A DNA stretch of 64,000 nt from Burkholderiales bacterium (GTDB taxonomy: Bacteria > Pseudomonadota > Gammaproteobacteria > Burkholderiales > SG8-39). The notes under the pieces are model-generated. The model did no database searches and had not been told where the DNA came from. It saw only the letters and a program-made list of their open reading frames with translations. The stretch's first letter is position 1, and each line of letters opens with the position of its first letter. Below, in pieces: positions 1 through 64,000 of this stretch. The DNA is taken from assembly GCA_965279075.1 (NCBI GenBank), contig CBDIHI010000009.1, positions 2,863-66,862 of the forward strand, in the 5' to 3' direction. The translations under genes were made by a program, and so were the position numbers.

Positions 1-235
1 CCACCGCGAGGGCCGCGAACAGCACCATCGCGCCCTGCGCGAAGTTGAACACCCCGGAGGCCTTGTAGATGAGCGCGAAGCCGACCGCCACCAGGGAGTA
101 CAGCACGCCGGCCATCAGGCCGCCCAGCAGAACCTCGGTGTAGAACCCCGGGTCGCTGGCGCCGGTGGCAAGCGGGGCGGCCAGCCCGGCGAGCAGCACG
201 AACCCGAGGACGAGGGTGGGAAGGTTCTTCTTCAT
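1..235 (-). CDS. Branched-chain amino acid-type ABC transporter permease (LivH-like), 5' part only; runs off the window edge
   Basis: Manual translation from ATG at 235: MKKNLPTLVLG...EVLLGGLMAGVLYSLVAVGFALIYKASGVFNFAQGAMV, the typical LivH N-terminal motif. Lies downstream of the ABC ATPase. Confidence 0.85.
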   Translation of the reverse strand, partial: MKKNLPTLVLGFVLLAGLAAPLATGASDPGFYTEVLLGGLMAGVLYSLVAVGFALIYKASGVFNFAQGAMVLFAALAV

Positions 236-248
236 GCCCGCCGCGCCG

Positions 249-1052
249 CTAGTGGCTCACGCCGAGGTAGGCGTCGATCACGGCCCGGTTGCCGCGCACC
301 TCCTCCGGCGTGCCGTCGCCGATCTTCCTGCCGTAGTCGAGCACGACCACGCGATCGGAAATGTCCATCACCACGCCCATGTCGTGCTCGATCAGCACGA
401 TGGTGGTGCCCATCTGGTCGTTGACGTCGAGGATGAAGCGGCACATGTCCTGCTTTTCCTCTACGTTCATGCCGGCCATCGGCTCGTCGAGCAACAGCAC
501 GCTCGGTTCCATGGCCAGGGCGCGCCCGAGGTCGACGCGTTTCTGCAGGCCGTAGGGCAGGCGCCCCACCGGGGTCTTGCGGTAGGCCTGGATCTCGAGG
601 AAATCGATCACCTTCTCGACCGCTTCGCGATGCTCGATCTCCTCGCGCGCGGCGGGCCCGATGTGCAGCGCCTGCAGCAGCAGGTTGGTGTGCATGCGCA
701 GGTTGCGGCCGGTCATGATGTTGTCGAGCACGCTCATGCCCTTGAAAAGGGCGAGGTTCTGGAAGGTGCGCGCGATCCCTGCAAGCGCCACCTCGTGCGG
801 GTCCATGTCGTGGAACCCGCGCAGGGCGCCGTCCATCCTCATCCGGATCGTTCCCTGCTGCGGGTGGTACACGCCGTTGATCACGTTGAGCATCGAACTC
901 TTGCCCGCCCCGTTGGGGCCGATGATGGCGCGCACTTCGTGCTCGCGCACGTCGAACGAGATGTCGTTGAGCGCGCGCACCCCCCCGAAGGCGAGCGACA
1001 CGCCCTCGACCGCAAGGATGACCCCGCCGATGCCGGCGCCGGCTCCGCTCAC
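249..1052 (-). CDS. ABC transporter ATP-binding protein (LivG-like)
   Basis: Walker A GPNGAGKS, GIARTFQN, LPYG signature, LLLDEPMAG, IEHDM; 4-bp overlap with the upstream gene. Confidence 0.93.
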   Translation of the reverse strand: MSGAGAGIGGVILAVEGVSLAFGGVRALNDISFDVREHEVRAIIGPNGAGKSSMLNVINGVYHPQQGTIRMRMDGALRGFHDMDPHEVALAGIARTFQNLALFKGMSVLDNIMTGRNLRMHTNLLLQALHIGPAAREEIEHREAVEKVIDFLEIQAYRKTPVGRLPYGLQKRVDLGRALAMEPSVLLLDEPMAGMNVEEKQDMCRFILDVNDQMGTTIVLIEHDMGVVMDISDRVVVLDYGRKIGDGTPEEVRGNRAVIDAYLGVSH

Positions 1053-3007
1053 GCGGCCCTCTTCGCCGCCGCGGCGGGAAAGGTCTTCGCGTCGCGGATC
1101 TTCAGGTCCGCGGAGACGCTGCCGGTGCGGCCGTCCTCGTACTTGACCTGCGCCTCGACGTGCACGGTGCGCAACCCGTCGTACAGCGCGGCGACCAGTG
1201 GCTGGTAGCGCTCGCCGATGTAGCCGCGCCGCACCTTGCGCGTGCGGGTGAGTTCCCCGTCGTCGGCGTCGAGTTCCTTGTGCAGCACCAGGAACCGGTG
1301 GACCTGCGAGCCCGCCAGTTCGGGATCCCCGGCCAGGTCCAGGTTGACCTTCTCAATGCACTCGCCGATCAGCGCGTAGACCTCGTCGCGCGAAGCCAGG
1401 TCGACGTAGCCCGAGTACGGCAGGTTGCGGCGCTCGGCCCAGTTGCCGACCGCCTCCATGTCGAAGTTGATGAACACGCAGACCCGGTCGCGGCCGTCGC
1501 CGAAGGCCACCGCCTCGCGCACGTAGGGAAAGAACTTGAGCTTGTTCTCGATGTACTTGGGGGCGAACAGGGTCCCGTCGGTCAGGGCACCGACGTCCTT
1601 CACGCGGTCGATGATCTTGACGTGCCCTTCGGCGTCGAAGTATCCCGCATCGCCGGTGTGGAACCAGCCTTCGGCGTCCTTCGCGTCGGCCGTCGCCTGC
1701 GGATTCTTGTAGTACTCCTTGAACAGGCCCGGCGAGCGGATCAGGAGTTCACGCTGCGGCGTGAACATGAGTTCCACCCCGGCCACCGCCGGCCCGACGG
1801 TGTCGGGCTTGACCTGGCCGTTGGGCTGGATGCAGACGAACACCGAGGTCTCGGTCGAACCGTAGAGCTGCTTGAGGTTGATCCCGATGGACCGGTAGAA
1901 CACGAACAGGTCCGGCCCGATCGCCTCCCCGGCCGTGTAGGCGACACGCACCCGGCTCATGCCGAGTACGTTGCGCAGCGGCCCGTACACCAGCGCATCG
2001 CCGATCCGGTACAGCAGCCGGTCGCCTGCGCCGACCCGCCGGCCGTCGAGGATCTTCGCGCCGACCCGCCGCGCGACGCCCATGAAGTAGGCGTACATCC
2101 GGCGCTTGAGCGCACCTGCGTCCTCCATGCGGATCGAGACGGTGGTGAGCAGCGCCTCGAGCACCCGGGGCGGGGCGAAATAGTAGGTCGGCCCGATCTC
2201 GCGCATGTCGGCGATCACGGTGTCGCCCGACTCCGGGCAGCAGATGCAGTAGCCGGTCACGAACGGCTGCGCGTACGAAAAGATGTTCTGCCCGATCCAG
2301 GCCGGCGGCAGGTAGGCCAGCACCACGTCCGCGTCGTTCAGCCCCTCCATCCTCGCCGCGGCGTCGGCCCGGTCGATGAGCGCGATGTTGGTGAGCACCA
2401 CGCCTTTCGGGTTGCCGGTGGTGCCCGAGGTGAAGAACATCGCCGCGGTTTCCGAGCCGTGCCCGCGCGCGACTTCGGCGTCGAAGTATGCGGGGTTCTG
2501 CGCGTCGAAGGCGCGGCCCGCCTCCAGCAGCCGCTCGTAGCTCATGAGGACGTCCTGGGCGTAGTTCCGCAGGCCCCGCGGGTCGTCGTAGTAGATCCGT
2601 TCCAGCGTCGGGGAGCTGGGCAGTATCTCGAGCAGCTTGTCGACCTGCTCCTGGTCCTCGGCGACGGCAAACCGGATCTCCGCATTCTGGATCGGGAAGG
2701 CCATTTCGGTCGCCACAGCGTCCTGGTAGAGGGGCACGGGAATGGCGCCCAGGCACTGGGCGGCGCACATCGCGGCATACAGGCGCGGCCGGTTGTCCCC
2801 GACGATGGCCAAGTGGTCCCCGCGCTTCAGGCCGTGGGACGCCAGCCCGCACGCAAGGGCGCGCGCCTCGCCCGCCAGCCGGCCCCAATCCCAGGTCTGC
2901 CAGACGCCGAGTGCCTTTTCGCGGATCGCGGGAACGGCGGGCCTGACCTGCGCGTGGTGCGCAAGCAGCTTCGGAAACGTGTCGAGCTTGCCGATGTCGA
3001 CTGCCAT
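1049..3007 (-). CDS. Long-chain acyl-CoA synthetase (AMP-binding, FAA1-like)
   Basis: FFTSGTTGNPKG, YGSTE, GWFHTGDAG and IIDRVKD motifs. Start moved to ATG 3007 (MAVDIGK), preceded by GGAGG; the ORF track starts at 3079. Confidence 0.92.
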   Translation of the reverse strand: MAVDIGKLDTFPKLLAHHAQVRPAVPAIREKALGVWQTWDWGRLAGEARALACGLASHGLKRGDHLAIVGDNRPRLYAAMCAAQCLGAIPVPLYQDAVATEMAFPIQNAEIRFAVAEDQEQVDKLLEILPSSPTLERIYYDDPRGLRNYAQDVLMSYERLLEAGRAFDAQNPAYFDAEVARGHGSETAAMFFTSGTTGNPKGVVLTNIALIDRADAAARMEGLNDADVVLAYLPPAWIGQNIFSYAQPFVTGYCICCPESGDTVIADMREIGPTYYFAPPRVLEALLTTVSIRMEDAGALKRRMYAYFMGVARRVGAKILDGRRVGAGDRLLYRIGDALVYGPLRNVLGMSRVRVAYTAGEAIGPDLFVFYRSIGINLKQLYGSTETSVFVCIQPNGQVKPDTVGPAVAGVELMFTPQRELLIRSPGLFKEYYKNPQATADAKDAEGWFHTGDAGYFDAEGHVKIIDRVKDVGALTDGTLFAPKYIENKLKFFPYVREAVAFGDGRDRVCVFINFDMEAVGNWAERRNLPYSGYVDLASRDEVYALIGECIEKVNLDLAGDPELAGSQVHRFLVLHKELDADDGELTRTRKVRRGYIGERYQPLVAALYDGLRTVHVEAQVKYEDGRTGSVSADLKIRDAKTFPAAAAKRAA

Positions 3008-3160
3008 CGCGCTGCCTCCTCCGGTTGCCGTACGTCCGCCACGACATGGGCGACGGATCTTGTGTGTTGATTCTTGCACAAAAACCGCACCTTAAGCCCC
3101 TCAACCGGGGGCCCGTCCAGTGCAGCTGCGGGGCAGTTTAGGGGCGCCGCTCGCGTCAGG

Positions 3161-3178
3161 TTGTCGCCTCGGCGACAA
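3161..3178. promoter_or_regulatory. Palindromic operator, probably for the adjacent Crp/Fnr regulator
   Basis: Perfect inverted repeat TTGTCGCC-TC-GGCGACAA (TGTCG-N6-CGACA spacing, as in Crp-family sites) in the divergent intergenic region. Confidence 0.55.
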
Positions 3179-3186
3179 TTGCGCCC

Positions 3187-3873
3187 ATGAGCGCCCCGCC
3201 GACCTCGCTGCCCGCCTTCCTGCGCGCATCCCTCTGGGCCGAGGACATCGGCCCGAAGACGCTCGCACGAGTCGAGTCGGAGGTCATCGAGCGTTCGGTG
3301 CCCGCAGGGGGTTCGGTCTGCCGCAAAGGCGAGGCCGTGGACTACTGGGTCGGCGTGGTCGAGGGCCTGGTGAAGATCTCCAGCGTGTCGGCCGAAGGCA
3401 AGCCGGTCACCTTCACCGGCATCCGCGCGGGCGGCTGGTTCGGCGAGGGGTCGATGCTGCGCGCCATCCCCTGGGGCTACGATGCGGTCGCGCTGCGCGA
3501 CTGCCGCGTGGCGCTGATGCCGCGCGCGACCTTCTACTGGCTGCTCGAATCGAGCATCGAGTTCAACCGGTTCCTGCTCGAGCAGCTGAACGAACGGCTG
3601 TCGCTGTTCATCGGCATGCTCGAGTCCGACCGGTTGCTGGAGCCCGAGGCCCGGGTGGCGCGGTGCCTCGCATCCCTGTTCAACCCGCGCCTCTATCCGG
3701 GCGGCGATCGCGAGCTGCAGATCTCGCAGGAGGAGATCGGCTACTTGTCGGGCGTGTCGCGGCAGCGCGTCAACCAGGCCCTGCAGGTGCTCGACCGCGC
3801 GGGGCTGCTGCGCGTCGCCTACGGCGGGGTGACCGTGCTCGACCTGCCGGGGCTCGGCGCTTTCGGGAGCTGA
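3187..3873 (+). CDS. Crp/Fnr family transcriptional regulator
   Basis: N-terminal cNMP-binding fold (GGWFGEGS) and C-terminal HTH (ISQEEIGYLSGVSRQRVNQAL). Confidence 0.92.
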   Translation: MSAPPTSLPAFLRASLWAEDIGPKTLARVESEVIERSVPAGGSVCRKGEAVDYWVGVVEGLVKISSVSAEGKPVTFTGIRAGGWFGEGSMLRAIPWGYDAVALRDCRVALMPRATFYWLLESSIEFNRFLLEQLNERLSLFIGMLESDRLLEPEARVARCLASLFNPRLYPGGDRELQISQEEIGYLSGVSRQRVNQALQVLDRAGLLRVAYGGVTVLDLPGLGAFGS

Positions 3874-3876
3874 CTC

Positions 3877-5142
3877 TCAGCCAAGAGTACGGGCCTTGTC
3901 CCGGCTGCGGAAAACCGCGTGAAGGTTGTAGGCCGCGTAGGCGCAATACGCCACGAGCCACATCGCGCCGGCCGATTCGAGCGTGAGCCGGGCGCCGAGC
4001 AAGCAAAGCAGCGCGGCAAACAGCGGCAATGACAGCAACTCCCCGGCTGCGATCTGGAGGGTGAGCCGCAGCGCGAAGAGCGCATACAGCGGGATCCACG
4101 CGACGATCCGGATCCAGCTACCGGCAAAATACAGCGCGACCGCCGCATCCGGGGCCTGCACGCCGGGATCGTAGAGCGCCGCAAGAAGGGGGCCATGCAC
4201 CGTATACAGGAAGGCGAAGGCAACTGCCGAGGGCAGGAGTACCGCCAGGGCCGCCGATCGCATTTCGCCGGCCAGGGCCGCCGGGCCCCGTGCGGCGGCG
4301 AATCGCGGCAGGTACAGCAGCGCAAGGAATCCGGAGGCAATGCCGCAGACCCAGTCGGCGAGCCGGAACAGTGCCTGCAGGACGCCCGCATCGTGCCAGG
4401 ATAGCGACTCCCCGATCGTGCTGCGGGCGACGACGAACGACAGCGGCCCGAGGATGCCGATGGAGAGACCCGGCAGCACATAGCGGCGCAGCGCAAGCGC
4501 CCGTCGGGCCGGCCTTCCCGGCCTCGCGCCCGACCTGCCCATGAAAAGCAGCGTCGCCGCAGGGACGGCCTGCATGAGGGCGACGCCGGCCAGCACCCAC
4601 TCCCCGGGAAGCACGAGCGCGGCGCCCAGCATTCCGGCTGTCTGCGCAATCGCGAGGAGCAGCATGGCGGCGTACCTGCGCTGGCCGAGCCAGTAATTGC
4701 CGATCAGCGTCGGGACGACCGCCAGCCAGCCGGCGCCTGCGGCAACTGCGAAGGTCCAAGGGGGGATCCTTCCTCCGGACAGGAAATCGCCAAGCGCCCA
4801 GCTCGTCGCGGCGGCGAAGAGCGCGATCGGAAACGCGATGCGCAACCCGAGACGGAGGGCCGCATCGAACTGTTCGCGGCGGATTTCCTCCCTGCTTGCG
4901 CGGGCGACCTGCACTACGAGCCCTGCGCCCACCCCCCCGGCCACGACGCCCACCACCAGGTCGATCAGCGAGGACACCTGCGCCCATACGGCAACCAGCT
5001 CGCCCCCGCCCTGGACGGCGAGAACCTTGTCCAGCGCCGAACGGCTCGCCAGGCCGACCACGACCAGGGAGAAAGTCAGCGCCAGCCTGATGGTCGCCAC
5101 CTGTGGGAACCCGGACCGGCCGGCGCCGTCCCGCCTATGCAT
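3877..5142 (-). CDS. WzxE-like MOP-family flippase / polysaccharide translocase
   Basis: Highly hydrophobic, about 12 TM segments. DKVLAVQGGGELVAVWAQ and RSTIGESLSWHDAGVLQ resemble WzxE segments. True start may be GTG at 5100. Confidence 0.65.
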   Translation of the reverse strand: MHRRDGAGRSGFPQVATIRLALTFSLVVVGLASRSALDKVLAVQGGGELVAVWAQVSSLIDLVVGVVAGGVGAGLVVQVARASREEIRREQFDAALRLGLRIAFPIALFAAATSWALGDFLSGGRIPPWTFAVAAGAGWLAVVPTLIGNYWLGQRRYAAMLLLAIAQTAGMLGAALVLPGEWVLAGVALMQAVPAATLLFMGRSGARPGRPARRALALRRYVLPGLSIGILGPLSFVVARSTIGESLSWHDAGVLQALFRLADWVCGIASGFLALLYLPRFAAARGPAALAGEMRSAALAVLLPSAVAFAFLYTVHGPLLAALYDPGVQAPDAAVALYFAGSWIRIVAWIPLYALFALRLTLQIAAGELLSLPLFAALLCLLGARLTLESAGAMWLVAYCAYAAYNLHAVFRSRDKARTLG

Positions 5143-5264
5143 GGAGCCATTCTACCGGTCGGGAGGCCCACGCATGAGCGAACTGCCGGTTGCAAGGCTG
5201 GAACACAAGTTGCATCCTTTGGGTTGACCGCAAAGATGCGGTACACCGTCCCGGAGATTCCCCC

Positions 5265-6479
5265 ATGACCCGACCAACTACCCGCCGCGTCCTTTCAGCA
5301 TGCGCTTTGCTCGTCGCCGGTGCCTTCGCTTCGCTGCCCTGCACCACGCTGGCCCAGGATGTGATCAGGGTGGGCGCGCCGCTGCCGCTCACCGGCCCGC
5401 TCGCGCCGGATGCCGCCAAGCAGCAGCAAGGCTACGACCTCTGGGCCGAGACGGCCAACAAGGCCGGCGGCGTGAACGTGGGCGGCAAGCGCATGAAAGT
5501 CGAGATCGTCTACGTCGACTACCAGTCGAACACGCCGCGTGCGGTGCAGGCGACGGAAAAGCTCATTACGCAGGACAAGGTGAACTTCCTCTTCTCGCCG
5601 TTCGGCTCGGGCGCGGCCAAGGCCGCCTCCAGCGTGTCGGAGAAGTACGAGGTGCCGACCCTCGCCGCCACCGCGTCTTCCGAGCAGGTCTACGACCAGG
5701 GCTACAAGTACCTGTTCGGCACGTTCACCCCCAACCCCACGCTGACCGAGCCGCTGTCCGACATGGTGAAGAAGGATGCCGCCGGCGTGCAGCGCGTGGC
5801 CATCCTCGCGCGGAACGACCTCTTCCCGCTGGCGATCGGGCAGGAGATGGAGAAGTCGGCAAAGAAGCGCGGCATGAACGTGGTGTATTTCGAGAAGTAC
5901 GCGATCGGCACGCTCGATTTCTCGGCCACGCTGACCCAGATGAAGTCGCAGGCGCCGCACTGGATCTTCGCCACCGGCTACATCAACGACCTGGTGACGA
6001 TGAAAAAGCAGATGGCGGACCTGAAGATCGAGGCGCCGGTGATGACCATGGTCACCGCTCCGGCGTTCAAGGAGTTCATCGACGCGACCGGCAAGGGCGC
6101 CGAGAACATCACCACGGCCGCGTGGTGGCACCCGGCGGCGCGCTACAAGGGCAAGGACCTCTTCGGCACCACCGAGAACTACAACAAGGCCTTCACCGCG
6201 AAGTACAAGATCGACCCCGACTATTCGCCCGCCTCGGCCTCGGCCGCGGGCGCCATCCTGCAGATGGCGATCGAGAAGGCCGGGTCGCTTGACCGCAAGA
6301 AAGTGCGCGACGCGCTCGCCGCGATGAACGAGATGACCTTCTGGGGCCCGGTGAAGTTCGGGCCCACCGGCCAGATCACCTCGCTCGAACCGCCGGTGAT
6401 CCAGATCCAGGCCGGCAAGCACGTTGCGATCTATCCGGCTTCCATCCGCCAGGGCCAGCTGCGGCTGGGCGTCAAGTAA
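5265..6479 (+). CDS. Liv-type ABC transporter periplasmic substrate-binding protein (copy 1)
   Basis: Signal peptide, IRVGAPLPLTGPLA, VYVDYQSN, FLFSPFGS; start set at ATG 5265. Confidence 0.9.
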   Translation: MTRPTTRRVLSACALLVAGAFASLPCTTLAQDVIRVGAPLPLTGPLAPDAAKQQQGYDLWAETANKAGGVNVGGKRMKVEIVYVDYQSNTPRAVQATEKLITQDKVNFLFSPFGSGAAKAASSVSEKYEVPTLAATASSEQVYDQGYKYLFGTFTPNPTLTEPLSDMVKKDAAGVQRVAILARNDLFPLAIGQEMEKSAKKRGMNVVYFEKYAIGTLDFSATLTQMKSQAPHWIFATGYINDLVTMKKQMADLKIEAPVMTMVTAPAFKEFIDATGKGAENITTAAWWHPAARYKGKDLFGTTENYNKAFTAKYKIDPDYSPASASAAGAILQMAIEKAGSLDRKKVRDALAAMNEMTFWGPVKFGPTGQITSLEPPVIQIQAGKHVAIYPASIRQGQLRLGVK

Positions 6480-6504
6480 CTACCTAACCCCGAGGGGAAA
6501 CACC

Positions 6505-7710
6505 ATGCGACATGTATCGATTCGTACCCTGGCCTGCGCCGCGCTGGCGGCAGCAGGCCTGGCGCTGTCGGGCGCTTCCGCGGCCCAGGACCTGATCCGC
6601 ATCGGTGCGCCGCTGCCGATCACCGGGCCGCTGTCGCCCGAGGCGAAGAAGCTGCAGAACGGCATGAACCTCTGGGTGGAGGTCGTCAACAAGTCCGGCG
6701 GCATCAAGGTCGGCGCGAAAAAGATGAAGGTCGAGATCGTCTACGTCGACTACCAGTCGAACACGCCGCGCGCGGTGCAGGCCACCGAGAAGCTGATCAC
6801 GCAGGACAAGGTGGACTTCCTCTTCTCGCCGTTCGGCTCGGGCGCGGCCAAGGCCGCCTCCAGCGTGTCCGAGAAGTACCAGATGCCGACGATCGCGGCC
6901 ACCGCCTCCTCCGAGCAGGTCTACGACCAGGGCTACAAGTACCTGTTCGGCGTGTACACGCCCAACCAGACGCTGACCGAGCCGCTGTCCGACCTCGTGC
7001 AGAAGCAGGCCGCCGGCGTGCAGCGCGTCGCGATCCTCGCCCGCAACGACCTCTTCCCGCTCGCCATCGCGCAGGAGATGGAGAAGTCGGCCAAGAAGCG
7101 CGGCATGAACGTGGTGTATTTCGAGAAGTACGCCATCGGCACGCTCGACCACGCCTCCGCCCTCAGCCAGATCAAGTCGGTCGCGCCGCACTGGATCTTC
7201 GCCACCGGCTACATCAACGACCTGATCCTCATCAAGAAGCAGATGAGCGACCTCGGCATCGAGGCGCCGGTCGTCACGATGGTGGCAGGCCCCGCCTACA
7301 AGGAGTTCGTCGCGGCGCTGGGCAAGGGCGCCGAGAACATCTCGAGCGCCTCCTGGTGGCACCCGGCGGTGCGCTACACGAGCAAGGACGTGTTCGGCTC
7401 GACCGAGAACTTCAACAAGATGTTCCAGGCGAAATACGGCGTCGAGCCGGATTACGGCGAAGCCTCGTCGGCCGTCTCGGGCGTCGTACTGCAGCTTGCG
7501 ATCGAGAAGGCCGGGTCGCTGGACAAGAAGGCCGTGCGCGACGCGCTGGCCGCGATGAACACGATGACGTTCTTCGGGCCGATCAAGTTCGGCCCCACCG
7601 GCCAGGTCGTCTCGCTCGACCCACCCGTGTTCCAGATCCAGAAAGGCAAGCAGGTCGTGATCCTGCCGGTGGCCATCAAGCAGGGCAGCCTGCAGCTCGG
7701 CGTCAAGTAA
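6505..7710 (+). CDS. Liv-type ABC transporter periplasmic substrate-binding protein (copy 2, tandem paralog)
   Basis: Signal peptide and long stretches identical to copy 1; GAGGGG RBS before ATG 6505. Confidence 0.9.
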   Translation: MRHVSIRTLACAALAAAGLALSGASAAQDLIRIGAPLPITGPLSPEAKKLQNGMNLWVEVVNKSGGIKVGAKKMKVEIVYVDYQSNTPRAVQATEKLITQDKVDFLFSPFGSGAAKAASSVSEKYQMPTIAATASSEQVYDQGYKYLFGVYTPNQTLTEPLSDLVQKQAAGVQRVAILARNDLFPLAIAQEMEKSAKKRGMNVVYFEKYAIGTLDHASALSQIKSVAPHWIFATGYINDLILIKKQMSDLGIEAPVVTMVAGPAYKEFVAALGKGAENISSASWWHPAVRYTSKDVFGSTENFNKMFQAKYGVEPDYGEASSAVSGVVLQLAIEKAGSLDKKAVRDALAAMNTMTFFGPIKFGPTGQVVSLDPPVFQIQKGKQVVILPVAIKQGSLQLGVK

Positions 7711-7731
7711 CCCTCACCCCACAGGACACCG

Positions 7732-7763
7732 GGGGCCGCGCCGGGAACGATCCCGCCGGCCCC
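7732..7763. other. Intercistronic GC-rich stem-loop (mRNA stability or attenuation element)
   Basis: GGGGCCG...CGGGA-ACGA-TCCCG...CGGCCCC between the binding-protein and permease genes. Confidence 0.45.
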
Positions 7764-7770
7764 GCCACCC

Positions 7771-8637
7771 ATGCTTTACCTCCAGATCCTCGCCAACGGG
7801 TTGGTGCTGGGCGGGCTGTACGCCTGCATCGCGGCGGGCTTCTCGCTCGTATGGGGCGTGCTGAACGTCATCAATATCCTGCACGGGTCGTTCATCGTGC
7901 TGGGCGGCTACCTCGCGTTCTATGCCTACGCCAAGGCGGGGATCCACCCCTTCGTTTCGATCCTCATCGCGGCGCCGCTGTTCTTCGCGCTGGGCTACGC
8001 GGTGCAGCGCATGCTCATCAACCGCATGATCGCGGCGCCAGTGCTGCTGACACTGACGCTGACGTTCGGCCTCGACCTCATGCTGTCGAACGCGATGCTC
8101 GCCGCATTCACGGCCGACTTCAAGAAGCTGATCCTAGAGCCGCCCCTGGGCGTGCTGTCGCTCGGGTCGGTGGTGCTGCCGGTCGACCGGTTGCTCGCCA
8201 TGCTGCTCGCCCTGGCCCTCACCGGGTTCCTCTACCTCGTGCTTTCGCGCTCGCGCATCGGCCGCGCGATCGTCGCGGTTCGCATGGACCGCGAGGCCGC
8301 CGCGCTCATGGGGGTCGACGTAAAGGGCGTCTACGCGATCACCTTCGGCCTCGGCGCATTGATGGCCGGCGCTTCAGGGCCGCTGCTGGCGATGATCTTC
8401 CCGATCTCGCCGCTGACCGGGCCCGTCTATCTCGGCAAGGCCTTCGTCATCTGCGTGCTGGGGGGCCTGGGCAGCGTGCCCGGCGCGATGATCGGCGGCC
8501 TCGCGCTCGGCGTGGTCGAGAGCTTCGGGTCGCTGTGGTTCGGGCCGGAGCATGCGACCACGCTGTCGTTCGTGCTGCTGATCGTGATCCTGCTGGTGCG
8601 CCCGGAAGGCCTGCTGGGCCGCAAGGGATACGCATGA
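7771..8637 (+). CDS. livH: Branched-chain amino acid ABC permease (LivH-like)
   Basis: NGLVLGGLYA...GFSLVWGVLNVINILHG and GGLGSVPGA motifs. Confidence 0.88.
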   Translation: MLYLQILANGLVLGGLYACIAAGFSLVWGVLNVINILHGSFIVLGGYLAFYAYAKAGIHPFVSILIAAPLFFALGYAVQRMLINRMIAAPVLLTLTLTFGLDLMLSNAMLAAFTADFKKLILEPPLGVLSLGSVVLPVDRLLAMLLALALTGFLYLVLSRSRIGRAIVAVRMDREAAALMGVDVKGVYAITFGLGALMAGASGPLLAMIFPISPLTGPVYLGKAFVICVLGGLGSVPGAMIGGLALGVVESFGSLWFGPEHATTLSFVLLIVILLVRPEGLLGRKGYA

Positions 8638-9566
8638 AGAAGAGCGCCCTCATCGCGGTCGTGCTGTTCACCCTGATCGCGCTCACGCCGCTGGCTGGCG
8701 AGGCCTACTTCCTGCGCATCGCCACCACCATGTTGATGTACGGCGTGCTTGCGATGTCGTGGAATTTCATCGGCGGCATGGCGGGTTATCCCTCGTTCGC
8801 CTCGGCCGCGTTCTTCGGCCTGGGCGCCTATACCGGCGCGGTCGCGCAGAAGTTCGGCGCGCCCATGTTCGCGGCCTGGGGTCTGGCGGGCTGCGCCGCC
8901 CTGCTGTTCGCGGCGTTGCTGGGCTTCGCGCTGCTGCGGCTGCGCGGCCACTATTTCGCCATCGCGAGCCTGGTGGTGGCGGAGGTGCTGAGGGAACTCG
9001 TCAACTCGGCCACCGACCTCACCGGCGGCGGCATGGGCCTCAACCTGCCCGTGATGTCGACCAGCACGGTGGACGGGCAGGCGCTGTTCTTCTTCTACGC
9101 GATGCTGGTACTCGCCGCGATCACCTTCGCGGCGATGCTGTGGGCGAAGTACTCCAAACTCGGCTTCGGGCTGCGCTGCATCCAGCAAAACGAATCCGCG
9201 GCCGACATGCTCGGCGTCAATACGACGCTCTACAAGATCCTCGCCTTCATGCTGTCGGCGGTCTTCGTCGCGATCGCCGGGGCCGTGTACGCCGCGTGGC
9301 TGCACTACATCGAACCGCCAGACGTCTTCGACGTGCTGTACTCGATCAAGGCCATCGTCATGGTGCTGCTCGGCGGCGCGGGCTCGGTGTTCGGGCCGCT
9401 GTTCGGCGCGGTGCTCTTCCTGTCGCTCGAGGAGCTGGTCTGGCGCAAGTTCCTCGAGGTGCACACCGGTGTGCTGGGCCTCCTGATCGTGCTGCTGGTG
9501 ATGTACCTGCCCAAGGGCCTGCTCACCTTTTCCCAGCGCCTGCCGTGGACAGGGAAAAAATCGTGA
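8634..9566 (+). CDS. livM: Branched-chain amino acid ABC permease (LivM-like)
   Basis: ATGA overlap with livH; SWNFIGGMAG, LRLRGHYFAIASL, LTGGGMG and VLLGGAG motifs. Confidence 0.88.
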   Translation: MKKSALIAVVLFTLIALTPLAGEAYFLRIATTMLMYGVLAMSWNFIGGMAGYPSFASAAFFGLGAYTGAVAQKFGAPMFAAWGLAGCAALLFAALLGFALLRLRGHYFAIASLVVAEVLRELVNSATDLTGGGMGLNLPVMSTSTVDGQALFFFYAMLVLAAITFAAMLWAKYSKLGFGLRCIQQNESAADMLGVNTTLYKILAFMLSAVFVAIAGAVYAAWLHYIEPPDVFDVLYSIKAIVMVLLGGAGSVFGPLFGAVLFLSLEELVWRKFLEVHTGVLGLLIVLLVMYLPKGLLTFSQRLPWTGKKS

Positions 9567-10321
9567 GCGCCCTGCTCGAGCTTGCGGGTGTGTCGCGCCG
9601 CTTCGGCGGCCTGCTGGCGGTCAACGACGTCACGCTTTCCGTCCCGCAGGGCGAAGTGGTCGGCCTGATCGGTCCCAACGGCGCCGGCAAGACGACCCTC
9701 GTCAACGTGATCACCGGCGTGCACCGGGCCACTGCGGGCAGCGTGCGCTTCGACGGCGAGGACGTCACGCGCCTCGCGCCCTGGCAGGCCGCGCGCCGGG
9801 GCATCGCGCGCACGTTCCAGATCGTGCAGCCCTTCCCGGAAATGACGGTGCTCGAGAACGTCGCCGCGGCCGCGATGTTCGCCGGGGCCGCCGCCTATGG
9901 CAGCGAGGCCGACGACCTCGCGATGCAGCACCTGCGCTTCGTCGGGCTGGCCGAACCGGCGAACCGCAACGCGGCCTCGCTCACGCTTGCGATGCGCAAG
10001 CGCCTGGAGCTCGCCAAGGGCCTCGCCATGCGCCCCAAGCTGCTGCTGCTCGACGAGGTCAACGCCGGCCTGAACTCGACCGAGGTCGACCAGGCGCTCG
10101 ACCTCATCCGCGCGATCGCCGCGCAGGGGGTGACCGTGCTGATCATCGAGCACCTCATGAAGGTCGTGCTGACCCTTTGCACGCGCATCGTCGTGCTCCA
10201 CCACGGCGAGCTGATCGCCACCGGCGACCCGCAGGCCATCATCCGCGACCCGCGCGTGATCCAGGCTTACCTGGGGCGCCGCTACGCCGACGCCGGCACG
10301 CAGGAGGCCGCGCGTGGCTGA
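9563..10321 (+). CDS. livG: ABC ATP-binding protein (LivG-like)
   Basis: GTG start overlapping the livM stop; GPNGAGKT, GIARTFQ, LLLDEVNAG. Confidence 0.88.
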   Translation: MSALLELAGVSRRFGGLLAVNDVTLSVPQGEVVGLIGPNGAGKTTLVNVITGVHRATAGSVRFDGEDVTRLAPWQAARRGIARTFQIVQPFPEMTVLENVAAAAMFAGAAAYGSEADDLAMQHLRFVGLAEPANRNAASLTLAMRKRLELAKGLAMRPKLLLLDEVNAGLNSTEVDQALDLIRAIAAQGVTVLIIEHLMKVVLTLCTRIVVLHHGELIATGDPQAIIRDPRVIQAYLGRRYADAGTQEAARG

Positions 10322-11036
10322 GGCCCTGCTGAAGGTCACCGGCCTGCATGCCGGCTACGGCGACGTGCAGGTCTTGTGGGGCATCGACATCGAAGTGCCG
10401 CGCGGCGAGATCGTATGCCTCGTCGGCTCCAACGGCGCCGGCAAGACCACGCTGATGCGCACGATCTCGGGCCTCGTGCCGGCGTGCTCGGGAAGCCTCG
10501 AGTTCGACGGCCGGCCGCTCGCGACGGGGACCCCGGAAAAGGTGCTTGCGGCCGGCATCGCGCACGTGCCCGAGGGCCGGCGCCTTTTCTCCGCGATGAG
10601 CATCCGCGACAACCTGCTGATGGGCGCCTACCTGCGCACCGACGGCAAGGCCGCCGTCGACGCGGACCTCGAGCGCATGTACGGGCTGTTCCCCATCCTG
10701 CGCCAACGCCACGGCCAGGACGCGGGCACGCTTTCGGGTGGCGAGCAGCAGATGTGCGCGATCGCGCGCGGGCTGATGGGGCGGCCCCGGCTGTTGTTGA
10801 TCGACGAACTGTCGCTCGGCCTCGCGCCGGCGGTCGTCGACCAGTTGTGCGACACGCTGCGTGCGCTGAACGCCGAGGGCCTCGCCGTGCTGGTGGTCGA
10901 GCAGGACGTGGCCACGGCGCTGGAGCTCGCCACGCACGCATTCGTCATGGACACCGGGCGCATCACGCGCTCAGGTGCGAGCGCGGAGCTGCGCAACGAC
11001 CCCGCGATCCGCGAAGCCTATCTCGGCGCAATCTGA
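10314..11036 (+). CDS. livF: ABC ATP-binding protein (LivF-like)
   Basis: GSNGAGKT, VPEGRRLF, LSGGEQQM, DELSLGLAP. Confidence 0.9.
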   Translation: MAEALLKVTGLHAGYGDVQVLWGIDIEVPRGEIVCLVGSNGAGKTTLMRTISGLVPACSGSLEFDGRPLATGTPEKVLAAGIAHVPEGRRLFSAMSIRDNLLMGAYLRTDGKAAVDADLERMYGLFPILRQRHGQDAGTLSGGEQQMCAIARGLMGRPRLLLIDELSLGLAPAVVDQLCDTLRALNAEGLAVLVVEQDVATALELATHAFVMDTGRITRSGASAELRNDPAIREAYLGAI

Positions 11037-11051
11037 AAGGAGCAACTTCGA

Positions 11052-11819
11052 ATGTCCCAGGATGTCCCCGTATTCGCCGCAGGCCGTTACCGCTACGTCA
11101 AGGCGGTGTTCCAGTACTCCGGCGGCGTGGCCGCGGAGCCCGGCTACGAGATCGAGCGGGCGCGGTTCCTGAAACCGCTGCCACTGGCTGAGGGATTCGC
11201 CGCGGTGGAGGCGCACCTCAAGGCGCTCGGCCTGCCGTCTGCGTCGTTTGCGGCGTGCGAGCTGCGCTCGCCGGCGCCGTTCACCGACCAGGGCTTCTAC
11301 GACTTCAACAAGGTGTACGTGCAGACGCTCGACCGCTGGGGCATCTACAAGGACGGCGACCCGCTGATGAACCCGGTCGCGCGCACCAACGTCTGCCCGA
11401 TGTACGACAAGCCCGCCGTGCCGTCGCTGTACGCCTTCTCCTACACCGTGCCTACCCAGTCCAAACGCGGCACCTTCGTAATCGCTGGCGGCGGCGAGGC
11501 CACCGAGGGACAAAAGGAGTTTCCTTATCACACGCCCATCGTCGCGCATGACGACACCTCGCCCGAGGGCATCCGCAGGAAAGTGGAATTCGTGATCGCT
11601 GAAATGGAACGCCGCCTCAAGCTGCTGGGCTTCACGTGGAAGGACGCCGTCACGACCGAGGCCTACACCGTGCAGAACATCGGGCCGCTGGTCGGCGAGC
11701 TGCTGGCGAAGCGCGGCGCGATGGCGGGCGGGCTGGTCTGGAACTACACGCGCCCGCCGGTCGTCGGGCTCGAATACGAAATGGACGTGCGCGGCGCCGC
11801 GCGCGAGATCATCCTTTGA
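11052..11819 (+). CDS. CnbZ-like (2-amino-5-chloromuconate deaminase family) protein, copy 1
   Basis: FQYSGGVAAEPG, CELRSPAPF, NPVARTNVCP, AFSYTVP and RPPVVGLEYEMDVRG match, from memory, Comamonas CnbZ-family motifs. Confidence 0.75.
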   Translation: MSQDVPVFAAGRYRYVKAVFQYSGGVAAEPGYEIERARFLKPLPLAEGFAAVEAHLKALGLPSASFAACELRSPAPFTDQGFYDFNKVYVQTLDRWGIYKDGDPLMNPVARTNVCPMYDKPAVPSLYAFSYTVPTQSKRGTFVIAGGGEATEGQKEFPYHTPIVAHDDTSPEGIRRKVEFVIAEMERRLKLLGFTWKDAVTTEAYTVQNIGPLVGELLAKRGAMAGGLVWNYTRPPVVGLEYEMDVRGAAREIIL

Positions 11820-11846
11820 TGCAGGTGTCCCAACAGGAGAAAGCCG

Positions 11847-12605
11847 ATGTCTGAAGTGATTGTTTTCGCGCCGGGCAACTACCGGTACGTCAAGGCCGTG
11901 TTCCAGTACTCGAGCGGCGTGGCCGCCGAGCCCGGCTACGAGATCGAGCGCGCCCGCTTCATGAAGCCGGTGCCCATCCCCGAGGCCTATGCCGCCGTCG
12001 AGGCCCACCTGAAGGCCCTCGGACGGCCGACGACCGCGTTCTGCCAGTGCGAGCTGCGTTCGCCCGAGCCGTTCACCGCGCAGGGTTTCTTCGACTTCAA
12101 CAAGGTCTACGTGCAGACGCTCGACCGCTGGGGCATCTACAAGGACGGCGACCCGCTGATGAACCCCGTCGCACGCACCAACGTCTGCCCGATGTACGAC
12201 AAGCCTGCCACGCCGTCGATGTACGCGTTCTCCTACACGGTGCCCACCAAATCCAAGCGCCCGACGTTCATCCTCGCGGGTGGCGGCGACGCCCGAGGCG
12301 GCAGCGGCTCCTATGCCGAGCGCATCGTGCGCTTCCGCGACACCTCGCCCGAGGGCCTGCGTGAGAAGGTCGAGTTCGTGATCGCCGAGATGGAAGGCCG
12401 CCTGAAGGCGCTGGGCTTCGGCTGGAAGGATGCCGTCACCACCGAGATCTACACGGTGCAGAACGTCGGGCACCTGGTCGGCGAGCTGCTCGCGGCCCGC
12501 GGCGCGGCCTCCGGCGGCATCGTCTGGAACTACACCCGCCCCCCGGTCGTCGACCTCGAGTACGAAATGGACGTCCGCGGCGCCGCGCGCGAGATCATTC
12601 TCTAA
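11847..12605 (+). CDS. cnbZ: CnbZ-like deaminase, copy 2 (closer to CnbZ as recalled)
   Basis: Same motifs plus AGGGDARGGS and DTSPEGLREKV; tandem paralog of 11052..11819. Confidence 0.75.
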   Translation: MSEVIVFAPGNYRYVKAVFQYSSGVAAEPGYEIERARFMKPVPIPEAYAAVEAHLKALGRPTTAFCQCELRSPEPFTAQGFFDFNKVYVQTLDRWGIYKDGDPLMNPVARTNVCPMYDKPATPSMYAFSYTVPTKSKRPTFILAGGGDARGGSGSYAERIVRFRDTSPEGLREKVEFVIAEMEGRLKALGFGWKDAVTTEIYTVQNVGHLVGELLAARGAASGGIVWNYTRPPVVDLEYEMDVRGAAREIIL

Positions 12606-13784
12606 TCAGACGACGTTCTTTTCGAGCAGCGGGCGGTTCGCGGCGATGCGCCCGAACGCCAGCGGCGACAGGTCGAGCGTGCGGTAGCCGCCGTGGACGA
12701 TCAACTCCGCGACGCCGCGGCCGACCGCCGGGGATTGCTGCAGGCCATGGCCCGAGAACCCGTTGGCGAAGATGAGGTTGCCGACCTCCGGGTGGTGGCC
12801 GACGATGCCGTTGCAGTCGAACGTGTTGTACTCGTAGTACCCCGCCCAGGCGCCCTCCTGGCGCAGCGCCTCGAACGCCGGCACGCGTCCCGCCAGGATC
12901 GGCCAGAGGGCTTCCCCGAAGAGTGCGGGGTCCGGATCGAGCGGCAGGTCGTCGGGATCGTCGGCCGGGTCGGGCGACGTGCCGCAGATGAACTGGTTGC
13001 GGCCCTCGGGACGGAAGTACACGCCCGACGGGTCGATGACCAGCGGTACATCAGCAATGGGCGTCGGGCAGCTCACCACGTACACCGAGCGTCGCCGCGC
13101 ACGCACCGGCAGGTCGATGCCGAGCCAGGCCGCCGGCTCGCGCGCCCAGGGGCCGGCCGCATTCACCGCAACATCGCACGCGACCGAGCCTCCGCCTGCG
13201 AGCCGCACCGCGCATATGCCGCCGCCATCCCGCTCGAAGCCCGTCGCCTCGGCCGCCAAGTAGGTGGCGCCAAGCGACTTCGCTTTTTTCCGGAAGGCCT
13301 GCAGCAGGCTGTACCCGTCGAACCAACCTTCGCCCGAAAGGCCGAGCGAGCCGAGCGCCACGCCTTCGGTCGACAGCCAGGGGAAACGCTTGTGCAACGC
13401 CGCCGGATCGAGCAGCGCCACGTCGGCGCCCAGCGAGCGCTGCAGGCGATGGTTTTCCCTGACGGTCGCTTCGCCTGCTGCCGAGGCAAGGAACAAGTAC
13501 CCCGCCTCCTTCAAGCCCAGGTCGGGACGCTCGGCGCCCACTTCGAGCAATTCGCCTGCGCGCCGCAGGAACTCGATGCCGAACGTGCTGAGACCGATGT
13601 TGACCGCAGTCGAGAACTGCTGCCGGATCGAACTGGCCGACAGCGCGGAGGAGGCGCGCGTGTAGGTCGGGTCGCGCTCGATGACCGTCACCGTGCCGCG
13701 AAAGGCCGGGTCGCGCAGCGTGAAATACGCAATAGCGCTGCCCACTGCGCCGCCGCCGATGACCACCACCCGCCTTCCCGTCAC
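12606..13784 (-). CDS. FAD-dependent oxidoreductase (DAO/DadA family, FOXRED1-like)
   Basis: VVVIGGGAVG dinucleotide motif, SASSIRQQFS, WAGYYEYN, GFSGHGLQQSPAVG. GTG start at 13784 with GGAGG RBS. Confidence 0.88.
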   Translation of the reverse strand: MTGRRVVVIGGGAVGSAIAYFTLRDPAFRGTVTVIERDPTYTRASSALSASSIRQQFSTAVNIGLSTFGIEFLRRAGELLEVGAERPDLGLKEAGYLFLASAAGEATVRENHRLQRSLGADVALLDPAALHKRFPWLSTEGVALGSLGLSGEGWFDGYSLLQAFRKKAKSLGATYLAAEATGFERDGGGICAVRLAGGGSVACDVAVNAAGPWAREPAAWLGIDLPVRARRRSVYVVSCPTPIADVPLVIDPSGVYFRPEGRNQFICGTSPDPADDPDDLPLDPDPALFGEALWPILAGRVPAFEALRQEGAWAGYYEYNTFDCNGIVGHHPEVGNLIFANGFSGHGLQQSPAVGRGVAELIVHGGYRTLDLSPLAFGRIAANRPLLEKNVV

Positions 13785-13836
13785 TCCGCCTCCGCCCTTG
13801 AATGCGCGCATTGAACCCAACCTGCGCGAACCCGCG

Positions 13837-13866
13837 TTGACACGCGGCCGGCCCGTAGCATAGCGT
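13837..13866 (+). promoter_or_regulatory. Possible sigma70 promoter for the cyclodeaminase gene
   Basis: TTGACA-N18-TAGCGT in the divergent intergenic region. Confidence 0.4.
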
Positions 13867-13890
13867 CCCCGTTACCCTCACGGAGTCCCA

Positions 13891-14838
13891 GTGTCCTCGT
13901 CCCTCCCCCATATCACCGCCGAACAGGTCCACGCCGTGCTCGATTACCCGGCGCTGGTCGAAGCGCTGCGGGCCGCCTTCCTCGCCGGTGCGGAGGCGCC
14001 AGTGCGTTCAAGCTTCCCGGTCACGCCCGAAGGCGACCGCCTGCTCCTGATGCCGGCCTGGCGCACCGGGCAGGACATCGGCGTAAAGCTGGTGACGGTC
14101 TTTCCGCACAACCGCGAGCGCGGCGTGGCCAGCGTCTCGGCGCTGTACGTGCTGCTGGACGGCGCCACCGGGCATCCGCGCGCGCTGATCGACGGCGAGG
14201 CGCTGACCCTGCGCCGCACCGCCGCCGCCTCGGCCCTGGCCTCCACTTACCTGTCGCGTCCCGACGCCAGCCGGCTGCTCGTCGTCGGCACCGGCGCCCT
14301 TGCGCCCTACATGGCGGCTGCCCACTGCGCGCTGCGGCCGATCCGCAGCGTGCAGGTGTGGGGACGGTCCTTCGACCGCGCCAGGGCCATGGCGGCAGCC
14401 CTCAGCAGGGAAGGGTGCCCGGCCGATGCCGTTGCGGACCTCGCCGAAGGCCTCGCGGGAGCGGATATCGTCACGTGCGCGACCACAGCCCGCGAGCCCG
14501 TCGTGCAGGGCGAACACGTGCGGGCCGGTACCCACGTCGACCTTGTCGGCGCATTCACCCGCGACATGCGCGAATGCGACGACGCGCTGGTTGAAACAGC
14601 CCAGGTCTTCGTCGACACCTATGCCGGCGCGCTGCAGGAGGCGGGGGACCTGGTCCAGCCGGTGGCCGCAGGCCGGTTCGGGCGGGAGCACGTGCTGGCG
14701 GAACTTGCCGAGCTCGTATCGGGCCGCCATCCCGGCCGCACCTCGCCCGAAGCGGTGACCGTGTTCAAGTCGGTCGGCACGGCGCTCGAGGACCTGTGCG
14801 CCGCGCGGCTCGTGTTCGACCGCGTCACTCGGGCTTGA
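13891..14838 (+). CDS. Ornithine cyclodeaminase / mu-crystallin family (possible cyclic imine reductase)
   Basis: LLLMPAW, GVKLVTVFP, LTLRRTAAAS, GTGALA, FKSVGTALEDL. Confidence 0.9.
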   Translation: MSSSLPHITAEQVHAVLDYPALVEALRAAFLAGAEAPVRSSFPVTPEGDRLLLMPAWRTGQDIGVKLVTVFPHNRERGVASVSALYVLLDGATGHPRALIDGEALTLRRTAAASALASTYLSRPDASRLLVVGTGALAPYMAAAHCALRPIRSVQVWGRSFDRARAMAAALSREGCPADAVADLAEGLAGADIVTCATTAREPVVQGEHVRAGTHVDLVGAFTRDMRECDDALVETAQVFVDTYAGALQEAGDLVQPVAAGRFGREHVLAELAELVSGRHPGRTSPEAVTVFKSVGTALEDLCAARLVFDRVTRA

Positions 14839-14853
14839 TGCCGGCCTTACGGA

Positions 14854-15438
14854 TCAGCGAGCTGAACCGCTCGCGATCGATGCCCTTCCCGCTCCACCGC
14901 ACCCGATCATGCGAAGGTACGCGGCCTGCCGCGCAGCCGGCGTGCGCCCAAGGGCGAAATACACGGGATGCGGCGTCAGCAACGGGTCGGGGCAGCCGTA
15001 CGCATTCGCCGCATGGCTGGACCAGTGGTAGGCCCGCGGGTCGCGCACGAGGTTCGCCCGCACCGGGTTGAGCTCGATGTAGCGCATGCAAAGGAGCAAT
15101 TGCCGGCGGACGTGGATCGCGGCTGCCTCGTAGCGGGGCTCCCAGAGCGCCGCGGCGCGACCATGCGCGTCGTTCACGTATCGTTCATGCCTCGCGAACA
15201 GGGCCTGCATCAGGGCTTCGAGCCCTCCCTTGTGCGAGCCGGTGGCGAGCAAGTGGGCGTGGTTGCCCATCAGCACATAAGCGTGGACCCTGCATTCGTA
15301 CCGCACCGCATAGCGGCCCAGCCAGCGCAGGAACCCCTCGCGATCGCGCCCATCGTGGAAGGTCGCGGCCCGGCTGGTGCCGCGCCGTACGATATGCATC
15401 GCGACTTGTGCCGGAAAAGGCAAAGAAAGGCAGGTCAT
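14854..15438 (-). mobile_element. REP-associated tyrosine transposase (RAYT, IS200-like Y1 HUH), divergent
   Basis: HAYVLMGNHAHLL (HUH motif), RYIELNPVRA (catalytic Tyr), YHWSS. Confidence 0.85.
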
Positions 15439-15447
15439 GCTTCAGGA

Positions 15448-15473
15448 CAACGTGCGGCCCGGCCCGCACGTTG
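15448..15473. repeat. Perfect 10-bp hairpin upstream of the RAYT (terminator of the kinase or REP-like element)
   Basis: CAACGTGCGG-CCCGGC-CCGCACGTTG. Confidence 0.6.
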
Positions 15474-15496
15474 ACCCGGCGTGACGCCGCGATACG

Positions 15497-17713
15497 CTAA
15501 CCGTCGGGCCGCGTGACCCGCTCCCCCAGCGACGCGGCGATCCCATACCAGCGATCCGCCTCGGCCGTATCGGCGGCGACGTCGCCTGCGCCGCCGGCAT
15601 AGATCTCGCCCAGACGCCTCGCGGCCGCCCCGCTGCCCGCATCGGCGGCTTTCGTCAGCAGCTTCACGGCCTGCGAAACGGTCCCATCCAGCACCATGGC
15701 TTCGGCGCGCCTGCAGAGCTCCGCCTGCTCCCTTTGCCGCCGCAGGATGCTCTCCACGACGATCCTGACCCTGTCCTCCGCCTCACGTTGCGTCTGGGCA
15801 CGGGCGGCGCGGCGCTCGTCCTCCAGCGCGAGGCGTTTCGGCGCGATTTCGGCCGCGCGCAGGGCTTTCCTCTCGGCCTCGCGCATGGCGTGCTCGCGCA
15901 CCTCCTGCATGGCCCGGGCCACCGTATCCCTGCGTGCCTGCTCCTCGGCCTCGAGCCGCGCCTTCTCCTCGGCTTCGCGCCGGGCGATTTCCTCGGCCTT
16001 GCGCCGGGCCTTTTCTTCGGCCTCGCGCCAGGCCCTGGCTTCGGCTTCGCGCTTCGCCCGGACCCTGTCCTCGGCCTCCCGGCGCAACCTCTCCTCGGCT
16101 TCGCGCAGGATCTTTTCCGCAGCCTCGTGCCTGGCCTTCGCCTCGGCTTCGCGGCGGGCCTTTTCTTCCGCCTCGCGTTTTGCCTGCTCTTCGGCTTCGA
16201 GACGCGCTTTCTCCTCTGCCTCCCGGCGGGCTTTCTCTTCCGCTTCACGGCGCGCCTGTTCTTCGGCCTCCCGGCGCGCTTTCTCCTCGGCTTCGCGCCG
16301 CGCTTTCTCCTCGGCTTCGCGCCGCGCCTTCTCTTCGGCCTCCCGGCGCGCCTTTTCCTCGGCCTCGCGCCGGGCCTTCTCTTCCGCTTCGCGGCGCGCC
16401 TTTTCCTCGGCCTCGCGCCTTGCCCTCTCTTCGGCTTCGCGCTTCGCCCTGGCCTCTGCCTCGATGCGCGCTTTCTCCTCGGCCCGCTGGCGCGCTTTCT
16501 CGGCGGCTTCGCGCCGGACCCTCTCCTCGGTCTCGCGCCGCGCCTTTTCAAGCGCGTCGCGCCGGGCCCTGGCCTCGGCTTCCTGCCTCAACCTCTCCTG
16601 CGCTTCGCGCTTGGCCTTCTCCGCCGCCGCGTCCTCGGCGCTGCCGGACGTACCGCGCAATGCGGCCAGTTTGCGCAGCGCGAGGTCGACGTAGACTCCG
16701 TTCGGGAAGTTCTGCAGGTACAGCTCGAGCTCCTCGGAATCGTCCGTATCCTTGATCGCGCGCCAGAACTCGAGTTCGACCTCGGTGCCGGACGATTCGC
16801 CCGTTGCCGGTGCCGGTTCAGCCCATGGCACGAAATCGGCGCCGACCGGCAGGGTCCCGTCCTCCCCGGCAGATTGGCCCTCCAGGACGCGCTGCAGCGC
16901 CTGCGCGAACTCGCGCGCCGATTGGTAACGCCGGTTCGGGTCTTTCGCCAGCGACCGGGCGACGACGCGGTCGAACTCGGGCGGGACCGTGGCGATGATC
17001 GACGAGGGCGCGGGCGGATCCTCCTGCACGATCTTCTTCGCGACGGTGAACGCGCCGCCGCCCTGGAAGGGTTTCTGGCCGGTGAGGAACTGGTAGAGCA
17101 CCACGCCCGCGGAAAAGATGTCGGTACGGCGGTCGATCTTGTGGCCTTGCACCTGCTCCGGCGACATGTAGGCTGGCGTACCCACCATGGTGCCGACTTG
17201 CGTGGCGCCCTGCTGGTCCGGGTCGCTGATGCGCGCCACGCCGAAGTCGGCGAGCTTGGCGTGCCCCTCCACGTCGACCATCACGTTGGCGGGCTTGATA
17301 TCGCGATGGACGACCCCTTCGTTGTGCGCGAACTCGAGGGCGTCGAGAAGCTCGCACATCAGCCGGACGGTTTCGGGGATCTCGAAGCGTTCCCCGGCGT
17401 CGAAGGCCGCCTTCAGCTCGCGGCCCCGGACGAACTCCATGACGATGTAGGCAATCTCGCCTTCCTCGCCGAAGTCATACACCTGCACGATGTTGGGATG
17501 GTTCAGGCGCGCGACGGCCTGGGCCTCGCGCGCGAACCGCATCGAATAGTCCTTCGCGGTCCCCGGGTCGAGCTCGCTGGTCAGGATGGTCTTGACCGCC
17601 ACCGCGCGGTTCAGGACCGGGTCGCGGCCTTCGTAGACGACGCCCATCGCGCCCTTGCCGAGTACCCGCAGGAGCTTGTAGCGGCCGAGGGATTCCGGGG
17701 TGCGCTTGGCCAT
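15497..17713 (-). CDS. Hanks-type Ser/Thr protein kinase with a long charged (EAEEKARR)n helix and a C-terminal Sel1-like repeat
   Basis: [31 protein letters not shown]; no TM segment; C-terminal [17 protein letters not shown]...ADRWY. Confidence 0.92.
16140..16460 (-). repeat. 24-bp (8-aa) tandem coding repeat EAEEKARR within the kinase
   Basis: About ten consecutive near-identical copies within a longer E/K/R/A-rich region (boundaries approximate). Confidence 0.85.
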
Positions 17714-17841
17714 GGCAGCGCTACCCGTGCGGGCGCGACCGGGAGGCGCGGACGCACCGCCTTGTGCTCGGCCTGGCTGGCGGGGATCGGGTCATCGGGT
17801 TCCCGGAACGCACTTCAGGCGGTCACCGCCGGACGGCAAGC

Positions 17842-18609
17842 CTAGTTGGGCGGCCGGGCCGTCGTGCGGGTCGACGGCTTGGGGATCTCCACGCCCTGCG
17901 CTCGCGCTTTCTGGTACCACAGCAGGGCAGTCCCGTAGTCGTGGGAGACGATCGCGTTGCCGTTGTTGTAGATGTCGCCCAAGTGCTTCTGGGCCTGCCC
18001 GTTGCCGGCGTTTCCGGCGGCGAGGAAAGCGTCCATTGCCGCGCGCAGGTCCCCGCGGCGTTCGGCGGCGAGACCCTCCTGGAAGCGCTCGGCGGCCTGC
18101 GTCGGGGTGAGTGGCGGCGCGGCGGCCGGCTGGGGGGCCGGCCCGGGCCTCGGCTTCTGTGCGGGGACCGGCCCCGCGGGGGCCGTTGCGGCGGGCTGTG
18201 CCGGGGCCGGGACTGCGGCCGCCGCCCTCGCTATCAGGGTACGGTACTCCTGCGCGGCGTGGGTCGCATCCAGCGCGACTATGGCCTCGCGCGAGGGAAT
18301 CGCCAGCGTGCGCCCGACGACGAGCTGGTTGATGTTGCCTTCGAGAAATGCGTCCGGATTCGCGCGATACAGTGCGACGATCATCTGGAACACCGTGACG
18401 CCGGCCGGGCGTGTTCTCCCGGCGATCCGGTACAGGGTGTCCCCCTTTGCGATTTCGTAGGGCGACTGGGACGCGGCAACGGGAGGTGCTGCGGCGGCCT
18501 TGCCCGCCTGTGCGAAAGCGGGTCCACCCGGAAAGAAAAGGCCTGCCACCATGAACGCAATTACCGTTGCGCAGCCGCGGCGCGGCCGGGGCGCGGGGCG
18601 CGGGCTCAC
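17842..18609 (-). CDS. Exported protein with a FimV-type LysM domain and Sel1 repeat
   Basis: Signal peptide (…PAFA-QAG); YEIAKGDTLYRIA...QMIVALYRANPDAFLEGNINQL (FimV core); AQKHLGDIY...ALLWYQKA. GTGA overlap with the cyclase stop. Confidence 0.8.
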   Translation of the reverse strand: MSPRPAPRPRRGCATVIAFMVAGLFFPGGPAFAQAGKAAAAPPVAASQSPYEIAKGDTLYRIAGRTRPAGVTVFQMIVALYRANPDAFLEGNINQLVVGRTLAIPSREAIVALDATHAAQEYRTLIARAAAAVPAPAQPAATAPAGPVPAQKPRPGPAPQPAAAPPLTPTQAAERFQEGLAAERRGDLRAAMDAFLAAGNAGNGQAQKHLGDIYNNGNAIVSHDYGTALLWYQKARAQGVEIPKPSTRTTARPPN

Positions 18610-19490
18610 TCGCAAAAGAATTCTACGGTTTCCGTGGCGCTGGCACGGGGCTGGCCGAAGGCGATCCAGCCATGGCCCCGGAGGGCGAACTCGGCGCGCC
18701 GCAGCACGACTTCGCTGTCCCCTTCCACCGTCACGTAGGTCCCGTTCGCGCTGTGGTCCGCGAGGACGAACTTGTCCAGCCGCCGCTCGATCTTGCCGTG
18801 CTGGCGGGAGGCCATGCGATCGATGATGACCAGGTCCCCGGCCTTGTCACGGCCCAGCGTGAGCGAGGTGCGCCCGCCTTCGAGGATGATTTCCTGATCG
18901 AGGTACTTGAGGCGCAGCGCGGTCAGCTTCTGCTTGACCATCGAGCGGTTGGTGGAAAGCTGCGTCTGGTCCTCGGACTGCTGCCAGAGGATCTCGTAGA
19001 GGTCGACCGCCGTGGCCTTGCCCTTCACCTCGATGGAATACAGGCGCCGCGACGAGGAGCGCATGATCGGGCTCATCAATTCGACCGTCTCGCGCGAGGT
19101 CATGATCTGGCCCTTGGAGGCGAGGCCCGCGAGGCGCGCGGCGAGGTTGACCGAATCGCCGAAAACGTCGCCGTCGCGGTCCACCACCGGGCCGAAATGG
19201 AATCCGATGCGCACGCCGATCTTGGTGTTTGCCACCGGAGGGAGTTCCTCGATGGCGCCCTGCATCTCGATCGCCGCGCCGGCCGCCGAACTGGCGTCGG
19301 GGAAGGTCGCCATCACCTCGTCGCCGATCGTCTTGATCACGCGCCCGCCGATGACCGCGGTCTTGTCCTTGAAGATGTTGATGCACCTGTCGATCGCCGC
19401 GTGGGCGACCGCGTCCCCCGCGCTTTCGTACAGGCGGGTGCTGCCGCTCACATCGACGAACAGGACTGCGGCCTGGGCAATTTCGGTCAT
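18606..19490 (-). CDS. Class III adenylate cyclase with C-terminal FHA domain
   Basis: VLFVDVSGST, IKTIGDEVM, DVFGDSVNLAARL; FHA motifs LGR, SRQH, SANGTYV. Confidence 0.92.
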   Translation of the reverse strand: MTEIAQAAVLFVDVSGSTRLYESAGDAVAHAAIDRCINIFKDKTAVIGGRVIKTIGDEVMATFPDASSAAGAAIEMQGAIEELPPVANTKIGVRIGFHFGPVVDRDGDVFGDSVNLAARLAGLASKGQIMTSRETVELMSPIMRSSSRRLYSIEVKGKATAVDLYEILWQQSEDQTQLSTNRSMVKQKLTALRLKYLDQEIILEGGRTSLTLGRDKAGDLVIIDRMASRQHGKIERRLDKFVLADHSANGTYVTVEGDSEVVLRRAEFALRGHGWIAFGQPRASATETVEFFCE

Positions 19491-19713
19491 TTTCGAATTA
19501 TGGCGAACTTAGGACAATCCCGCCACCGGAGCTGGCGCCACGGGGAGTCGCTCCGTAAGTCGGAAGGAGACGCTCAGGAAAAAGGCGGCGGGGCTACCAC
19601 CCTTCCACCTTGGCCTGCGGGGATCCAAGGGGAACGCGCATCTATACCTCTTGCCCTGTCGCCTTGAATCGCGGCCGGTCCGGGGCGTCCCCTGATGGCC
19701 CCGGTGCGCGAGG

Positions 19714-22700
19714 TCAGCCGCCGCACCCCGCCCCTCCTGCGGCGGACACCGCCGCGGCAACCGCAGCCGCACCTGCAGGGGTTAACCCGGCTGAACCGGC
19801 AGACACGTCCGCCGTGGCCGCTTTGCCGTTGCACTTCATGGTCCCGACCTTCACCGGAGCCGATTGGACCCCGGAGGCCGAAATGATCGTAAGGTAGATG
19901 ATCCCGTCGTTGACAGTGACGGTGCCGGTTCCCCTGAGTTCCACGGTCGAGCCGGGAGCAGCCGTCGTAAAGACGACGGGTAGCGGCGTCAGGATGCTCG
20001 GCAGCGGATCTCCTTCGGGGGGCATGCTGGTCCCGCCAGCCGCATCGACAGAGGTTTGAAGCGAAAGCGCTGTGCCCGGGGAAGGTGTGGTGCCGTTCTG
20101 GATATCCTCGGCCGCCGCGTCCTTCTGGGCGCCCGCCTTCTGGGCTTCGGAAGTCGATATGCCCACGGACGACTGCACGTTCGCCACGGCGTTGCTGGAC
20201 GCGATGGCGGTAGCGTTGGCGGCCTGGACGATCGAGCTCGTGGATCCTCCGAGGAAGGCCGTGACCGACGAGTTCGTCGCGAACACCCGGTTGGTCGGGG
20301 ATGTTGCGGCCGTATAGACCAGCGTGCTCGCCTGCGTCACCTGCAGGTTGACCGGCACCGTGATCAGTTGCAGCGCGGTGCCTGAAGTATTACCCCCGAG
20401 GACCGCCCCCGGCGCACCGGTAATCGTCACCGTCCCGGCCGTATCGACCGACAGCGTGTTGGTCGTGAAGTTGTTGATCGAAATCTGCCCGCCGTTGTTG
20501 CTCTTCAGGGTGACGTTCGTCCCGCCGATGGACGGATCGTTGATCGTGATCATCTGCGTTGCCGCGTCCACCACGGTGCCGGTGGCAGTCACCGTCACGC
20601 CGTTGGCGAAGTTCGACTGGCCGGGCAGGTCGGTGGTCAGGCTGCCGACCGTCACCGGGCCGTTGTAGGCGGTGTTTCCGCTGTCGTTGACCGTCAGCGC
20701 CTGCGTGCCGGTGATGCTGCTGCTGAACACGTTGGCCACGCCGGTCAGGGTGGTTGCGGAGCCCAGGGTTACGGCATCACCGTAGCTCTGTGCCCCGGTG
20801 GTCCTCACCGATCCGCCGTTGATCGCGGTGGTCCCGCCCGCGTCTGTGGTCAGGGAAGTGAGTGCGGCGCCGTTACCAACCGCCCCGCCGAAGGTGGTCG
20901 TGCCTGTGGTGTTGACAGTCAGCGCTTGGCCGCCGTTCACGGTGCTTGCGAAGGAGATCGCTCCACCACCGGTGGAGGCGAGGGTGGTCAAGCCACCCAG
21001 AGTCACCGCGCCCGTGTAGGTCTGCGTTCCCGCCGCACCGATGTTTCCGCTCAGCGTGGTGGCTGCTGCGCTGCTGAGGCTGCCGGTGAGGGAACCGCCG
21101 ACGCCGTTGATGGCGCTGACGCCGGTTGCGGTCAGGTTCTCAAACGAAGTCCAGAAGACCGTGCCGTTGTTACCCGCGTTCGCGCCCGTCAGGTTGTACG
21201 TCTGGCCCGCGCCGGTAATCGTGTCGACGTTCGCGCTGCCCGTCGCGGTCGTTACGCCGCTCCAGCCGGCCATGCCGGTGCTGCCTGCCCCACCGTTCAG
21301 GTCGAACGTCACCGGCGTGCCGTATGCGGCGTAGCTGATCGTGCCGTTCGTCCCGAGGGCTGCGGTGCCCGAGATGCTGCCGGCGGTCCCCATGTTGAGG
21401 GTGCCCGTGCCGGTGTCGGTGATGTTGGCGAACCCGCTCCAGGCGTAGCCGCTGCCACTGCCGGAGTTTTGGGTCACGTTGTCCAGCGTGTAGGTCACGC
21501 TTGCGCCCGAGATCGTGCTGGCGCCATTGCCGGCCAGTGTGGTGAACCCGGCATAGCCGCCGGTGACGTTTGCGGTCGTGCCAGAGGCAGCACCGGTCAG
21601 GGTGAAGGTGCCGACGACCCCCGTGATCGCGCCCGTACCGGACACCGTCGAGGCCGCTGCGAACGTCATCCCAAGGCTGCTCTTGTCCGTATCGTTGAAG
21701 CCCTGCGCTCCGGCCACCGTCGTCGCATCCGCCGCGGTGAACCCGCTATACCCGCCCACGATCTGCGCCGTCGTGCCCGCCGTCGTGCCCGTCAGCGTGA
21801 ACGTCTGGCCGCTCATCCCCGTGATCGTGCCCGTGCCCGACACCGTCGTCGCCGCCGCGAACGTCATCCCCAGACTGCTCTTGTTCGCGTTGTTGAAGCT
21901 CTGCGCTCCCGCAACCACCTGGGCGTCAGCGGCCGTGAACCCGCTATACCCACCCGTGATCTGCGCCGTCGTGCCCGCCGTCGTGCCCGTCAGCGTGAAC
22001 GTGCCCGCCCCGATCCCGGTGATCGCACCCGTGCCCGACACCGTCGAAGCACTCGCAAACGACATCCCCAGGCTGCTGCGCTGCGCATCGTTGAAACCCT
22101 GCGCGCCCGCAACCGTCGTCGCATCCGCCGTCGTGAACCCGCTATACCCACCCGCCACGTTCGTCGTCGTGCCCGCCGTCGTACCCGTCAGCGTGAACGT
22201 CTGACCGCTCATCCCCGTGATCGCGCCCGTACCCGACACCGTCGAGACGCTCGCGAACGTCATCCCAAGGCTGCTGCGGTTGGCGTTGTTGAAGCTCTGC
22301 GCTCCGGCCACCGTCGTCGCATCCGCCGCCGTGAACCCGCTATACCCGCCCGTGATCTGCGCCGTCGTACCCGCCGTCGTGCCCGTCAGCGTGAACGTCT
22401 GGCCGCTCATCCCCGTGATCGTGCCCGTGCCCGACACCGTCGTGGCCGAGGCGAACGACATCCCCAGGCTGCTGCGCTGCGCATCATTGAAACCCTGCGC
22501 GCCCGCAACCACTTGAGCGTCGGCCGTCGTAAACCCGCTATACCCACCCGTGATCTGCGCCGTCGTGCCCGCCGTCGTGCCCGTCAGCGTGAACGTGCCC
22601 GCCCCGATCCCGGTGATCGCACCCGTGCCCGACACCGTCGAAGCACTCGCAAACGACATCCCCAGGCTGCTGCGCTGCGCATCGTTGAAACCCTGCGCGC

Positions 22701-25700
22701 CCGCAACCGTCGTCGCATCCGCCGTCGTGAACCCGCTGTAGCCGCCCGCCACGTTCGCCGTCGTGCCCGCCGTCGTGCCCGTCAGCGTGAACGTCTGACC
22801 GCTCATCCCCGTGATCGCGCCCGTGCCCGACACCGTCGAGACGCTCGCGAACGTCATCCCAAGGCTGCTGCGGTTGGCGTTGTTGAAGCTCTGCGCACCA
22901 GCAACCGTCGTCGCATCCGCCGCCGTGAACCCGCTATACCCGCCCGTGATCTGCGCCGTCGTACCCGCCGTCGTGCCCGTCAGCGTGAACGTCTGACCGG
23001 TCATGCCCGTGATCGCGCCCGTGCCCGACACCGTCGTGGCCGAGGCGAACGACATCCCCAGGCTGCTGCGCTGCGCATCATTGAAACCCTGCGCGCCCGC
23101 AACCACTTGAGCGTCGGCCGTCGTAAACCCGCTATACCCACCCGTGATCTGCGCCGTCGTGCCCGCCGTCGTGCCCGTCAGCGTGAACGTGCCCGCCCCG
23201 ATCCCGGTGATCGCACCCGTGCCCGACACCGTCGTGGCCGAGGCGAACGACATCCCCAGGCTGCTGCGCTGCGCATCATTGAAACCCTGCGCGCCCGCAA
23301 CCGTCGTCGCATCCGCCGTCGTGAACCCGCTATACCCACCCGCCACGTTCGTCGTCGTGCCCGCCGTCGTACCCGTCAGCGTGAACGTCTGACCGCTCAT
23401 CCCCGTGATCGCGCCCGTACCCGACACCGTCGAGACGCTCGCGAACGTCATCCCAAGGCTGCTGCGGTTGGCGTTGTTGAAACTCTGCGCACCAGCAACC
23501 GTCGTCGCATCCGCCGCGGTGAACCCGCTATACCCGCCCGTGATCTGCGCCGTCGTACCCGCCGTCGTGCCCGTCAGCGTGAACGTCTGGCCGCTCATCC
23601 CCGTGATCGTGCCCGTGCCCGACACCGTCGTCGCCGCCGCGAACGTCATCCCCAGGCTGCTCTTGTTCGCGTTGTTGAAGCTCTGCGCTCCCGCAACCAC
23701 CTGGGCGTCAGCTGCCGTGAACCCGCTATAGCCCCCGGTGATCTGCGCCGTCGTGCCCGCCGTCGTGCCCGTCAGCGTGAACGTGCCCGCCCCGATCCCG
23801 GTGATCGCACCCGTGCCCGACACCGTCGTGGCCGAGGCGAACGACATCCCCAGGCTGCTGCGCTGCGCATCATTGAAACCCTGCGCGCCCGCAACCACTT
23901 GAGCGTCGGCCGTCGTAAACCCGCTATACCCACCCGTGATCTGCGCCGTCGTGCCCGCCGTCGTGCCCGTCAGCGTGAACGTGCCCGCCCCGATCCCGGT
24001 GATCGCACCCGTGCCCGACACCGTCGTGGCCGAGGCGAACGACATCCCCAGGCTGCTGCGCTGCGCATCATTGAAACCCTGCGCGCCCGCAACCGTCGTC
24101 GCATCCGCCGTCGTGAACCCGCTATACCCACCCGCCACGTTCGTCGTCGTGCCCGCCGTCGTACCCGTCAGCGTGAACGTCTGACCGCTCATCCCCGTGA
24201 TCGCGCCCGTACCCGACACCGTCGAGACGCTCGCGAACGTCATCCCAAGGCTGCTGCGGTTGGCGTTGTTGAAACTCTGCGCACCAGCAACCGTCGTCGC
24301 ATCCGCCGCGGTGAACCCGCTATACCCGCCCGTGATCTGCGCCGTCGTACCCGCCGTCGTGCCCGTCAGCGTGAACGTCTGGCCGCTCATCCCCGTGATC
24401 GTGCCCGTGCCCGACACCGTCGTCGCCGCCGCGAACGTCATCCCCAGGCTGCTCTTGTTCGCGTTGTTGAAGCTCTGCGCTCCCGCAACCACCTGGGCGT
24501 CAGCTGCCGTGAACCCGCTATAGCCCCCGGTGATCTGCGCCGTCGTGCCCGCCGTCGTGCCCGTCAGCGTGAACGTGCCCGCCCCGATCCCGGTGATCGC
24601 ACCCGTGCCCGACACCGTCGAAGCACTCGCAAACGACATCCCCAGGCTGCTGCGCTGCGCATCGTTGAAACCCTGCGCGCCCGCAACCGTCGTCGCATCC
24701 GCCGTCGTGAACCCGCTGTAGCCGCCCGCCACGTTCGCCGTCGTGCCCGCCGTCGTGCCCGTCAGCGTGAACGTCTGACCGCTCATCCCCGTGATCGCGC
24801 CCGTGCCCGACACCGTCGAGACGCTCGCGAACGTCATCCCAAGGCTGCTGCGGTTGGCGTTGTTGAAGCTCTGCGCACCAGCAACCGTCGTCGCATCCGC
24901 CGCCGTGAACCCGCTATACCCGCCCGTGATCTGCGCCGTCGTACCCGCCGTCGTGCCCGTCAGCGTGAACGTCTGGCCGCTCATCCCCGTGATCGTGCCC
25001 GTGCCCGACACCGTCGTGGCCGAGGCGAACGACATCCCCAGGCTGCTGCGCTGCGCATCATTGAAACCCTGCGCGCCCGCAACCACTTGAGCGTCGGCCG
25101 TCGTAAACCCGCTATACCCACCCGTGATCTGCGCCGTCGTGCCCGCCGTCGTGCCCGTCAGCGTGAACGTGCCCGCCCCGATCCCGGTGATCGCACCCGT
25201 GCCCGACACCGTCGTGGCCGAGGCGAACGACATCCCCAGGCTGCTGCGCTGCGCATCATTGAAACCCTGCGCGCCCGCAACCGTCGTCGCATCCGCCGTC
25301 GTGAACCCGCTGTAGCCGCCCGCCACGTTCGTCGTCGTGCCCGCCGTCGTACCCGTCAGCGTGAACGTCTGACCGCTCATCCCCGTGATCGCACCCGTAC
25401 CCGACACCGTCGAGACGCTCGCGAACGTCATCCCAAGGCTGCTGCGGTTGGCGTTGTTGAAACTCTGCGCACCAGCAACCGTCGTCGCATCCGCCGCGGT
25501 GAACCCGCTATACCCGCCCGTGATCTGCGCCGTCGTACCCGCCGTCGTGCCCGTCAGCGTGAACGTCTGGCCGCTCATCCCCGTGATCGTGCCCGTGCCC
25601 GACACCGTCGTCGCCGCCGCGAACGTCATCCCCAGGCTGCTCTTGTTCGCGTTGTTGAAGCTCTGCGCACCAGCAACCGTCGTCGCATCCGCCGCGGTGA

Positions 25701-28700
25701 ACCCGCTATACCCGCCCACGATCTGCGCCGTCGTGCCCGCCGTCGTGCCCGTCAGCGTGAACGTGCCCGCCCCGATCCCGGTGATCGCACCCGTGCCCGA
25801 CACCGTCGTGGCCGAGGCGAACGACATCCCCAGGCTGCTGCGCTGCGCATCATTGAAACCCTGCGCGCCCGCAACCACTTGAGCGTCGGCCGTCGTAAAC
25901 CCGCTATACCCACCCGTGATCTGCGCCGTCGTGCCCGCCGTCGTGCCCGTCAGCGTGAACGTGCCCGCCCCGATCCCGGTGATCGCACCCGTGCCCGACA
26001 CCGTCGAAGCACTCGCAAACGACATCCCCAGGCTGCTGCGCTGCGCATCATTGAAACCCTGCGCGCCCGCAACCGTCGTCGCATCCGCCGTCGTGAACCC
26101 GCTGTAGCCGCCCGCCACGTTCGTCGTCGTGCCCGCCGTCGTACCCGTCAGCGTGAACGTCTGACCGCTCATCCCCGTGATCGCACCCGTACCCGACACC
26201 GTCGAGACGCTCGCGAACGTCATCCCAAGGCTGCTGCGGTTGGCGTTGTTGAAACTCTGCGCACCAGCAACCGTCGTCGCATCCGCCGCGGTGAACCCGC
26301 TATACCCGCCCGTGATCTGCGCCGTCGTACCCGCCGTCGTGCCCGTCAGCGTGAACGTCTGGCCGCTCATCCCCGTGATCGTGCCCGTGCCCGACACCGT
26401 CGTCGCCGCCGCGAACGTCATCCCCAGGCTGCTCTTGTTCGCGTTGTTGAAGCTCTGCGCTCCCGCAACCACCTGGGCGTCAGCTGCCGTGAACCCGCTA
26501 TAGCCCCCGGTGATCTGCGCCGTCGTGCCCGCCGTCGTGCCCGTCAGCGTGAACGTGCCCGCCCCGATCCCGGTGATCGCACCCGTGCCCGACACCGTCG
26601 AAGCACTCGCAAACGACATCCCCAGGCTGCTGCGCTGCGCATCGTTGAAACCCTGCGCGCCCGCAACCGTCGTCGCATCCGCCGTCGTGAACCCGCTGTA
26701 GCCGCCCGCCACGTTCGCCGTCGTGCCCGCCGTCGTGCCCGTCAGCGTGAACGTCTGACCGCTCATCCCCGTGATCGCGCCCGTGCCCGACACCGTCGAG
26801 ACGCTCGCGAACGTCATCCCAAGGCTGCTGCGGTTGGCGTTGTTGAAGCTCTGCGCACCAGCAACCGTCGTCGCATCCGCCGCCGTGAACCCGCTATACC
26901 CGCCCGTGATCTGCGCCGTCGTACCCGCCGTCGTGCCCGTCAGCGTGAACGTCTGGCCGCTCATCCCCGTGATCGTGCCCGTGCCCGACACCGTCGTGGC
27001 CGAGGCGAACGACATCCCCAGGCTGCTGCGCTGCGCATCATTGAAACCCTGCGCGCCCGCAACCACTTGAGCGTCGGCCGTCGTAAACCCGCTATACCCA
27101 CCCGTGATCTGCGCCGTCGTGCCCGCCGTCGTGCCCGTCAGCGTGAACGTGCCCGCCCCGATCCCGGTGATCGCACCCGTGCCCGACACCGTCGTGGCCG
27201 AGGCGAACGACATCCCCAGGCTGCTGCGCTGCGCATCATTGAAACCCTGCGCGCCCGCAACCGTCGTCGCATCCGCCGTCGTGAACCCGCTATACCCACC
27301 CGCCACGTTCGTCGTCGTGCCCGCCGTCGTACCCGTCAGCGTGAACGTCTGACCGCTCATCCCCGTGATCGCGCCCGTACCCGACACCGTCGAGACGCTC
27401 GCGAACGTCATCCCAAGGCTGCTGCGGTTGGCGTTGTTGAAACTCTGCGCACCAGCAACCGTCGTCGCATCCGCCGCGGTGAACCCGCTATACCCGCCCG
27501 TGATCTGCGCCGTCGTACCCGCCGTCGTGCCCGTCAGCGTGAACGTCTGGCCGCTCATCCCCGTGATCGTGCCCGTGCCCGACACCGTCGTCGCCGCCGC
27601 GAACGTCATCCCCAGGCTGCTCTTGTTCGCGTTGTTGAAGCTCTGCGCACCAGCAACCGTCGTCGCATCCGCCGCGGTGAACCCGCTATACCCGCCCACG
27701 ATCTGCGCCGTCGTGCCCGCCGTCGTGCCCGTCAGCGTGAACGTCTGGCCGCTCATCCCCGTGATCGTGCCCGTGCCCGACACCGTCGTCGCCGCCGCGA
27801 ACGTCATCCCCAGGCTGCTCTTGTTCGCGTTGTTGAAGCTCTGCGCTCCCGCAACCACTTGAGCGTCAGCGGCCGTAAACCCGCTATACCCACCCGTGAT
27901 CTGCGCCGTCGTGCCCGCCGTCGTGCCCGTCAGCGTGAACGTGCCCGCCCCGATCCCGGTGATCGCACCCGTGCCCGACACCGTCGAAGCACTCGCAAAC
28001 GACATCCCCAGGCTGCTGCGCTGCGCATCGTTGAAACCCTGCGCGCCCGCAACCGTCGTCGCATCCGCCGTCGTGAACCCGCTGTAGCCGCCCGCCACGT
28101 TCGTCGTCGTGCCCGCCGTCGTACCCGTCAGCGTGAACGTCTGACCGCTCATCCCCGTGATCGCACCCGTACCCGACACCGTCGAGACGCTCGCGAACGT
28201 CATCCCAAGGCTGCTGCGGTTGGCGTTGTTGAAACTCTGCGCACCAGCAACCGTCGTCGCATCCGCCGCGGTGAACCCGCTATACCCGCCCGTGATCTGC
28301 GCCGTCGTACCCGCCGTCGTGCCCGTCAGCGTGAACGTCTGGCCGCTCATCCCCGTGATCGTGCCCGTGCCCGACACCGTCGTCGCCGCCGCGAACGTCA
28401 TCCCCAGGCTGCTCTTGTTCGCGTTGTTGAAGCTCTGCGCTCCCGCAACCACCTGGGCGTCAGCTGCCGTGAACCCGCTATAGCCCCCGGTGATCTGCGC
28501 CGTCGTGCCCGCCGTCGTGCCCGTCAGCGTGAACGTGCCCGCCCCGATCCCGGTGATCGCACCCGTGCCCGACACCGTCGTGGCCGAGGCGAACGACATC
28601 CCCAGGCTGCTGCGCTGCGCATCATTGAAACCCTGCGCGCCCGCAACCACTTGAGCGTCGGCCGTCGTAAACCCGCTATACCCACCCGTGATCTGCGCCG

Positions 28701-31700
28701 TCGTGCCCGCCGTCGTGCCCGTCAGCGTGAACGTGCCCGCCCCGATCCCGGTGATCGCACCCGTGCCCGACACCGTCGTGGCCGAGGCGAACGACATCCC
28801 CAGGCTGCTGCGCTGCGCATCGTTGAAACCCTGCGCGCCCGCAACCGTCGTCGCATCCGCCGTCGTGAACCCGCTGTAGCCGCCCGCCACGTTCGCCGTC
28901 GTGCCCGCCGTCGTGCCCGTCAGCGTGAACGTCTGACCGCTCATCCCCGTGATCGCGCCCGTGCCCGACACCGTCGAGACGCTCGCGAACGTCATCCCAA
29001 GGCTGCTGCGGTTGGCGTTGTTGAAGCTCTGCGCACCAGCAACCGTCGTCGCATCCGCCGCCGTGAACCCGCTATACCCGCCCGTGATCTGCGCCGTCGT
29101 ACCCGCCGTCGTGCCCGTCAGCGTGAACGTCTGACCGGTCATGCCCGTGATCGCGCCCGTGCCCGACACCGTCGTGGCCGAGGCGAACGACATCCCCAGG
29201 CTGCTGCGCTGCGCATCATTGAAACCCTGCGCGCCCGCAACCACTTGAGCGTCGGCCGTCGTAAACCCGCTATACCCACCCGTGATCTGCGCCGTCGTGC
29301 CCGCCGTCGTGCCCGTCAGCGTGAACGTGCCCGCCCCGATCCCGGTGATCGCACCCGTGCCCGACACCGTCGTGGCCGAGGCGAACGACATCCCCAGGCT
29401 GCTGCGCTGCGCATCATTGAAACCCTGCGCGCCCGCAACCGTCGTCGCATCCGCCGTCGTGAACCCGCTATACCCACCCGCCACGTTCGTCGTCGTGCCC
29501 GCCGTCGTACCCGTCAGCGTGAACGTCTGACCGCTCATCCCCGTGATCGCGCCCGTACCCGACACCGTCGAGACGCTCGCGAACGTCATCCCAAGGCTGC
29601 TGCGGTTGGCGTTGTTGAAACTCTGCGCACCAGCAACCGTCGTCGCATCCGCCGCGGTGAACCCGCTATACCCGCCCGTGATCTGCGCCGTCGTACCCGC
29701 CGTCGTGCCCGTCAGCGTGAACGTCTGGCCGCTCATCCCCGTGATCGTGCCCGTGCCCGACACCGTCGTCGCCGCCGCGAACGTCATCCCCAGGCTGCTC
29801 TTGTTCGCGTTGTTGAAGCTCTGCGCTCCCGCAACCACCTGGGCGTCAGCTGCCGTGAACCCGCTATAGCCCCCGGTGATCTGCGCCGTCGTGCCCGCCG
29901 TCGTGCCCGTCAGCGTGAACGTGCCCGCCCCGATCCCGGTGATCGCGCCCGTGCCCGACACCGTCGTGGCCGAGGCGAACGACATCCCCAGGCTGCTGCG
30001 CTGCGCATCATTGAAACCCTGCGCGCCCGCAACCACTTGAGCGTCGGCCGTCGTAAACCCGCTATACCCACCCGTGATCTGCGCCGTCGTGCCCGCCGTC
30101 GTGCCCGTCAGCGTGAACGTGCCCGCCCCGATCCCGGTGATCGCACCCGTGCCCGACACCGTCGTGGCCGAGGCGAACGACATCCCCAGGCTGCTGCGCT
30201 GCGCATCATTGAAACCCTGCGCGCCCGCAACCGTCGTCGCATCCGCCGTCGTGAACCCGCTATACCCACCCGCCACGTTCGTCGTCGTGCCCGCCGTCGT
30301 ACCCGTCAGCGTGAACGTCTGACCGCTCATCCCCGTGATCGCGCCCGTACCCGACACCGTCGAGACGCTCGCGAACGTCATCCCAAGGCTGCTGCGGTTG
30401 GCGTTGTTGAAACTCTGCGCACCAGCAACCGTCGTCGCATCCGCCGCCGTGAACCCGCTATACCCGCCCGTGATCTGCGCCGTCGTACCCGCCGTCGTGC
30501 CCGTCAGCGTGAACGTCTGACCGGTCATGCCCGTGATCGCGCCCGTGCCCGACACCGTCGTGGCCGAGGCGAACGACATCCCCAGGCTGCTGCGCTGCGC
30601 ATCATTGAAACCCTGCGCGCCCGCAACCACTTGAGCGTCGGCCGTCGTAAACCCGCTATACCCACCCGTGATCTGCGCCGTCGTGCCCGCCGTCGTGCCC
30701 GTCAGCGTGAACGTGCCCGCCCCGATCCCGGTGATCGCACCCGTGCCCGACACCGTCGTGGCCGAGGCGAACGACATCCCCAGGCTGCTGCGCTGCGCAT
30801 CATTGAAACCCTGCGCGCCCGCAACCGTCGTCGCATCCGCCGTCGTGAACCCGCTATACCCACCCGCCACGTTCGTCGTCGTGCCCGCCGTCGTACCCGT
30901 CAGCGTGAACGTCTGACCGCTCATCCCCGTGATCGCGCCCGTACCCGACACCGTCGAGACGCTCGCGAACGTCATCCCAAGGCTGCTGCGGTTGGCGTTG
31001 TTGAAACTCTGCGCACCAGCAACCGTCGTCGCATCCGCCGCCGTGAACCCGCTATACCCGCCCGTGATCTGCGCCGTCGTACCCGCCGTCGTGCCCGTCA
31101 GCGTGAACGTCTGACCGGTCATGCCCGTGATCGCGCCCGTGCCCGACACCGTCGTGGCCGAGGCGAACGACATCCCCAGGCTGCTGCGCTGCGCATCATT
31201 GAAACCCTGCGCGCCCGCAACCACTTGAGCGTCGGCCGTCGTAAACCCGCTATACCCACCCGTGATCTGCGCCGTCGTGCCCGCCGTCGTGCCCGTCAGC
31301 GTGAACGTGCCCGCCCCGATCCCGGTGATCGCACCCGTGCCCGACACCGTCGTGGCCGAGGCGAATGTCATGCCTCGGGTGGTCTTTGTAGCGTCGTTGA
31401 AATCCGATGCGCCCGCCACCACCTTTGCGTCCGCAGAACCAAAGCTATTGAAGGTAATCCCGCTTGCCGTCCCCACTTGAGTGTTGCTCAGCGTAAACGT
31501 GTTGTTGCCAAGACCTGTGATCGCCCCTCCGGTGGAAGACGTCGCCGTTCCCGTGCTCGTTTGTAGCGCTCCAACGAAGATGAAGTTCGCAACGTTAGTC
31601 AGCGTGCCGTTGAATGTAATGCTTGAACCGGTAAGTGTCAGACTATTGGCACTTGCGTTGACCGCGCCGTCCGTCCAGTTGATCGTGCCACCGCCAGTAC

Positions 31701-33162
31701 CCGTCCCTGCTGTCGCATTGACGTTCACCGATCCGCCCGTCAATGCCGCCGCCAAGTCGGCAGTACTCAAAACTGATGTCGTTTCGACCAGTGCGCCACA
31801 ACCGCCAACCGCGCAAACCGCGAATTCCGCCGTAGACGGACCTGCGGCGTTAATCGTCAAATCCGTCGGGTCAAGCAGAAGTGTCCCGGCGACGCCGTTC
31901 GGTGCCCGCCGATCTGCGGTACCAGTGAAGCTAAGGAATCCTTTGCCGGAAACTTCGACAAAGCCCCCGTTACCCGCGGTATTCCCGCCGCGGGCGCTGA
32001 TCTGGCCGCCGAAATATGTCGCGTCGTTCGACCAGACAATAATCTTGCCGCCGTTGCCGATCGTGATCGCATCCGCTGCAATCCTGGCTGCGGAGCTAAC
32101 AAAAGTGCGCGAAGCGTTCGCCTCGGGTCCCTTGCCCTGGAAATTGCCGCCGATAAGGATCGTTCCGCCACCCGCATCACCGGATGCGTTGAGAGAAGCG
32201 CTGCCGAACAGGCCGACCCTGTCACCCAGCACCGTGATGTTGCCGCCGGTCTGCCCCGCCCCAAGGCCCGAAGCCTCCAAGCTGCCTGACACGCTGGTCA
32301 CGCCGGTCGGCCCGCCATCCAGATAAATAGACCCGCCACGCTGCGAAATCGCGTTGGCGCGAATCACGCCGTCGTTGCTCACGACCGTGTCGAGCAAAGC
32401 ATTCGCACTGCGCGCAGTCAGGAGCACGTTGCCGCCGTCGGCGGTAATGGTGCCTTGGTTGATCGCGGAAGCGTTCACGGCGGCCAGGTCGACGCGGACG
32501 TTGATGAGGCCATCGCCCACCATGTCCAGCGTAACGGCATTGCCTGCGGCGAGGGCAACCGTGCCCATGCGCGCATTGATGACGCCGGTGTTGCTCACCT
32601 GGGGCCCGACCAGCGCCGCATAGCCCGAAAGGGTGGTGATGTTGCCCTGGTTGACCACGGAGCCCGCGGAACCCCCATTGCTGAACGAATAGCGGCCGGC
32701 AAGGAAATCCGCGTCGCTGATCCCGAGCGTCGAGGCGGCGATGCCGCCCACCGACACGCTGGCCGAAGGCCCGAACAGCACCCCGCTGGGGTTGACGAGG
32801 AAGATCTGCCCGTTGGACGTCAGCGAGCCGAAGATCTGGGACGCGCTGTTGCCGAGCACCCTGTTCAGGGCGACCGAGCTCGCGCCGGGCTGCTGGAACA
32901 CCACCGAATTGCCGGCCCCGATCGAGAAGCTCTGCCAGTTGAGGATCGCATTCTGGGTGGTCTGGTTGACCTGGAGCGAGTTCGCGTTCGGCTGGGAGAT
33001 CGTCGCGGCGCCCGCGGCAACCTGCCCGCCGGTGGGGAGCGACTGTGCGAACGCCGGCGTGGCGACGCTGAGCGCGGCGGCAAGGAGGGCCGGATATGCG
33101 CCCTTCCTCCTGAATCCCGCCAGGATCGAGCCCCGAGGGGCCCGGTAGTTGGTCTTGTTCAT
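19714..33162 (-). CDS. Giant two-partner-secreted exoprotein/adhesin (TpsA, HMW1/HxuA-type TPS domain), 4482 aa
   Basis: Signal peptide, ILNWQSFSIG...VALNRV...NGQIFLVNPSG TPS domain, GGFVEVSG...GTLLLDP, then G/T/S/A-rich beta-repeats; adjacent TpsB. Confidence 0.93.
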   Translation of the reverse strand: MNKTNYRAPRGSILAGFRRKGAYPALLAAALSVATPAFAQSLPTGGQVAAGAATISQPNANSLQVNQTTQNAILNWQSFSIGAGNSVVFQQPGASSVALNRVLGNSASQIFGSLTSNGQIFLVNPSGVLFGPSASVSVGGIAASTLGISDADFLAGRYSFSNGGSAGSVVNQGNITTLSGYAALVGPQVSNTGVINARMGTVALAAGNAVTLDMVGDGLINVRVDLAAVNASAINQGTITADGGNVLLTARSANALLDTVVSNDGVIRANAISQRGGSIYLDGGPTGVTSVSGSLEASGLGAGQTGGNITVLGDRVGLFGSASLNASGDAGGGTILIGGNFQGKGPEANASRTFVSSAARIAADAITIGNGGKIIVWSNDATYFGGQISARGGNTAGNGGFVEVSGKGFLSFTGTADRRAPNGVAGTLLLDPTDLTINAAGPSTAEFAVCAVGGCGALVETTSVLSTADLAAALTGGSVNVNATAGTGTGGGTINWTDGAVNASANSLTLTGSSITFNGTLTNVANFIFVGALQTSTGTATSSTGGAITGLGNNTFTLSNTQVGTASGITFNSFGSADAKVVAGASDFNDATKTTRGMTFASATTVSGTGAITGIGAGTFTLTGTTAGTTAQITGGYSGFTTADAQVVAGAQGFNDAQRSSLGMSFASATTVSGTGAITGMTGQTFTLTGTTAGTTAQITGGYSGFTAADATTVAGAQSFNNANRSSLGMTFASVSTVSGTGAITGMSGQTFTLTGTTAGTTTNVAGGYSGFTTADATTVAGAQGFNDAQRSSLGMSFASATTVSGTGAITGIGAGTFTLTGTTAGTTAQITGGYSGFTTADAQVVAGAQGFNDAQRSSLGMSFASATTVSGTGAITGMTGQTFTLTGTTAGTTAQITGGYSGFTAADATTVAGAQSFNNANRSSLGMTFASVSTVSGTGAITGMSGQTFTLTGTTAGTTTNVAGGYSGFTTADATTVAGAQGFNDAQRSSLGMSFASATTVSGTGAITGIGAGTFTLTGTTAGTTAQITGGYSGFTTADAQVVAGAQGFNDAQRSSLGMSFASATTVSGTGAITGIGAGTFTLTGTTAGTTAQITGGYSGFTAADAQVVAGAQSFNNANKSSLGMTFAAATTVSGTGTITGMSGQTFTLTGTTAGTTAQITGGYSGFTAADATTVAGAQSFNNANRSSLGMTFASVSTVSGTGAITGMSGQTFTLTGTTAGTTTNVAGGYSGFTTADATTVAGAQGFNDAQRSSLGMSFASATTVSGTGAITGIGAGTFTLTGTTAGTTAQITGGYSGFTTADAQVVAGAQGFNDAQRSSLGMSFASATTVSGTGAITGMTGQTFTLTGTTAGTTAQITGGYSGFTAADATTVAGAQSFNNANRSSLGMTFASVSTVSGTGAITGMSGQTFTLTGTTAGTTANVAGGYSGFTTADATTVAGAQGFNDAQRSSLGMSFASATTVSGTGAITGIGAGTFTLTGTTAGTTAQITGGYSGFTTADAQVVAGAQGFNDAQRSSLGMSFASATTVSGTGAITGIGAGTFTLTGTTAGTTAQITGGYSGFTAADAQVVAGAQSFNNANKSSLGMTFAAATTVSGTGTITGMSGQTFTLTGTTAGTTAQITGGYSGFTAADATTVAGAQSFNNANRSSLGMTFASVSTVSGTGAITGMSGQTFTLTGTTAGTTTNVAGGYSGFTTADATTVAGAQGFNDAQRSSLGMSFASASTVSGTGAITGIGAGTFTLTGTTAGTTAQITGGYSGFTAADAQVVAGAQSFNNANKSSLGMTFAAATTVSGTGTITGMSGQTFTLTGTTAGTTAQIVGGYSGFTAADATTVAGAQSFNNANKSSLGMTFAAATTVSGTGTITGMSGQTFTLTGTTAGTTAQITGGYSGFTAADATTVAGAQSFNNANRSSLGMTFASVSTVSGTGAITGMSGQTFTLTGTTAGTTTNVAGGYSGFTTADATTVAGAQGFNDAQRSSLGMSFASATTVSGTGAITGIGAGTFTLTGTTAGTTAQITGGYSGFTTADAQVVAGAQGFNDAQRSSLGMSFASATTVSGTGTITGMSGQTFTLTGTTAGTTAQITGGYSGFTAADATTVAGAQSFNNANRSSLGMTFASVSTVSGTGAITGMSGQTFTLTGTTAGTTANVAGGYSGFTTADATTVAGAQGFNDAQRSSLGMSFASASTVSGTGAITGIGAGTFTLTGTTAGTTAQITGGYSGFTAADAQVVAGAQSFNNANKSSLGMTFAAATTVSGTGTITGMSGQTFTLTGTTAGTTAQITGGYSGFTAADATTVAGAQSFNNANRSSLGMTFASVSTVSGTGAITGMSGQTFTLTGTTAGTTTNVAGGYSGFTTADATTVAGAQGFNDAQRSSLGMSFASASTVSGTGAITGIGAGTFTLTGTTAGTTAQITGGYSGFTTADAQVVAGAQGFNDAQRSSLGMSFASATTVSGTGAITGIGAGTFTLTGTTAGTTAQIVGGYSGFTAADATTVAGAQSFNNANKSSLGMTFAAATTVSGTGTITGMSGQTFTLTGTTAGTTAQITGGYSGFTAADATTVAGAQSFNNANRSSLGMTFASVSTVSGTGAITGMSGQTFTLTGTTAGTTTNVAGGYSGFTTADATTVAGAQGFNDAQRSSLGMSFASATTVSGTGAITGIGAGTFTLTGTTAGTTAQITGGYSGFTTADAQVVAGAQGFNDAQRSSLGMSFASATTVSGTGTITGMSGQTFTLTGTTAGTTAQITGGYSGFTAADATTVAGAQSFNNANRSSLGMTFASVSTVSGTGAITGMSGQTFTLTGTTAGTTANVAGGYSGFTTADATTVAGAQGFNDAQRSSLGMSFASASTVSGTGAITGIGAGTFTLTGTTAGTTAQITGGYSGFTAADAQVVAGAQSFNNANKSSLGMTFAAATTVSGTGTITGMSGQTFTLTGTTAGTTAQITGGYSGFTAADATTVAGAQSFNNANRSSLGMTFASVSTVSGTGAITGMSGQTFTLTGTTAGTTTNVAGGYSGFTTADATTVAGAQGFNDAQRSSLGMSFASATTVSGTGAITGIGAGTFTLTGTTAGTTAQITGGYSGFTTADAQVVAGAQGFNDAQRSSLGMSFASATTVSGTGAITGIGAGTFTLTGTTAGTTAQITGGYSGFTAADAQVVAGAQSFNNANKSSLGMTFAAATTVSGTGTITGMSGQTFTLTGTTAGTTAQITGGYSGFTAADATTVAGAQSFNNANRSSLGMTFASVSTVSGTGAITGMSGQTFTLTGTTAGTTTNVAGGYSGFTTADATTVAGAQGFNDAQRSSLGMSFASATTVSGTGAITGIGAGTFTLTGTTAGTTAQITGGYSGFTTADAQVVAGAQGFNDAQRSSLGMSFASATTVSGTGAITGMTGQTFTLTGTTAGTTAQITGGYSGFTAADATTVAGAQSFNNANRSSLGMTFASVSTVSGTGAITGMSGQTFTLTGTTAGTTANVAGGYSGFTTADATTVAGAQGFNDAQRSSLGMSFASASTVSGTGAITGIGAGTFTLTGTTAGTTAQITGGYSGFTTADAQVVAGAQGFNDAQRSSLGMSFASATTVSGTGTITGMSGQTFTLTGTTAGTTAQITGGYSGFTAADATTVAGAQSFNNANRSSLGMTFASVSTVSGTGAITGMSGQTFTLTGTTAGTTTNVAGGYSGFTTADATTVAGAQGFNDAQRSSLGMSFASASTVSGTGAITGIGAGTFTLTGTTAGTTAQITGGYSGFTAADAQVVAGAQSFNNANKSSLGMTFAAATTVSGTGTITGMSGQTFTLTGTTAGTTAQIVGGYSGFTAADATTVAGAQGFNDTDKSSLGMTFAAASTVSGTGAITGVVGTFTLTGAASGTTANVTGGYAGFTTLAGNGASTISGASVTYTLDNVTQNSGSGSGYAWSGFANITDTGTGTLNMGTAGSISGTAALGTNGTISYAAYGTPVTFDLNGGAGSTGMAGWSGVTTATGSANVDTITGAGQTYNLTGANAGNNGTVFWTSFENLTATGVSAINGVGGSLTGSLSSAAATTLSGNIGAAGTQTYTGAVTLGGLTTLASTGGGAISFASTVNGGQALTVNTTGTTTFGGAVGNGAALTSLTTDAGGTTAINGGSVRTTGAQSYGDAVTLGSATTLTGVANVFSSSITGTQALTVNDSGNTAYNGPVTVGSLTTDLPGQSNFANGVTVTATGTVVDAATQMITINDPSIGGTNVTLKSNNGGQISINNFTTNTLSVDTAGTVTITGAPGAVLGGNTSGTALQLITVPVNLQVTQASTLVYTAATSPTNRVFATNSSVTAFLGGSTSSIVQAANATAIASSNAVANVQSSVGISTSEAQKAGAQKDAAAEDIQNGTTPSPGTALSLQTSVDAAGGTSMPPEGDPLPSILTPLPVVFTTAAPGSTVELRGTGTVTVNDGIIYLTIISASGVQSAPVKVGTMKCNGKAATADVSAGSAGLTPAGAAAVAAAVSAAGGAGCGG
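21620..31400 (-). repeat. About 50 tandem 198-bp (66-aa) coding repeats inside TpsA
   Basis: The anchor GTCAGCGTGAACGT occurs at 21791 and 31295, exactly 48x198 bp apart. Example unit: TFTLTGTTAGTTAQITGGYSGFTTADAQVVAGAQGFNDAQRSSLGMSFASATTVSGTGAITGMTGQ. Confidence 0.97.
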
Positions 33163-33304
33163 CGTTGCGCTCCCCGATACAACAGGTGCATATGCAGTTT
33201 CATCATTGGTTCAGCAGGAAGTATGAGCGGTCGGAAAGGCAATATTCCGCGACTTTTTCACACTTGCCGGCAAGGCTTGGCCGTCCGGTAGTCCCGGCAG
33301 TTCA

Positions 33305-35029
33305 TCATTCGAACCACTTGATCCCCTGGAACCAGACCCGGGCAACGCGGCGGGCAGAGTCGGCGTCAGGCACGTCGTTCTCGCCGCGCCAGGCCACGGA
33401 GGTCTTGAGCAGGAAATCGTTGTCCTTGACGAGAGATACGCCGACCCCGAATCCGGAGATTCCGGTGAAATTGGGGGAAGTGCCCGGCAGGGGGCTGGCA
33501 TTGATCTTTACCCGCCCGGCGTCGTAGAAGCCGGAAAACATGAGGTCGCCGGAGAGGATCTGGACTTTAGGCACGGTGTAGCGCACCTCGGTCGTGAACA
33601 GGAACCCCTGGTCGCCGATGCCCTGGCCGACAGGGTAGGCACGCACCCCGTTGGCACCGCCCAGCGACATCTTTTCGGCCGAAGCCAGGTTCCGGCCGGC
33701 CATCTGGCCGCTGACCGCAACCAGCAGGTTGATGTCATCCGTCATTCGCTGCAGACGCCGCAGGTCGAAGTTGAACTTCGAAAACTTGCCCAGGGTCTTT
33801 GCCCCGGTGTTGCTCTGGTCGTTGGCCGCAACCGCCGCCGGGCCGATGTCCAGCGTGCCGTCGGTATAGACGAACGAGAAGGCGTTCAGCCCGCCGCTGA
33901 ACAGGCGGTCGCGAGAGTCCCCCACAACGCCGACCTTGACGGTGTTGATCTTGCGGTCCTCGATGCTGTTCGACGAGTCGATGCGGTCCTTGAGCAGCTT
34001 GTTTTCGTAGGACAGCTGGCCGAGCACGTTCAGGTTGCGCGTACGCACCAGCGGATGAAGGCCGTAGAGCGAGAACACCTCGCCCTCACCATGCGCCTGC
34101 AAGTTGGCGAAGTCGCGCTGCAGGGAATAGTTGAAGGTCGAGTAGCTGACACCCGCACGCGTCCCGCCGTAGCCGACCGGGCCGGTAATCGCCGCGCGCA
34201 CGAAACTCATGCGCTCGTTGGTCAGGGTCGCCCGGACGGAAAGCTGGTCACCGTAGCCGGTGAGGTTGTTGGCGTTGAGGTTGACGCCCGTGCGCATCTC
34301 CCCGGTAAAGCGGTTGCCCGCATTGTCGATGTCCGCGTAGCCGGAGATGATCCCGCCGCTCTCCTTGACGTTCACCCGCAGGTCCGCCGCGCCTATGGCC
34401 CTTGTGCTCGGACCGATCTCGGAGCTCGCCACGACGTTGGGCAGGTCGCTCAGCAGGAGCAGCGGTCGCTCAAGGCCGACCTCGGTAATCAGGTCACCTT
34501 CCTTGAGGTGCTGGTCGAGGATCGCCTGGCCGAATTCGGGCCGCAGTCGCGATTTCGCGTCGGGCTTCAGCATGGCATTGCCTACACGCCCTTCGAGGAT
34601 CGCAATCTCTACGACGCCGTCACGGATCTGCTGCGCCGGCAGGTAGGCCTGGGCGAGGAAGTAGCCCCTGGCCCGGTAATAGGCGCGAAGGTCGTTCGTC
34701 GCGTCGACGAGGCCTTCGAAGTCGAGCTCCTTGCCGTAGTACTCCTTGAGGGACGGGAGGAGGGCTTCTGTGCTGTATACGGTGTTGCCGGAAATCTTGA
34801 ACTGCTTGACGGTGACCTTGAGCGTCACCGAGCTGCGCATCGCGGGCCGGCCCTGCTCCTCCCGCGGCATGACTTCGCTGCCTGGACGTGCGGGGGCGGG
34901 TACCGTGTTGCGCTGCTGCTCCAGGATCTGCCCCGCATCGGGGCGCAATTGGGCGAGCTGCGCAAATGCGCCTGGTGAGGCAAAGGCAGTCGCCACGATT
35001 GCGGCGAGCGCAGGCCGCCCCAATCGCAT
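33305..35029 (-). CDS. ShlB/FhaC/HecB family two-partner secretion outer-membrane transporter (TpsB)
   Basis: POTRA motif YRARGYFLAQAYLPAQQI...EGRV, DNAGNRFTG, GGANGVRAY (VRGY-like), aromatic C-terminus. Start assigned to MRLGRPALAA; the ORF track extends to 35197. Confidence 0.92.
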   Translation of the reverse strand: MRLGRPALAAIVATAFASPGAFAQLAQLRPDAGQILEQQRNTVPAPARPGSEVMPREEQGRPAMRSSVTLKVTVKQFKISGNTVYSTEALLPSLKEYYGKELDFEGLVDATNDLRAYYRARGYFLAQAYLPAQQIRDGVVEIAILEGRVGNAMLKPDAKSRLRPEFGQAILDQHLKEGDLITEVGLERPLLLLSDLPNVVASSEIGPSTRAIGAADLRVNVKESGGIISGYADIDNAGNRFTGEMRTGVNLNANNLTGYGDQLSVRATLTNERMSFVRAAITGPVGYGGTRAGVSYSTFNYSLQRDFANLQAHGEGEVFSLYGLHPLVRTRNLNVLGQLSYENKLLKDRIDSSNSIEDRKINTVKVGVVGDSRDRLFSGGLNAFSFVYTDGTLDIGPAAVAANDQSNTGAKTLGKFSKFNFDLRRLQRMTDDINLLVAVSGQMAGRNLASAEKMSLGGANGVRAYPVGQGIGDQGFLFTTEVRYTVPKVQILSGDLMFSGFYDAGRVKINASPLPGTSPNFTGISGFGVGVSLVKDNDFLLKTSVAWRGENDVPDADSARRVARVWFQGIKWFE

Positions 35030-35199
35030 CGTGCCTCGCAGTGCCGATTGTTTCTTCTGATTACCGCACGTCATATGTGCGCCCCCCGAAACCTGAGTAC
35101 AAATTCTATCATTACGCCTCGCGCAGGCCGATTCGTTGCCCATGCGCGCGACGCCGAAGGCAGTACTGCCCCTGTGGCCTTCAAGCCAAAGCGGCAATT

Positions 35200-35500
35200 C
35201 AAAAACTCCTTTTAATTTCGGTAACTTAAATATTTCTCTTGAGAATTGGTCGGAGGTATCTCCTTACGCGCTTGAGGGTAGCGCCATCAGGTGAAGACCA
35301 CAAGTGGCTTTCTGGGGAATGCTACGGGCTGACAAGTGGCATGTTGTATTTTCACAACACCGTTAAATGCAACCATTTGTGCAAGAAAACTGCCGTTTTG
35401 CGGCGTCACGGCATCCGAGTCGCCAACCGTGTTTCCTGTAAAGTGCGCGTCGACCTGAAGGGCCCCCGTGCCATCAAGGCTTGCCGAAGCCGCGCCCAAA
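35200..35500. promoter_or_regulatory. AT-rich divergent promoter region shared by tpsB/tpsA and ccmABCD
   Basis: Markedly AT-rich (e.g. ttttaatttcggtaacttaaatatttctc) between divergent genes; no specific site assigned. Confidence 0.5.
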
Positions 35501-35515
35501 TGCGATGAATCCAGC

Positions 35516-36157
35516 ATGAATCCCCATCCGAGAGCATCCATGGCCGCGATCGGGCTGGCTTGCGTCCGAGGCGAAAGGCAACTCTTCGGCAACCTCGGCT
35601 TCGAACTGGGGAATGGCGGGTTGCTGCAGGTCAGTGGTGCCAACGGGAGCGGCAAGACCAGCTTGCTGCGCATGGTTTGCGGCCTGCTTCCGGCCGCCGC
35701 CGGAACCATCACTTGGAATGGGAATCCGATCCGGTCGCTGGCCGAGGAGTACTGCGCCAGCCTGGTGTACGTCGGGCATCTCAACGCCGCCAAGGACGAC
35801 CTTGACGCACGAGAGACCCTGACCTTCTCCGCACGCCTGGCCGGGCTGCCCGCCTCGCCGGGCGCGGTCGCCTCCGCGCTCGCGGACTTCGGGCTTGAAA
35901 GCGTAGACCATCTGCCCTGCAAGGTCCTGTCCCAAGGCCAGAAGCGGCGCCTTGCCCTGGCGCGCCTCAAGCTGAGCGCATCCCGCCCCCTGTGGGTGCT
36001 GGACGAGCCGTTCGCTGCGCTCGACTCCTCGGGTATCACGGTGATGCGCTCCGTGCTCGAAGACCATTTGGCACGCGGCGGCCTTGCCCTGCTCACGACC
36101 CACCAGGCGGTGCCGGTGGCGGCCCCTTCAGTGCAAACCATAGCACTCGGAAAATGA
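35516..36157 (+). CDS. ccmA: Heme export ABC ATPase CcmA
   Basis: CVRGERQLF, GANGSGKT, LSQGQKRRLALARL, LWVLDEPF, LLTTHQ. Confidence 0.93.
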   Translation: MNPHPRASMAAIGLACVRGERQLFGNLGFELGNGGLLQVSGANGSGKTSLLRMVCGLLPAAAGTITWNGNPIRSLAEEYCASLVYVGHLNAAKDDLDARETLTFSARLAGLPASPGAVASALADFGLESVDHLPCKVLSQGQKRRLALARLKLSASRPLWVLDEPFAALDSSGITVMRSVLEDHLARGGLALLTTHQAVPVAAPSVQTIALGK

Positions 36158-36834
36158 ACGGTTCCCTACTCTCAGCCGTGCGCTGCGTGGTTGCAAGGGA
36201 CCTCCTGATCGTTTTGCGCAACAGGTCCGACGCCGCGAACACGCTGCTCTTTTTCGCAATCGTGGTCAGCCTCTTCCCCCTGGGTGTGGGCCCCGAAACC
36301 GCGCTCCTGCGCACGATTGCCCCCGGCGTGCTGTGGGTCGCCGCGCTGCTGGCCTCGATGCTGGCCCTGGCACGCCTGTTCGCGGCCGACCATGCCGACG
36401 GGACCCTTGAGCAGTTGACGCTTTCGCCGCATCCGCTCGGCCTGCTGGTCGCCGGCAAGGTGTTCGCCCACTGGCTGGTGTCAGGCTTCCCGCTGGTGCT
36501 CGCGGCGCCGTTGCTCGGCCTCCAGTACGGCCTGGGACCCGAGGCGGTGATCATGCTCGTCGCCTCGCTTGCGCTCGGCACGCCTGTGCTGAGCCTGCTC
36601 GGGGCCGTCGGCGCGGCCCTCACGCTGGGCCTGCGGGGCAGCGGTGCGCTCGTTTCGCTGATAGTGCTCCCGCTCTGCATCCCGGTGTTGATCTTCGGCG
36701 CGGGCGCCGTGGATGCGGTGGCCGGCGGCCTGAGCGCCGGCCCGCACCTGTCGCTGATCGGCGCCTACCTGCTGCCCGGCGTGCTTTTCGGTCCGTGGGC
36801 CACCGCAGTGGCCATTAGAATCGCGCTCGAGTAG
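36154..36834 (+). CDS. ccmB: Heme exporter CcmB
   Basis: SLFPLGVGP, PGVLWVAALLAS, LFAADHADGTLEQL, LPLCIPVLIFG; ATGA overlap. Confidence 0.93.
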   Translation: MNGSLLSAVRCVVARDLLIVLRNRSDAANTLLFFAIVVSLFPLGVGPETALLRTIAPGVLWVAALLASMLALARLFAADHADGTLEQLTLSPHPLGLLVAGKVFAHWLVSGFPLVLAAPLLGLQYGLGPEAVIMLVASLALGTPVLSLLGAVGAALTLGLRGSGALVSLIVLPLCIPVLIFGAGAVDAVAGGLSAGPHLSLIGAYLLPGVLFGPWATAVAIRIALE

Positions 36835-36854
36835 CGCCCCCACTCGAGGACCCC

Positions 36855-37601
36855 ATGAGCGGCACCATCCACTGGTTCAAGTACTCCTCACCCCAGGCGT
36901 TCTACCCGCTTGCGGGCCTGCTCGCCCCGTGGTTCTTCGCGGCGGCGGCGATCCTGGCGGCGGCCGGACTGTACCTGGGCTTCTTGGTCGCCCCGACCGA
37001 CGCGCAGCAGGGAGAGGCCTACCGTGTCATCTACATCCACGTTGCCGCGGCCTGGATGTCGATGTTCCTGTATCTCGTGATGGCGTTCTGGGCCGGTGTC
37101 GGCCTCGCATTCAACACCCGGCTGTCTTCGATGATGGCTTCGGCGATCGCGCCCACCGGCGCCCTGATGACGTTCATCGCGCTGTGGACCGGCGCGCTCT
37201 GGGGCAAGCCGACCTGGGGCACCTGGTGGGTCTGGGATGCGCGCCTGACCTCCGAACTGATCCTGCTCTTCCTTTACCTGGGCTTCATCTCGCTGCAGGC
37301 CGCCATCGACGATCCGCGCCGCGCCGACAAGGCCGGCGCCGTGCTCGCGCTGGTAGGCGTGATCAACGTGCCGATCATCTACTTTTCCGTGCAATGGTGG
37401 AACACGCTGCATCAGGGCGCCTCGGTCAGCATGACCAAGAGCCCCAGCATGGCGGCCACCATGCTGTGGGGCATGCTGGTGATGGCGCTGGCGTTCTGGA
37501 TGTATTCGATCGGTGCCGCCCTGACGCGCGTGCGCGCGATCATCCTCGAGCGCGAGCGGCACACCGACTGGGCGAGGGAACTGGGGGGGATTCGCCGATG
37601 A
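36855..37601 (+). CDS. ccmC: Heme transporter CcmC
   Basis: WWD domain WGKPTWGTWWVWDARLTS, IYIHV, WWNTLHQ. Confidence 0.96.
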   Translation: MSGTIHWFKYSSPQAFYPLAGLLAPWFFAAAAILAAAGLYLGFLVAPTDAQQGEAYRVIYIHVAAAWMSMFLYLVMAFWAGVGLAFNTRLSSMMASAIAPTGALMTFIALWTGALWGKPTWGTWWVWDARLTSELILLFLYLGFISLQAAIDDPRRADKAGAVLALVGVINVPIIYFSVQWWNTLHQGASVSMTKSPSMAATMLWGMLVMALAFWMYSIGAALTRVRAIILERERHTDWARELGGIRR

Positions 37602-37762
37602 AATGGGAAAGCCTGTCGGCGTTCATCGCCATGGGGGGGTACGGGGTCTACGTTTGGGGGTCGTATGTGGTGAGCGCCGCCGTGCTCGGTATCGAGGTGT
37701 GGCTGCTCATAGCTCGCCATCGGGAGGCGCGGCGCCGGATCGCCGGATCCGTAGAGCCCTAG
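37598..37762 (+). CDS. ccmD: Heme exporter protein CcmD
   Basis: MKWESLSAFIAMGGYGVYVWGSY, the typical CcmD motif; ATGA overlap with ccmC. Confidence 0.9.
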   Translation: MKWESLSAFIAMGGYGVYVWGSYVVSAAVLGIEVWLLIARHREARRRIAGSVEP

Positions 37763-39724
37763 GGAGCGCGCTTCGGCAGCGCTTTCAGCCGCGCGAGGTT
37801 GTTCTTCGCATCCGCATAGCCCGGGTCGATTCGCAGCGCTTGCTCGAAGCGCTCCATTGCCCTTTCGAACTCACTCCTGCCGATGAGCAGGACACCGAGG
37901 TTGTTGTGCGCCTGCGCATAGCTGGGCTTCAACCGCAATGCCGCTTCGTATTGCTCAATCGCTTCTGCGGAACGGCCGGTAGAGGCCCATAGGTTCCCCA
38001 GATGGAAGTGGACCTCCGGAAAATCCGGCTGGATCCTCGCGGCCTCCCGATAGTGATGTATCGCTTCGTCGATCTTTTCCGTCGCCGCCAGCGAAATCCC
38101 GATCTTGAAGTGGGCCTCCGCCGAGTCGGGCTTTAGCCGCAGCTCTCCCCGGTAGCGGCTGATCGCCTCGTCATGCTGGCCGATTGCAGCGAGGACGAGC
38201 GCGAGGTTGTAGTTCGCCTGATAGTAGCCGGGCTTCAGCGCCAGGGCGGTCCGGTAGTGCCTGGCAGCCTCAACAGGCTCTCCGTGCTGCGCGAGCGCAT
38301 GACCGAGGTTCAGGAGGACCCTCGGATTCTCCGGTGCGTGGATGAACGTAGCCTGCCAGATCGAAAGTTCGGTGGCGTAGTCCTTGTTGCGCAGGAATGT
38401 GGTTACGCCGAGGGCCACCGCCACAGCGGCGAGGACGCCAATGCCGAGCAAGCGCGCTGATGCCGGCGCCAGCCGCCCACGACTCGCGGATTCCTTTGCG
38501 CCCGCATGCGCTGCCAGCACCAGCAGCGCGATCACGCCCGCCAGCGGCAGGTACATGCGGTGTTCAAACACCGGATCCTGCAAAGGCACGATGCTCGAAG
38601 TCGGCGACAGGATCATGAAGAACCACGCCCCCAGGAACGCCCACGGCTTGCGCTTCAGCACGCCCCACTGCGTCGCCCCCGCGAGCAGCCCGATCGCCAG
38701 CGCCGCCGGCAGAATGTCGCCAGCACCTCCCGGCACCTTCCAGTCATAGTCAAGCACCAGCGGGTTCGGCCACAGCGTCAGGCTCAGGTAGTGAAGGATC
38801 ACGCCCGGTTGCGTCACGGCATAGGCCCATGAACGCGATTGCCCTTTGGCAGCTTCTACGCCTCCCTTGTCGGCATACATGCGCACCAAGTCTCCGGTTG
38901 ATGCGATCAGGTAGGCGAGCAATGTCCAGGTGAGCACCATCCCCGCGTACACCCACCATCGCTTCGACAGCGCCTCCCTGAACGACCCCGCCAGGAAGCA
39001 CCGGCGTACAACAGCACCACCGCCGGCGCCGTCACCATCACCTCCTTCGCGCTCATCCCAAGCAGGCACGCAGCAATCGCACCGGCATACCACCCCGCAG
39101 GCCGCGCCGACCCCGCACCCCTGATCACGCAGAACAGCACCAGCAGGTAGAACAACGCCACCAACGACTCGGCCCTCTGCACGATGTAGGTCACCGACTC
39201 CGTCTGCAACGGGTGCACTGCCCAAAGCAGCGCGATCGCAAACGACAGCCCCACCGCCCCACCCCCGAACTTCTCGCGCAGCGCCGGCAGCGCAAACGAA
39301 CGCCTCAGCACCCCGAACAGGAGCAGCGCGTTGGCCAGGTGGATCGCAAGATTCACCGCGTGGTAGCCCCACACGTTCAACCCGCCGAGCGCGTAGTTCA
39401 AGGCAAACGAAAAGTTCAGCAGCGGCCGGCCTCCGCTCGTCGTCCCCGGGGGTGGCGACAGCACCGGACCGAGCGGCCAAAGATTACGGATGGTCGGGTT
39501 GTCTTTGATAGCGCCAATGTCGTCGAAGACGAACTCGCCGGACAAACTATTCGAATACACCGCCAACACCGCGACTACAAGTGCAACAACGGACCACAAC
39601 GCACCATTCAACGTCAGTTGTGTGCCCACTGCCTTCGCCACAGGAACCGCCGCGCTCGGACTGGCCCGCCCCCCCCTTGGCGGAACCCCTTCCGGCCACC
39701 CGCGGCACGCTCACGACGCCTCAA
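37759..39724 (-). pseudogene. TMTC-like GT-C/TPR glycosyltransferase copy A, interrupted by two -1 frameshifts (pseudogene or sequencing errors)
   Basis: Split into ORFs 38907..39641 and 37759..39480. Relative to the next paralog, one base is missing at ~39004 (AAGCACCGG-CGTAC vs AAGCACCGGTCGTAC) and one in a C8 run at 39669-39676; five TPRs. Confidence 0.8.
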
Positions 39725-41481
39725 TTTCGCCCCTGACCCGTCAACACCCGCAACTTCTCCAGGTTCCCCTTCGCATCGATGTACGTCGGGTTGATCAACA
39801 ACGCCTTCTGGAAATGCCCGAAGGCTTTGTCAAACTCCCCTCTGCCGGCAAGCACGGCCCCCAGATTATTGTGCGCTTCAGCGGAATTCGGGTTCAACCG
39901 AAGCACCTCCTCGTATCGCGATATAGCTTGATCTGCCTGCCCTGTCGTCGCCTCGGCATTCCCCAGATTGAGAATCGCCTCGGCATACTGGGGTCTCATC
40001 TTCAATGCTTCGTGATAATGCTCCATTGCCTCTTTTAGATTTCCCTTCTTCGCGAGCGCAAATCCAAGATTCACGTGAACCCTGGGACTGTCAGGCGCCT
40101 TTTGGAAGGTGTCCTGCCAGATGGCTAGCTCTGTGGCGTAGTCCTTGTTGCGCAAGAAGGTCGTCGTGCCGAGCGCCGCTACCAGTACGGCGAGGACGCC
40201 AATGCCGAGCAAGCGCGCCGATCCCGGCGCCAGCCACCCACGACTCGCGGATTCCTTTGCGCCCGCATGCGCTGCCAGCACCAACAATGCGATCACCCCC
40301 GCCAACGGCAGGTACATCCGGTGCTCAAACACCAGGTCCCGCAAAGGCACGATGCTCGAGGTCGGCGACAGGATCACGAAGAACCACGCTCCAAGGAACG
40401 CCCAAGGCGTGCGCTTCTGCACGCCCCAAAGCGTCGCCCCCGCGAGCAGCCCGACCGTCAGCGCCGCCGGCAGGATCTCCGCGAGCCCTTTCGGTACCGG
40501 CCACTGGTAGTCGAGCACAAGGGGATGCGGCCACAGCGCCAACCGCAGGTAATGCAGGACCACCCCAGGCTGGGTCGCGACATAGCCCAACCTGCTCGAT
40601 TCGACCGGGGCCGCGCCTTCCTTGTCGAGGTACAGGCGGACCAAGTCTCCGGTTGATGCGATCAGGTAGGCGAGCAATGTCCAGGTGAGCGCCATCCCCG
40701 CGTACACCCACCACCGCTTCGACAGCGCCTCCCTGAACGACCCCACCAGGAAGCACCGGTCGTACAACAGCACCACCGCCGGCGCCGTCACCATCACCTC
40801 CTTCGCGCTCATCCCAAGCAGGCACGCAGCAATCGCACCGGCGTACCACCCCGCAGGCCGCGCCGACCCCGCGCCCCGGATCACGCAGTACAGCACCGCG
40901 AGGTAGAACAGCCCCACCAGCGACTCGGCCCGCTGCACGATGTAGGTCACCGACTCCGTCTGCAGCGGGTGCACCGCCCACAGCAGCGCGATCGCGAACG
41001 ACAGCCCCACCGTCGCCCCACCGAACCGCTCACGCAACGCCGGTAGCGACAACGAGCGCCTCACCACCCCGAACAGGAGAAGCGCGTTGGTCAGGTGGAT
41101 CGCCACGTTCACCGCGTGGTAGCCCCACACGTTCAACCCGCCCAGCGCATAGTTCAGCGCAAACGACAGGTTCAGCAGCGGCCGGCCCCCGCTCGTGATG
41201 CCCGGAGGAGGCGACAGCACCGGACCGAGCGGCCATAGATTACGGATGGTCGGGTTGTCTTTGATAGCGCCAATATCGTCGAAAATGAACTCGCCGGAAA
41301 AGCCGTTCGAATATGCAGCCAGCACCGCGACCACCAGAGCAACGACAGACCACAACGCACCATTCAACGTCGGTTGAGTGCCCGCTGCCTTCGCCGCAGG
41401 AACCGCCGCGTTCGGACTGGCCCGCACCTCCCCTTGGCGGGACCCCTTCCGGCCACCTGTAGCACGCTCACGGCGCCTCAA
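39721..41481 (-). CDS. TMTC-like membrane glycosyltransferase (GT-C, DUF1736-like) + 3 TPR, copy B
   Basis: EFIFDD, RPLLNLSFALN, HPLQTESVTYI, KE, FEHRMYLP, RNKDY, then NNLG-type TPRs. Confidence 0.85.
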   Translation of the reverse strand: MRRRERATGGRKGSRQGEVRASPNAAVPAAKAAGTQPTLNGALWSVVALVVAVLAAYSNGFSGEFIFDDIGAIKDNPTIRNLWPLGPVLSPPPGITSGGRPLLNLSFALNYALGGLNVWGYHAVNVAIHLTNALLLFGVVRRSLSLPALRERFGGATVGLSFAIALLWAVHPLQTESVTYIVQRAESLVGLFYLAVLYCVIRGAGSARPAGWYAGAIAACLLGMSAKEVMVTAPAVVLLYDRCFLVGSFREALSKRWWVYAGMALTWTLLAYLIASTGDLVRLYLDKEGAAPVESSRLGYVATQPGVVLHYLRLALWPHPLVLDYQWPVPKGLAEILPAALTVGLLAGATLWGVQKRTPWAFLGAWFFVILSPTSSIVPLRDLVFEHRMYLPLAGVIALLVLAAHAGAKESASRGWLAPGSARLLGIGVLAVLVAALGTTTFLRNKDYATELAIWQDTFQKAPDSPRVHVNLGFALAKKGNLKEAMEHYHEALKMRPQYAEAILNLGNAEATTGQADQAISRYEEVLRLNPNSAEAHNNLGAVLAGRGEFDKAFGHFQKALLINPTYIDAKGNLEKLRVLTGQGRN

Positions 41482-43760
41482 TTTCGCCTCTGCCCCGACA
41501 ACACCCGCAACTTCTCCAGGTTCCCCTTCGCATCGGCATAGCCCGGATTCAAGCGCAACGCTTCGCTGAACGCACGTGATGCGCCGTCGAAATCCCCCTT
41601 TCCTGCAAGCAGCACCCCGAGGTTGTTATGCACTTCCGCACTCCCCGGCACCAGCCGGAGCGCCTCCCGATAATGCGCAATCGCATTGTCGGCCTGTCCC
41701 GAGGCCGCCTCCGCACTCGCGAGATTGAGGATCGGTTTGGGAGAGTCGGGACTCAATCTCACGGCCTCGCGAAAATGCGCCAGAGCCTCTTCCTTCCGCC
41801 TTGCCTCGAAAAGGAGCCTGCCCAGGTTGATGCGCGCATCCACGTAGCCCGGATTCAATTTCAGCGCCATCTCATACTCGCCGATGGCCTCTCCGGTCCG
41901 GCCGATGCGCGCCAAAGCCACGCCAAAATTGTATCTGCCGAGGTAGGACGAAGGGTCGGACCGCAGCGCTGCCCGATACTGCTCCATCGCGATGTCCGCC
42001 CGACCCGTCAACGACAGCGCGTTCCCCAAGTTGATCCGCGCTTCCACAAAACCTGGCCGCAGGCGCAGGGCCTGTTCGTAGTCCGTGATGGCGTCACCGA
42101 CCCTCCCGACCTTCGCCTGGACGAACCCCAGGTTGTTGTATGGCTCGGCATAACCGGGACTCAACCGTATGGCCTCCCGGTAGTGGCCAACCGCTTCCTC
42201 GAGCTGCCCCAACGCCACCAGCGCAACGCCCAGGTTGTTGTGCGCCTCCGGATAGTTTGCCTTTCGCCGGAGGGCCGCCCTGTAGTGAAAGATCGCCTCC
42301 TCGTACCGGCCGGTTCGCGCCAGAGCCTCACCCAGGTTCAAATTGACTCTCGCCTTGCCGGGGGCATGGACTATCGTGTCCCTCCAGATCGAAAGTTGGT
42401 TGGCGTAGTCCGTATTCCGGCGGACGGTCAGCGCGCCGAATATCGCTGCCACCGCGACCAGGAGGACTACACCGATCGTCACGGCAGCCCGAGGGCTCAT
42501 CTGGTACCGCGAAACTACGTCTCGCGCACCCGCGTACCCCATGACCACTGTCACGCCCAGGACCGCGGCCAGGGGGAGATACATCCTGTGCTCGAAAGCA
42601 AGGTCTTCCAAAGGCACGATGCTTGAGGTCGGCGAAAGGATCAGGAAGAACCAGGCGCCCGCGAAGGCCCACGGCTTTCGCGCGATCACCCCCCAAACCG
42701 TCGCCGCCACCAGGGCACCGATCGCGAAGAGCGACGGCAGGGCTTCACCCAGACCTTTTGCCACAGGCCAGTCGTAGTCCAGCACGAGCGGACTCGGCCA
42801 GAATGAGAGCCGCAAGTAGTGCAATATGACGCCGCCCTGGGTGAGGGCATATGTCCACGGCTCGTAGCCGTCCTTCGATCCACCACTTTCAGCGTACAGC
42901 TTGAATAGTTCCCCCGTCGATACGACCAGGTACGCAAGCAGTACCCAGCTGAGCGCCAATCCGGCGTAGAACCACGCACGACGCCGCAGCGCCAGGCCGA
43001 ACGAACCCGCCAGGAAAATCCCGTCATAGGCGAGTACTGCCACCGGGGCAGTAACCATGACCTCCTTCGTCGCCATGCCCAAGAAGCACGCAATGACCGA
43101 TGCCGCATGCCAGGCCGCTGCTCGCCCCGGCTCAGCCCCCCGTATTGCACAGTACAGGGTCAGAAGGTAAAGCAGCGCGACCAGTGATTCGGCGCGCTGG
43201 ATGACGTAGGTAACCGATTCGGTTTGGAGGGGATGCAGCGCCCAAAGCAGGGCAACGGCAAACGAAAGCGGCACGCCTGCATCGCCGAGCTTTTTCCGCA
43301 CAACAGCCAATGACAAGGTGCGGCGCAGAATGCCGAACAGGAGCAGTGCATTGGCAATGTGGATCGCGACATTGACCGCGTGATAACCCCATACTTGCAA
43401 GCCCCCCAGCGCGTAGTTGAGCGCGAAGGAGAAATTAAGCAGCGGACGGGTGTGAACCTGCTGGTTGAGCCCCGCAGACCATGCGCATGGCGTCGAGCAC
43501 TGCCCCAGGGGCCAGAGCTGCCTTATCGTCGGATTGCCGTCTATTCCTCCGAAGTCGTCGAAAACGAACTCGTTGAACAGGCTGTTGGCATAGACGGCGA
43601 GCACGCACAGGACGATGACCCCGACCAGCCAGCCCGCGCCGCGCGAAGCCATCTCCCGTCCGGCGCGGGAAGCTTCCGGCGGGCCCGCAGAGGGGCGGGG
43701 AGGTTCTCCCCTGCGGCGCGCCTTTTTCCCCGCAGCGTAGTGCCGGTCGCTGCGCGCCAT
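41478..43760 (-). CDS. TMTC-like glycosyltransferase + 8 TPR, copy C (most divergent)
   Basis: EFVFDD, HPLQTESVTYV, FEHRMYLP, RRNTDY; eight TPRs. Confidence 0.85.
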   Translation of the reverse strand: MARSDRHYAAGKKARRRGEPPRPSAGPPEASRAGREMASRGAGWLVGVIVLCVLAVYANSLFNEFVFDDFGGIDGNPTIRQLWPLGQCSTPCAWSAGLNQQVHTRPLLNFSFALNYALGGLQVWGYHAVNVAIHIANALLLFGILRRTLSLAVVRKKLGDAGVPLSFAVALLWALHPLQTESVTYVIQRAESLVALLYLLTLYCAIRGAEPGRAAAWHAASVIACFLGMATKEVMVTAPVAVLAYDGIFLAGSFGLALRRRAWFYAGLALSWVLLAYLVVSTGELFKLYAESGGSKDGYEPWTYALTQGGVILHYLRLSFWPSPLVLDYDWPVAKGLGEALPSLFAIGALVAATVWGVIARKPWAFAGAWFFLILSPTSSIVPLEDLAFEHRMYLPLAAVLGVTVVMGYAGARDVVSRYQMSPRAAVTIGVVLLVAVAAIFGALTVRRNTDYANQLSIWRDTIVHAPGKARVNLNLGEALARTGRYEEAIFHYRAALRRKANYPEAHNNLGVALVALGQLEEAVGHYREAIRLSPGYAEPYNNLGFVQAKVGRVGDAITDYEQALRLRPGFVEARINLGNALSLTGRADIAMEQYRAALRSDPSSYLGRYNFGVALARIGRTGEAIGEYEMALKLNPGYVDARINLGRLLFEARRKEEALAHFREAVRLSPDSPKPILNLASAEAASGQADNAIAHYREALRLVPGSAEVHNNLGVLLAGKGDFDGASRAFSEALRLNPGYADAKGNLEKLRVLSGQRRN

Positions 43761-45703
43761 CAGCGCTTCTGCCGCGAGAGCGCGGCCAGCCTGTCGAGAT
43801 TGGCCCTTGCGTCGGCATACGCCGGGTTGATCCGCAGCGCTTCTCGGAACTCACGGTGCGCATTTTCGATGTCGCCGCGACCCGCCAGCATGGCACCCAG
43901 ATTGTTGTGCGCCTCCGCGGAATCCGGCAACGCCTTCAGCACCTCGCGGTAGCGCCCGATCGCGCTCTCCGACCGCCCCAATGCCGCCTCAGCATTGCCA
44001 AGGTTCAGCAGGGCCTCGGGATACCCGGGCCGCAGCTTGAGCGCCTCGAGGTAGTGAACGATAGCCTCTTCGTTCCGCCCCATCCTTGCGAGTTCATAAC
44101 CCAGATTCACGCGAGCTCCCGGGCTGCCCGGCGCCTTGGCGAGTTCATCAACTTGTTTCCTGGCGGCCAGCACGACACTCAGATTGTATTCAGCTTCGGC
44201 GTAGTCGGGTTTCAACCTGAGAGCCTCGCGATAGTGCTCGATCGCCTTGTCCAGCGCGTCCTTCTCGGACAGCGCGTTCGCCAGGCCAAAGTGAACCCTT
44301 GGATTGTCCGGGGCCTTGAGGAGTGTGTCCTGCCATATCGAAATGCCGCTGGCGTAGTCGTTGTTGCGCAGGAAGGTCGTCGTGCCGAGCGCCACTACCA
44401 GTACGGCGAGGACGCCAATGCCGAGCAAGCACGCCGATCCCGGCGCCAGCCAACCGCGGCGCGTGAGTTCCTTTGCGCCCGCATGCACCGCCAGCACCAG
44501 CAGCGCGATCACCCCCGCCAACGGCAGGTACATCCGGTGCTCAAACACCAGGTCCCGCAGTGGAACGATGCTCGAAGTCGGCGACAGGATCATGAAGAAC
44601 CACGCGCCCAGGAAACCCCACGGCTTACGCTTCAGCACACCCCACAGCGTCGCCCCCGCGAGCAACCCGACCGTCAGCGCCGCCGGCAGAATGTCGCCAG
44701 CACCTCCCGGCAACTTCCAGTCATAGTCAAGCACCAGCGGATTCGGCCACAGCGTCAGGATCAGGTAGTGAAGGATCACGCCCGGCTGCATCACGGCATA
44801 CGCCCACGAACGCGATTGCCCTTTGGCAGCTTCTACGCCTTCCTTGTCGGCATACATGCGCACCAAGTCTCCGGTTGATGCGATCAGGTAGGCGAGCAAC
44901 ACCCAGGTAAGCGCCATTCCCGCGTACACCCACCACCGCTTCGACAGCGCCTCCCGGAACGACCCCGCCAGGAAGTAACGGTCGTACAACAGCACCACCG
45001 CCGGCGCCGTCACCATCACCTCCTTCGCGCTCATCCCCAGCAAGCACGCGGCAATCGCACCGGCGTACCACCCCGCAGGCCGCGCCGACCCCGCACCCCG
45101 GATCACGCAGTACAGCACCAGCAGGTAGAACAGCCCCACCAGCGACTCGGCCCGCTGCACGATGTAGGTCACCGACTCCGTCTGCAGCGGGTGCACTGCC
45201 CACAACAAGGCGATGGCAAGTGAAAGCGCGATCGCCGCCTCGCCGTACTTCTCGCGCAGCGCCGGCAGCGCGAACGTGCGCCGCAGCACGCCGAACAGGA
45301 GCAGCGCGTTGGCCAAATGGATTCCAAGATTCACCGCGTGGTAGCCCCACACGTTCAATCCGCCGAGCGCGTAGTTCAACGCAAACGACAGGTTCAGCAG
45401 CGGCCGGCCCCCGCTCGTGATGCCCGGAGGAGGCGACAGCACCGGCCAGAGCGGCCAGAGCTCCCGTATCGTCGGATTGCTCTTGATGGCCCCGACATCG
45501 TCGAAGACGAACTCTCCCGAGAAACTGTTCGAGTACGCGCCGAGCACCGCCAGCACGAGCAAACCGATGGCCCACAAGGCAGCCCTCGACGACTGCATCA
45601 GACCAGAGGATTCTTGTACGACTTGCCCAGCCTGCGGCCGGGGAGGCACCTCCCTGCGATGCGAACTCCCGCGAGGGTTCGAGCCTCGTTCGTTGCGCCT
45701 CAA
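43760..45703 (-). CDS. TMTC-like glycosyltransferase + 4 full and 1 truncated TPR, copy D
   Basis: Same motif set; TTG start overlapping the upstream stop. Confidence 0.85.
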   Translation of the reverse strand: MRRNERGSNPRGSSHRREVPPRPQAGQVVQESSGLMQSSRAALWAIGLLVLAVLGAYSNSFSGEFVFDDVGAIKSNPTIRELWPLWPVLSPPPGITSGGRPLLNLSFALNYALGGLNVWGYHAVNLGIHLANALLLFGVLRRTFALPALREKYGEAAIALSLAIALLWAVHPLQTESVTYIVQRAESLVGLFYLLVLYCVIRGAGSARPAGWYAGAIAACLLGMSAKEVMVTAPAVVLLYDRYFLAGSFREALSKRWWVYAGMALTWVLLAYLIASTGDLVRMYADKEGVEAAKGQSRSWAYAVMQPGVILHYLILTLWPNPLVLDYDWKLPGGAGDILPAALTVGLLAGATLWGVLKRKPWGFLGAWFFMILSPTSSIVPLRDLVFEHRMYLPLAGVIALLVLAVHAGAKELTRRGWLAPGSACLLGIGVLAVLVVALGTTTFLRNNDYASGISIWQDTLLKAPDNPRVHFGLANALSEKDALDKAIEHYREALRLKPDYAEAEYNLSVVLAARKQVDELAKAPGSPGARVNLGYELARMGRNEEAIVHYLEALKLRPGYPEALLNLGNAEAALGRSESAIGRYREVLKALPDSAEAHNNLGAMLAGRGDIENAHREFREALRINPAYADARANLDRLAALSRQKR

Positions 45704-47580
45704 TTGCGCCTCTGCTTTGTGAGCGCCGACAGCTTTTCCAGATTCCGCTTCGCTTCATTGGAATTCGGGTCAATCCTGAGCGCCTCTCTGAACTGTGCAT
45801 CAGCTTTGTCAATCTCACCTCGGCCGAAAAAAATAATGCCAAGATTATTGTGCGGCTCAGCGAATGCAGGCCTGATACTCAGCGCCTGCAAGTACTGGTT
45901 CGTCGCCTCTCCGGTCGCCCCCTCCATTGCGAGCAAGTTCCCCATATTGTTGTGGGCTTCGGCAAAGCGGGGTTTCAGTCTCAACGCTTCGCGATAATGC
46001 CCCATGGCTTCGTCGCGCTGTCCCGCCGCGGCGAGCGCAACTCCCAGATTGTTGTGAGCGTCCGCAAAATCGGGCTTCAAACTGATTGCTTTCCGATAAA
46101 AGCCAATAGCCTCGCCGACCTGGCCAAGCGCAACCAAGGCTGCCCCGACATTGCTGTAAGGCCTCGGATTTCCAGGCACCTTGAGGATCGTGTCCTGCCA
46201 GAGTCCGACCGCGCTTGCGTAGTCCTTGTTCCTCTGGAAGGTCAGCCCCCCCAGGACCACTGCCAGCAGCACTGCGGCAGTCAGGCCCAGCGTCAGCGAG
46301 GGGGCCTCTATCCACCCACGGCTCACGGCAGCCCTGCCACCCGCATACACCACCAGCACCAGCAGCGCGATCACCCCCGCCAACGGCAGGTACATCCGGT
46401 GTTCGAAGATCGGCCCGGAGAAGGCATCGAACAAGGGCACGATGCTCGAGGTAGGCGACAGGATCATGAAGAACCACGCCCCCAGGAACGCCCACGGCTT
46501 GCGCTTCAGCACGCCCCACAGCGTCGCCCCCGCAAGGAACGCAATCGCCAGCGCCGCCGGCAGGACCTCCCCCACACCCCCGGGCGCCGGGCGACCGTAG
46601 TCCAGCACCAGGGGATGCGGCCACAGCGTCAGGCGCAGGTAGTGCAGGATCGCGCCCGGTTGCGTCGCCGCGTAGGCCAGCGGCCCCGAATCCACCGGCG
46701 CTGCGCCACCCGTGCTGCCCTTGTCGGCGTACAGCCGCACAAGGTCCCCCGTCGAGGTGATCAGGTACCCAAGCAGCACCCAGGTCAGCGCCATCCCCGC
46801 GTACATCCACCACCGCTTCGACAGCGCCTCCCGGAACGACCCCGCAAGGAAGTAACGGTCGTACAGCAGCACCACCGCCGGCGCTGTCACCATCACTTCC
46901 TTTGCGCTCATCCCCAGCAGGCACGCGGCAATCGCACCGGCGTACCACCCCGCAGGCCGCGCCGACCCCGCGCCCCGGATCACGCAGTACAGCACCGCGA
47001 GGTAGAACAGCCCCACCAGCGACTCGGCCCGCTGCGCGATGTAGGTCACCGACTCCGTCTGCAGCGGGTGCACCGCCCACAGAAGCGCGATCGCGAACGA
47101 CAGCGCCACCGCCGCCCCACCGAACCGCTCACGCAGCGCCGGTAGCGACAACGAGCGCCTCACCACCCCGAACAGGAGCAGCGCGTTGGCCAGGTGGATC
47201 GCAAGATTCACCGCGTGGTAGCCCCACACGTTCAACCCGCCCAGCGCGTAATTCACCGCAAACGACAGGTTCAGCAGCGGCCGGCCCGTACTCGTCATCC
47301 CCGGCGGCGGCGACAGCACCGGCCAGAGCGGCCAGAGCTCCCGTATCGTCGGATTGCTCTTGATGGCCCCGACATCGTCGAAGACGAATTCTCCAGAGAA
47401 ACTGTTCGAGTACGCGCCGAGCACCGCCAGCACGAGCAAACCAATGGCCCACAAGGCGGCCTTCGACGACCACATCAGACCAGAGGATTCTTGTACGACT
47501 TGCCCGGCCCGCGGCCGGGGAGGCGCCTCCACGCGAGGCGATCCCCCGCGAGGCTTCGCGCCGCGTTCTTTACGCCTCAA
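45700..47580 (-). CDS. TMTC-like glycosyltransferase + 4 TPR, copy E
   Basis: Same motif set; core near-identical to copies F and G. Confidence 0.85.
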   Translation of the reverse strand: MRRKERGAKPRGGSPRVEAPPRPRAGQVVQESSGLMWSSKAALWAIGLLVLAVLGAYSNSFSGEFVFDDVGAIKSNPTIRELWPLWPVLSPPPGMTSTGRPLLNLSFAVNYALGGLNVWGYHAVNLAIHLANALLLFGVVRRSLSLPALRERFGGAAVALSFAIALLWAVHPLQTESVTYIAQRAESLVGLFYLAVLYCVIRGAGSARPAGWYAGAIAACLLGMSAKEVMVTAPAVVLLYDRYFLAGSFREALSKRWWMYAGMALTWVLLGYLITSTGDLVRLYADKGSTGGAAPVDSGPLAYAATQPGAILHYLRLTLWPHPLVLDYGRPAPGGVGEVLPAALAIAFLAGATLWGVLKRKPWAFLGAWFFMILSPTSSIVPLFDAFSGPIFEHRMYLPLAGVIALLVLVVYAGGRAAVSRGWIEAPSLTLGLTAAVLLAVVLGGLTFQRNKDYASAVGLWQDTILKVPGNPRPYSNVGAALVALGQVGEAIGFYRKAISLKPDFADAHNNLGVALAAAGQRDEAMGHYREALRLKPRFAEAHNNMGNLLAMEGATGEATNQYLQALSIRPAFAEPHNNLGIIFFGRGEIDKADAQFREALRIDPNSNEAKRNLEKLSALTKQRRN

Positions 47581-50500
47581 TTTCGCCTCTGCTTCGCAAG
47601 CGCCGACAGCTTCTCGAGGTTCGCCATCGCATCGGCATAACCCGGGTCGATGCGCAGCGCCTGGCTGAATTCCTCGAACGCCTTGTCATACTCCCCCCTG
47701 CCAGCAAGCATGGCGCCGAGATTGTTGTGGGCTTCTGCATAGTCGGGACTCAACCTCAGCGCCTCCCGGAAATGCGCAATGGCCCTGTCGGATTGCCCCA
47801 CCGCTGCTTCGGCATTTCCGAGGTTGAGGTGCGCCTTTACATATCCGGGCTTCAGCCGCAATGCCTCCCGATAGTGCGCCATGGCCTCACCCAACCGCCC
47901 TGCCGCGGCCTGGGCCTTGCCAAGGTTGAGATGCGCCTCCGCATAGTTAGGCCTGAACCGAAGCGCCGCCCTGTAATGGCCCATGGACTCTTCGGTTCTA
48001 CCCTTTGCCGCAACCACAAGGCCCAGGTTGTAGTGAGCTTCGGCGTAATCGGGTCTGATCCTGAGCGCTTCGCGATAGCTCTGGATGGCCCTGTCCAACT
48101 GGCCGGCTTCGGACAGCGCGTTCCCGAGACCCATATGCACCCGCGCGTTCCCGGGCACCTTGAGGATCGTGTCCTGCCAGAGTCCGACCGCGCTTGCGTA
48201 GTCCTTGTTCCTCTGGAAGGTCAGCCCCCCCAGGACCACTGCCAGCAGCACTGCGGCAGTCAGGCCCAGCGTCAGCGAGGGGGCCTCTATCCACCCACGG
48301 CTCACGGCAGCCCTGCCACCCGCATACACCACCAGCACCAGCAGCGCGATCACCCCCGCCAACGGCAGGTACATCCGGTGTTCGAAGATCGGCCCGGAGA
48401 AGGCATCGAACAAGGGCACGATGCTCGAGGTAGGCGACAGGATCATGAAGAACCACGCCCCCAGGAACGCCCACGGCTTGCGCTTCAGCACGCCCCACAG
48501 CGTCGCCCCCGCAAGGAACGCAATCGCCAGCGCCGCCGGCAGGACCTCCCCCACACCCCCGGGCGCCGGGCGACCGTAGTCCAGCACCAGGGGATGCGGC
48601 CACAGCGTCAGGCGCAGGTAGTGCAGGATCGCGCCCGGTTGCGTCGCCGCGTAGGCCAGCGGCCCCGAATCCACCGGCGCTGCGCCACCCGTGCTGCCCT
48701 TGTCGGCGTACAGCCGCACAAGGTCCCCCGTCGAGGTGATCAGGTACCCAAGCAGCACCCAGGTCAGCGCCATCCCCGCGTACATCCACCACCGCTTCGA
48801 CAGCGCCTCCCGGAACGACCCCGCAAGGAAGTAACGGTCGTACAGCAGCACCACCGCCGGCGCTGTCACCATCACTTCCTTTGCGCTCATCCCCAGCAGG
48901 CACGCGGCAATCGCACCGGCGTACCACCCCGCAGGCCGCGCCGACCCCGCGCCCCGGATCACGCAGTACAGCACCGCGAGGTAGAACAGCCCCACCAGCG
49001 ACTCGGCCCGCTGCGCGATGTAGGTCACCGACTCCGTCTGCAGCGGGTGCACCGCCCACAGAAGCGCGATCGCGAACGACAGCGCCACCGCCGCCCCACC
49101 GAACCGCTCACGCAGCGCCGGTAGCGACAACGAGCGCCTCACCACCCCGAACAGGAGCAGCGCGTTGGCCAGGTGGATCGCAAGATTCACCGCGTGGTAG
49201 CCCCACACGTTCAACCCGCCCAGCGCGTAATTCACCGCAAACGACAGGTTCAGCAGCGGCCGGCCCGTACTCGTCATCCCCGGCGGCGGCGACAGCACCG
49301 CACCCAGCGGCCACAGCCGGACTATGCTCCCGTTGTTCTGTATCACCCCGACATCGTCGAAGACAAACACGCAACGGAAACTGTTCGCGTACACAGCAAG
49401 TATCGCCACAGCCAAAACCAGAACCGGCCATGAGTCCCGCCACATCCACGGCATCCCGACCCCGAGGCTTGACTGCATTCCTCCCGTTGGCTGGCTGTGT
49501 GCCACGGTCTTGGCGCTATGCTTTTTTCGTGGGGGCATGCGAGACGGATGATTGTGAGTTCAGGGCGACTTGCGAGAATTATCGGGCCGGCTTGCCGCCG
49601 AGTTCCGCAAGCCGTTCAAGGTTCTTCCTCGCCTCAATAGAATTCGGGTCAATCCTGAGGGCTTCCTTGAATTGGGCGGCAGCCTTCGCGATTTCGCCCC
49701 TGCCGAAATAGATGACGCCCAGATTGCTGTGCGGCTCCGCGAAATCGGGCCTCAAATTCAGCGCTTGCCGATAGTGCCCGACAGCCTCGTCAGTCGCTCC
49801 GGCCATGGCAAGCAAGTTTCCCAGATTGTTATGTGCCTCGGCAAAGTGGGGTTTCAACTTCAGCGCCTCGCGGTAGTGCGTCATCGCTTCGTCGTGCCGA
49901 CCGGCCGCAGCGAGCGCCACGCCCAGGTTGTTATGTGCATCAGCAAATCCCGGCCTCAGCCTGAGCGCCTCCTGGTAATGGCGAACAGCCTCGCCAGTGC
50001 GACCCAGCGCGACCAAGGCTACCCCTATATTGCTGTAGGGCTCCGCGGAATCGGGCTTCAGCTTCAGCGCTTCGCGATAGTGTGCAATTGCCTCTGGCAT
50101 CAGCCGCATCGCGGTCAACGCCTTCCCGAGGTTGTTGTGAGCTTCGGCGTAATCGGGTCTGATCCTGAGCGCTTCGCGATAGCTCTCGATGGCCCTGTCC
50201 AGCTGGCCGGCTTCGGACAGCGCGTTCCCGAGGCCCATATGCACCCGCGCGTTCCCGGGCACCTTGAGGATCGTGTCCTGCCAGAGTCCGACCGCGCTTG
50301 CGTAATCCTTGTTCCTCTGGAAGGTCAGCCCCCCCAGGACCACTGCCAGCAGCACTGCGGCAGTCAGGCCCAGCGTCAGCGAGGGGGCCTCTATCCACCC
50401 ACGGCTCACGGCAGCCCTGCCACCCGCATACACCACCAGCACCAGCAGCGCGATCACCCCCGCCAACGGCAGGTACATCCGGTGTTCGAAGATCGGCCCG

Positions 50501-51400
50501 GAGAAGGCATCGAACAAGGGCACGATGCTCGAGGTAGGCGACAGGATCATGAAGAACCACGCCCCCAGGAACGCCCACGGCTTGCGCTTCAGCACGCCCC
50601 ACAGCGTCGCCCCCGCAAGGAACGCAATCGCCAGCGCCGCCGGCAGGACCTCCCCCACACCCCCGGGCGCCGGGCGACCGTAGTCCAGCACCAGGGGATG
50701 CGGCCACAGCGTCAGGCGCAGGTAGTGCAGGATCGCGCCCGGTTGCGTCGCCGCGTAGGCCAGCGGCCCCGAATCCACCGGCGCTGCGCCACCCGTGCTG
50801 CCCTTGTCGGCGTACAGCCGCACAAGGTCCCCCGTCGAGGTGATCAGGTACCCAAGCAGCACCCAGGTCAGCGCCATCCCCGCGTACATCCACCACCGCT
50901 TCGACAGCGCCTCCCGGAACGACCCCGCAAGGAAGTAACGGTCGTACAGCAGCACCACCGCCGGCGCTGTCACCATCACTTCCTTTGCGCTCATCCCCAG
51001 CAGGCACGCGGCAATCGCACCGGCGTACCACCCCGCAGGCCGCGCCGACCCCGCGCCCCGGATCACGCAGTACAGCACCGCGAGGTAGAACAGCCCCACC
51101 AGCGACTCGGCCCGCTGCGCGATGTAGGTCACCGACTCCGTCTGCAGCGGGTGCACCGCCCACAGAAGCGCGATCGCGAACGACAGCGCCACCGCCGCCC
51201 CACCGAACCGCTCACGCAGCGCCGGTAGCGACAACGAGCGCCTCACCACCCCGAACAGGAGCAGCGCGTTGGCCAGGTGGATCGCAAGATTCACCGCGTG
51301 GTAGCCCCACACGTTCAACCCGCCCAGCGCGTAGTTCACCGCAAACGACAGGTTCAGCAACGGCCGGCCCGTGCTCGTGATCCCCGGCGGCGGCGACAGC
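46170..51400 (-). repeat. Three near-identical ~1.1-kb direct repeats (cores of TMTC copies E, F, G)
   Basis: Identical shadow ORFs at 46226, 48205 and 50309 (offsets 1979 and 2104 bp); identical protein cores. Confidence 0.9.
47577..49538 (-). CDS. TMTC-like glycosyltransferase + 5 TPR, copy F
   Basis: VFVFDD, HPLQTESVTYI, FEHRMYLP, RNKDY, TPRs. Confidence 0.85.
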   Translation of the reverse strand: MPPRKKHSAKTVAHSQPTGGMQSSLGVGMPWMWRDSWPVLVLAVAILAVYANSFRCVFVFDDVGVIQNNGSIVRLWPLGAVLSPPPGMTSTGRPLLNLSFAVNYALGGLNVWGYHAVNLAIHLANALLLFGVVRRSLSLPALRERFGGAAVALSFAIALLWAVHPLQTESVTYIAQRAESLVGLFYLAVLYCVIRGAGSARPAGWYAGAIAACLLGMSAKEVMVTAPAVVLLYDRYFLAGSFREALSKRWWMYAGMALTWVLLGYLITSTGDLVRLYADKGSTGGAAPVDSGPLAYAATQPGAILHYLRLTLWPHPLVLDYGRPAPGGVGEVLPAALAIAFLAGATLWGVLKRKPWAFLGAWFFMILSPTSSIVPLFDAFSGPIFEHRMYLPLAGVIALLVLVVYAGGRAAVSRGWIEAPSLTLGLTAAVLLAVVLGGLTFQRNKDYASAVGLWQDTILKVPGNARVHMGLGNALSEAGQLDRAIQSYREALRIRPDYAEAHYNLGLVVAAKGRTEESMGHYRAALRFRPNYAEAHLNLGKAQAAAGRLGEAMAHYREALRLKPGYVKAHLNLGNAEAAVGQSDRAIAHFREALRLSPDYAEAHNNLGAMLAGRGEYDKAFEEFSQALRIDPGYADAMANLEKLSALAKQRRN

Positions 51401-51651
51401 ACCGGCCAGAGCGGCCAGAGCCGGACTATGCTCCCGTTGTTCTGTATCACCCCGACATCGTCGAAGACAAACACACCACGGAAGCTATTCGCGTACACAG
51501 CAAGTATCGCTGCAGCGAGTATCACCAACGACAGGGCGACACTGTGGTTTCGGAGGTTGTCACCGGCCATCGCCCCGGGCAGGCCGTGGATCCCCTCCTG
51601 CCCGGCCCGGCGCCCCTTGCGTCGCGGTGTAGTGCGGCTCGGACGCTTCAA
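49579..51651 (-). CDS. TMTC-like glycosyltransferase + 6 TPR, copy G
   Basis: C-terminal part of ORF 49579..52887. Probable start is TTG 51651 just after the ccmI stop (alternative ATG 51570). Confidence 0.82.
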   Translation of the reverse strand: MKRPSRTTPRRKGRRAGQEGIHGLPGAMAGDNLRNHSVALSLVILAAAILAVYANSFRGVFVFDDVGVIQNNGSIVRLWPLWPVLSPPPGITSTGRPLLNLSFAVNYALGGLNVWGYHAVNLAIHLANALLLFGVVRRSLSLPALRERFGGAAVALSFAIALLWAVHPLQTESVTYIAQRAESLVGLFYLAVLYCVIRGAGSARPAGWYAGAIAACLLGMSAKEVMVTAPAVVLLYDRYFLAGSFREALSKRWWMYAGMALTWVLLGYLITSTGDLVRLYADKGSTGGAAPVDSGPLAYAATQPGAILHYLRLTLWPHPLVLDYGRPAPGGVGEVLPAALAIAFLAGATLWGVLKRKPWAFLGAWFFMILSPTSSIVPLFDAFSGPIFEHRMYLPLAGVIALLVLVVYAGGRAAVSRGWIEAPSLTLGLTAAVLLAVVLGGLTFQRNKDYASAVGLWQDTILKVPGNARVHMGLGNALSEAGQLDRAIESYREALRIRPDYAEAHNNLGKALTAMRLMPEAIAHYREALKLKPDSAEPYSNIGVALVALGRTGEAVRHYQEALRLRPGFADAHNNLGVALAAAGRHDEAMTHYREALKLKPHFAEAHNNLGNLLAMAGATDEAVGHYRQALNLRPDFAEPHSNLGVIYFGRGEIAKAAAQFKEALRIDPNSIEARKNLERLAELGGKPAR

Positions 51652-51665
51652 GACCAGCCCCTGCG

Positions 51666-52937
51666 CTAAGGCACGACGCTGTCGATGGCGATCGCCACGC
51701 CCTTGGCGCCGACCTTCACCGGCGAGCTCGTGCCCTGCAAGTCGCCGCTCTGCGAAATCGCGTTGCCGGATTTCGAAATGCGCGCGCTGACCGTGACTTC
51801 TGCAAAGGCGGACAGCTTCAGCTCGGGACTCATCGCAAGCGCATCGTCCAGCACGAACTCGAGCGGCAGGTCCGACACGCGCTTCCTCAGCACCGCCAGC
51901 GGGATGCGCGGCCCGTTCACCGCGCGCGCGACGATGAACAGCGTGTCCTGCGCGCCCGCTTTCGCTGCGAGCCCGGGACTCAGCGTGACGCGCCCGCTCA
52001 CGCTCGCCCCGGCGACCGCCCTGCCCTCCGCAGCCTTTGGCGTCACAGCCTTGGTTTCCGCCCTGGCCACCGGCTTCACCGCCGCGCCAGACGGGGCCTT
52101 GATCCCGCCCAGTTCGCGTGCTTCGGCGATCCCGCCGGCAATCGACTTCCCCATCTCCGAGTCGGCAGGCAGCAGCGGCAGCAGCTTCTCCCAGTAGGCG
52201 AGCGCGCCCGGATAGTCCTTGCGGAAGAACGCCGCCGAGCCCGCCATCGCCAGCGCCTTGGGATGCACCGGGTCGATCTTCAACGCCGCCGTAACGAGCT
52301 CGAGGGCCTTGCCCTCGAGCTTGCGGCCCTGGCTCATTGCCAATGCGTCGGCATAGTCCGCAAGGAAATCCGCGTCGTCGGTGATGGTCTTTGCCGCCTT
52401 CTCGAAAGCCGCCACGGCCTCGGGCATGCGCTGCAGGACATAGTAGGACCGCGCTAGCATCATCCAGCCGCGGGGGTCGTCCGGGTTCTTCGCAAGCCGC
52501 TCGGCAAGGCGCGCGACCATCTCGTCGACCTCGGCGGAGGTCACCTGCTGCTCGGCCGGCAGCGCCTCGGGGCGCAGGCCGTCGGGTTGCCCGATCCACA
52601 GGTACATCGACAGCGCGACCGCCGGGATCAGGATCGCGAGCAAGGCGGCCACCGTGCGGCCGCCAGGTGATTCGGCAAACGTTCCGGCCTGCCCGACCTC
52701 TCCTTCCTCCAGCACCCTGCGTTCGAGCTCCGCCCTGGCGCTGGCGTATTTTTCCGCGGATAGCGTCCCCGCGCCGAGGTCGGCCTCGAGCTCGGCAAGC
52801 TGGGCCCGCAGGATCGCGAGGTTCGACGCGCCGTTGCCCGCACCTGCGGGCGACGCGCGGCGGCGCATCAGGGGTACGACGACCCACAGTACGGCCGCCA
52901 GCGTCATCAATACCGCAAGGAACACGAAGCCCTTCAT
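51666..52937 (-). CDS. ccmI: Cytochrome c biogenesis protein CcmI/CycH (TPR)
   Basis: NLAILRAQLAELEAD...ELERRVL, NPDDPRGWMMLARSY, C-terminal LFIVARA...PLAV...LDDALAM...ARISKSG. Confidence 0.9.
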   Translation of the reverse strand: MKGFVFLAVLMTLAAVLWVVVPLMRRRASPAGAGNGASNLAILRAQLAELEADLGAGTLSAEKYASARAELERRVLEEGEVGQAGTFAESPGGRTVAALLAILIPAVALSMYLWIGQPDGLRPEALPAEQQVTSAEVDEMVARLAERLAKNPDDPRGWMMLARSYYVLQRMPEAVAAFEKAAKTITDDADFLADYADALAMSQGRKLEGKALELVTAALKIDPVHPKALAMAGSAAFFRKDYPGALAYWEKLLPLLPADSEMGKSIAGGIAEARELGGIKAPSGAAVKPVARAETKAVTPKAAEGRAVAGASVSGRVTLSPGLAAKAGAQDTLFIVARAVNGPRIPLAVLRKRVSDLPLEFVLDDALAMSPELKLSAFAEVTVSARISKSGNAISQSGDLQGTSSPVKVGAKGVAIAIDSVVP

Positions 52938-53419
52938 GCCGCGCCTTTGCCCGTGCCGTCGCCGAGCAGTGCCGCAGCGCGCGCGCGCTCCTCGTCCGTC
53001 AGTACCTCGACGGGGCCGGCGCGCTTCGCGCGGCCGCGCAGGTTGCGCCACAGTGCAAAACCCCCTGCCAGCAGCAGCAGGCCCGGACCGAACCACAACA
53101 GCAGCGTAGTGGCCTTCATCGGCGGCTTGTAGAGCACGAAGTCACCGTAGCGCTGCACCATGAACGAGATGATCTCTGCGTCGCTGCGGCCCTGCGCGAT
53201 CTGCTCCCGCACCTGGCGGCGCAGGTCCTGCGCGAGCTCGGCATTGGAATCGGCGATGGTCTGGTTCTGGCAGACGAGGCAGCGCAGGTTCTCCTCGAGT
53301 TCGATGGCGCGCTTCTGCATGACTCGGTCGGCGTTGGTGGGCACCGCGTCGGCCGCCACGGCGAGCACGGGGGCGAACGCCAGCAACAGCGCGCAGAGGC
53401 CTTTGGCGAGCGAGCTCAT
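52934..53419 (-). CDS. ccmH: Cytochrome c biogenesis protein CcmH
   Basis: LRCLVCQNQTIADSNAELA and RYGDFVLYKPP. Confidence 0.94.
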   Translation of the reverse strand: MSSLAKGLCALLLAFAPVLAVAADAVPTNADRVMQKRAIELEENLRCLVCQNQTIADSNAELAQDLRRQVREQIAQGRSDAEIISFMVQRYGDFVLYKPPMKATTLLLWFGPGLLLLAGGFALWRNLRGRAKRAGPVEVLTDEERARAAALLGDGTGKGAA

Positions 53420-53943
53420 GATTTCTGCAGCTGGCGCACGAGCGGCAGGATCTTGCCTTCGAGGGCTTCGCGCGTCACCGGGCCGATCTGCTTGTAGCGG
53501 ATCACGCCGGCGCGGTCGATCACGAAGGTCTCCGGCACGCCGTAGACGCCGTAGTCGATGCCGACGCGCCCGTCCTGGTCCATGACACTCAGCATGTAAG
53601 GGTCGCCGAACTGCTTGAGCCAGGCCTTGGCCTCCTGCGGCTTGTCCTTGTAGTTGAGCCCGACCACCGGCACCACGCGGCTCTTCGCGAGGTCGACCAG
53701 CAGCGGATGCTCCTCCCGGCACGACACGCACCACGAGGCCCAGACGTTAAGCAACCAGACCTGGCCGAGCATGTCCTTCTGCGAGAACTGCATCTCCGGC
53801 TGGGCGAGCTGGGCGAGGCTGAACGGCGGCACGGGTTTGTCCACCAGGGGTGAAGGCACCTCGCGCGGATTCAGCTTCAGACCGACACCGAGGAACACGG
53901 CGAGCACGAGGAAGATCCCGAGGGGGAGGACGAAGCGGTTCAT
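53416..53943 (-). CDS. ccmG: Thiol:disulfide interchange protein CcmG/DsbE
   Basis: LNVWASWCVSCREEHP, GLNYKD, GVYGVPETF. Confidence 0.94.
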   Translation of the reverse strand: MNRFVLPLGIFLVLAVFLGVGLKLNPREVPSPLVDKPVPPFSLAQLAQPEMQFSQKDMLGQVWLLNVWASWCVSCREEHPLLVDLAKSRVVPVVGLNYKDKPQEAKAWLKQFGDPYMLSVMDQDGRVGIDYGVYGVPETFVIDRAGVIRYKQIGPVTREALEGKILPLVRQLQKS

Positions 53944-55976
53944 GCGCCCTGCACTCCCCTGCTTCCCTTCGCGGGCCCCTCGACGCGCACCGTGGCGGGC
54001 ACCGTGGCGGCGGAGCCGGGCTCCTCCCTCCGCGCCGCCGGGCGATAGCGGCGGTCGGACAGCGCGAGCAGCCCGCCCAGCGCCATGAGCGCGCAACCAC
54101 CCCAGATCCACGTGACGAATGGCTTGTAATAGATCCTCACGCTCCAGGCCCCGTTCTCGACCGGCTCGCCCAGGGAGACGTAGAGGTCACCGAGGAATCC
54201 GGTCTCGATGTCGGCCTCGGTCATCGGCATGTTGCTGACGTTGTAGGCGCGCTTCTCCGGACGCAGCACGGTGACTTCCTTGCCATCCCGGGAAACACGC
54301 ACGGTGCCGCGCGAGGCGCGGTAGTTGGGGCCCTTGGCGGCCTGCGCGCCGTCGAAGCGGAACGTATAACCGCCTACGGTCACCGTGTCGCCCACCGCCA
54401 TGCGCACGTCCCGCTCCACCTCGTAACCCTTCACCAGGGTGACCCCGACGATGAACACCGCCACGCCGAAGTGCGCGAGGAGCATCCCGTAGTATCCGCC
54501 CGGCTGCGAGGCGAACTTCGCGCCCAATCCCCCGGGAAGCCGTGCGAAGCGCTCCCGCAGGTTTACCAGGCCCGCCACGAAGATCCAGAAAGCCAGTGCA
54601 AGGCCGAAGCTGACCAGCGCTCGCCACTGCGAGAAATCCCAGCCGGCCACGGCCAGCGGCACGAGCAGGGCGGAGACCACGCTCACCGCCAGCGCCCAGC
54701 GGAGCTTGCGCGCGAGTTCAGGCAGGCTCGCCTCCTTCCAGCGCGCGATCGGCCCGATCCCCATCAGGAACAGCGCGGGCGTCATGAGCGGGACGAACAC
54801 CGCCTCGAAATACGGCGGCCCCACCGAGATCTTGCCGAGGTTGAGCGCGTCGAGGAACAGCGGATAGAGCGTGCCGAGCAGCACGGAGCCGGCCGCCACC
54901 ACGAGGAAAACGTTGTTGGTGAGCAGCATCGACTCGCGCGACACCGGCTCGAACGTCCCGCCCAGCCCGACCTTGGGCGCGCGCCACGCAAACAGCGCCA
55001 GCGACCCGCCGATCACGATCACGAGGAAGATCAGGATGAAGATGCCACGCCGCGGGTCGGTGGCGAAGGCGTGAACCGAAGTCAGCACCCCCGAGCGCAC
55101 GAGGAAGGTGCCGAGCAGGCTCAGGCTGAAAGCGCAGATCGCGAGCAGCACGGTCCAGCTGCGGAAGCCCCCGCGCTTTTCGGTCACGGCGAGCGAATGC
55201 AGCAGTGCCGTACCGACCAGCCAGGGCATGAAGGAAGCGTTCTCGACCGGGTCCCAGAACCACCAGCCGCCCCAGCCCAGTTCGTAGTACGCCCAGCCGC
55301 TGCCCAGCGCGATGCCGCAGGTGAGGAAACACCAGGCGAGGATCGTCCAGGGCCGCGACCAGCGCGCCCAGGTGGCGTCGAGCCTGCCGCCCAGCAGGGC
55401 GGCGATCGCAAACGCAAACGCAACCGAGAACCCGACGTAGCCCATGTAGAGCATCGGCGGGTGGATCACCATGCCCGGATCCTGCAGCAGCGGGTTCAGG
55501 TCGCGCCCGTCCTCGGCCGCCGGGAGAAGGCGCGCGAAGGGGTTCGAGGTCAGCAGCAGGAACAGCAGGAAGCCCGTGGACACGAGGCCCATGACGCCGA
55601 TCACGCGCGCCACCATCTGCTCCGGCAGGTGGCGGCTGAAGAGCGTCACCGCCGCGGTCCACACCGCCAGCATCAGGACCCACAGCAGCATTGATCCTTC
55701 GTGGGAGCCCCAGGTAGCCGCGATGCGGTACTGCAGCGGCAGCTGGGAATTCGAGTTCGTGGCGACGTTCAGCACGGAGAAGTCGTTGCTTGCGAACGAC
55801 CAGGCCAGGCATACGAAGGCGATGGCGACGAACACGAACTGGCCCTGGGCCGCAGGACGCGCCACGGCCATCCAGGCCGGCACGCCACGCGCGGCCCCTG
55901 CGATCGGCAATATCCCCTGGGCGAGCGCGAGCGTCAGGGCGAGGATGAGGGAAAAGTGTCCGAGTTCGGGAATCAC
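53940..55976 (-). CDS. ccmF: Heme lyase CcmF
   Basis: MIPELGHF, WGSHEGS, HPPMLYMGY, WAYYELGWGGWWFWDPVENAS, SVHAFA. Confidence 0.97.
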   Translation of the reverse strand: MIPELGHFSLILALTLALAQGILPIAGAARGVPAWMAVARPAAQGQFVFVAIAFVCLAWSFASNDFSVLNVATNSNSQLPLQYRIAATWGSHEGSMLLWVLMLAVWTAAVTLFSRHLPEQMVARVIGVMGLVSTGFLLFLLLTSNPFARLLPAAEDGRDLNPLLQDPGMVIHPPMLYMGYVGFSVAFAFAIAALLGGRLDATWARWSRPWTILAWCFLTCGIALGSGWAYYELGWGGWWFWDPVENASFMPWLVGTALLHSLAVTEKRGGFRSWTVLLAICAFSLSLLGTFLVRSGVLTSVHAFATDPRRGIFILIFLVIVIGGSLALFAWRAPKVGLGGTFEPVSRESMLLTNNVFLVVAAGSVLLGTLYPLFLDALNLGKISVGPPYFEAVFVPLMTPALFLMGIGPIARWKEASLPELARKLRWALAVSVVSALLVPLAVAGWDFSQWRALVSFGLALAFWIFVAGLVNLRERFARLPGGLGAKFASQPGGYYGMLLAHFGVAVFIVGVTLVKGYEVERDVRMAVGDTVTVGGYTFRFDGAQAAKGPNYRASRGTVRVSRDGKEVTVLRPEKRAYNVSNMPMTEADIETGFLGDLYVSLGEPVENGAWSVRIYYKPFVTWIWGGCALMALGGLLALSDRRYRPAARREEPGSAATVPATVRVEGPAKGSRGVQGA

Positions 55977-55995
55977 GGGGCCGCCTGGGTCCGGG

Positions 55996-56445
55996 TTACT
56001 GCGTGGAAACGCTCTTCTGCGCCTTCTGAGCCTGCTCGATCGCGTGGCCCGCCTCGGGCGGCATGTAATTCTCGTCGTGCTTGGCGAGCACGTCGGTGGC
56101 CCGGAATACGCCGTCCGGCCCGAGCCGGCCCTGCGCGACCACGCCTTTGCCCTCCTTGAACAGGTCCGGGAGAATGCCGGTGAAGACGACCGGGATGACT
56201 TTCGCGGTGTCGGTCACGTTGAAATTCACCGTCAGGCCGTCGGGTTGCCGCTTCAGGCTGCCGGATTCGACCATGCCGCCGATGCGGAACGCGCGATCGA
56301 CCGGCGCCTCGTTCGAGGCCACCTGGCTCGGGCTGAAGAAGAACACGAGGTTGCTCTGGAAGGCGTTCAGCACAAGCGCCGCGGCAATGCCCAGCACCGC
56401 CAGTCCGGCGGCTATGAGGGCGATACGCTTGTGTCGAGGTTTCAA
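55996..56445 (-). CDS. ccmE: Heme chaperone CcmE
   Basis: [31 protein letters not shown] (heme-binding HxxxY); TTG start at 56445. Confidence 0.95.
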
Positions 56446-56546
56446 GACGCCACCAGGAGAGAGAGCGGGGGATGCGGAACGCAGGGGCATTTTACGCCAT
56501 GCCGACCGAACGGCTCGCAAACACCTACCACGGCGCGAATGTACTA

Positions 56547-56574
56547 TTGACGTTTGCACGCCAGCCATTAACAT
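56547..56574 (+). promoter_or_regulatory. Probable sigma70 promoter for the multiheme cytochrome operon
   Basis: TTGACG-N16-TAACAT, followed by hairpin CGCCGCA-TAG-TGCGGCG (56582-56598). Confidence 0.5.
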
Positions 56575-56632
56575 TCGCAATCGCCGCATAGTGCGGCGTC
56601 CGTCCCCCCGACAACCCGATCCGAGAAGCCCC

Positions 56633-57562
56633 ATGTCAATACGCTATGCACTCCTCACGCTGGTTTTCCTAGGGTTTGCCGCGGGTACGGCCAAGGCTGC
56701 CCCGTTCGCCGAGGGCTTCCGCAAGTGCCAGGAATGCCACGAGCCGGAAGTCGAGGTCTGGAAGAAAACCAAACACTCGACCGGCTACAACGAGATCCAC
56801 AAGAAGGCCTCGGCCGCCAAGATCCTCGCGGCGGCCGGCGGCGGCGCGAGCATGCGCCAGAACGCCACCTGCGTGATGTGCCACTACACGGAAACCAAGG
56901 CTTCCGAGACCGCCAAGCCGCAGGTCGCCTCCGGCCCGTCCTGCGAAAGCTGCCACGGCGCCTCCTCGGAGTTCCGCGATATCCACAACTTCTACGGCGA
57001 CGGGGTGGCGGACGCGAGCAAGGAGTCGCCCGCCAACAAGGCCAAACGGCTGGCCGCCGCCGCGAAGGCCGGCATGATCTGGTCGTTCATGACCTACGAC
57101 ATCGCCGCGAACTGCAACGAATGCCACGGCCTCGCCAACCCGAAGCTCAAGGGCGACGTTCTCGCCAAGATGCTCGACGCGGGGCACCCCGGCGAACCAG
57201 AGTTCGAACTCGTGCGCTACTCGCAAGGCAGCGTTCGCCACCGCTACTACCCGCCGAACGTGGATAAGAACGCCGAGATGAACGCGGCCGAGCTGTCGCG
57301 CCTGTATGTCATCGGCCAGGCCGCCAAGCTGGTTTCGGCCATCACCGCAGCCGGCAAGGGCGGCGGGGAGAAGTACGCTGCGCTGCAAAAGAAGCGCGAG
57401 GCGGATGCCCGCGCCGCGCTGCAGGCCGTCGCCGACGTCCCGGAAGTCAAGGCCGTCCTGGACAAGCCCGCAGCCGACACAGCGCGCAAGCTTGCGGACG
57501 CGCTCAAGGGCAAGGACCTGTCGGCCAAGGTGAAGCTGCCCGCCAAGACGACGTACAAGTGA
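56633..57562 (+). CDS. Periplasmic tetraheme cytochrome c (c554-like family)
   Basis: Signal peptide MSIRYALL...AKA; CQECH, CVMCH, CESCH, CNECH. Confidence 0.88.
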
Positions 57563-57629
57563 AGCATGCACCGCCCCCGCTGAGGGATGCGAGGGCGCAT
57601 GTTTCCCGACCTGGCGCGGGGCGCGTCCC

Positions 57630-59366
57630 GTGAGTGAAGCCCAGCTCATGGAGCGACCGCGGCGCTGGGACGCCCCGTTCGACCGGGACATGTCCGACGC
57701 AGTCGTCGACATGCTGCTCGGCCGGCCCGAGTTTGCTTCGATAGATTCGGGACGCTTCCCGGCGGCGGCGCCTTTGCGCGGCATCCTGCAGAACGACTGC
57801 CGGATCGTCACCTACGCACCGGGCGACATCGTCGTCCGCGAAGGCGACTACGGAAACTCCGCGTTCCTCGTCCTGTCCGGCGCCCTGCGGGTCGTGCTCC
57901 CCCCCGGCCTGCCCCGCCAGGTGCTCGGCCGGGCGGCCGACAGGAAGCGCGACGCCTTCAGCGTGCTGCGCGACATGCTTACCCACTCCAGGATCCCGGA
58001 GGTACGCGACACGAGCCTCCACCGCGCGGCGGCGGCCGTCCACGTGGGCGGCGCCGGGGAGCCGAGGGACTCCTTGCTGCGCGTGCGCGACGCCGCCAGC
58101 CTGTTCGGGCCGGGCGTCGATCCGGCCGCCGACCCGTCCCGCATCCCCCCTCTCGCCGAAACCTTCAAGACCGGGCTGTTGCCGGCCGGCACGCTGTTCG
58201 GCGAAGTGGCGGCGCTCGGGCGCGTGCAGCGCTCGGCGACCGTCTACGCCGAATCCGGTTGCAGCGTGCTCGAGATGCGCTGGCAGGCGCTGCGCGACAT
58301 CAAGAACCGCGACGACACGTGGCGCGACCGCATCGAGCAGGGCTACCGCCAGAACCAGCTGCGCACGCACCTCGCCGAACACCCCCTCCTCGCCGGGATC
58401 GACGCGAAGACCCTGCAGACGATCGCCGACCGCACGCTGTTCGAGACCTACGGCTCGTTCGAATGGAACGTCGGCTTCAAGAGCGGCCGGCGCGACGAGC
58501 GCCCCGCGCCCGAGTCGGAGCCCGCGGTGGCCAGGGAAGGCGACTACCCCGACGGGCTGCTGCTCGTGATCGGCGGCTTCGGCCGGGTGTCGAGCGGCCT
58601 CGGCCACGGCGCACGCACACTGACCTACCTGCGCGAAGGCGACCACTTCGGGCTCGACGAGCTGCTCGAAGCCTGGAAGGCGGGGGCCGACTGCGCCTAC
58701 GAGACCAGCCTGACCGCGCTCGGCTACCTGCACGTGCTGCGCATCCCGTTTTCGGTGCTGGCGGACCTCGTTTTCCCCAAGCTCGCCGCCCCCGCCCGGC
58801 GCCTGATCGACGCGGCCAGCCGGCCGATCGCCGACGACGCCTTCCTCGAGTGGGCGGTCGAGCAGCGCTTCATCAATGGCACGAAGACCATGCTCATTGA
58901 CCTGGAGAAATGCACCCGCTGCGACGACTGCGTGCGCGCCTGCGCGGATACGCACGGCGGCAACCCGAAGTTCATCCGCCACGGCCAGAAGCTGGGCAAC
59001 TGGATGGTCGCGAACGCCTGCATGCAGTGTGTCGACCCGGTGTGCATGATCGGCTGCCCCACCGGCGCGATCCACCGGACGATGGAGGGCGGCGTGGTCG
59101 TGATCAACGACCTCACCTGCATTGGCTGCGGGACCTGCGCCAATGCGTGCCCGTACGACAACATCCGGCTGGTGCCGATCCGCGAGAAGGACGGCCAGCA
59201 GGTGCTCGACCCCGTTTCGCGCGAGGCGATCGTCAAGGCCACCAAGTGCGACCTGTGCGCCTCCCTGCCGAGCGGCCCCTCATGCGAGCGCGCCTGCCCC
59301 CACGACGCCCTGAAGCGCGTGGACATCCAGTCGCTCATCCGGCGCGCCGCGCAGATCGAATCCTGA
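57630..59366 (+). CDS. Two cNMP-binding domains fused to a 4x[4Fe-4S] ferredoxin (NrfC/DmsB-like) domain
   Basis: VREGDYGNS...FGEVAALGRVQRSATV; degenerate second domain; CTRCDDCVRAC, CMQCVDPVCMIGC, CIGCGTCANAC, CDLC...CERAC. Confidence 0.88.
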   Translation: MSEAQLMERPRRWDAPFDRDMSDAVVDMLLGRPEFASIDSGRFPAAAPLRGILQNDCRIVTYAPGDIVVREGDYGNSAFLVLSGALRVVLPPGLPRQVLGRAADRKRDAFSVLRDMLTHSRIPEVRDTSLHRAAAAVHVGGAGEPRDSLLRVRDAASLFGPGVDPAADPSRIPPLAETFKTGLLPAGTLFGEVAALGRVQRSATVYAESGCSVLEMRWQALRDIKNRDDTWRDRIEQGYRQNQLRTHLAEHPLLAGIDAKTLQTIADRTLFETYGSFEWNVGFKSGRRDERPAPESEPAVAREGDYPDGLLLVIGGFGRVSSGLGHGARTLTYLREGDHFGLDELLEAWKAGADCAYETSLTALGYLHVLRIPFSVLADLVFPKLAAPARRLIDAASRPIADDAFLEWAVEQRFINGTKTMLIDLEKCTRCDDCVRACADTHGGNPKFIRHGQKLGNWMVANACMQCVDPVCMIGCPTGAIHRTMEGGVVVINDLTCIGCGTCANACPYDNIRLVPIREKDGQQVLDPVSREAIVKATKCDLCASLPSGPSCERACPHDALKRVDIQSLIRRAAQIES

Positions 59367-59394
59367 GAAAGACCTGAGCGACGCCCCAGCCGAC

Positions 59395-60267
59395 ATGCGT
59401 GAACTCACCATCCTCGCCGGGACCGACCCGGCCGCCGCCCGGCGCGCCGAATTGCGCCGCGCATGGCGGTTGCTCGGGGTCTTCTGGCTCCTCGCCTTCG
59501 TCCTGTGGCTCGCGGTCACCCTGCTTGCCTGGCACGCGGAGCGCAGCCTCGGCAAGGCCTCGGTGATCACGGGCTATGCGCTGTTCGCTGTGATCCTGTC
59601 GCTCGGTTTCTTCAAGGTCAGGAAGCGCCTGCTGGTGCTGCCGCTGGGCACGGTACGCGAATGGATGCTCGGGCACGTGGTGCTCGGCACGCTCAGCGTG
59701 CCGCTCTATTTCCAGCATACCGGCGGCCTGTGGCCCGAAGGCCGCTACGAGCAGGTGATCGCGCTCGCGTTCTATACGGTGACCCTGACGGGAATCGCCG
59801 GCTACGCCCTGCAGCGGCTGCTCCCGAGGCGCCTCGCCGACATCGAGGGCGAGGTCATCTACGAGCGCATACCGGGCGAGATCGCGATGCTGCGCGATGA
59901 AGTCGAGGCGCTGGTCCTCAAGGCGGTGCGGGAGCTCGGCTCCGACACCCTCGGCCGCTACTACGAGGAGTCGCTCGAGTGGTACTTCTGGCGGCCGCGC
60001 TTCCTCATCGGCCACGTGCTCGGCAGCGGGCGCAGCGCGAGCTGGATCCGCGGGCGCATCACCGCCCTGCGGCGCTACCTGAACGAGGGCGAGCGGGCCT
60101 ACCTGCTGCAGATCGAGCAACTCGCGCTGAGGAAGAGCCGGCTCGACGCCCACTACGCCCTGCAGAGCGTGCTCAAGTTCTGGCTGTTCGTCCACGTGCC
60201 CGCCGCCGTCCTGCTGGTGCTGCTCGCCTGCTGGCACCTGCTCGTAGTCAACATTTACGCCCGATGA
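59395..60267 (+). CDS. Integral membrane protein, possible heme b-binding electron-transfer subunit
   Basis: About 5 hydrophobic segments with His in WMLGHV, FQHTG, WLFVHVP and WHLL. Confidence 0.65.
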   Translation: MRELTILAGTDPAAARRAELRRAWRLLGVFWLLAFVLWLAVTLLAWHAERSLGKASVITGYALFAVILSLGFFKVRKRLLVLPLGTVREWMLGHVVLGTLSVPLYFQHTGGLWPEGRYEQVIALAFYTVTLTGIAGYALQRLLPRRLADIEGEVIYERIPGEIAMLRDEVEALVLKAVRELGSDTLGRYYEESLEWYFWRPRFLIGHVLGSGRSASWIRGRITALRRYLNEGERAYLLQIEQLALRKSRLDAHYALQSVLKFWLFVHVPAAVLLVLLACWHLLVVNIYAR

Positions 60268-62102
60268 AAGACCGCGGAAGCTTCGGACACAAGGTCAGCG
60301 CCTACGAGCGGCCGAACCTGCCCTTTCTCTGCGGCCGCAGCGGGATGTGGAAGAAGGCTTGCTGGCAGGGCCCGGGCGTCGGCGGCCAGTGCGGCGGCCA
60401 GTCCGAATGCTCGCCGGCGCGGATCGGTGACCGCTGGGAATGCCGGCGGCCCAAGCGCGCCGGCGGCACCTGCGCCGAAGGCCCGATGCCGGACGGGACC
60501 TGCGGGCACTGCCAGGCGCCGTGCGCCCCCCGCCGCAACATCCGTACGCTGCGGGCGCATTTCTCCGTGGTGGCGGTACTGGCGCTGCTGGTGATGCTCA
60601 TCATCGGCGTGGACCCGCGGGAGAAAGCGGCAGTCGGCAGCGCGGCCCTCGACGCTGGCAACCTGACCAGCGTGCATTCGGGATTCACGCGCGAGCAGGG
60701 CTGCGTCGCCTGCCATACCGGGCACGCCAAGGATGCCGGCAGCTGGCTGCTGGCGGCGTTTCGCACCAACGACCCCAGCACGGGCTGCATCGGGTGCCAT
60801 GACTTCAGCGGCCCGGTGATGAAGGCGCACAACCAGGAGCACCCGAAGCGCCCGGGTCTCGCGGAGGTTTCCTGCGCGAGCTGCCACACCGAACACAAGG
60901 GCGCCGCCTTCAAGATCGCCGAGGTGCCGGACTACGCCTGCGCCAACTGCCACGAAAAATCCTTCGACAGTTTCGTATCAGGGCATCCCGCGTTCCCGGC
61001 GGGCTACCCCTATACGCGCCCGGGCACGATCTACTTCGACCACGCCAAGCACCTGAAGGACTACTTCGTCGACCCGAAGCGCACCAAGGGCCCGGACCGC
61101 GACGCGAAATTCGCCGCGGCCGCGCGCACGAAGTGCACCGTCTGCCACTCGATCGAGGGCGCCACCCGCGAGGTCAAGCCCAAGCCTTACGCGGAGATCT
61201 GCGCCGGCTGCCATTCGGGGCAGATAACGAAGCGCGAACTCGTGCTCTTCGAGCCGGAGAAAGTCACCGCTGCGGCCTCGATGCTGCTCGGGCTCGACAA
61301 GGACGGCGACGAGGCCGAAACGAAGCAGCGCCTGGCGAAACTGTGGGGCTCGATGGCGCGCTCGGGCGCGGAGGCGCTCGCCGAATTCGTCCCCCCGCCG
61401 GCCGTCGATGCCGTGGGCATGAAACAGCCCGCGGACGCGCTCTATGCCGGGTTGGGAGGGCAGGTTGTGCGCGAGGCCGGCGCGGCCTGGGCCGCCGGGC
61501 GCAGCGTGGCCGCGGTCGGCGCGAAGGCAGAGGCGCCCGGCTGGGCGGCGGGCGAGAACTCCGAAGGCAACCCGGCGCTCTTCTACCGCGCCGCCGGCCA
61601 CGCGGATCCGGTCATGAAGGCGTGGATCGAGTCCCTGCGCGTCGCGGTACAGGACAAGGACGGCGCCAAACGGGCCCGCGCCAAGGAGGCGATGAACGAT
61701 TTCCTCGACAGCCAGACGGGCCCGGGCGCCTGCGGCAAGTGCCACTCGGCGGCGCTGCGCACGAACCAGCCGGGCCGCGGCGCGGCGTGGGGCTACACGG
61801 GGCCGGACACCCGTCCGCTGAACCGTTACACGCATGCCAAGCACCTCGGCCTGGTCGATCCCGACGCGGGCTGCACCACCTGCCACGAAATGAACGCGCA
61901 ATCGAAGTACCCGAAGTACTTCACCTCGAAGGCATCGGCCAAGGTGGACTACGAGAGCAACTTTTCCGGGATCCGCAAGGAAACCTGTGTTGAGTGCCAT
62001 AGAGAGGGTCAGGTAAACTCCGCGTGTCAGGTGTGCCACACGTACCACTTGCCTCACCGGTTCAACCTGGGCTTCAGACAGAAGGGGGGAGTAACAAAAT
62101 GA
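60264..62102 (+). CDS. Membrane-anchored decaheme cytochrome c with a Cys-rich N-terminal domain
   Basis: ATGA overlap. Ten CxxCH motifs (CVACH, CIGCH, CASCH, CANCH, CTVCH, CAGCH, CGKCH, CTTCH, CVECH, CQVCH) follow one TM helix; nine non-heme Cys precede it. Confidence 0.88.
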   Translation: MKDRGSFGHKVSAYERPNLPFLCGRSGMWKKACWQGPGVGGQCGGQSECSPARIGDRWECRRPKRAGGTCAEGPMPDGTCGHCQAPCAPRRNIRTLRAHFSVVAVLALLVMLIIGVDPREKAAVGSAALDAGNLTSVHSGFTREQGCVACHTGHAKDAGSWLLAAFRTNDPSTGCIGCHDFSGPVMKAHNQEHPKRPGLAEVSCASCHTEHKGAAFKIAEVPDYACANCHEKSFDSFVSGHPAFPAGYPYTRPGTIYFDHAKHLKDYFVDPKRTKGPDRDAKFAAAARTKCTVCHSIEGATREVKPKPYAEICAGCHSGQITKRELVLFEPEKVTAAASMLLGLDKDGDEAETKQRLAKLWGSMARSGAEALAEFVPPPAVDAVGMKQPADALYAGLGGQVVREAGAAWAAGRSVAAVGAKAEAPGWAAGENSEGNPALFYRAAGHADPVMKAWIESLRVAVQDKDGAKRARAKEAMNDFLDSQTGPGACGKCHSAALRTNQPGRGAAWGYTGPDTRPLNRYTHAKHLGLVDPDAGCTTCHEMNAQSKYPKYFTSKASAKVDYESNFSGIRKETCVECHREGQVNSACQVCHTYHLPHRFNLGFRQKGGVTK

Positions 62103-63907
62103 ATACGCTCAAGAAGGCGCGACCGGGACTGGGTGCGCTCCTCAAGGCCACCCTCCTGCAAGGGCTCGCCATGGCCTTGTGCCTGGCCTTCGCCTATCCC
62201 GGCGACGCCGGCGCGCAGAGAAAGCCTCGCGCCGCCGCGCCGGCCGCCGCCGAGGGCACCGACCCCCACGCCAAGGTGATGGAGGACGACAAGTACCCCA
62301 GCGCGAGCAAGTGCAAGACCTGCCACGCGCAGATCTACGACGAGTGGCGCAGTTCCAACCACGCGTACGCCGGCATCTCGCCGATGTTCCACAAGTTCGA
62401 GCAGAGGATCACCGAACTGGCGCCCACCATCGGCTCGTTCTGCGTGCGCTGCCACATGAGCGTGGGCACCGCGCAGGGCGAGGACCGCGCGCTGCCGCTC
62501 TGGAAGCGCAGCCAGGTCTCGCGTGAGGGCGTCACCTGCATCAGTTGCCACCGCGTCAAGGAGGAGTACTCCAAGGCCAACGGCGAGCGGCGCATCGAGC
62601 CGGGCTCGATCCACGACCCGGTCTATGGCCCGTTCGACGGCGACGGCGTCGCCGAAGTGGTGAAGAACCCCGGCAAGTACCGTGTCGCGACCAACAGCGA
62701 GGCGCGCGGCACCAGGATCCACAACAGCGCGGTCAAGTTCGAGCAGATCTCAACCTCCGAGTTCTGCGTGTCCTGCCACCAGGTGGCGGTGAACGTCGGC
62801 ATCAAGCTCGAGGTGGTGTGGGACCAGTACCGCTCCTCGCCCGCGCGCGAGCAGGGCATCACCTGCCAGGATTGCCACATGGGCAAGACGCCGGGCAAGG
62901 CGGACGGCTACGCCACCGGCCCGGTCGCGAGGATGGGCAAGGAGACCGTCAACACCACCCGCAAGCACGCCAACCACGCGTTCTACGGCCCCGGCTACCC
63001 GATCGCCCACCCGGGCGTGTTCCCGCACAACGAGAACGCCGAGAAGTGGGGCATGGAGGACTGGCTGAAGTTCGACTACCGCGCCAAGTGGGGCAGCGAG
63101 GAGTTCGAGACCGCCCTGAAGGCCGGCAAGCTGCGGGCCACCTTCCCGAAGGCGTGGTCCGACGCCGCCGACCGGGCGAGCGCCTGGGAAGTGGTGCAGG
63201 AGAACCTCGAGGCCATCGAGAAGAAGAAGGTGCAGAGAAAGCAGGTCATGGAGAACGGCTCGCGCATCGACGGACCCTTTTTCGTGTCGGACCTCAAGGC
63301 CGGCGAACCGCTCAGGTTCTCCTACAAGATCACGAACACGGACCCCGGCCACAACCTGCCCTCCGGTTCGCTCGGCGCGCAGCCGGAGATCTGGCTGAAC
63401 GTGGCCCTGATCGGGCCCGACGGCAAGCGCGTGTGGGAGAGCGGGTACCTGGACTCCAACGGCGACATGGCGGACCTGCATTCGCTCGACGTGCGCGCCG
63501 GCAAGGTTCCGCACGACGATCAGCTGTTCAACCTGCAGACCAAGTTCCTGACCACCAACGTGAAGGGCACCGAGCGCGAGATGTACCTGCCGGTCAACTT
63601 CGACGTGGACCAGCTGCCGATGCTGCGCCCGGCCGCCCAGCCCGTGACGGTGATGAACCACCCGCCGGGCGTGCGCATGGAGCAGCGGTCCATCCCCCCG
63701 CTCGGCAGCAAGGTGGCGCAGTACAAGGTGCCGGCGGGGCTGGTCGCGGCACCGGGCAAGTACCGGCTCGCGGTGCGCATGCGCAGCCGCGCCGAGCCCA
63801 TCTACTTCATGCGGTTCGTGGGCGCCACCAGCGACATGGAACGCTCGATGAACGAGTGGATGCTCGACATCCATCCCTACAGCGTCGAGTTCGAGGTGAA
63901 GAAATGA
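62099..63907 (+). CDS. Pentaheme cytochrome c (c554-like N-terminus) with a C-terminal beta-rich domain
   Basis: Signal/anchor peptide; CKTCH, CVRCH, CISCH, CVSCH, CQDCH; GHNLPSG motif. Confidence 0.88.
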   Translation: MNTLKKARPGLGALLKATLLQGLAMALCLAFAYPGDAGAQRKPRAAAPAAAEGTDPHAKVMEDDKYPSASKCKTCHAQIYDEWRSSNHAYAGISPMFHKFEQRITELAPTIGSFCVRCHMSVGTAQGEDRALPLWKRSQVSREGVTCISCHRVKEEYSKANGERRIEPGSIHDPVYGPFDGDGVAEVVKNPGKYRVATNSEARGTRIHNSAVKFEQISTSEFCVSCHQVAVNVGIKLEVVWDQYRSSPAREQGITCQDCHMGKTPGKADGYATGPVARMGKETVNTTRKHANHAFYGPGYPIAHPGVFPHNENAEKWGMEDWLKFDYRAKWGSEEFETALKAGKLRATFPKAWSDAADRASAWEVVQENLEAIEKKKVQRKQVMENGSRIDGPFFVSDLKAGEPLRFSYKITNTDPGHNLPSGSLGAQPEIWLNVALIGPDGKRVWESGYLDSNGDMADLHSLDVRAGKVPHDDQLFNLQTKFLTTNVKGTEREMYLPVNFDVDQLPMLRPAAQPVTVMNHPPGVRMEQRSIPPLGSKVAQYKVPAGLVAAPGKYRLAVRMRSRAEPIYFMRFVGATSDMERSMNEWMLDIHPYSVEFEVKK

Positions 63908-64000
63908 GCCCCCGCCTGCAGGCCCGCCGAGGCATCCCGCTGGCATGGCGCAGCCTGTGCGCCGCCACGCTCCTCGCCCTGGGGATCGGCACCCCGGCCG
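63904..64000 (+). CDS. Start of a further exported protein of the operon (partial)
   Basis: ATGA overlap; MSPRLQARRGIPLAWRSLCAATLLALGIGTPA looks like a signal peptide. Confidence 0.6.
   Translation, partial: MSPRLQARRGIPLAWRSLCAATLLALGIGTPA

Follow-up and report, generated by a model that had tools for sequence, protein, structure and literature searches.

A Burkholderiales genome carries seven tandem genes for predicted membrane proteins with TPR tails, located between two sets of ccm genes and close to the gene for a giant adhesin-like protein, TpsA. The locus raises the question of which molecules these proteins modify and whether the neighboring genes identify the acceptor. An earlier note on the same DNA described the genes as TMTC-like GT-C/TPR enzymes and proposed TpsA, or alternatively the multiheme cytochromes matured by Ccm, as their substrates. 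The analysis covers the window (the whole stretch of 64,000 nucleotides that was analyzed), the remainder of the genome, congeneric genomes, and related loci in other bacteria.

Gene layout and mosaic identity of the array

The array (T1–T7, positions 37759–51651 of the window) lies on the minus strand and consists of six intact copies and one split copy, T7 (table 1). T1 starts 14 nt downstream of ccmI and T2 follows T1 after 40 nt, and the remaining junctions have spacings of -4, -4, -1, -4, and -4 nt. At the distal end the stop codon of T7 (37759–37761) overlaps the stop codon of ccmD (37760–37762). Open reading frames and spacing thus agree with the earlier description of seven co-oriented and mostly overlapping paralogs that continue ccmEFGHI, except that T7 is frameshifted. 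Terminator-like sites in the region are not more frequent than expected by chance (11 found vs. 10.3 expected) and the array is probably read through from ccmEFGHI.

Table 1. Features of the array and of its neighborhood (positions in the window).
Feature	Position	Strand	Description
TpsA	19714..33162	-	4482 aa, Thr/Ser/Gly/Ala-rich; TPS domain E 1.9e-35
TpsB	33305..35197	-	ShlB/POTRA_2; neighbor of the array
ccmA, ccmB, ccmC, ccmD	35468..37762	+	convergent on the array
T7	37759..~39724	-	broken copy; N-half ORF 38907-39641, C-half ORF 37759-39480
T6	39721..41481	-	586 aa, ~3 TPRs
T5	41478..43760	-	760 aa, ~8 TPRs; most divergent (core 57-60% identical to other copies)
T4	43760..45703	-	647 aa; 4 TPRs and one degenerate unit
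T3	45700..47580	-	626 aa, ~4 TPRs
T2	47577..49538	-	653 aa, ~5 TPRs
T2 block, 1147 bp	48154..49300	-	identical to 46175-47321 in T3
T1	49579..51651	-	GT-C-like core and ~6 TPRs; 690 aa from TTG 51651 (alternative start: ATG at 51570)
T1 core block	50306..51333	-	DNA 100% identical to 48202-49229 (T2) and 46223-47250 (T3)
ccmI/cycH	51666..53096	-	TPR and Ig-like domain; closes ccmEFGHI, with T1 directly downstream
ccmH, ccmG, ccmF, ccmE	52934..56634	-	longest-ORF coordinates, starts unrefined

The split of T7 is caused by a 1-nt deletion at 39004/39005 of a base that is present in all six paralogs. The N-terminal half contains the first five of the conserved motifs described below and the C-terminal half contains the last three motifs and ~5 TPRs. 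The T7 region is carried by contigs of runs from three studies, and one of these contigs (6.7 kb) extends past 37700 toward ccmD. In run X3, a G-run near 39668 within T7 has one additional base.

The paralogs display a mosaic pattern of identity. T1, T2, and T3 share 1028–1147 bp of identical DNA, whereas their tails are only 59–76% identical at the protein level. The near-identical catalytic core may be kept uniform by gene conversion, and we propose that a uniform core combined with differing TPR tails would let the array apply the same chemistry to several kinds of acceptor. The GC content of the array is 64.6% compared with 67.7% in the rest of the window. Among the neighbors, TpsA consists of 20.4% Thr and 10.2% Ser (30.6% Ser+Thr) and contains a 198 bp repeat in 49.2 copies (~49 repeats of 66 aa), and multiheme cytochrome genes are located at 56081–63907.

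Conserved residues and family assignment

All six intact copies contain the motifs F[VI]FDD, (G)RPLLN, HPLQTESV, QRAES, KEVMVT, LDY.., EHRMYLP, and RN.DY. A crude hydropathy count gives ~10–11 membrane helices that follow a Lys/Arg-rich N-terminus (11 K+R in 43 aa), and 3–8 TPR units per copy (Pfam E-values down to 1e-59) were recognized after the last helix in tails of 143–313 aa. The motif set and the TPR range given in the earlier note therefore hold for every intact copy. Based on this predicted topology, a non-cytoplasmic location of the TPR tails is supported. Across two alignments of the family, with 46 and 41 members, residues D68, R105, P106, H127, N130, H134, H176, P177, K232, D246, Y315, E390, and Y394 are invariant, and R189-x-E191, K232-E..T237, and E390-x-R392-x-Y394 are invariant or nearly so. 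D68, an acidic residue of the catalytic type, falls into the predicted first extracytoplasmic loop; it is followed by D69, which is shared by 90% or more of the 46 and 41 sequences, and the pair is present in all copies. The nearly invariant W331 of the family is replaced by "GR" in T1–T3, and the DW motif is variable (DYDW, DYQW, and DYGR).

The cores encoded in the window have no sequence match in Pfam, NCBIfam, or PDB even at E ≤ 10, and this includes the TMTC_DUF1736 model, for which the gathering score is not reached. Their family assignment comes from relatives. The N-terminal cores of 41 relatives (29–57% identical to T5, or 42–57% without one outlier that was taken in) matched PMT_2 in 9 cases (best E 3.2e-11), TMTC_DUF1736 in 4 cases (best E 5.7e-5), and PMT in 1 case, and any other family was matched by at most 2 of the 41. 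[quoted passage not shown] On the PMT_2 side, protein P0122 reaches 25.6 bits (cut-off 26.1), PMT_2-bearing clusters are the nearest to the T5 core in Atlas features (25/30), and hhalign gives a weak result when the family profile is compared with 12 PMT_2 proteins (probability 8.8%, E 0.0038). A sub-threshold match of T5 to Wzy_C_2 was also found (26.7 bits, cut-off 28.5). The family comprises 69,481 clusters, tandem arrays are common in it, and 7 of the 120 relatives listed bear the JGI label "protein O-mannosyl-transferase".

Overall, the relatives support an assignment of the array proteins to GT-C/PMT-clan, TMTC-like enzymes with a predicted GT-C fold. The TMTC-like GT-C/TPR identity claimed earlier stands through the relatives and the motifs, but the window cores themselves miss the Pfam thresholds, and the proposed DUF1736/TMTC profile search gave weak matches in 4 of the 41 relatives.

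Origin of the island and candidate acceptors

All family matches in the genome fall within the array and no family member was found in 17 congeners. Ten congeners have ccmI and TpsB on the same contig, and in 8 of them the two genes are separated by ~2.6 kb, a spacing that leaves room for ccmABCD only; the interval was verified gene by gene in one congener (G001). Of the best 80 related loci, 74 belong to the PVC superphylum, and the six intact copies form a single clade in a quick tree (SH-aLRT 99). The array was acquired as an island of Planctomycetota/Verrucomicrobiota type and inserted into the ancestral layout TpsB-ccmABCD-ccmI, and the adjacency of TpsAB and ccm is older than the insert. 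No ccm or TPS genes were found within 10 kb of the 80 related loci. The position beside ccm and TpsAB is a landing site and not a conserved partnership.

Two congeners carry other genes at the ccmI/ccmD junction, in each case downstream of ccmI and in the same orientation: a set of sugar-pathway genes that includes an ArnC-like GT2 and a polytopic protein whose tail resembles TPRs (G010), and a PKMT-like protein-lysine methyltransferase (G011). A speculative extension, to which we assign a low probability, is that the junction beside the giant TpsA would serve the genus as a plug-in site for alternative modules of envelope-protein modification (a PVC-derived TMTC-like array here, an amino-sugar pathway in G010, and a methyltransferase in G011). 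The six TPR adaptors on one converted core would then O-glycosylate several periplasmic or surface proteins, and TpsA or multiheme cytochromes could be among the acceptors.

A different linkage was found for distant homologs in bacteria of the same taxonomic class (24–41% identity, median 29%). A type IVa prepilin gene is located on the same strand, at most 1.5 kb upstream, in 22 out of 40 of their loci, and within ~3 kb in 28 out of 41; this order of pilin gene and homolog is the arrangement of pilA-tfpW. In the subfamily to which the window copies belong, a prepilin-like gene is present in just 3 of 80 loci, none is encoded in the window, and the five prepilin-like genes of the genome are all on contigs other than that of the array. 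The pilin linkage of the distant homologs supports periplasmic protein O-glycosylation in general, but it does not support a system specific for TpsA or cytochromes. As stated in the earlier note, no GT2 donor synthase is visible in the window: none of the 33 non-array ORFs scanned matched a GT2 family. The genome search for a polyprenol-phosphate sugar synthase suggested there yielded a candidate on contig C12, an ArnC/PgfS-like GT2 beside an ORF with a GtrA domain. The GT2 matches NF007986 along the full length (E 5e-52) without reaching the curated cut-off, and the PgfS model (E 9e-43), again below the cut-off. An ArnC-like gene is located near a family gene in just 1 of the 80 loci.

The substrate favored in the earlier note implies a dedicated periplasmic O-glycosylation of the Thr/Ser-rich TpsA repeats, with each TPR tail choosing different sites. 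The composition and repeats of TpsA, encoded 4.6 kb from the array, speak for it, as do the modification genes at the same junction in G010 and G011 and the streptococcal Pgf clusters, which encode GT-A and GT-C enzymes together with their Ser/Thr-rich adhesin substrates (excerpts of PMC11092751). It is nevertheless quite improbable, because an orthologous TpsB was found in 13 out of 15 congeners searched but the array in 0 out of 17, the N-terminus of TpsA follows TpsB in G001, which lacks the array, the array is the later insert, no TpsB or TPS domain is encoded within 10 kb in any of the 80 related loci, and the array is co-oriented with ccmEFGHI and separated from tpsBA by ccmABCD. Glycosylation of c-type (multiheme) cytochromes during Ccm maturation, with the array co-expressed as the tail of ccmEFGHI, agrees with the short distance between ccmI and T1, the chance-level number of terminator-like sites, the cytochrome genes in the window, and the co-oriented inserts downstream of ccmI in G010 and G011. 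We regard it as very improbable: CcmE, F, G, H, or C are encoded nearby in 0 of the 80 related loci, the congeners mature cytochromes without the array, and the weak matches to TPR_CcmH_CycH are unspecific TPR cross-hits that also appear in most of the 120 relatives listed. Neither of the two proposed substrates was upheld, and the suggested co-occurrence of array relatives with TpsA or ccm within 10 kb was not seen in the 80 loci.

Periplasmic TPRs are also present in polysaccharide export proteins, and the acceptor of the enzymes may be something other than protein (lipid A or LPS core as in ArnT, peptidoglycan, or exopolysaccharide), with the TPR tails as periplasmic scaffolds. The nearest Pfam family, PMT_2, takes in ArnT-type lipid A transferases, and the sub-threshold Wzy_C_2 match of T5 points in the same direction. 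Such an acceptor is unlikely given that the pilin linkage of the distant homologs points to proteins, that one core with many TPR tails is more readily matched to a range of protein partners than to a single glycan, and that the 80 loci show no recurrent polysaccharide genes next to those of the family; the most frequent non-family neighbor cluster (13/80 loci) has as its representative an ORF antisense to a family gene. An imported island that is decaying or silent and has no present function would be consistent with the frameshift in T7, the lower GC content, and the absence of the island from the 17 congeners searched. The chance of this is minimal in our judgment, as six open frames of 586–760 aa with every conserved motif and the gene overlaps of 1–4 nt are retained and the T7 region recurs on the contigs of three studies, including the 6.7-kb contig that runs toward ccmD.

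Proposed function and comparison with known systems

The interpretation that we consider reasonably likely is that the locus is an island gained by horizontal transfer, whose seven tandem TMTC-like GT-C paralogs would transfer a sugar to Ser/Thr residues of exported proteins recruited by the TPRs; the array enzymes probably glycosylate periplasmic or surface proteins. In this model a cytoplasmic Lys/Arg-rich N-terminus would be followed by ~11 membrane helices, with the putative catalytic FDD in the first periplasmic loop, RP, RxE, KE...T, and EHRxY on further loops, and a periplasmic tail of 3–8 TPRs after the membrane core. The sugar would be taken from a polyprenyl-phosphate-sugar donor synthesized elsewhere in the genome, for which the ArnC/PgfS-like GT2 next to the GtrA-domain gene on contig C12 is the candidate synthase, and would be passed in the periplasm to Ser/Thr of the protein held by the TPR tail.

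Among known enzymes, the clan of ArnT and PMT_2 (GT83, GT39) is the nearest in Pfam, through the relatives and the Atlas features, and in the weak hhalign alignment RP is placed opposite the PP motif and K232 opposite the invariant Lys of the clan. The clan enzymes differ in having no TPR tail, and the direct profile comparison with the array is not significant. A PMT_2 protein is encoded elsewhere in the same genome and in 17 out of 17 congeners. HMW1C and EtpC are cytoplasmic GT41 N-glycosyltransferases that act on TpsA-type adhesins encoded beside them, and they appear to differ from the array in fold, compartment, and linkage. The streptococcal Pgf and GtrB-PgtC2 systems combine a GT-A enzyme with a YfhO-type GT-C for the extracytoplasmic O-glycosylation of Ser/Thr-rich regions, including those of adhesins, from undecaprenyl-phosphate sugars (excerpts of PMC11092751). 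They differ from the array in the GT-C family (YfhO, no match in the array), in having no TPR tails, and in the adhesin genes inside the cluster.

TfpW of Pseudomonas aeruginosa, a GT-C enzyme whose TPRs lie in the periplasm, is a pilin O-D-arabinofuranosyltransferase (bioRxiv 10.1101/2020.04.19.049825, PMC11841053, both as excerpted). Much as in the predicted topology of the array proteins, it has 11 predicted helices, carries DDx within its first periplasmic loop, and ends in TPRs on the periplasmic side; its acceptor is Ser/Thr of an exported protein (excerpts of bioRxiv 10.1101/2020.04.19.049825). The comparison is one of published features: the loop-4 motif YX6PFX7P of TfpW is absent from 7 out of 7 window copies, which have Y-x6-P-x9-P instead, and from 40 out of 40 class homologs, so that kinship with TfpW itself is without support. 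Furthermore, tfpW lies downstream of pilA, whereas the array is not adjacent to a pilin gene.

In architecture the array proteins resemble the eukaryotic protein O-mannosyltransferases TMTC1–4 (GT105), in which an N-terminal domain of ~11 helices is followed by non-cytoplasmic TPRs, as predicted here. The published TMTC motifs are M1 DD, M2 ..YRP, M3 RxD, M4 KE(T/Q)xxT, M5 DW, and M7 ERxxY, and human TMTC3 matches a deltaproteobacterial GT/TPR protein with a BLAST E-value of 3e-47 (excerpts of PMC7801869). The view that bacterial homologs are largely uncharacterized agrees with the same excerpts, although TfpW, a pilin GT-C/TPR enzyme, has been characterized. Matched by inspection to these excerpted motifs, the array has apparent counterparts of DD, ..YRP, RxD/E, KE...T, and E.R.Y; the DUF1736 region corresponds to the TM7-TM8 loop, and in both systems the paralogs differ mostly in their TPR tails. 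The array differs in that DW is not conserved, the TMTC_DUF1736 model does not match the window copies, and the proposed donor is a bacterial polyprenyl-phosphate sugar instead of dolichol-P-mannose. If the plug-in proposal is correct, the array would parallel, in a bacterium, the way in which the TMTC1–4 paralogs each choose their own substrates.

Layout of the array and its neighbours

The seven paralogs T1–T7, each with an N-terminal membrane core and a tail of tetratricopeptide repeats (TPRs), begin 14 nt after the ccmI stop codon and are spaced at the successive junctions from T1 to T7 by +40, -4, -4, -1, -4, and -4 nt. Six out of seven copies are intact and encode proteins of 586–760 aa. 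The motifs F[VI]FDD, RPLLN, HPLQTESV, QRAES, KEVMVT, LDY.., EHRMYLP, and RN.DY are all present in each of the six intact copies, and T7 contains the same set divided between two halves. The tails were identified as TPRs (Pfam, E-values down to 1e-59) with 3–8 units recognized per copy. The earlier note had described seven tandem, co-oriented paralogs following ccmEFGHI, and the open reading frames (ORFs), spacing, motifs, and TPRs bear this out, with T7 frameshifted; the surrounding ccm, TpsAB, and multiheme cytochrome genes are also as it had said. No GT2 was found among the 33 other ORFs scanned, in agreement with its observation that the window lacks a donor synthase of this type.

Features of the window, of the corresponding ccmI/ccmD junction in two congener genomes (G010 and G011), and of one further contig (C6) of the window's genome (G000)
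Feature	Position	Strand or place	Description
IS200-like transposase	14854-15438	between amino-acid transport genes and TpsA	
Ser/Thr protein kinase + Sel1 repeat	15497-17713	between amino-acid transport genes and TpsA	
Adenylate/guanylate cyclase + FHA domain	18606-19490	between amino-acid transport genes and TpsA	
TpsA	19714-33162	beyond ccmABCD, after TpsB	4482 aa; 30.6% Ser+Thr; 198-bp repeat, 49.2 copies
TpsB		beyond ccmABCD, before TpsA	
ccmA, B, C, D		opposite strand, convergent on array	
T1–T7	37759-51651	minus	seven co-oriented genes
ccmD/T7 stop codon overlap	37759-37762	ccmD plus, T7 minus	CTAG palindrome
T7 ORFs	38907-39641 and 37759-39480	minus	
T7 missing base	39004/39005		
T7 5' G-run	39668		
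Identical core stretches of T1, T2, and T3	50306-51333, 48154-49300, 46175-47321		1.0-1.15 kb
ccmE, F, G, H, I		upstream of T1, same strand as array	
Multiheme cytochrome genes		beyond ccmE	
G010 insert	L104 (G010:C2:92000-111500) 1427-15808	ccmI/ccmD junction, co-oriented with ccmI	14.4 kb; WbqC, ArnC-like GT2, two methyltransferases, acyl-AMP ligase (AMP-binding), DegT aminotransferase, SDR, 730-aa polytopic protein
G011 insert	L105 (G011:C109) 4535-6303	ccmI/ccmD junction, co-oriented with ccmI	PKMT-like protein-lysine methyltransferase
Wzy_C ORF	G000:C6:9580-11379	immediately follows a 220-aa pilin-like gene	~610 aa; O-antigen ligase / PglL-type

T7 lacks a single base that is present in all six paralogs and, as a result of this loss, reads as two ORFs. 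One contig has an additional T at 39004 and was considered as a possible intact T7; it carries T6-specific letters and therefore belongs to that paralog, and no T7-type contig spanning the site was found among the contigs listed for sequencing run X3. Compared with the window and with runs X1 and X2, the G-run in the 5' part of T7 has one extra base in X3 (one contig, depth 5.8); this longer form would link an upstream TTG start to the remainder of the N-terminal half of T7. The T7 region is present in contigs of runs from three studies, a 6.7-kb contig extends past 37700 (the low end of the compared stretch) toward ccmD, and no RNA run carrying the T7 stretch was listed. The stop codons of ccmD and T7 overlap, leaving the island without a spacer at that end. 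In the adjacent adhesin, a match to the TPS domain (E = 1.9e-35) is obtained with the first 400 residues on their own; the full-length TpsA gave zero matches in Pfam, which is explained as a search artefact of its long biased repeat.

Enzyme class and size of the family

The ~440-aa cores have no match in Pfam or NCBIfam at E ≤ 10 and none in the PDB, either by sequence or with two profiles (a single NurA match at E = 0.6 is attributed to chance), and the PMT_2 and TMTC_DUF1736 models left the array untouched in a whole-genome search. The connection to known families was made through relatives. Among 41 N-terminal cores (four from the window, 36 relatives with 42–57% identity, and one bridge protein with 29% identity), PMT_2 matches nine (best E 3.2e-11), PMT matches one, and every other family apart from TMTC_DUF1736 matches at most two. 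The search with DUF1736/TMTC models proposed in the earlier note was positive for a few relatives (4/41, best E 5.7e-5) but negative for the window's own cores. An Opitutales protein that scores 27.6 bits on TMTC_DUF1736 in the genome search and 22.4 bits with hmmscan (cut-off 27) contains the motifs YRP, GRAD, AKE, and ERFLY, and hhalign aligns the window cores to it with a probability of 99.5% (E 2.6e-22, 317 columns). The weak DUF1736 matches in one Planctomycetaceae genome all fall inside family cores (23/23), and across 151 Verrucomicrobiota genomes TMTC_DUF1736 has a match in one only, the already known genome.

The family profile aligns weakly with 12 PMT_2 proteins (hhalign probability 8.8%, E 0.0038) in a register that places RP opposite the PP motif of the clan and K232 opposite an invariant Lys; the PMT_2 protein encoded by the window's genome itself gave no match to the cores in hhalign. 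Atlas language-model features, taken as a lead only, place the T5 core nearest to PMT_2-bearing clusters (25/30). A crude hydropathy analysis gives ~10–11 helices after a Lys/Arg-rich N-terminus, from which the FDD motif and the TPR tail are inferred to face the periplasm. The invariant family residues D68, R105-P106, R189, K232, and E390..Y394 resemble, by inspection, the published motifs M1, M2, M3, M4, and M7 of TMTC (PMC7801869). Overall, sequence comparison assigns T1–T7 with high confidence to predicted TMTC-like enzymes of the GT-C/PMT clan, and the class named in the earlier note appears right in substance, with the link to PMT_2 and TMTC_DUF1736 running through relatives.

Of the 8000 candidates scored in the 90% database, 7895 reach E ≤ 1e-3. 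When the 50% representatives were searched with a profile, 69,481 clusters passed E ≤ 1e-3, and 11,044 passed the stricter E ≤ 1e-30. The JGI name "protein O-mannosyl-transferase" is carried by seven among the 120 relatives listed, most others being named "TPR repeat protein". Tandem arrays are common (two to seven copies within 10 kb at 27 of the 80 best related loci in species genomes), and a 6.5-Mb Planctomycetaceae MAG (G041, the genome of locus L011) contains 144 family-profile matches, many in one mega-cluster (e.g., C4:2.49-2.65 Mb) and many of them fragments. Bacterial TMTC-type homologs are mentioned in one paper, as to existence only, and no functional study of bacterial TMTC-type GT-C/TPR proteins was found in print.

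Origin of the array

At the convergent ccmI/ccmD junction, the array forms an insert of 13.9 kb. The 4.48-Mb genome has family matches only inside this insert, 17 congeners gave none, and only 2 out of 40 relatives have weak matches (31–36% identity). Among the ten congeners that carry ccmI and TpsB on one contig, the spacing is 2.55–2.64 kb, equal to just ccmABCD, in eight, and the gene-by-gene order in one congener (G001) has ccmI abutting ccmD; the TpsAB-ccmABCD-ccmIHGFE layout is therefore regarded as ancestral. By record title, 74 of the 80 related loci (41–55% identity) belong to Planctomycetota, Verrucomicrobiota, or Lentisphaerota, and the GC content is 64.6% in the array versus 67.7% in the rest of the window. 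A quick ML tree groups the six intact copies as a single clade (SH-aLRT 99, T5 basal), which argues for one import followed by duplication.

The adjacency of the array to TpsA and ccm is explained by this landing site. A glycosylation system tied to TpsA or to the Ccm-matured cytochromes, as the earlier note had proposed, is unsupported: the suggested check for co-occurrence of TMTC-like genes with TpsA and ccm loci found CcmE, F, G, H, C, TpsB, and the TPS domain at none of the 80 related loci, where no neighbour gene recurs besides the family itself, and 13 of the 15 congeners searched, which without exception lack the array, have a TpsB ortholog. A small opening for such a substrate link is left by the different inserts that occupy the same junction in G010 and G011 (table). 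In the 730-aa polytopic protein of the G010 insert, a "DTD" follows the first helix and the tail is TPR-like; hhalign and PDB searches gave it no match and no family. Within the array, 1028–1147 bp of the T1, T2, and T3 cores are 100% identical at the DNA level, the identity falls to 55–76% in the 5' ends and TPR tails, and other copy pairs share shorter mosaic tracts. This pattern points to gene conversion or a very recent segmental duplication that keeps the catalytic cores uniform and leaves the tails divergent, although it may also be an assembly artefact, for example an effect of polishing. Other arrays display the same trend in a milder form (cores 49–87%, tails 34–69% identity).

Predicted function and comparison with pilin glycosylation

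Periplasmic protein O-glycosylation is the most likely function, with acceptor choice encoded by the TPRs: the tails would pick the acceptors and the shared catalytic core would carry out the glycosylation. The array is a compact example of the family: its six intact paralogs have a common core but differ in their tails, and the genome that carries it is of proteobacterial type and measures 4.5 Mb. The genome search for a lipid-sugar donor synthase suggested in the earlier note returned two candidate GT2-GtrA pairs on contig C12, neither of whose GT2 genes is linked to the array. One is an ArnC/PgfS-like GT2 adjoining a GtrA-domain ORF (full-length match, E 5e-52, below the curated cut-off); the other pair is followed by a 543-aa ORF without a match in hhalign and PDB searches. 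The 24 relatives compared contain no ortholog of either GT2 (best identities 36% and 39%), and an ArnC-like GT2 lies near family genes at only 1 out of 80 related loci.

When 299 further genomes from the same class (including G336, flagged unpublished) were searched with the family profile (E ≤ 1e-30, at most five candidates scored per genome), 65 had members, with 107–247 bits versus >600 for the window copies. The best place in 40 such genomes with ~3 kb on each side (L139–L178) and one further locus (L113) were taken; a type IVa prepilin N-terminus occurs in 28 of these 41 stretches, and, among the 40 stretches that gave a tblastn match (homologs of 24–41% identity), 22 have the prepilin gene upstream of the core, at most 1.5 kb away and in the same orientation. 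At L113 the family gene is located between a major pilin and minor pilins and adjoins a PilC-like gene. For part of the family, the pilin linkage of these distant homologs offers a concrete candidate class of acceptors. Among loci of the window's own subfamily, a prepilin-like gene is nearby at 3 out of 80 only, and the window's whole genome contains five prepilin motifs. Prepilin-type N-termini (GFTLVELLVVIAIIGIL...) occur near family genes at the PVC loci L024, L034, and L066, with three tandem copies (2801, 4525, and 6129) just upstream of two family genes at L024. The genome also encodes four Wzy_C proteins in total, one of them beside a pilin-like gene (table).

Gram-negative bacteria have two known periplasmic O-glycosylation routes, the PglL/PilO-type oligosaccharyltransferases and TfpW. 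TfpW of P. aeruginosa has been described as an 11-helix GT-C enzyme whose DDx loop and TPRs are periplasmic and which is both required and sufficient for the O-arabinosylation of Ser/Thr residues in pilin (bioRxiv 10.1101/2020.04.19.049825, PMC11841053). The pilA-tfpW gene order resembles the prepilin-then-family-gene order of the class-level homologs; however, the published TfpW motif YX6PFX7P is present in none of the 40 homologs, so the parallel is one of context and architecture only. Should these enzymes prove to be protein O-glycosyltransferases whose TPRs determine the acceptor, they would constitute a third Gram-negative route of periplasmic O-glycosylation.

Follow-up and report, generated by a model that had tools for sequence, protein, structure and literature searches.

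A complete ptd gene cluster in a Burkholderiales bacterium and its candidate role as a cyclic-nucleotide-modulated outward electron conduit

The window, which is the whole 64,000-nt stretch of Burkholderiales DNA that was analysed (GCA_965279075.1, CBDIHI010000009.1:2863-66862), ends in a row of six plus-strand open reading frames, the sixth of which runs past the window end. They encode an exported, c554-like tetraheme cytochrome c with a signal peptide (ptdD, 56633..57562, 309 aa), a predicted cytoplasmic protein joining two cNMP-binding domains to a HydN/DmsB-type domain for four [4Fe-4S] clusters (ptdE, 57630..59366, 578 aa), a five-helix inner-membrane protein that is probably a di-heme cytochrome b (ptdF, 59395..60267, 290 aa), a protein with a cytoplasmic 8-Cys domain (residues 14-97), one TM helix and a periplasmic decaheme domain (ptdG, 60264..62102, 612 aa), an exported pentaheme cytochrome c with a signal peptide (ptdA, 62099..63907, 602 aa), and an outer-membrane beta-barrel protein with a signal peptide (ptdB, 512 aa), whose first 32 codons occupy 63904..64000. 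The genes are real and lie where the preliminary description placed them; it had also proposed a look at the genes further downstream. In the numbering of the locus that continues beyond the window (L003), the porin gene ptdB extends to L003:9305. Next comes ptdC (L003:9322-10599), whose product is an FAD/NAD(P)H reductase that is anchored in the membrane and includes a 2Fe-2S domain. Directly downstream of ptdC, at L003:10601-11548, lies a cyclase-like/FHA gene.

Neighbouring genes overlap by 4 nt at the F/G, G/A and A/B junctions and are separated by 67 nt (D/E) and 28 nt (E/F), spacing that fits one operon. A sigma-70-like promoter (TTGACG, 16 nt, TAACAT) lies on the plus strand at 56547..56574 (L003 410-437), 59 nt upstream of ptdD; it is the sole promoter-like site in 14 kb, with shuffled sequences also yielding a mean of 0.7 sites, and both hexamer blocks are kept in six aligned upstream regions of the same genus. 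Inspection by eye, without a formal motif search, of the ptdD upstream regions of 9 genomes revealed no palindromic regulator site. Across these 9 genomes the promoter-like block pair was conserved within the genus.

Judged by sequence, the locus is nearly certainly a complete copy, in the order ptdD-E-F-G-A-B-C, of a seven-gene cluster recently named ptdABCDEFG and still uncharacterised (Elbon et al., bioRxiv 10.1101/2023.11.21.568154). All seven components in the accessible part of that paper (pentaheme, porin, FAD/NAD(P) oxidoreductase, tetraheme, cNMP Fe-S protein, transmembrane protein and decaheme) are shared one for one, although the gene order differs from that of the naming. Because the cluster had been named and described bioinformatically, its kind is not new. 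Our literature search, which possibly did not cover a journal version or subscription papers, found the ptd cluster in this one paper only, and the available portion of PMC11475568 does not mention it. The "novel porin-MHC" cluster of freshwater Verrucomicrobia was set aside as a different system, which has an eight-heme periplasmic cytochrome in the available text (PMC5615132). Relative to the accessible description by Elbon et al., the points added here are the 16 Cys and the domain 1 cassette of PtdE, the His pairs of PtdF together with its failed ferric-reductase tests, the 8-Cys domain of PtdG, the fold of PtdB and the FHA-linked cyclases.

The ptd cluster is widespread, with at least 572 PtdE relatives confirmed in one-genome-per-species contigs; the best 80 loci were examined, and gene presence was scored by tblastn (E<=1e-5). 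Among these best 80 of at least 572 loci, PtdE was present in 80, PtdF in 79, PtdG in 77, PtdD in 74, PtdC in 65, PtdA in 58 and PtdB in 55; all seven genes were found in 52 and the gene order of the window in 28, and no other neighbour family occurred in more than 10. Related loci share ancestry, so these counts overstate independent support. The best 80 loci span at least seven phyla, and the wider set of PtdE relatives (at least 572) covers Proteobacteria, Verrucomicrobiota, Planctomycetota, Nitrospinaceae, SAR324, Elusimicrobia and Omnitrophota; one of the 80 is a Nitrospinaceae locus (L050), and syntenic homologous clusters occur in marine Rhodospirillaceae MAGs (L028, L029, L038). Named cultured hosts among the matches listed are Hwanghaeella grinnelliae Gri0909 and Candidatus Uabimicrobium amorphum. 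The hosts in the accessible part of Elbon et al. (bioRxiv 10.1101/2023.11.21.568154) come from saline habitats and belong to Alpha- and Gammaproteobacteria, Nitrospirales and Planctomycetes. In contrast, the present host has 67-70% GC, with Burkholderiales and other Betaproteobacteria MAGs as its closest named relatives, and our wider set adds Verrucomicrobiota, Elusimicrobia, Omnitrophota and SAR324 as well as groundwater or Lake Baikal records.

The preliminary description counted at least 19 c-type hemes, and we indeed found 19 CxxCH motifs (4 in ptdD, 10 in ptdG, 5 in ptdA) and no CxxCK, compared with a mean of 0.003-0.06 motifs per protein in composition-preserving shuffles. It also placed the operon next to its own ccm genes. 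The adjacency holds, as ccmE, F, G, H and I lie directly upstream of ptdD on the minus strand; the ownership does not, since a genome search gave a single ccmF match, the only copy found, and ccm genes are nearby in only 2 of the 80 related loci, which makes them the general maturation set of the cell. PtdD matches Pfam Cytochrome_C554 (E 8e-14), keeps its four motifs in 69 of 73 complete homologues and has further conserved His outside them (H48, H118, H185, H203). The ten motifs of PtdG recur in 66 of 70 complete homologues, with ten further conserved His, so bis-His ligation is possible for all ten PtdG and all four PtdD hemes, as would suit relay proteins. PtdG is periplasmic in the accessible text of Elbon et al., whereas here it has a TM anchor and a cytoplasmic domain whose eight Cys (C23, C33, C43, C49, C60, C70, C80, C87) do not vary among 47 aligned sequences; each of them is present in 62-64 of 68. 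A protein-atlas search returned no named look-alike of this domain, which probably provides another metal site where PtdE meets PtdF.

PtdE scores 75.8 bits against Pfam cNMP_binding (PF00027; cut-off 27.5), profile searches found 4Fe-4S dicluster domains, and neither a signal peptide nor a Tat motif was found in its sequence. Four ferredoxin-type groups in the Fe-S domain supply 16 Cys, none of which varies across an alignment of 50 sequences, and the tail likewise has 16 Cys in 79 of 80 homologues. This is enough for four clusters, compared with the two in the accessible part of Elbon et al. The C-terminal domain aligns end to end with HydN (PtdE 422-570, E 6.4e-17) and also with DmsB, DsrO, HybA and the FDH beta subunit, all with scores far below the cut-offs; at 61.6 bits against a cut-off of 260 for HydN, PtdE is not a HydN equivalog. 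A cNMP-binding module at the point of electron entry had been proposed before, and the phosphate-binding cassette of the first domain, F190-G-E ... R198 ... P-R201-[ST]-A-[ST], is indeed nearly invariant, each residue being retained by 67-79 of 79 homologues (F190 and G191 in 79, E192 in 78, R198 in 79, R201 in 78, T/S204 in 79). The second domain has no conserved Arg, as Q, E or R stands at the equivalent site, and a canonical cassette is therefore confined to domain 1. Binding of cAMP or cGMP to the first domain, and with it a tuning of electron entry, is probable. Profile searches (Pfam, NCBIfam) found no recognisable output domain in PtdE.

PtdF has five predicted helices and a cytoplasmic helical insert of roughly 110 residues (AlphaFold2 model, mean pLDDT 94.9). 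Four His (H94, H108, H267, H281) are invariant in 55 sequences; they lie in pairs, with a spacing of 14 residues, on predicted TM3 and TM5 and suggest two b hemes. Judged by this spacing, PtdF is probably a di-heme cytochrome b. The proposed path from cytoplasmic Fe-S through putative heme b to periplasmic multihemes holds as an architecture and is strengthened by conservation. As some di-heme b proteins do, PtdF could exchange electrons with quinones. The PtdF of the window matched no Pfam or NCBIfam family, Foldseek of its model gave no PDB match at E<=0.001, and the 207 near-length homologues (E<=0.001) contain no Pfam domain. Those homologues that carry a source name are called hypothetical, one fragment excepted. 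A search for longer fused forms, for example with an FNR module, found none, by a method weak for absence, and Ni_hydr_CYTB matched 6 of 55 homologues weakly.

Elbon et al. describe PtdF as ferric reductase-like in the accessible text, a label that our sequence tests do not support. PF01794 (Ferric_reduct) did not match the PtdF of the window at E<=1 and matched only 3 of 55 homologues weakly (best E 0.032); a search of the host genome with this model (E<=1e-10) found a different gene only, and when the PtdF profile was compared with 12 MsrQ-type proteins in hhalign, the probability was 0.6% (E 0.093). The atlas label "ferric reductase like" for the clusters nearest PtdF was given no weight: no Pfam family is frequent in these clusters, which may simply be the family of PtdF itself. 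VIA-align placed PtdF near STEAP4 (Z 7.8, rmsd 3.8, 147 aligned), CybB (Z 7.6) and NOX2 (Z 6.9, rmsd 4.7, 128 aligned), a Z range that is uninformative for helical bundles. The helical sensor domains of McpS (Z 9.7) and TorS (Z 9.2), which topped the wide VIA-align search, were taken as generic long-helix similarity.

The last two genes of the cluster encode PtdB and PtdC. PtdB, which has a signal peptide and ends in RRKF, matched no family in either Pfam or NCBIfam. Its AlphaFold2 model (pLDDT 84) has about 18-20 long strands, and Foldseek matched it to MOMP, OprD/Occ, AlgE, Wzi and chitoporin (E 1e-11 to 1e-8); by this predicted model PtdB is an outer-membrane beta-barrel of the OprD/AlgE-type fold class. 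The earlier remark that no porin is visible is thus literally true of the window, but the sixth open reading frame itself is the start of this barrel. PtdC matches Pfam FAD_binding_6, NAD_binding_1 and Fer2, has a predicted N-terminal TM helix, resembles flavohemoprotein in its reductase module (E 5e-76), and keeps C377, C382, C385 and C413 in 61 of 61 homologues.

A survey for linked cyclases, suggested in the preliminary description, showed that class III cyclase genes recur beside the ptd cluster, FHA-linked ones being its commonest extra neighbour; FHA proteins and Ser/Thr kinase genes recur there as well. An HMM built from neighbouring cyclases strongly matched 10 of 81 loci (E<=5e-34), each match 33-1996 nt from a ptd gene; 67 of 81 loci show no cyclase within the DNA examined. 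A representative neighbouring cyclase matches Pfam Guanylate_cyc (E 3.7e-17) and FHA and has catalytic-type motifs. Here, a cyclase-homology/FHA gene starts 1 nt after ptdC, and relatives follow ptdC in L005, L017 and L034. Residues 40-171 of its product resemble the solved cyclase Ma1120 (E 8.2e-7), and the product also matches the NCBIfam LipJ cyclase (E 8.3e-5); Pfam Guanylate_cyc was not found in it at E<=0.05. At the positions that we take to be the catalytic Asn and Arg of Ma1120, the aligned residues are Ala and Gly, so this cyclase-like neighbour may be inactive.

On balance, we lean towards reading the Ptd proteins as a quinone-independent outward conduit from cytoplasmic NAD(P)H to the outside that is modulated by cyclic nucleotides. 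The carrier order, direction of flow and subunit contacts that we infer would be as follows. NAD(P)H would be oxidised by PtdC, an FNR-type flavoprotein that is anchored in the membrane and has a plant-type 2Fe-2S domain; electrons would then pass along the four [4Fe-4S] clusters of PtdE and cross the inner membrane by way of two stacked b hemes in PtdF. In the periplasm, PtdG with its ten hemes and PtdD with its four would act as a relay, and the pentaheme PtdA would hand electrons over to an acceptor at, or in the mouth of, the PtdB barrel. In some lineages the cNMP signal might come from the adjacent FHA-linked class III cyclase. None of the quinol-dehydrogenase models in Pfam and NCBIfam (NapC/NirT, NrfD, NrfH) reached its cut-off in any ptd protein.

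The preliminary description saw no match to the Nrf, Mtr/Mto, Hao or Qrc/ACIII organisations, and rightly so, as every such model that appeared scored far below its cut-off. Like MtrCAB, PioAB and MtoAB, the ptd cluster has multiheme genes adjoining an outer-membrane barrel gene, and a decaheme is present. However, PtdB belongs to no Pfam family and its modelled fold is that of the smaller OprD/AlgE-type barrels, the decahem_SO model of the DmsE/MtrA family reached 39.1 bits on PtdA (cut-off 192.2) and was not listed for PtdG, and, unlike in Mtr-type systems, a CymA-type quinol dehydrogenase is missing and electron entry would be cytoplasmic. A four-cluster ferredoxin with a probable di-heme b partner, PtdE with PtdF, recalls HydN, FdnH-FdnI, HybA, DmsB and NrfC, but PtdE lacks a Tat signal and a catalytic molybdo- or NiFe partner, is predicted to be cytoplasmic and is fused to cNMP domains. 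We take this geometry to be that of formate dehydrogenase-N turned inside out. With Geobacter ExtHIJKL and T. tepidum c552 the cluster shares a pentaheme cytochrome paired with a porin gene; unlike ExtHIJKL, it involves no selenocysteine, and none of the genes at the locus gave a hit to an ExtH or ExtJ model of NCBIfam. How ExtKL and c552 are related is treated in the available part of PMC11976967.

A functional analogy links the cluster to NOX, STEAP and MsrQ, in which an FNR-type NAD(P)H flavoprotein likewise exports electrons together with a membrane protein that bears a His pair on each of two helices. In ptd, by contrast, each module is a protein of its own, a four-cluster Fe-S protein stands between the two, and PtdF differs in its five predicted helices, its cytoplasmic insert and its lack of a PF01794 match. 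More speculatively, Ptd may be a bacterial multi-subunit counterpart of NADPH oxidase/ferric reductase. It would then be a quinone-independent NAD(P)H:extracellular-acceptor oxidoreductase, switched by cAMP or cGMP binding to PtdE, with an FHA-cyclase signal and a metal domain not described before (the 8-Cys domain of PtdG), an extended proposal that we consider tentative. Such a system could explain how common aerobic bacteria of water and soil carry out extracellular reduction or produce superoxide. To our knowledge, no enzyme is known for these activities in such bacteria.

The far end of the proposed chain depends on PtdA and PtdB, and here a different end point is possible, though on our estimate doubtful: PtdA could be an enzyme that reduces a small soluble compound (an oxyanion of nitrogen, sulfur or selenium, or a peroxide) and PtdB the substrate-specific channel that lets this compound in, so that nothing leaves the cell while the inner-membrane module works as in the outward conduit. 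The named ptd host groups are mostly aerobic and not classic metal reducers, in keeping with such an enzyme, as is the resemblance of PtdB to the substrate channels OprD/Occ, AlgE and chitoporin; PtdB belongs to the OprD/AlgE size class and is much smaller than MtrB, so a cytochrome may not thread it and the last step could be periplasmic. PtdA keeps its five CxxCH in 54 of 57 complete homologues and weakly resembles pentaheme families, namely the ExtKL model (E 4.9e-9, 35 bits against a cut-off of 250), solved T. tepidum cytochrome c552 (5ze8, E 7e-6) and, in profile searches, pieces of NrfB/NrfH/NapC. In the accessible text, Elbon et al. (bioRxiv 10.1101/2023.11.21.568154) place PtdA in the NrfA COG, note a possible nitrogen-cycle role, and report a C-terminal beta-sandwich in PtdA, high transcription of ptdA and ptdB in marine MAGs and high transcription of the cluster in an ocean oxygen-deficient zone. 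Against a catalytic PtdA stand its lack of CxxCK and a Cytochrom_C552 score of 12.6 bits (E 0.067) below the cut-off of 24.1; moreover, six to seven extra conserved His could render all five PtdA hemes six-coordinate, and 19 relay hemes would be a large investment for such an enzyme.

Flow in the opposite direction, from external or periplasmic donors (Fe(II), reduced humics, nitrite-derived electrons) to cytoplasmic NAD(P)+ or ferredoxin-type acceptors, appears improbable to us. Porin-cytochrome systems such as MtoAB/PioAB can run either way. Yet inward transfer would be uphill twice over, as the cytoplasmic side is negative and the NAD(P)H potential has to be reached, no energy-coupling subunit was found in the cluster (Pfam, NCBIfam), and most named ptd host groups are heterotrophs. 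The Nitrospinaceae locus among the 80 and the presence of ptd genes in nitrite oxidisers in the accessible text of Elbon et al. (bioRxiv 10.1101/2023.11.21.568154) would speak for this direction. Even less credible is a signalling device in which the heme chain reports periplasmic or external redox to PtdE and, with FHA, cyclase and kinase proteins, sets cNMP or phospho-signalling: the recurrent FHA-cyclase, FHA and Ser/Thr kinase neighbours and the union of sensory-type domains with redox clusters in PtdE fit it, but no output domain is recognisable in PtdE, a sensor would hardly need its own NAD(P)H reductase, 19 c hemes and a porin, and the high ptdA and ptdB transcription in marine MAGs, as given in the accessible part of the same paper, argues against it.

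The favoured outward conduit, a wire from the cytoplasm to the outer membrane that bypasses quinones and carries a second-messenger domain, would give cells new control over dumping reducing power or over extracellular redox chemistry. The present ptd copy lies on a 432-kb contig of a genome that is 98.75% complete, and with this genome and the named cultured hosts, the four His of PtdF, the 16 Cys of PtdE, the eight Cys of PtdG and the cassette Arg are directly testable.

Six closely spaced open reading frames (ORFs) occupy the plus strand from position 56633 to the end of the window. The first, ptdD (56633-57562), encodes a c554-like protein (Pfam E 8e-14) with a signal peptide and four CxxCH motifs, and is followed by ptdE (57630-59366), whose product carries no signal peptide and combines a cNMP_binding domain (75.8 bits; cut-off 27.5) with 4Fe-4S dicluster domains. 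PtdF (59395-60267) is hydrophobic and gave no Pfam or NCBIfam match. PtdG (60264-62102) has ten CxxCH motifs, and PtdA (62099-63907) has a signal peptide and five such motifs. With 4-nt overlaps at three ptd gene junctions and, in total, 19 CxxCH and no CxxCK motifs, compared with almost none in shuffled sequences, these ORFs bear out the tight multiheme, cNMP and Fe-S gene set noted in the preliminary description. The sixth ORF, ptdB, starts at 63904 and continues past the window, encoding 512 aa with a signal peptide and the C-terminal end RRKF. Its AlphaFold2 model (39 aligned homologues, mean pLDDT 84.4) forms a barrel with some 18-20 long strands. A Foldseek search of the PDB gave 276 hits at E<=0.001, headed by MOMP of C. 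jejuni, OprD/Occ channels, Wzi, AlgE and chitoporin. These are 18-strand barrels. Most of the barrel lies past the window end, which fits the earlier statement that no porin was visible, but the sixth ORF, listed then as a further exported protein, is itself the missing porin.

Inspection of the downstream genes, as had been proposed, completed PtdB and revealed three more plus-strand genes. ptdC, 16 nt after ptdB, encodes a reductase of 425 aa that has a TM helix at its N-terminus together with the domains FAD_binding_6, NAD_binding_1 and Fer2. Two consecutive FHA proteins follow: 1 nt after ptdC, a protein of 315 aa whose N-terminal half is cyclase-like and which also has an FHA domain, and, 91 nt further on, a TagH-like protein with FHA and T6SS_FHA_C domains (11640-13436 of L003, a 20-kb stretch of the same contig reaching past the window, numbered so that subtracting 56137 from a window position gives the L003 position). 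Family matches identify three genes beyond the latter: one for a peptidase, one for an acyl-CoA ligase, and an unrelated ORF on the minus strand. None is a type VI secretion gene.

Judged by sequence, the cluster, ordered ptdD-E-F-G-A-B-C, is ptdABCDEFG, its components corresponding one for one to the published pentaheme PtdA, porin PtdB, FAD/NAD(P) oxidoreductase PtdC, periplasmic tetraheme PtdD, cNMP-binding PtdE with 4Fe-4S clusters, transmembrane "ferric reductase-like" PtdF and decaheme PtdG (bioRxiv 10.1101/2023.11.21.568154). The authors state that ptd function "remains completely unknown", report high ptdAB transcription in marine Alphaproteobacteria and depict hosts from saline habitats only. 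A full-text literature search found no second publication on ptd. The system is therefore already named and still uncharacterised, and the window holds another copy. The details added here on the Ptd proteins, each open to bench testing, were not found in the available part of the published account.

The PtdE tail (residues 422-570) aligns to NCBIfam HydN (E 6e-17). Its 16 cysteines fall into four ferredoxin-type groups; all are invariant across 50 aligned sequences, and 79 of 80 homologues have 16 Cys in this tail. This indicates four clusters rather than two. In the first cNMP domain, the phosphate-binding cassette is of textbook form (F, G, E, R and P-R-[ST]-A-[ST], each in 67-79 of 79 homologues); in the second, the position matching the cassette Arg varies between Q, E and R. 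PtdG carries an eight-Cys domain ahead of its TM helix (Cys 23, 33, 43, 49, 60, 70, 80 and 87), built of two C-x9-C-x9-C-x5/6-C repeats. All eight are invariant in 47 aligned sequences, a set that excludes the aberrant or domain-less L019, L032, L048 and L065, and each is retained in 62-64 of 68 complete homologues; the domain is missing entirely from five Pirellulaceae loci and reduced to a single repeat in two loci. Among 1.84 billion representatives searched, 549 proteins contained it, and in all but three of the 150 matches listed it was N-terminal in PtdG-sized proteins or fragments. With ten further conserved histidines outside the CxxCH motifs, every one of the ten PtdG hemes could be bis-His ligated.

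PtdF is modelled (mean pLDDT 94.9) as five long hydrophobic helices with a cytoplasmic helical insert. H94, H108, H267 and H281 are invariant across 55 aligned sequences (the window's PtdF and 54 of the 77 complete homologues). By the positive-inside rule, H94/H267 would lie near the cytoplasmic and H108/H281 near the periplasmic face, the predicted geometry of a two-heme transmembrane wire. Our sequence tests do not support the published "ferric reductase-like" label. PF01794 did not match the window's PtdF, matched just 3 of 55 homologues weakly, and retrieved a gene other than ptdF from the host genome; hhalign against 12 MsrQ-type proteins gave a probability of 0.6%. Membership in the ferric-reductase family is unsupported by family tests, and fold searches were uninformative. 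Other weak matches among the 55 homologues were to DUF4405 (13) and Ni_hydr_CYTB (6).

The earlier proposal of a path from cytoplasmic Fe-S through a membrane protein to periplasmic multihemes is a reasonable one. We lean towards outward electron flow, from NAD(P)H to PtdA at PtdB. PtdC would oxidise NAD(P)H through FAD and then 2Fe-2S and pass electrons to the four [4Fe-4S] clusters of PtdE, from which they would cross the two putative b hemes of PtdF to the 14 c hemes of PtdG and PtdD, and finally reach the five c hemes of PtdA at PtdB. This direction is favoured because PtdC has a reductase module of the kind that oxidises NAD(P)H and no quinol-dehydrogenase model attains its cut-off in the Ptd proteins. 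PtdB belongs to the class of small barrels, so the final transfer may take place either at or within the mouth of the barrel or, on a substrate that the barrel admits, in the periplasm; this periplasmic end point is the main alternative and seems rather unlikely. Inward uptake is improbable, as it would oppose both membrane potential and redox scale, which again argues for outward flow, and a role as a pure sensor is more doubtful still.

A PtdE profile search of species-representative genomes confirmed at least 572 relatives, of which the best 80 loci were retained. The taxa named in their titles are Beta-, Gamma- and Alphaproteobacteria, Verrucomicrobiota, Planctomycetota, Nitrospinaceae, SAR324, Elusimicrobia and Omnitrophota; groundwater or Lake Baikal is given as the label on some records. 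At a tblastn cut-off of E<=1e-5, these loci contained PtdD (74), PtdE (80), PtdF (79), PtdG (77), PtdA (58), PtdB (55) and PtdC (65), with the complete set in 52; contig edges terminate many incomplete loci. ptdD-E-F-G forms a fixed block, and ptdA-B-C relocates as one unit. Clustering 346 other nearby ORFs gave no recurrent extra family in more than ten loci. Within the host lineage (E<=1e-50; genome completeness 56 to 100%), PtdE is patchy, with hits in 7 of the 17 other genomes of the genus, none of seven from the family's other genera and none of 16 from the order's other families. A Pirellulaceae variant (L065, L066, L069, L072 and L081) is ordered ptdC-D-E-F-G, with PtdG lacking the eight-Cys domain and neither ptdA nor ptdB found within the locus DNA examined; all but L072 have a divergent FHA-cyclase gene 33-264 nt away.

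The most frequent accessory neighbour of ptd combines FHA and Guanylate_cyc domains (E 3.7e-17). An HMM made from eight such neighbours matched at 12 of 81 loci: ten matches were strong, at distances of 33-1996 nt to a ptd gene (six in Planctomycetota, one in SAR324 and three in Alphaproteobacteria), one was 8.5 kb distant, and one was the weak cyclase-like/FHA gene of L017. Full-length neighbouring cyclases contain the metal-binding and Asn/Arg-type motifs. The window locus's 315-aa protein, with kin after ptdC in L005, L017 and L034, went undetected by this HMM and by Pfam; class III cyclase domains of known structure align with its N-terminal half (Ma1120, E 8e-7), and the protein may lack catalytic activity. 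The proposed survey for linked cyclases thus yielded a cyclase-homology gene within 2 kb at 14 of 81 loci, in about four separate lineages. As the loci are not independent, this genomic proximity counts as suggestive support for second-messenger control. A Ser/Thr protein kinase gene near ptd in L051 and L055 (Planctomycetota, Ca. Uabimicrobium) fits the recurrence of FHA domains.

Upstream of and divergent from ptdD, ccmI, ccmH, ccmG, ccmF and ccmE occupy 51669-56448 on the minus strand. They had been taken as the cluster's own; the adjacency holds, but ccmF is the sole copy found in the host genome, and ccm genes adjoin ptd in just 2 of 80 loci. A promoter-like site (56547-56574) shows conservation among six genomes of the genus. 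A block between ccmE and ptdD, GCATTTTACGCCA (about 56480-56495), is likewise conserved in six same-genus upstream regions and could be a regulator site or the -10 region of the divergently oriented ccmE promoter. Also on the minus strand, a 4482-aa ORF (19717-33162), lying in a region of strongly negative GC skew and matching no Pfam family at E<=1e-5, adjoins a POTRA_2-containing transporter of the ShlB/FhaC type (33308-35197); the two resemble a two-partner secretion system in which the giant passenger is unannotated. Seven consecutive minus-strand paralogues (37762-51669; about 570-760 aa each) with C-terminal TPR repeats reach the ccm genes, several of their ends overlapping or abutting.
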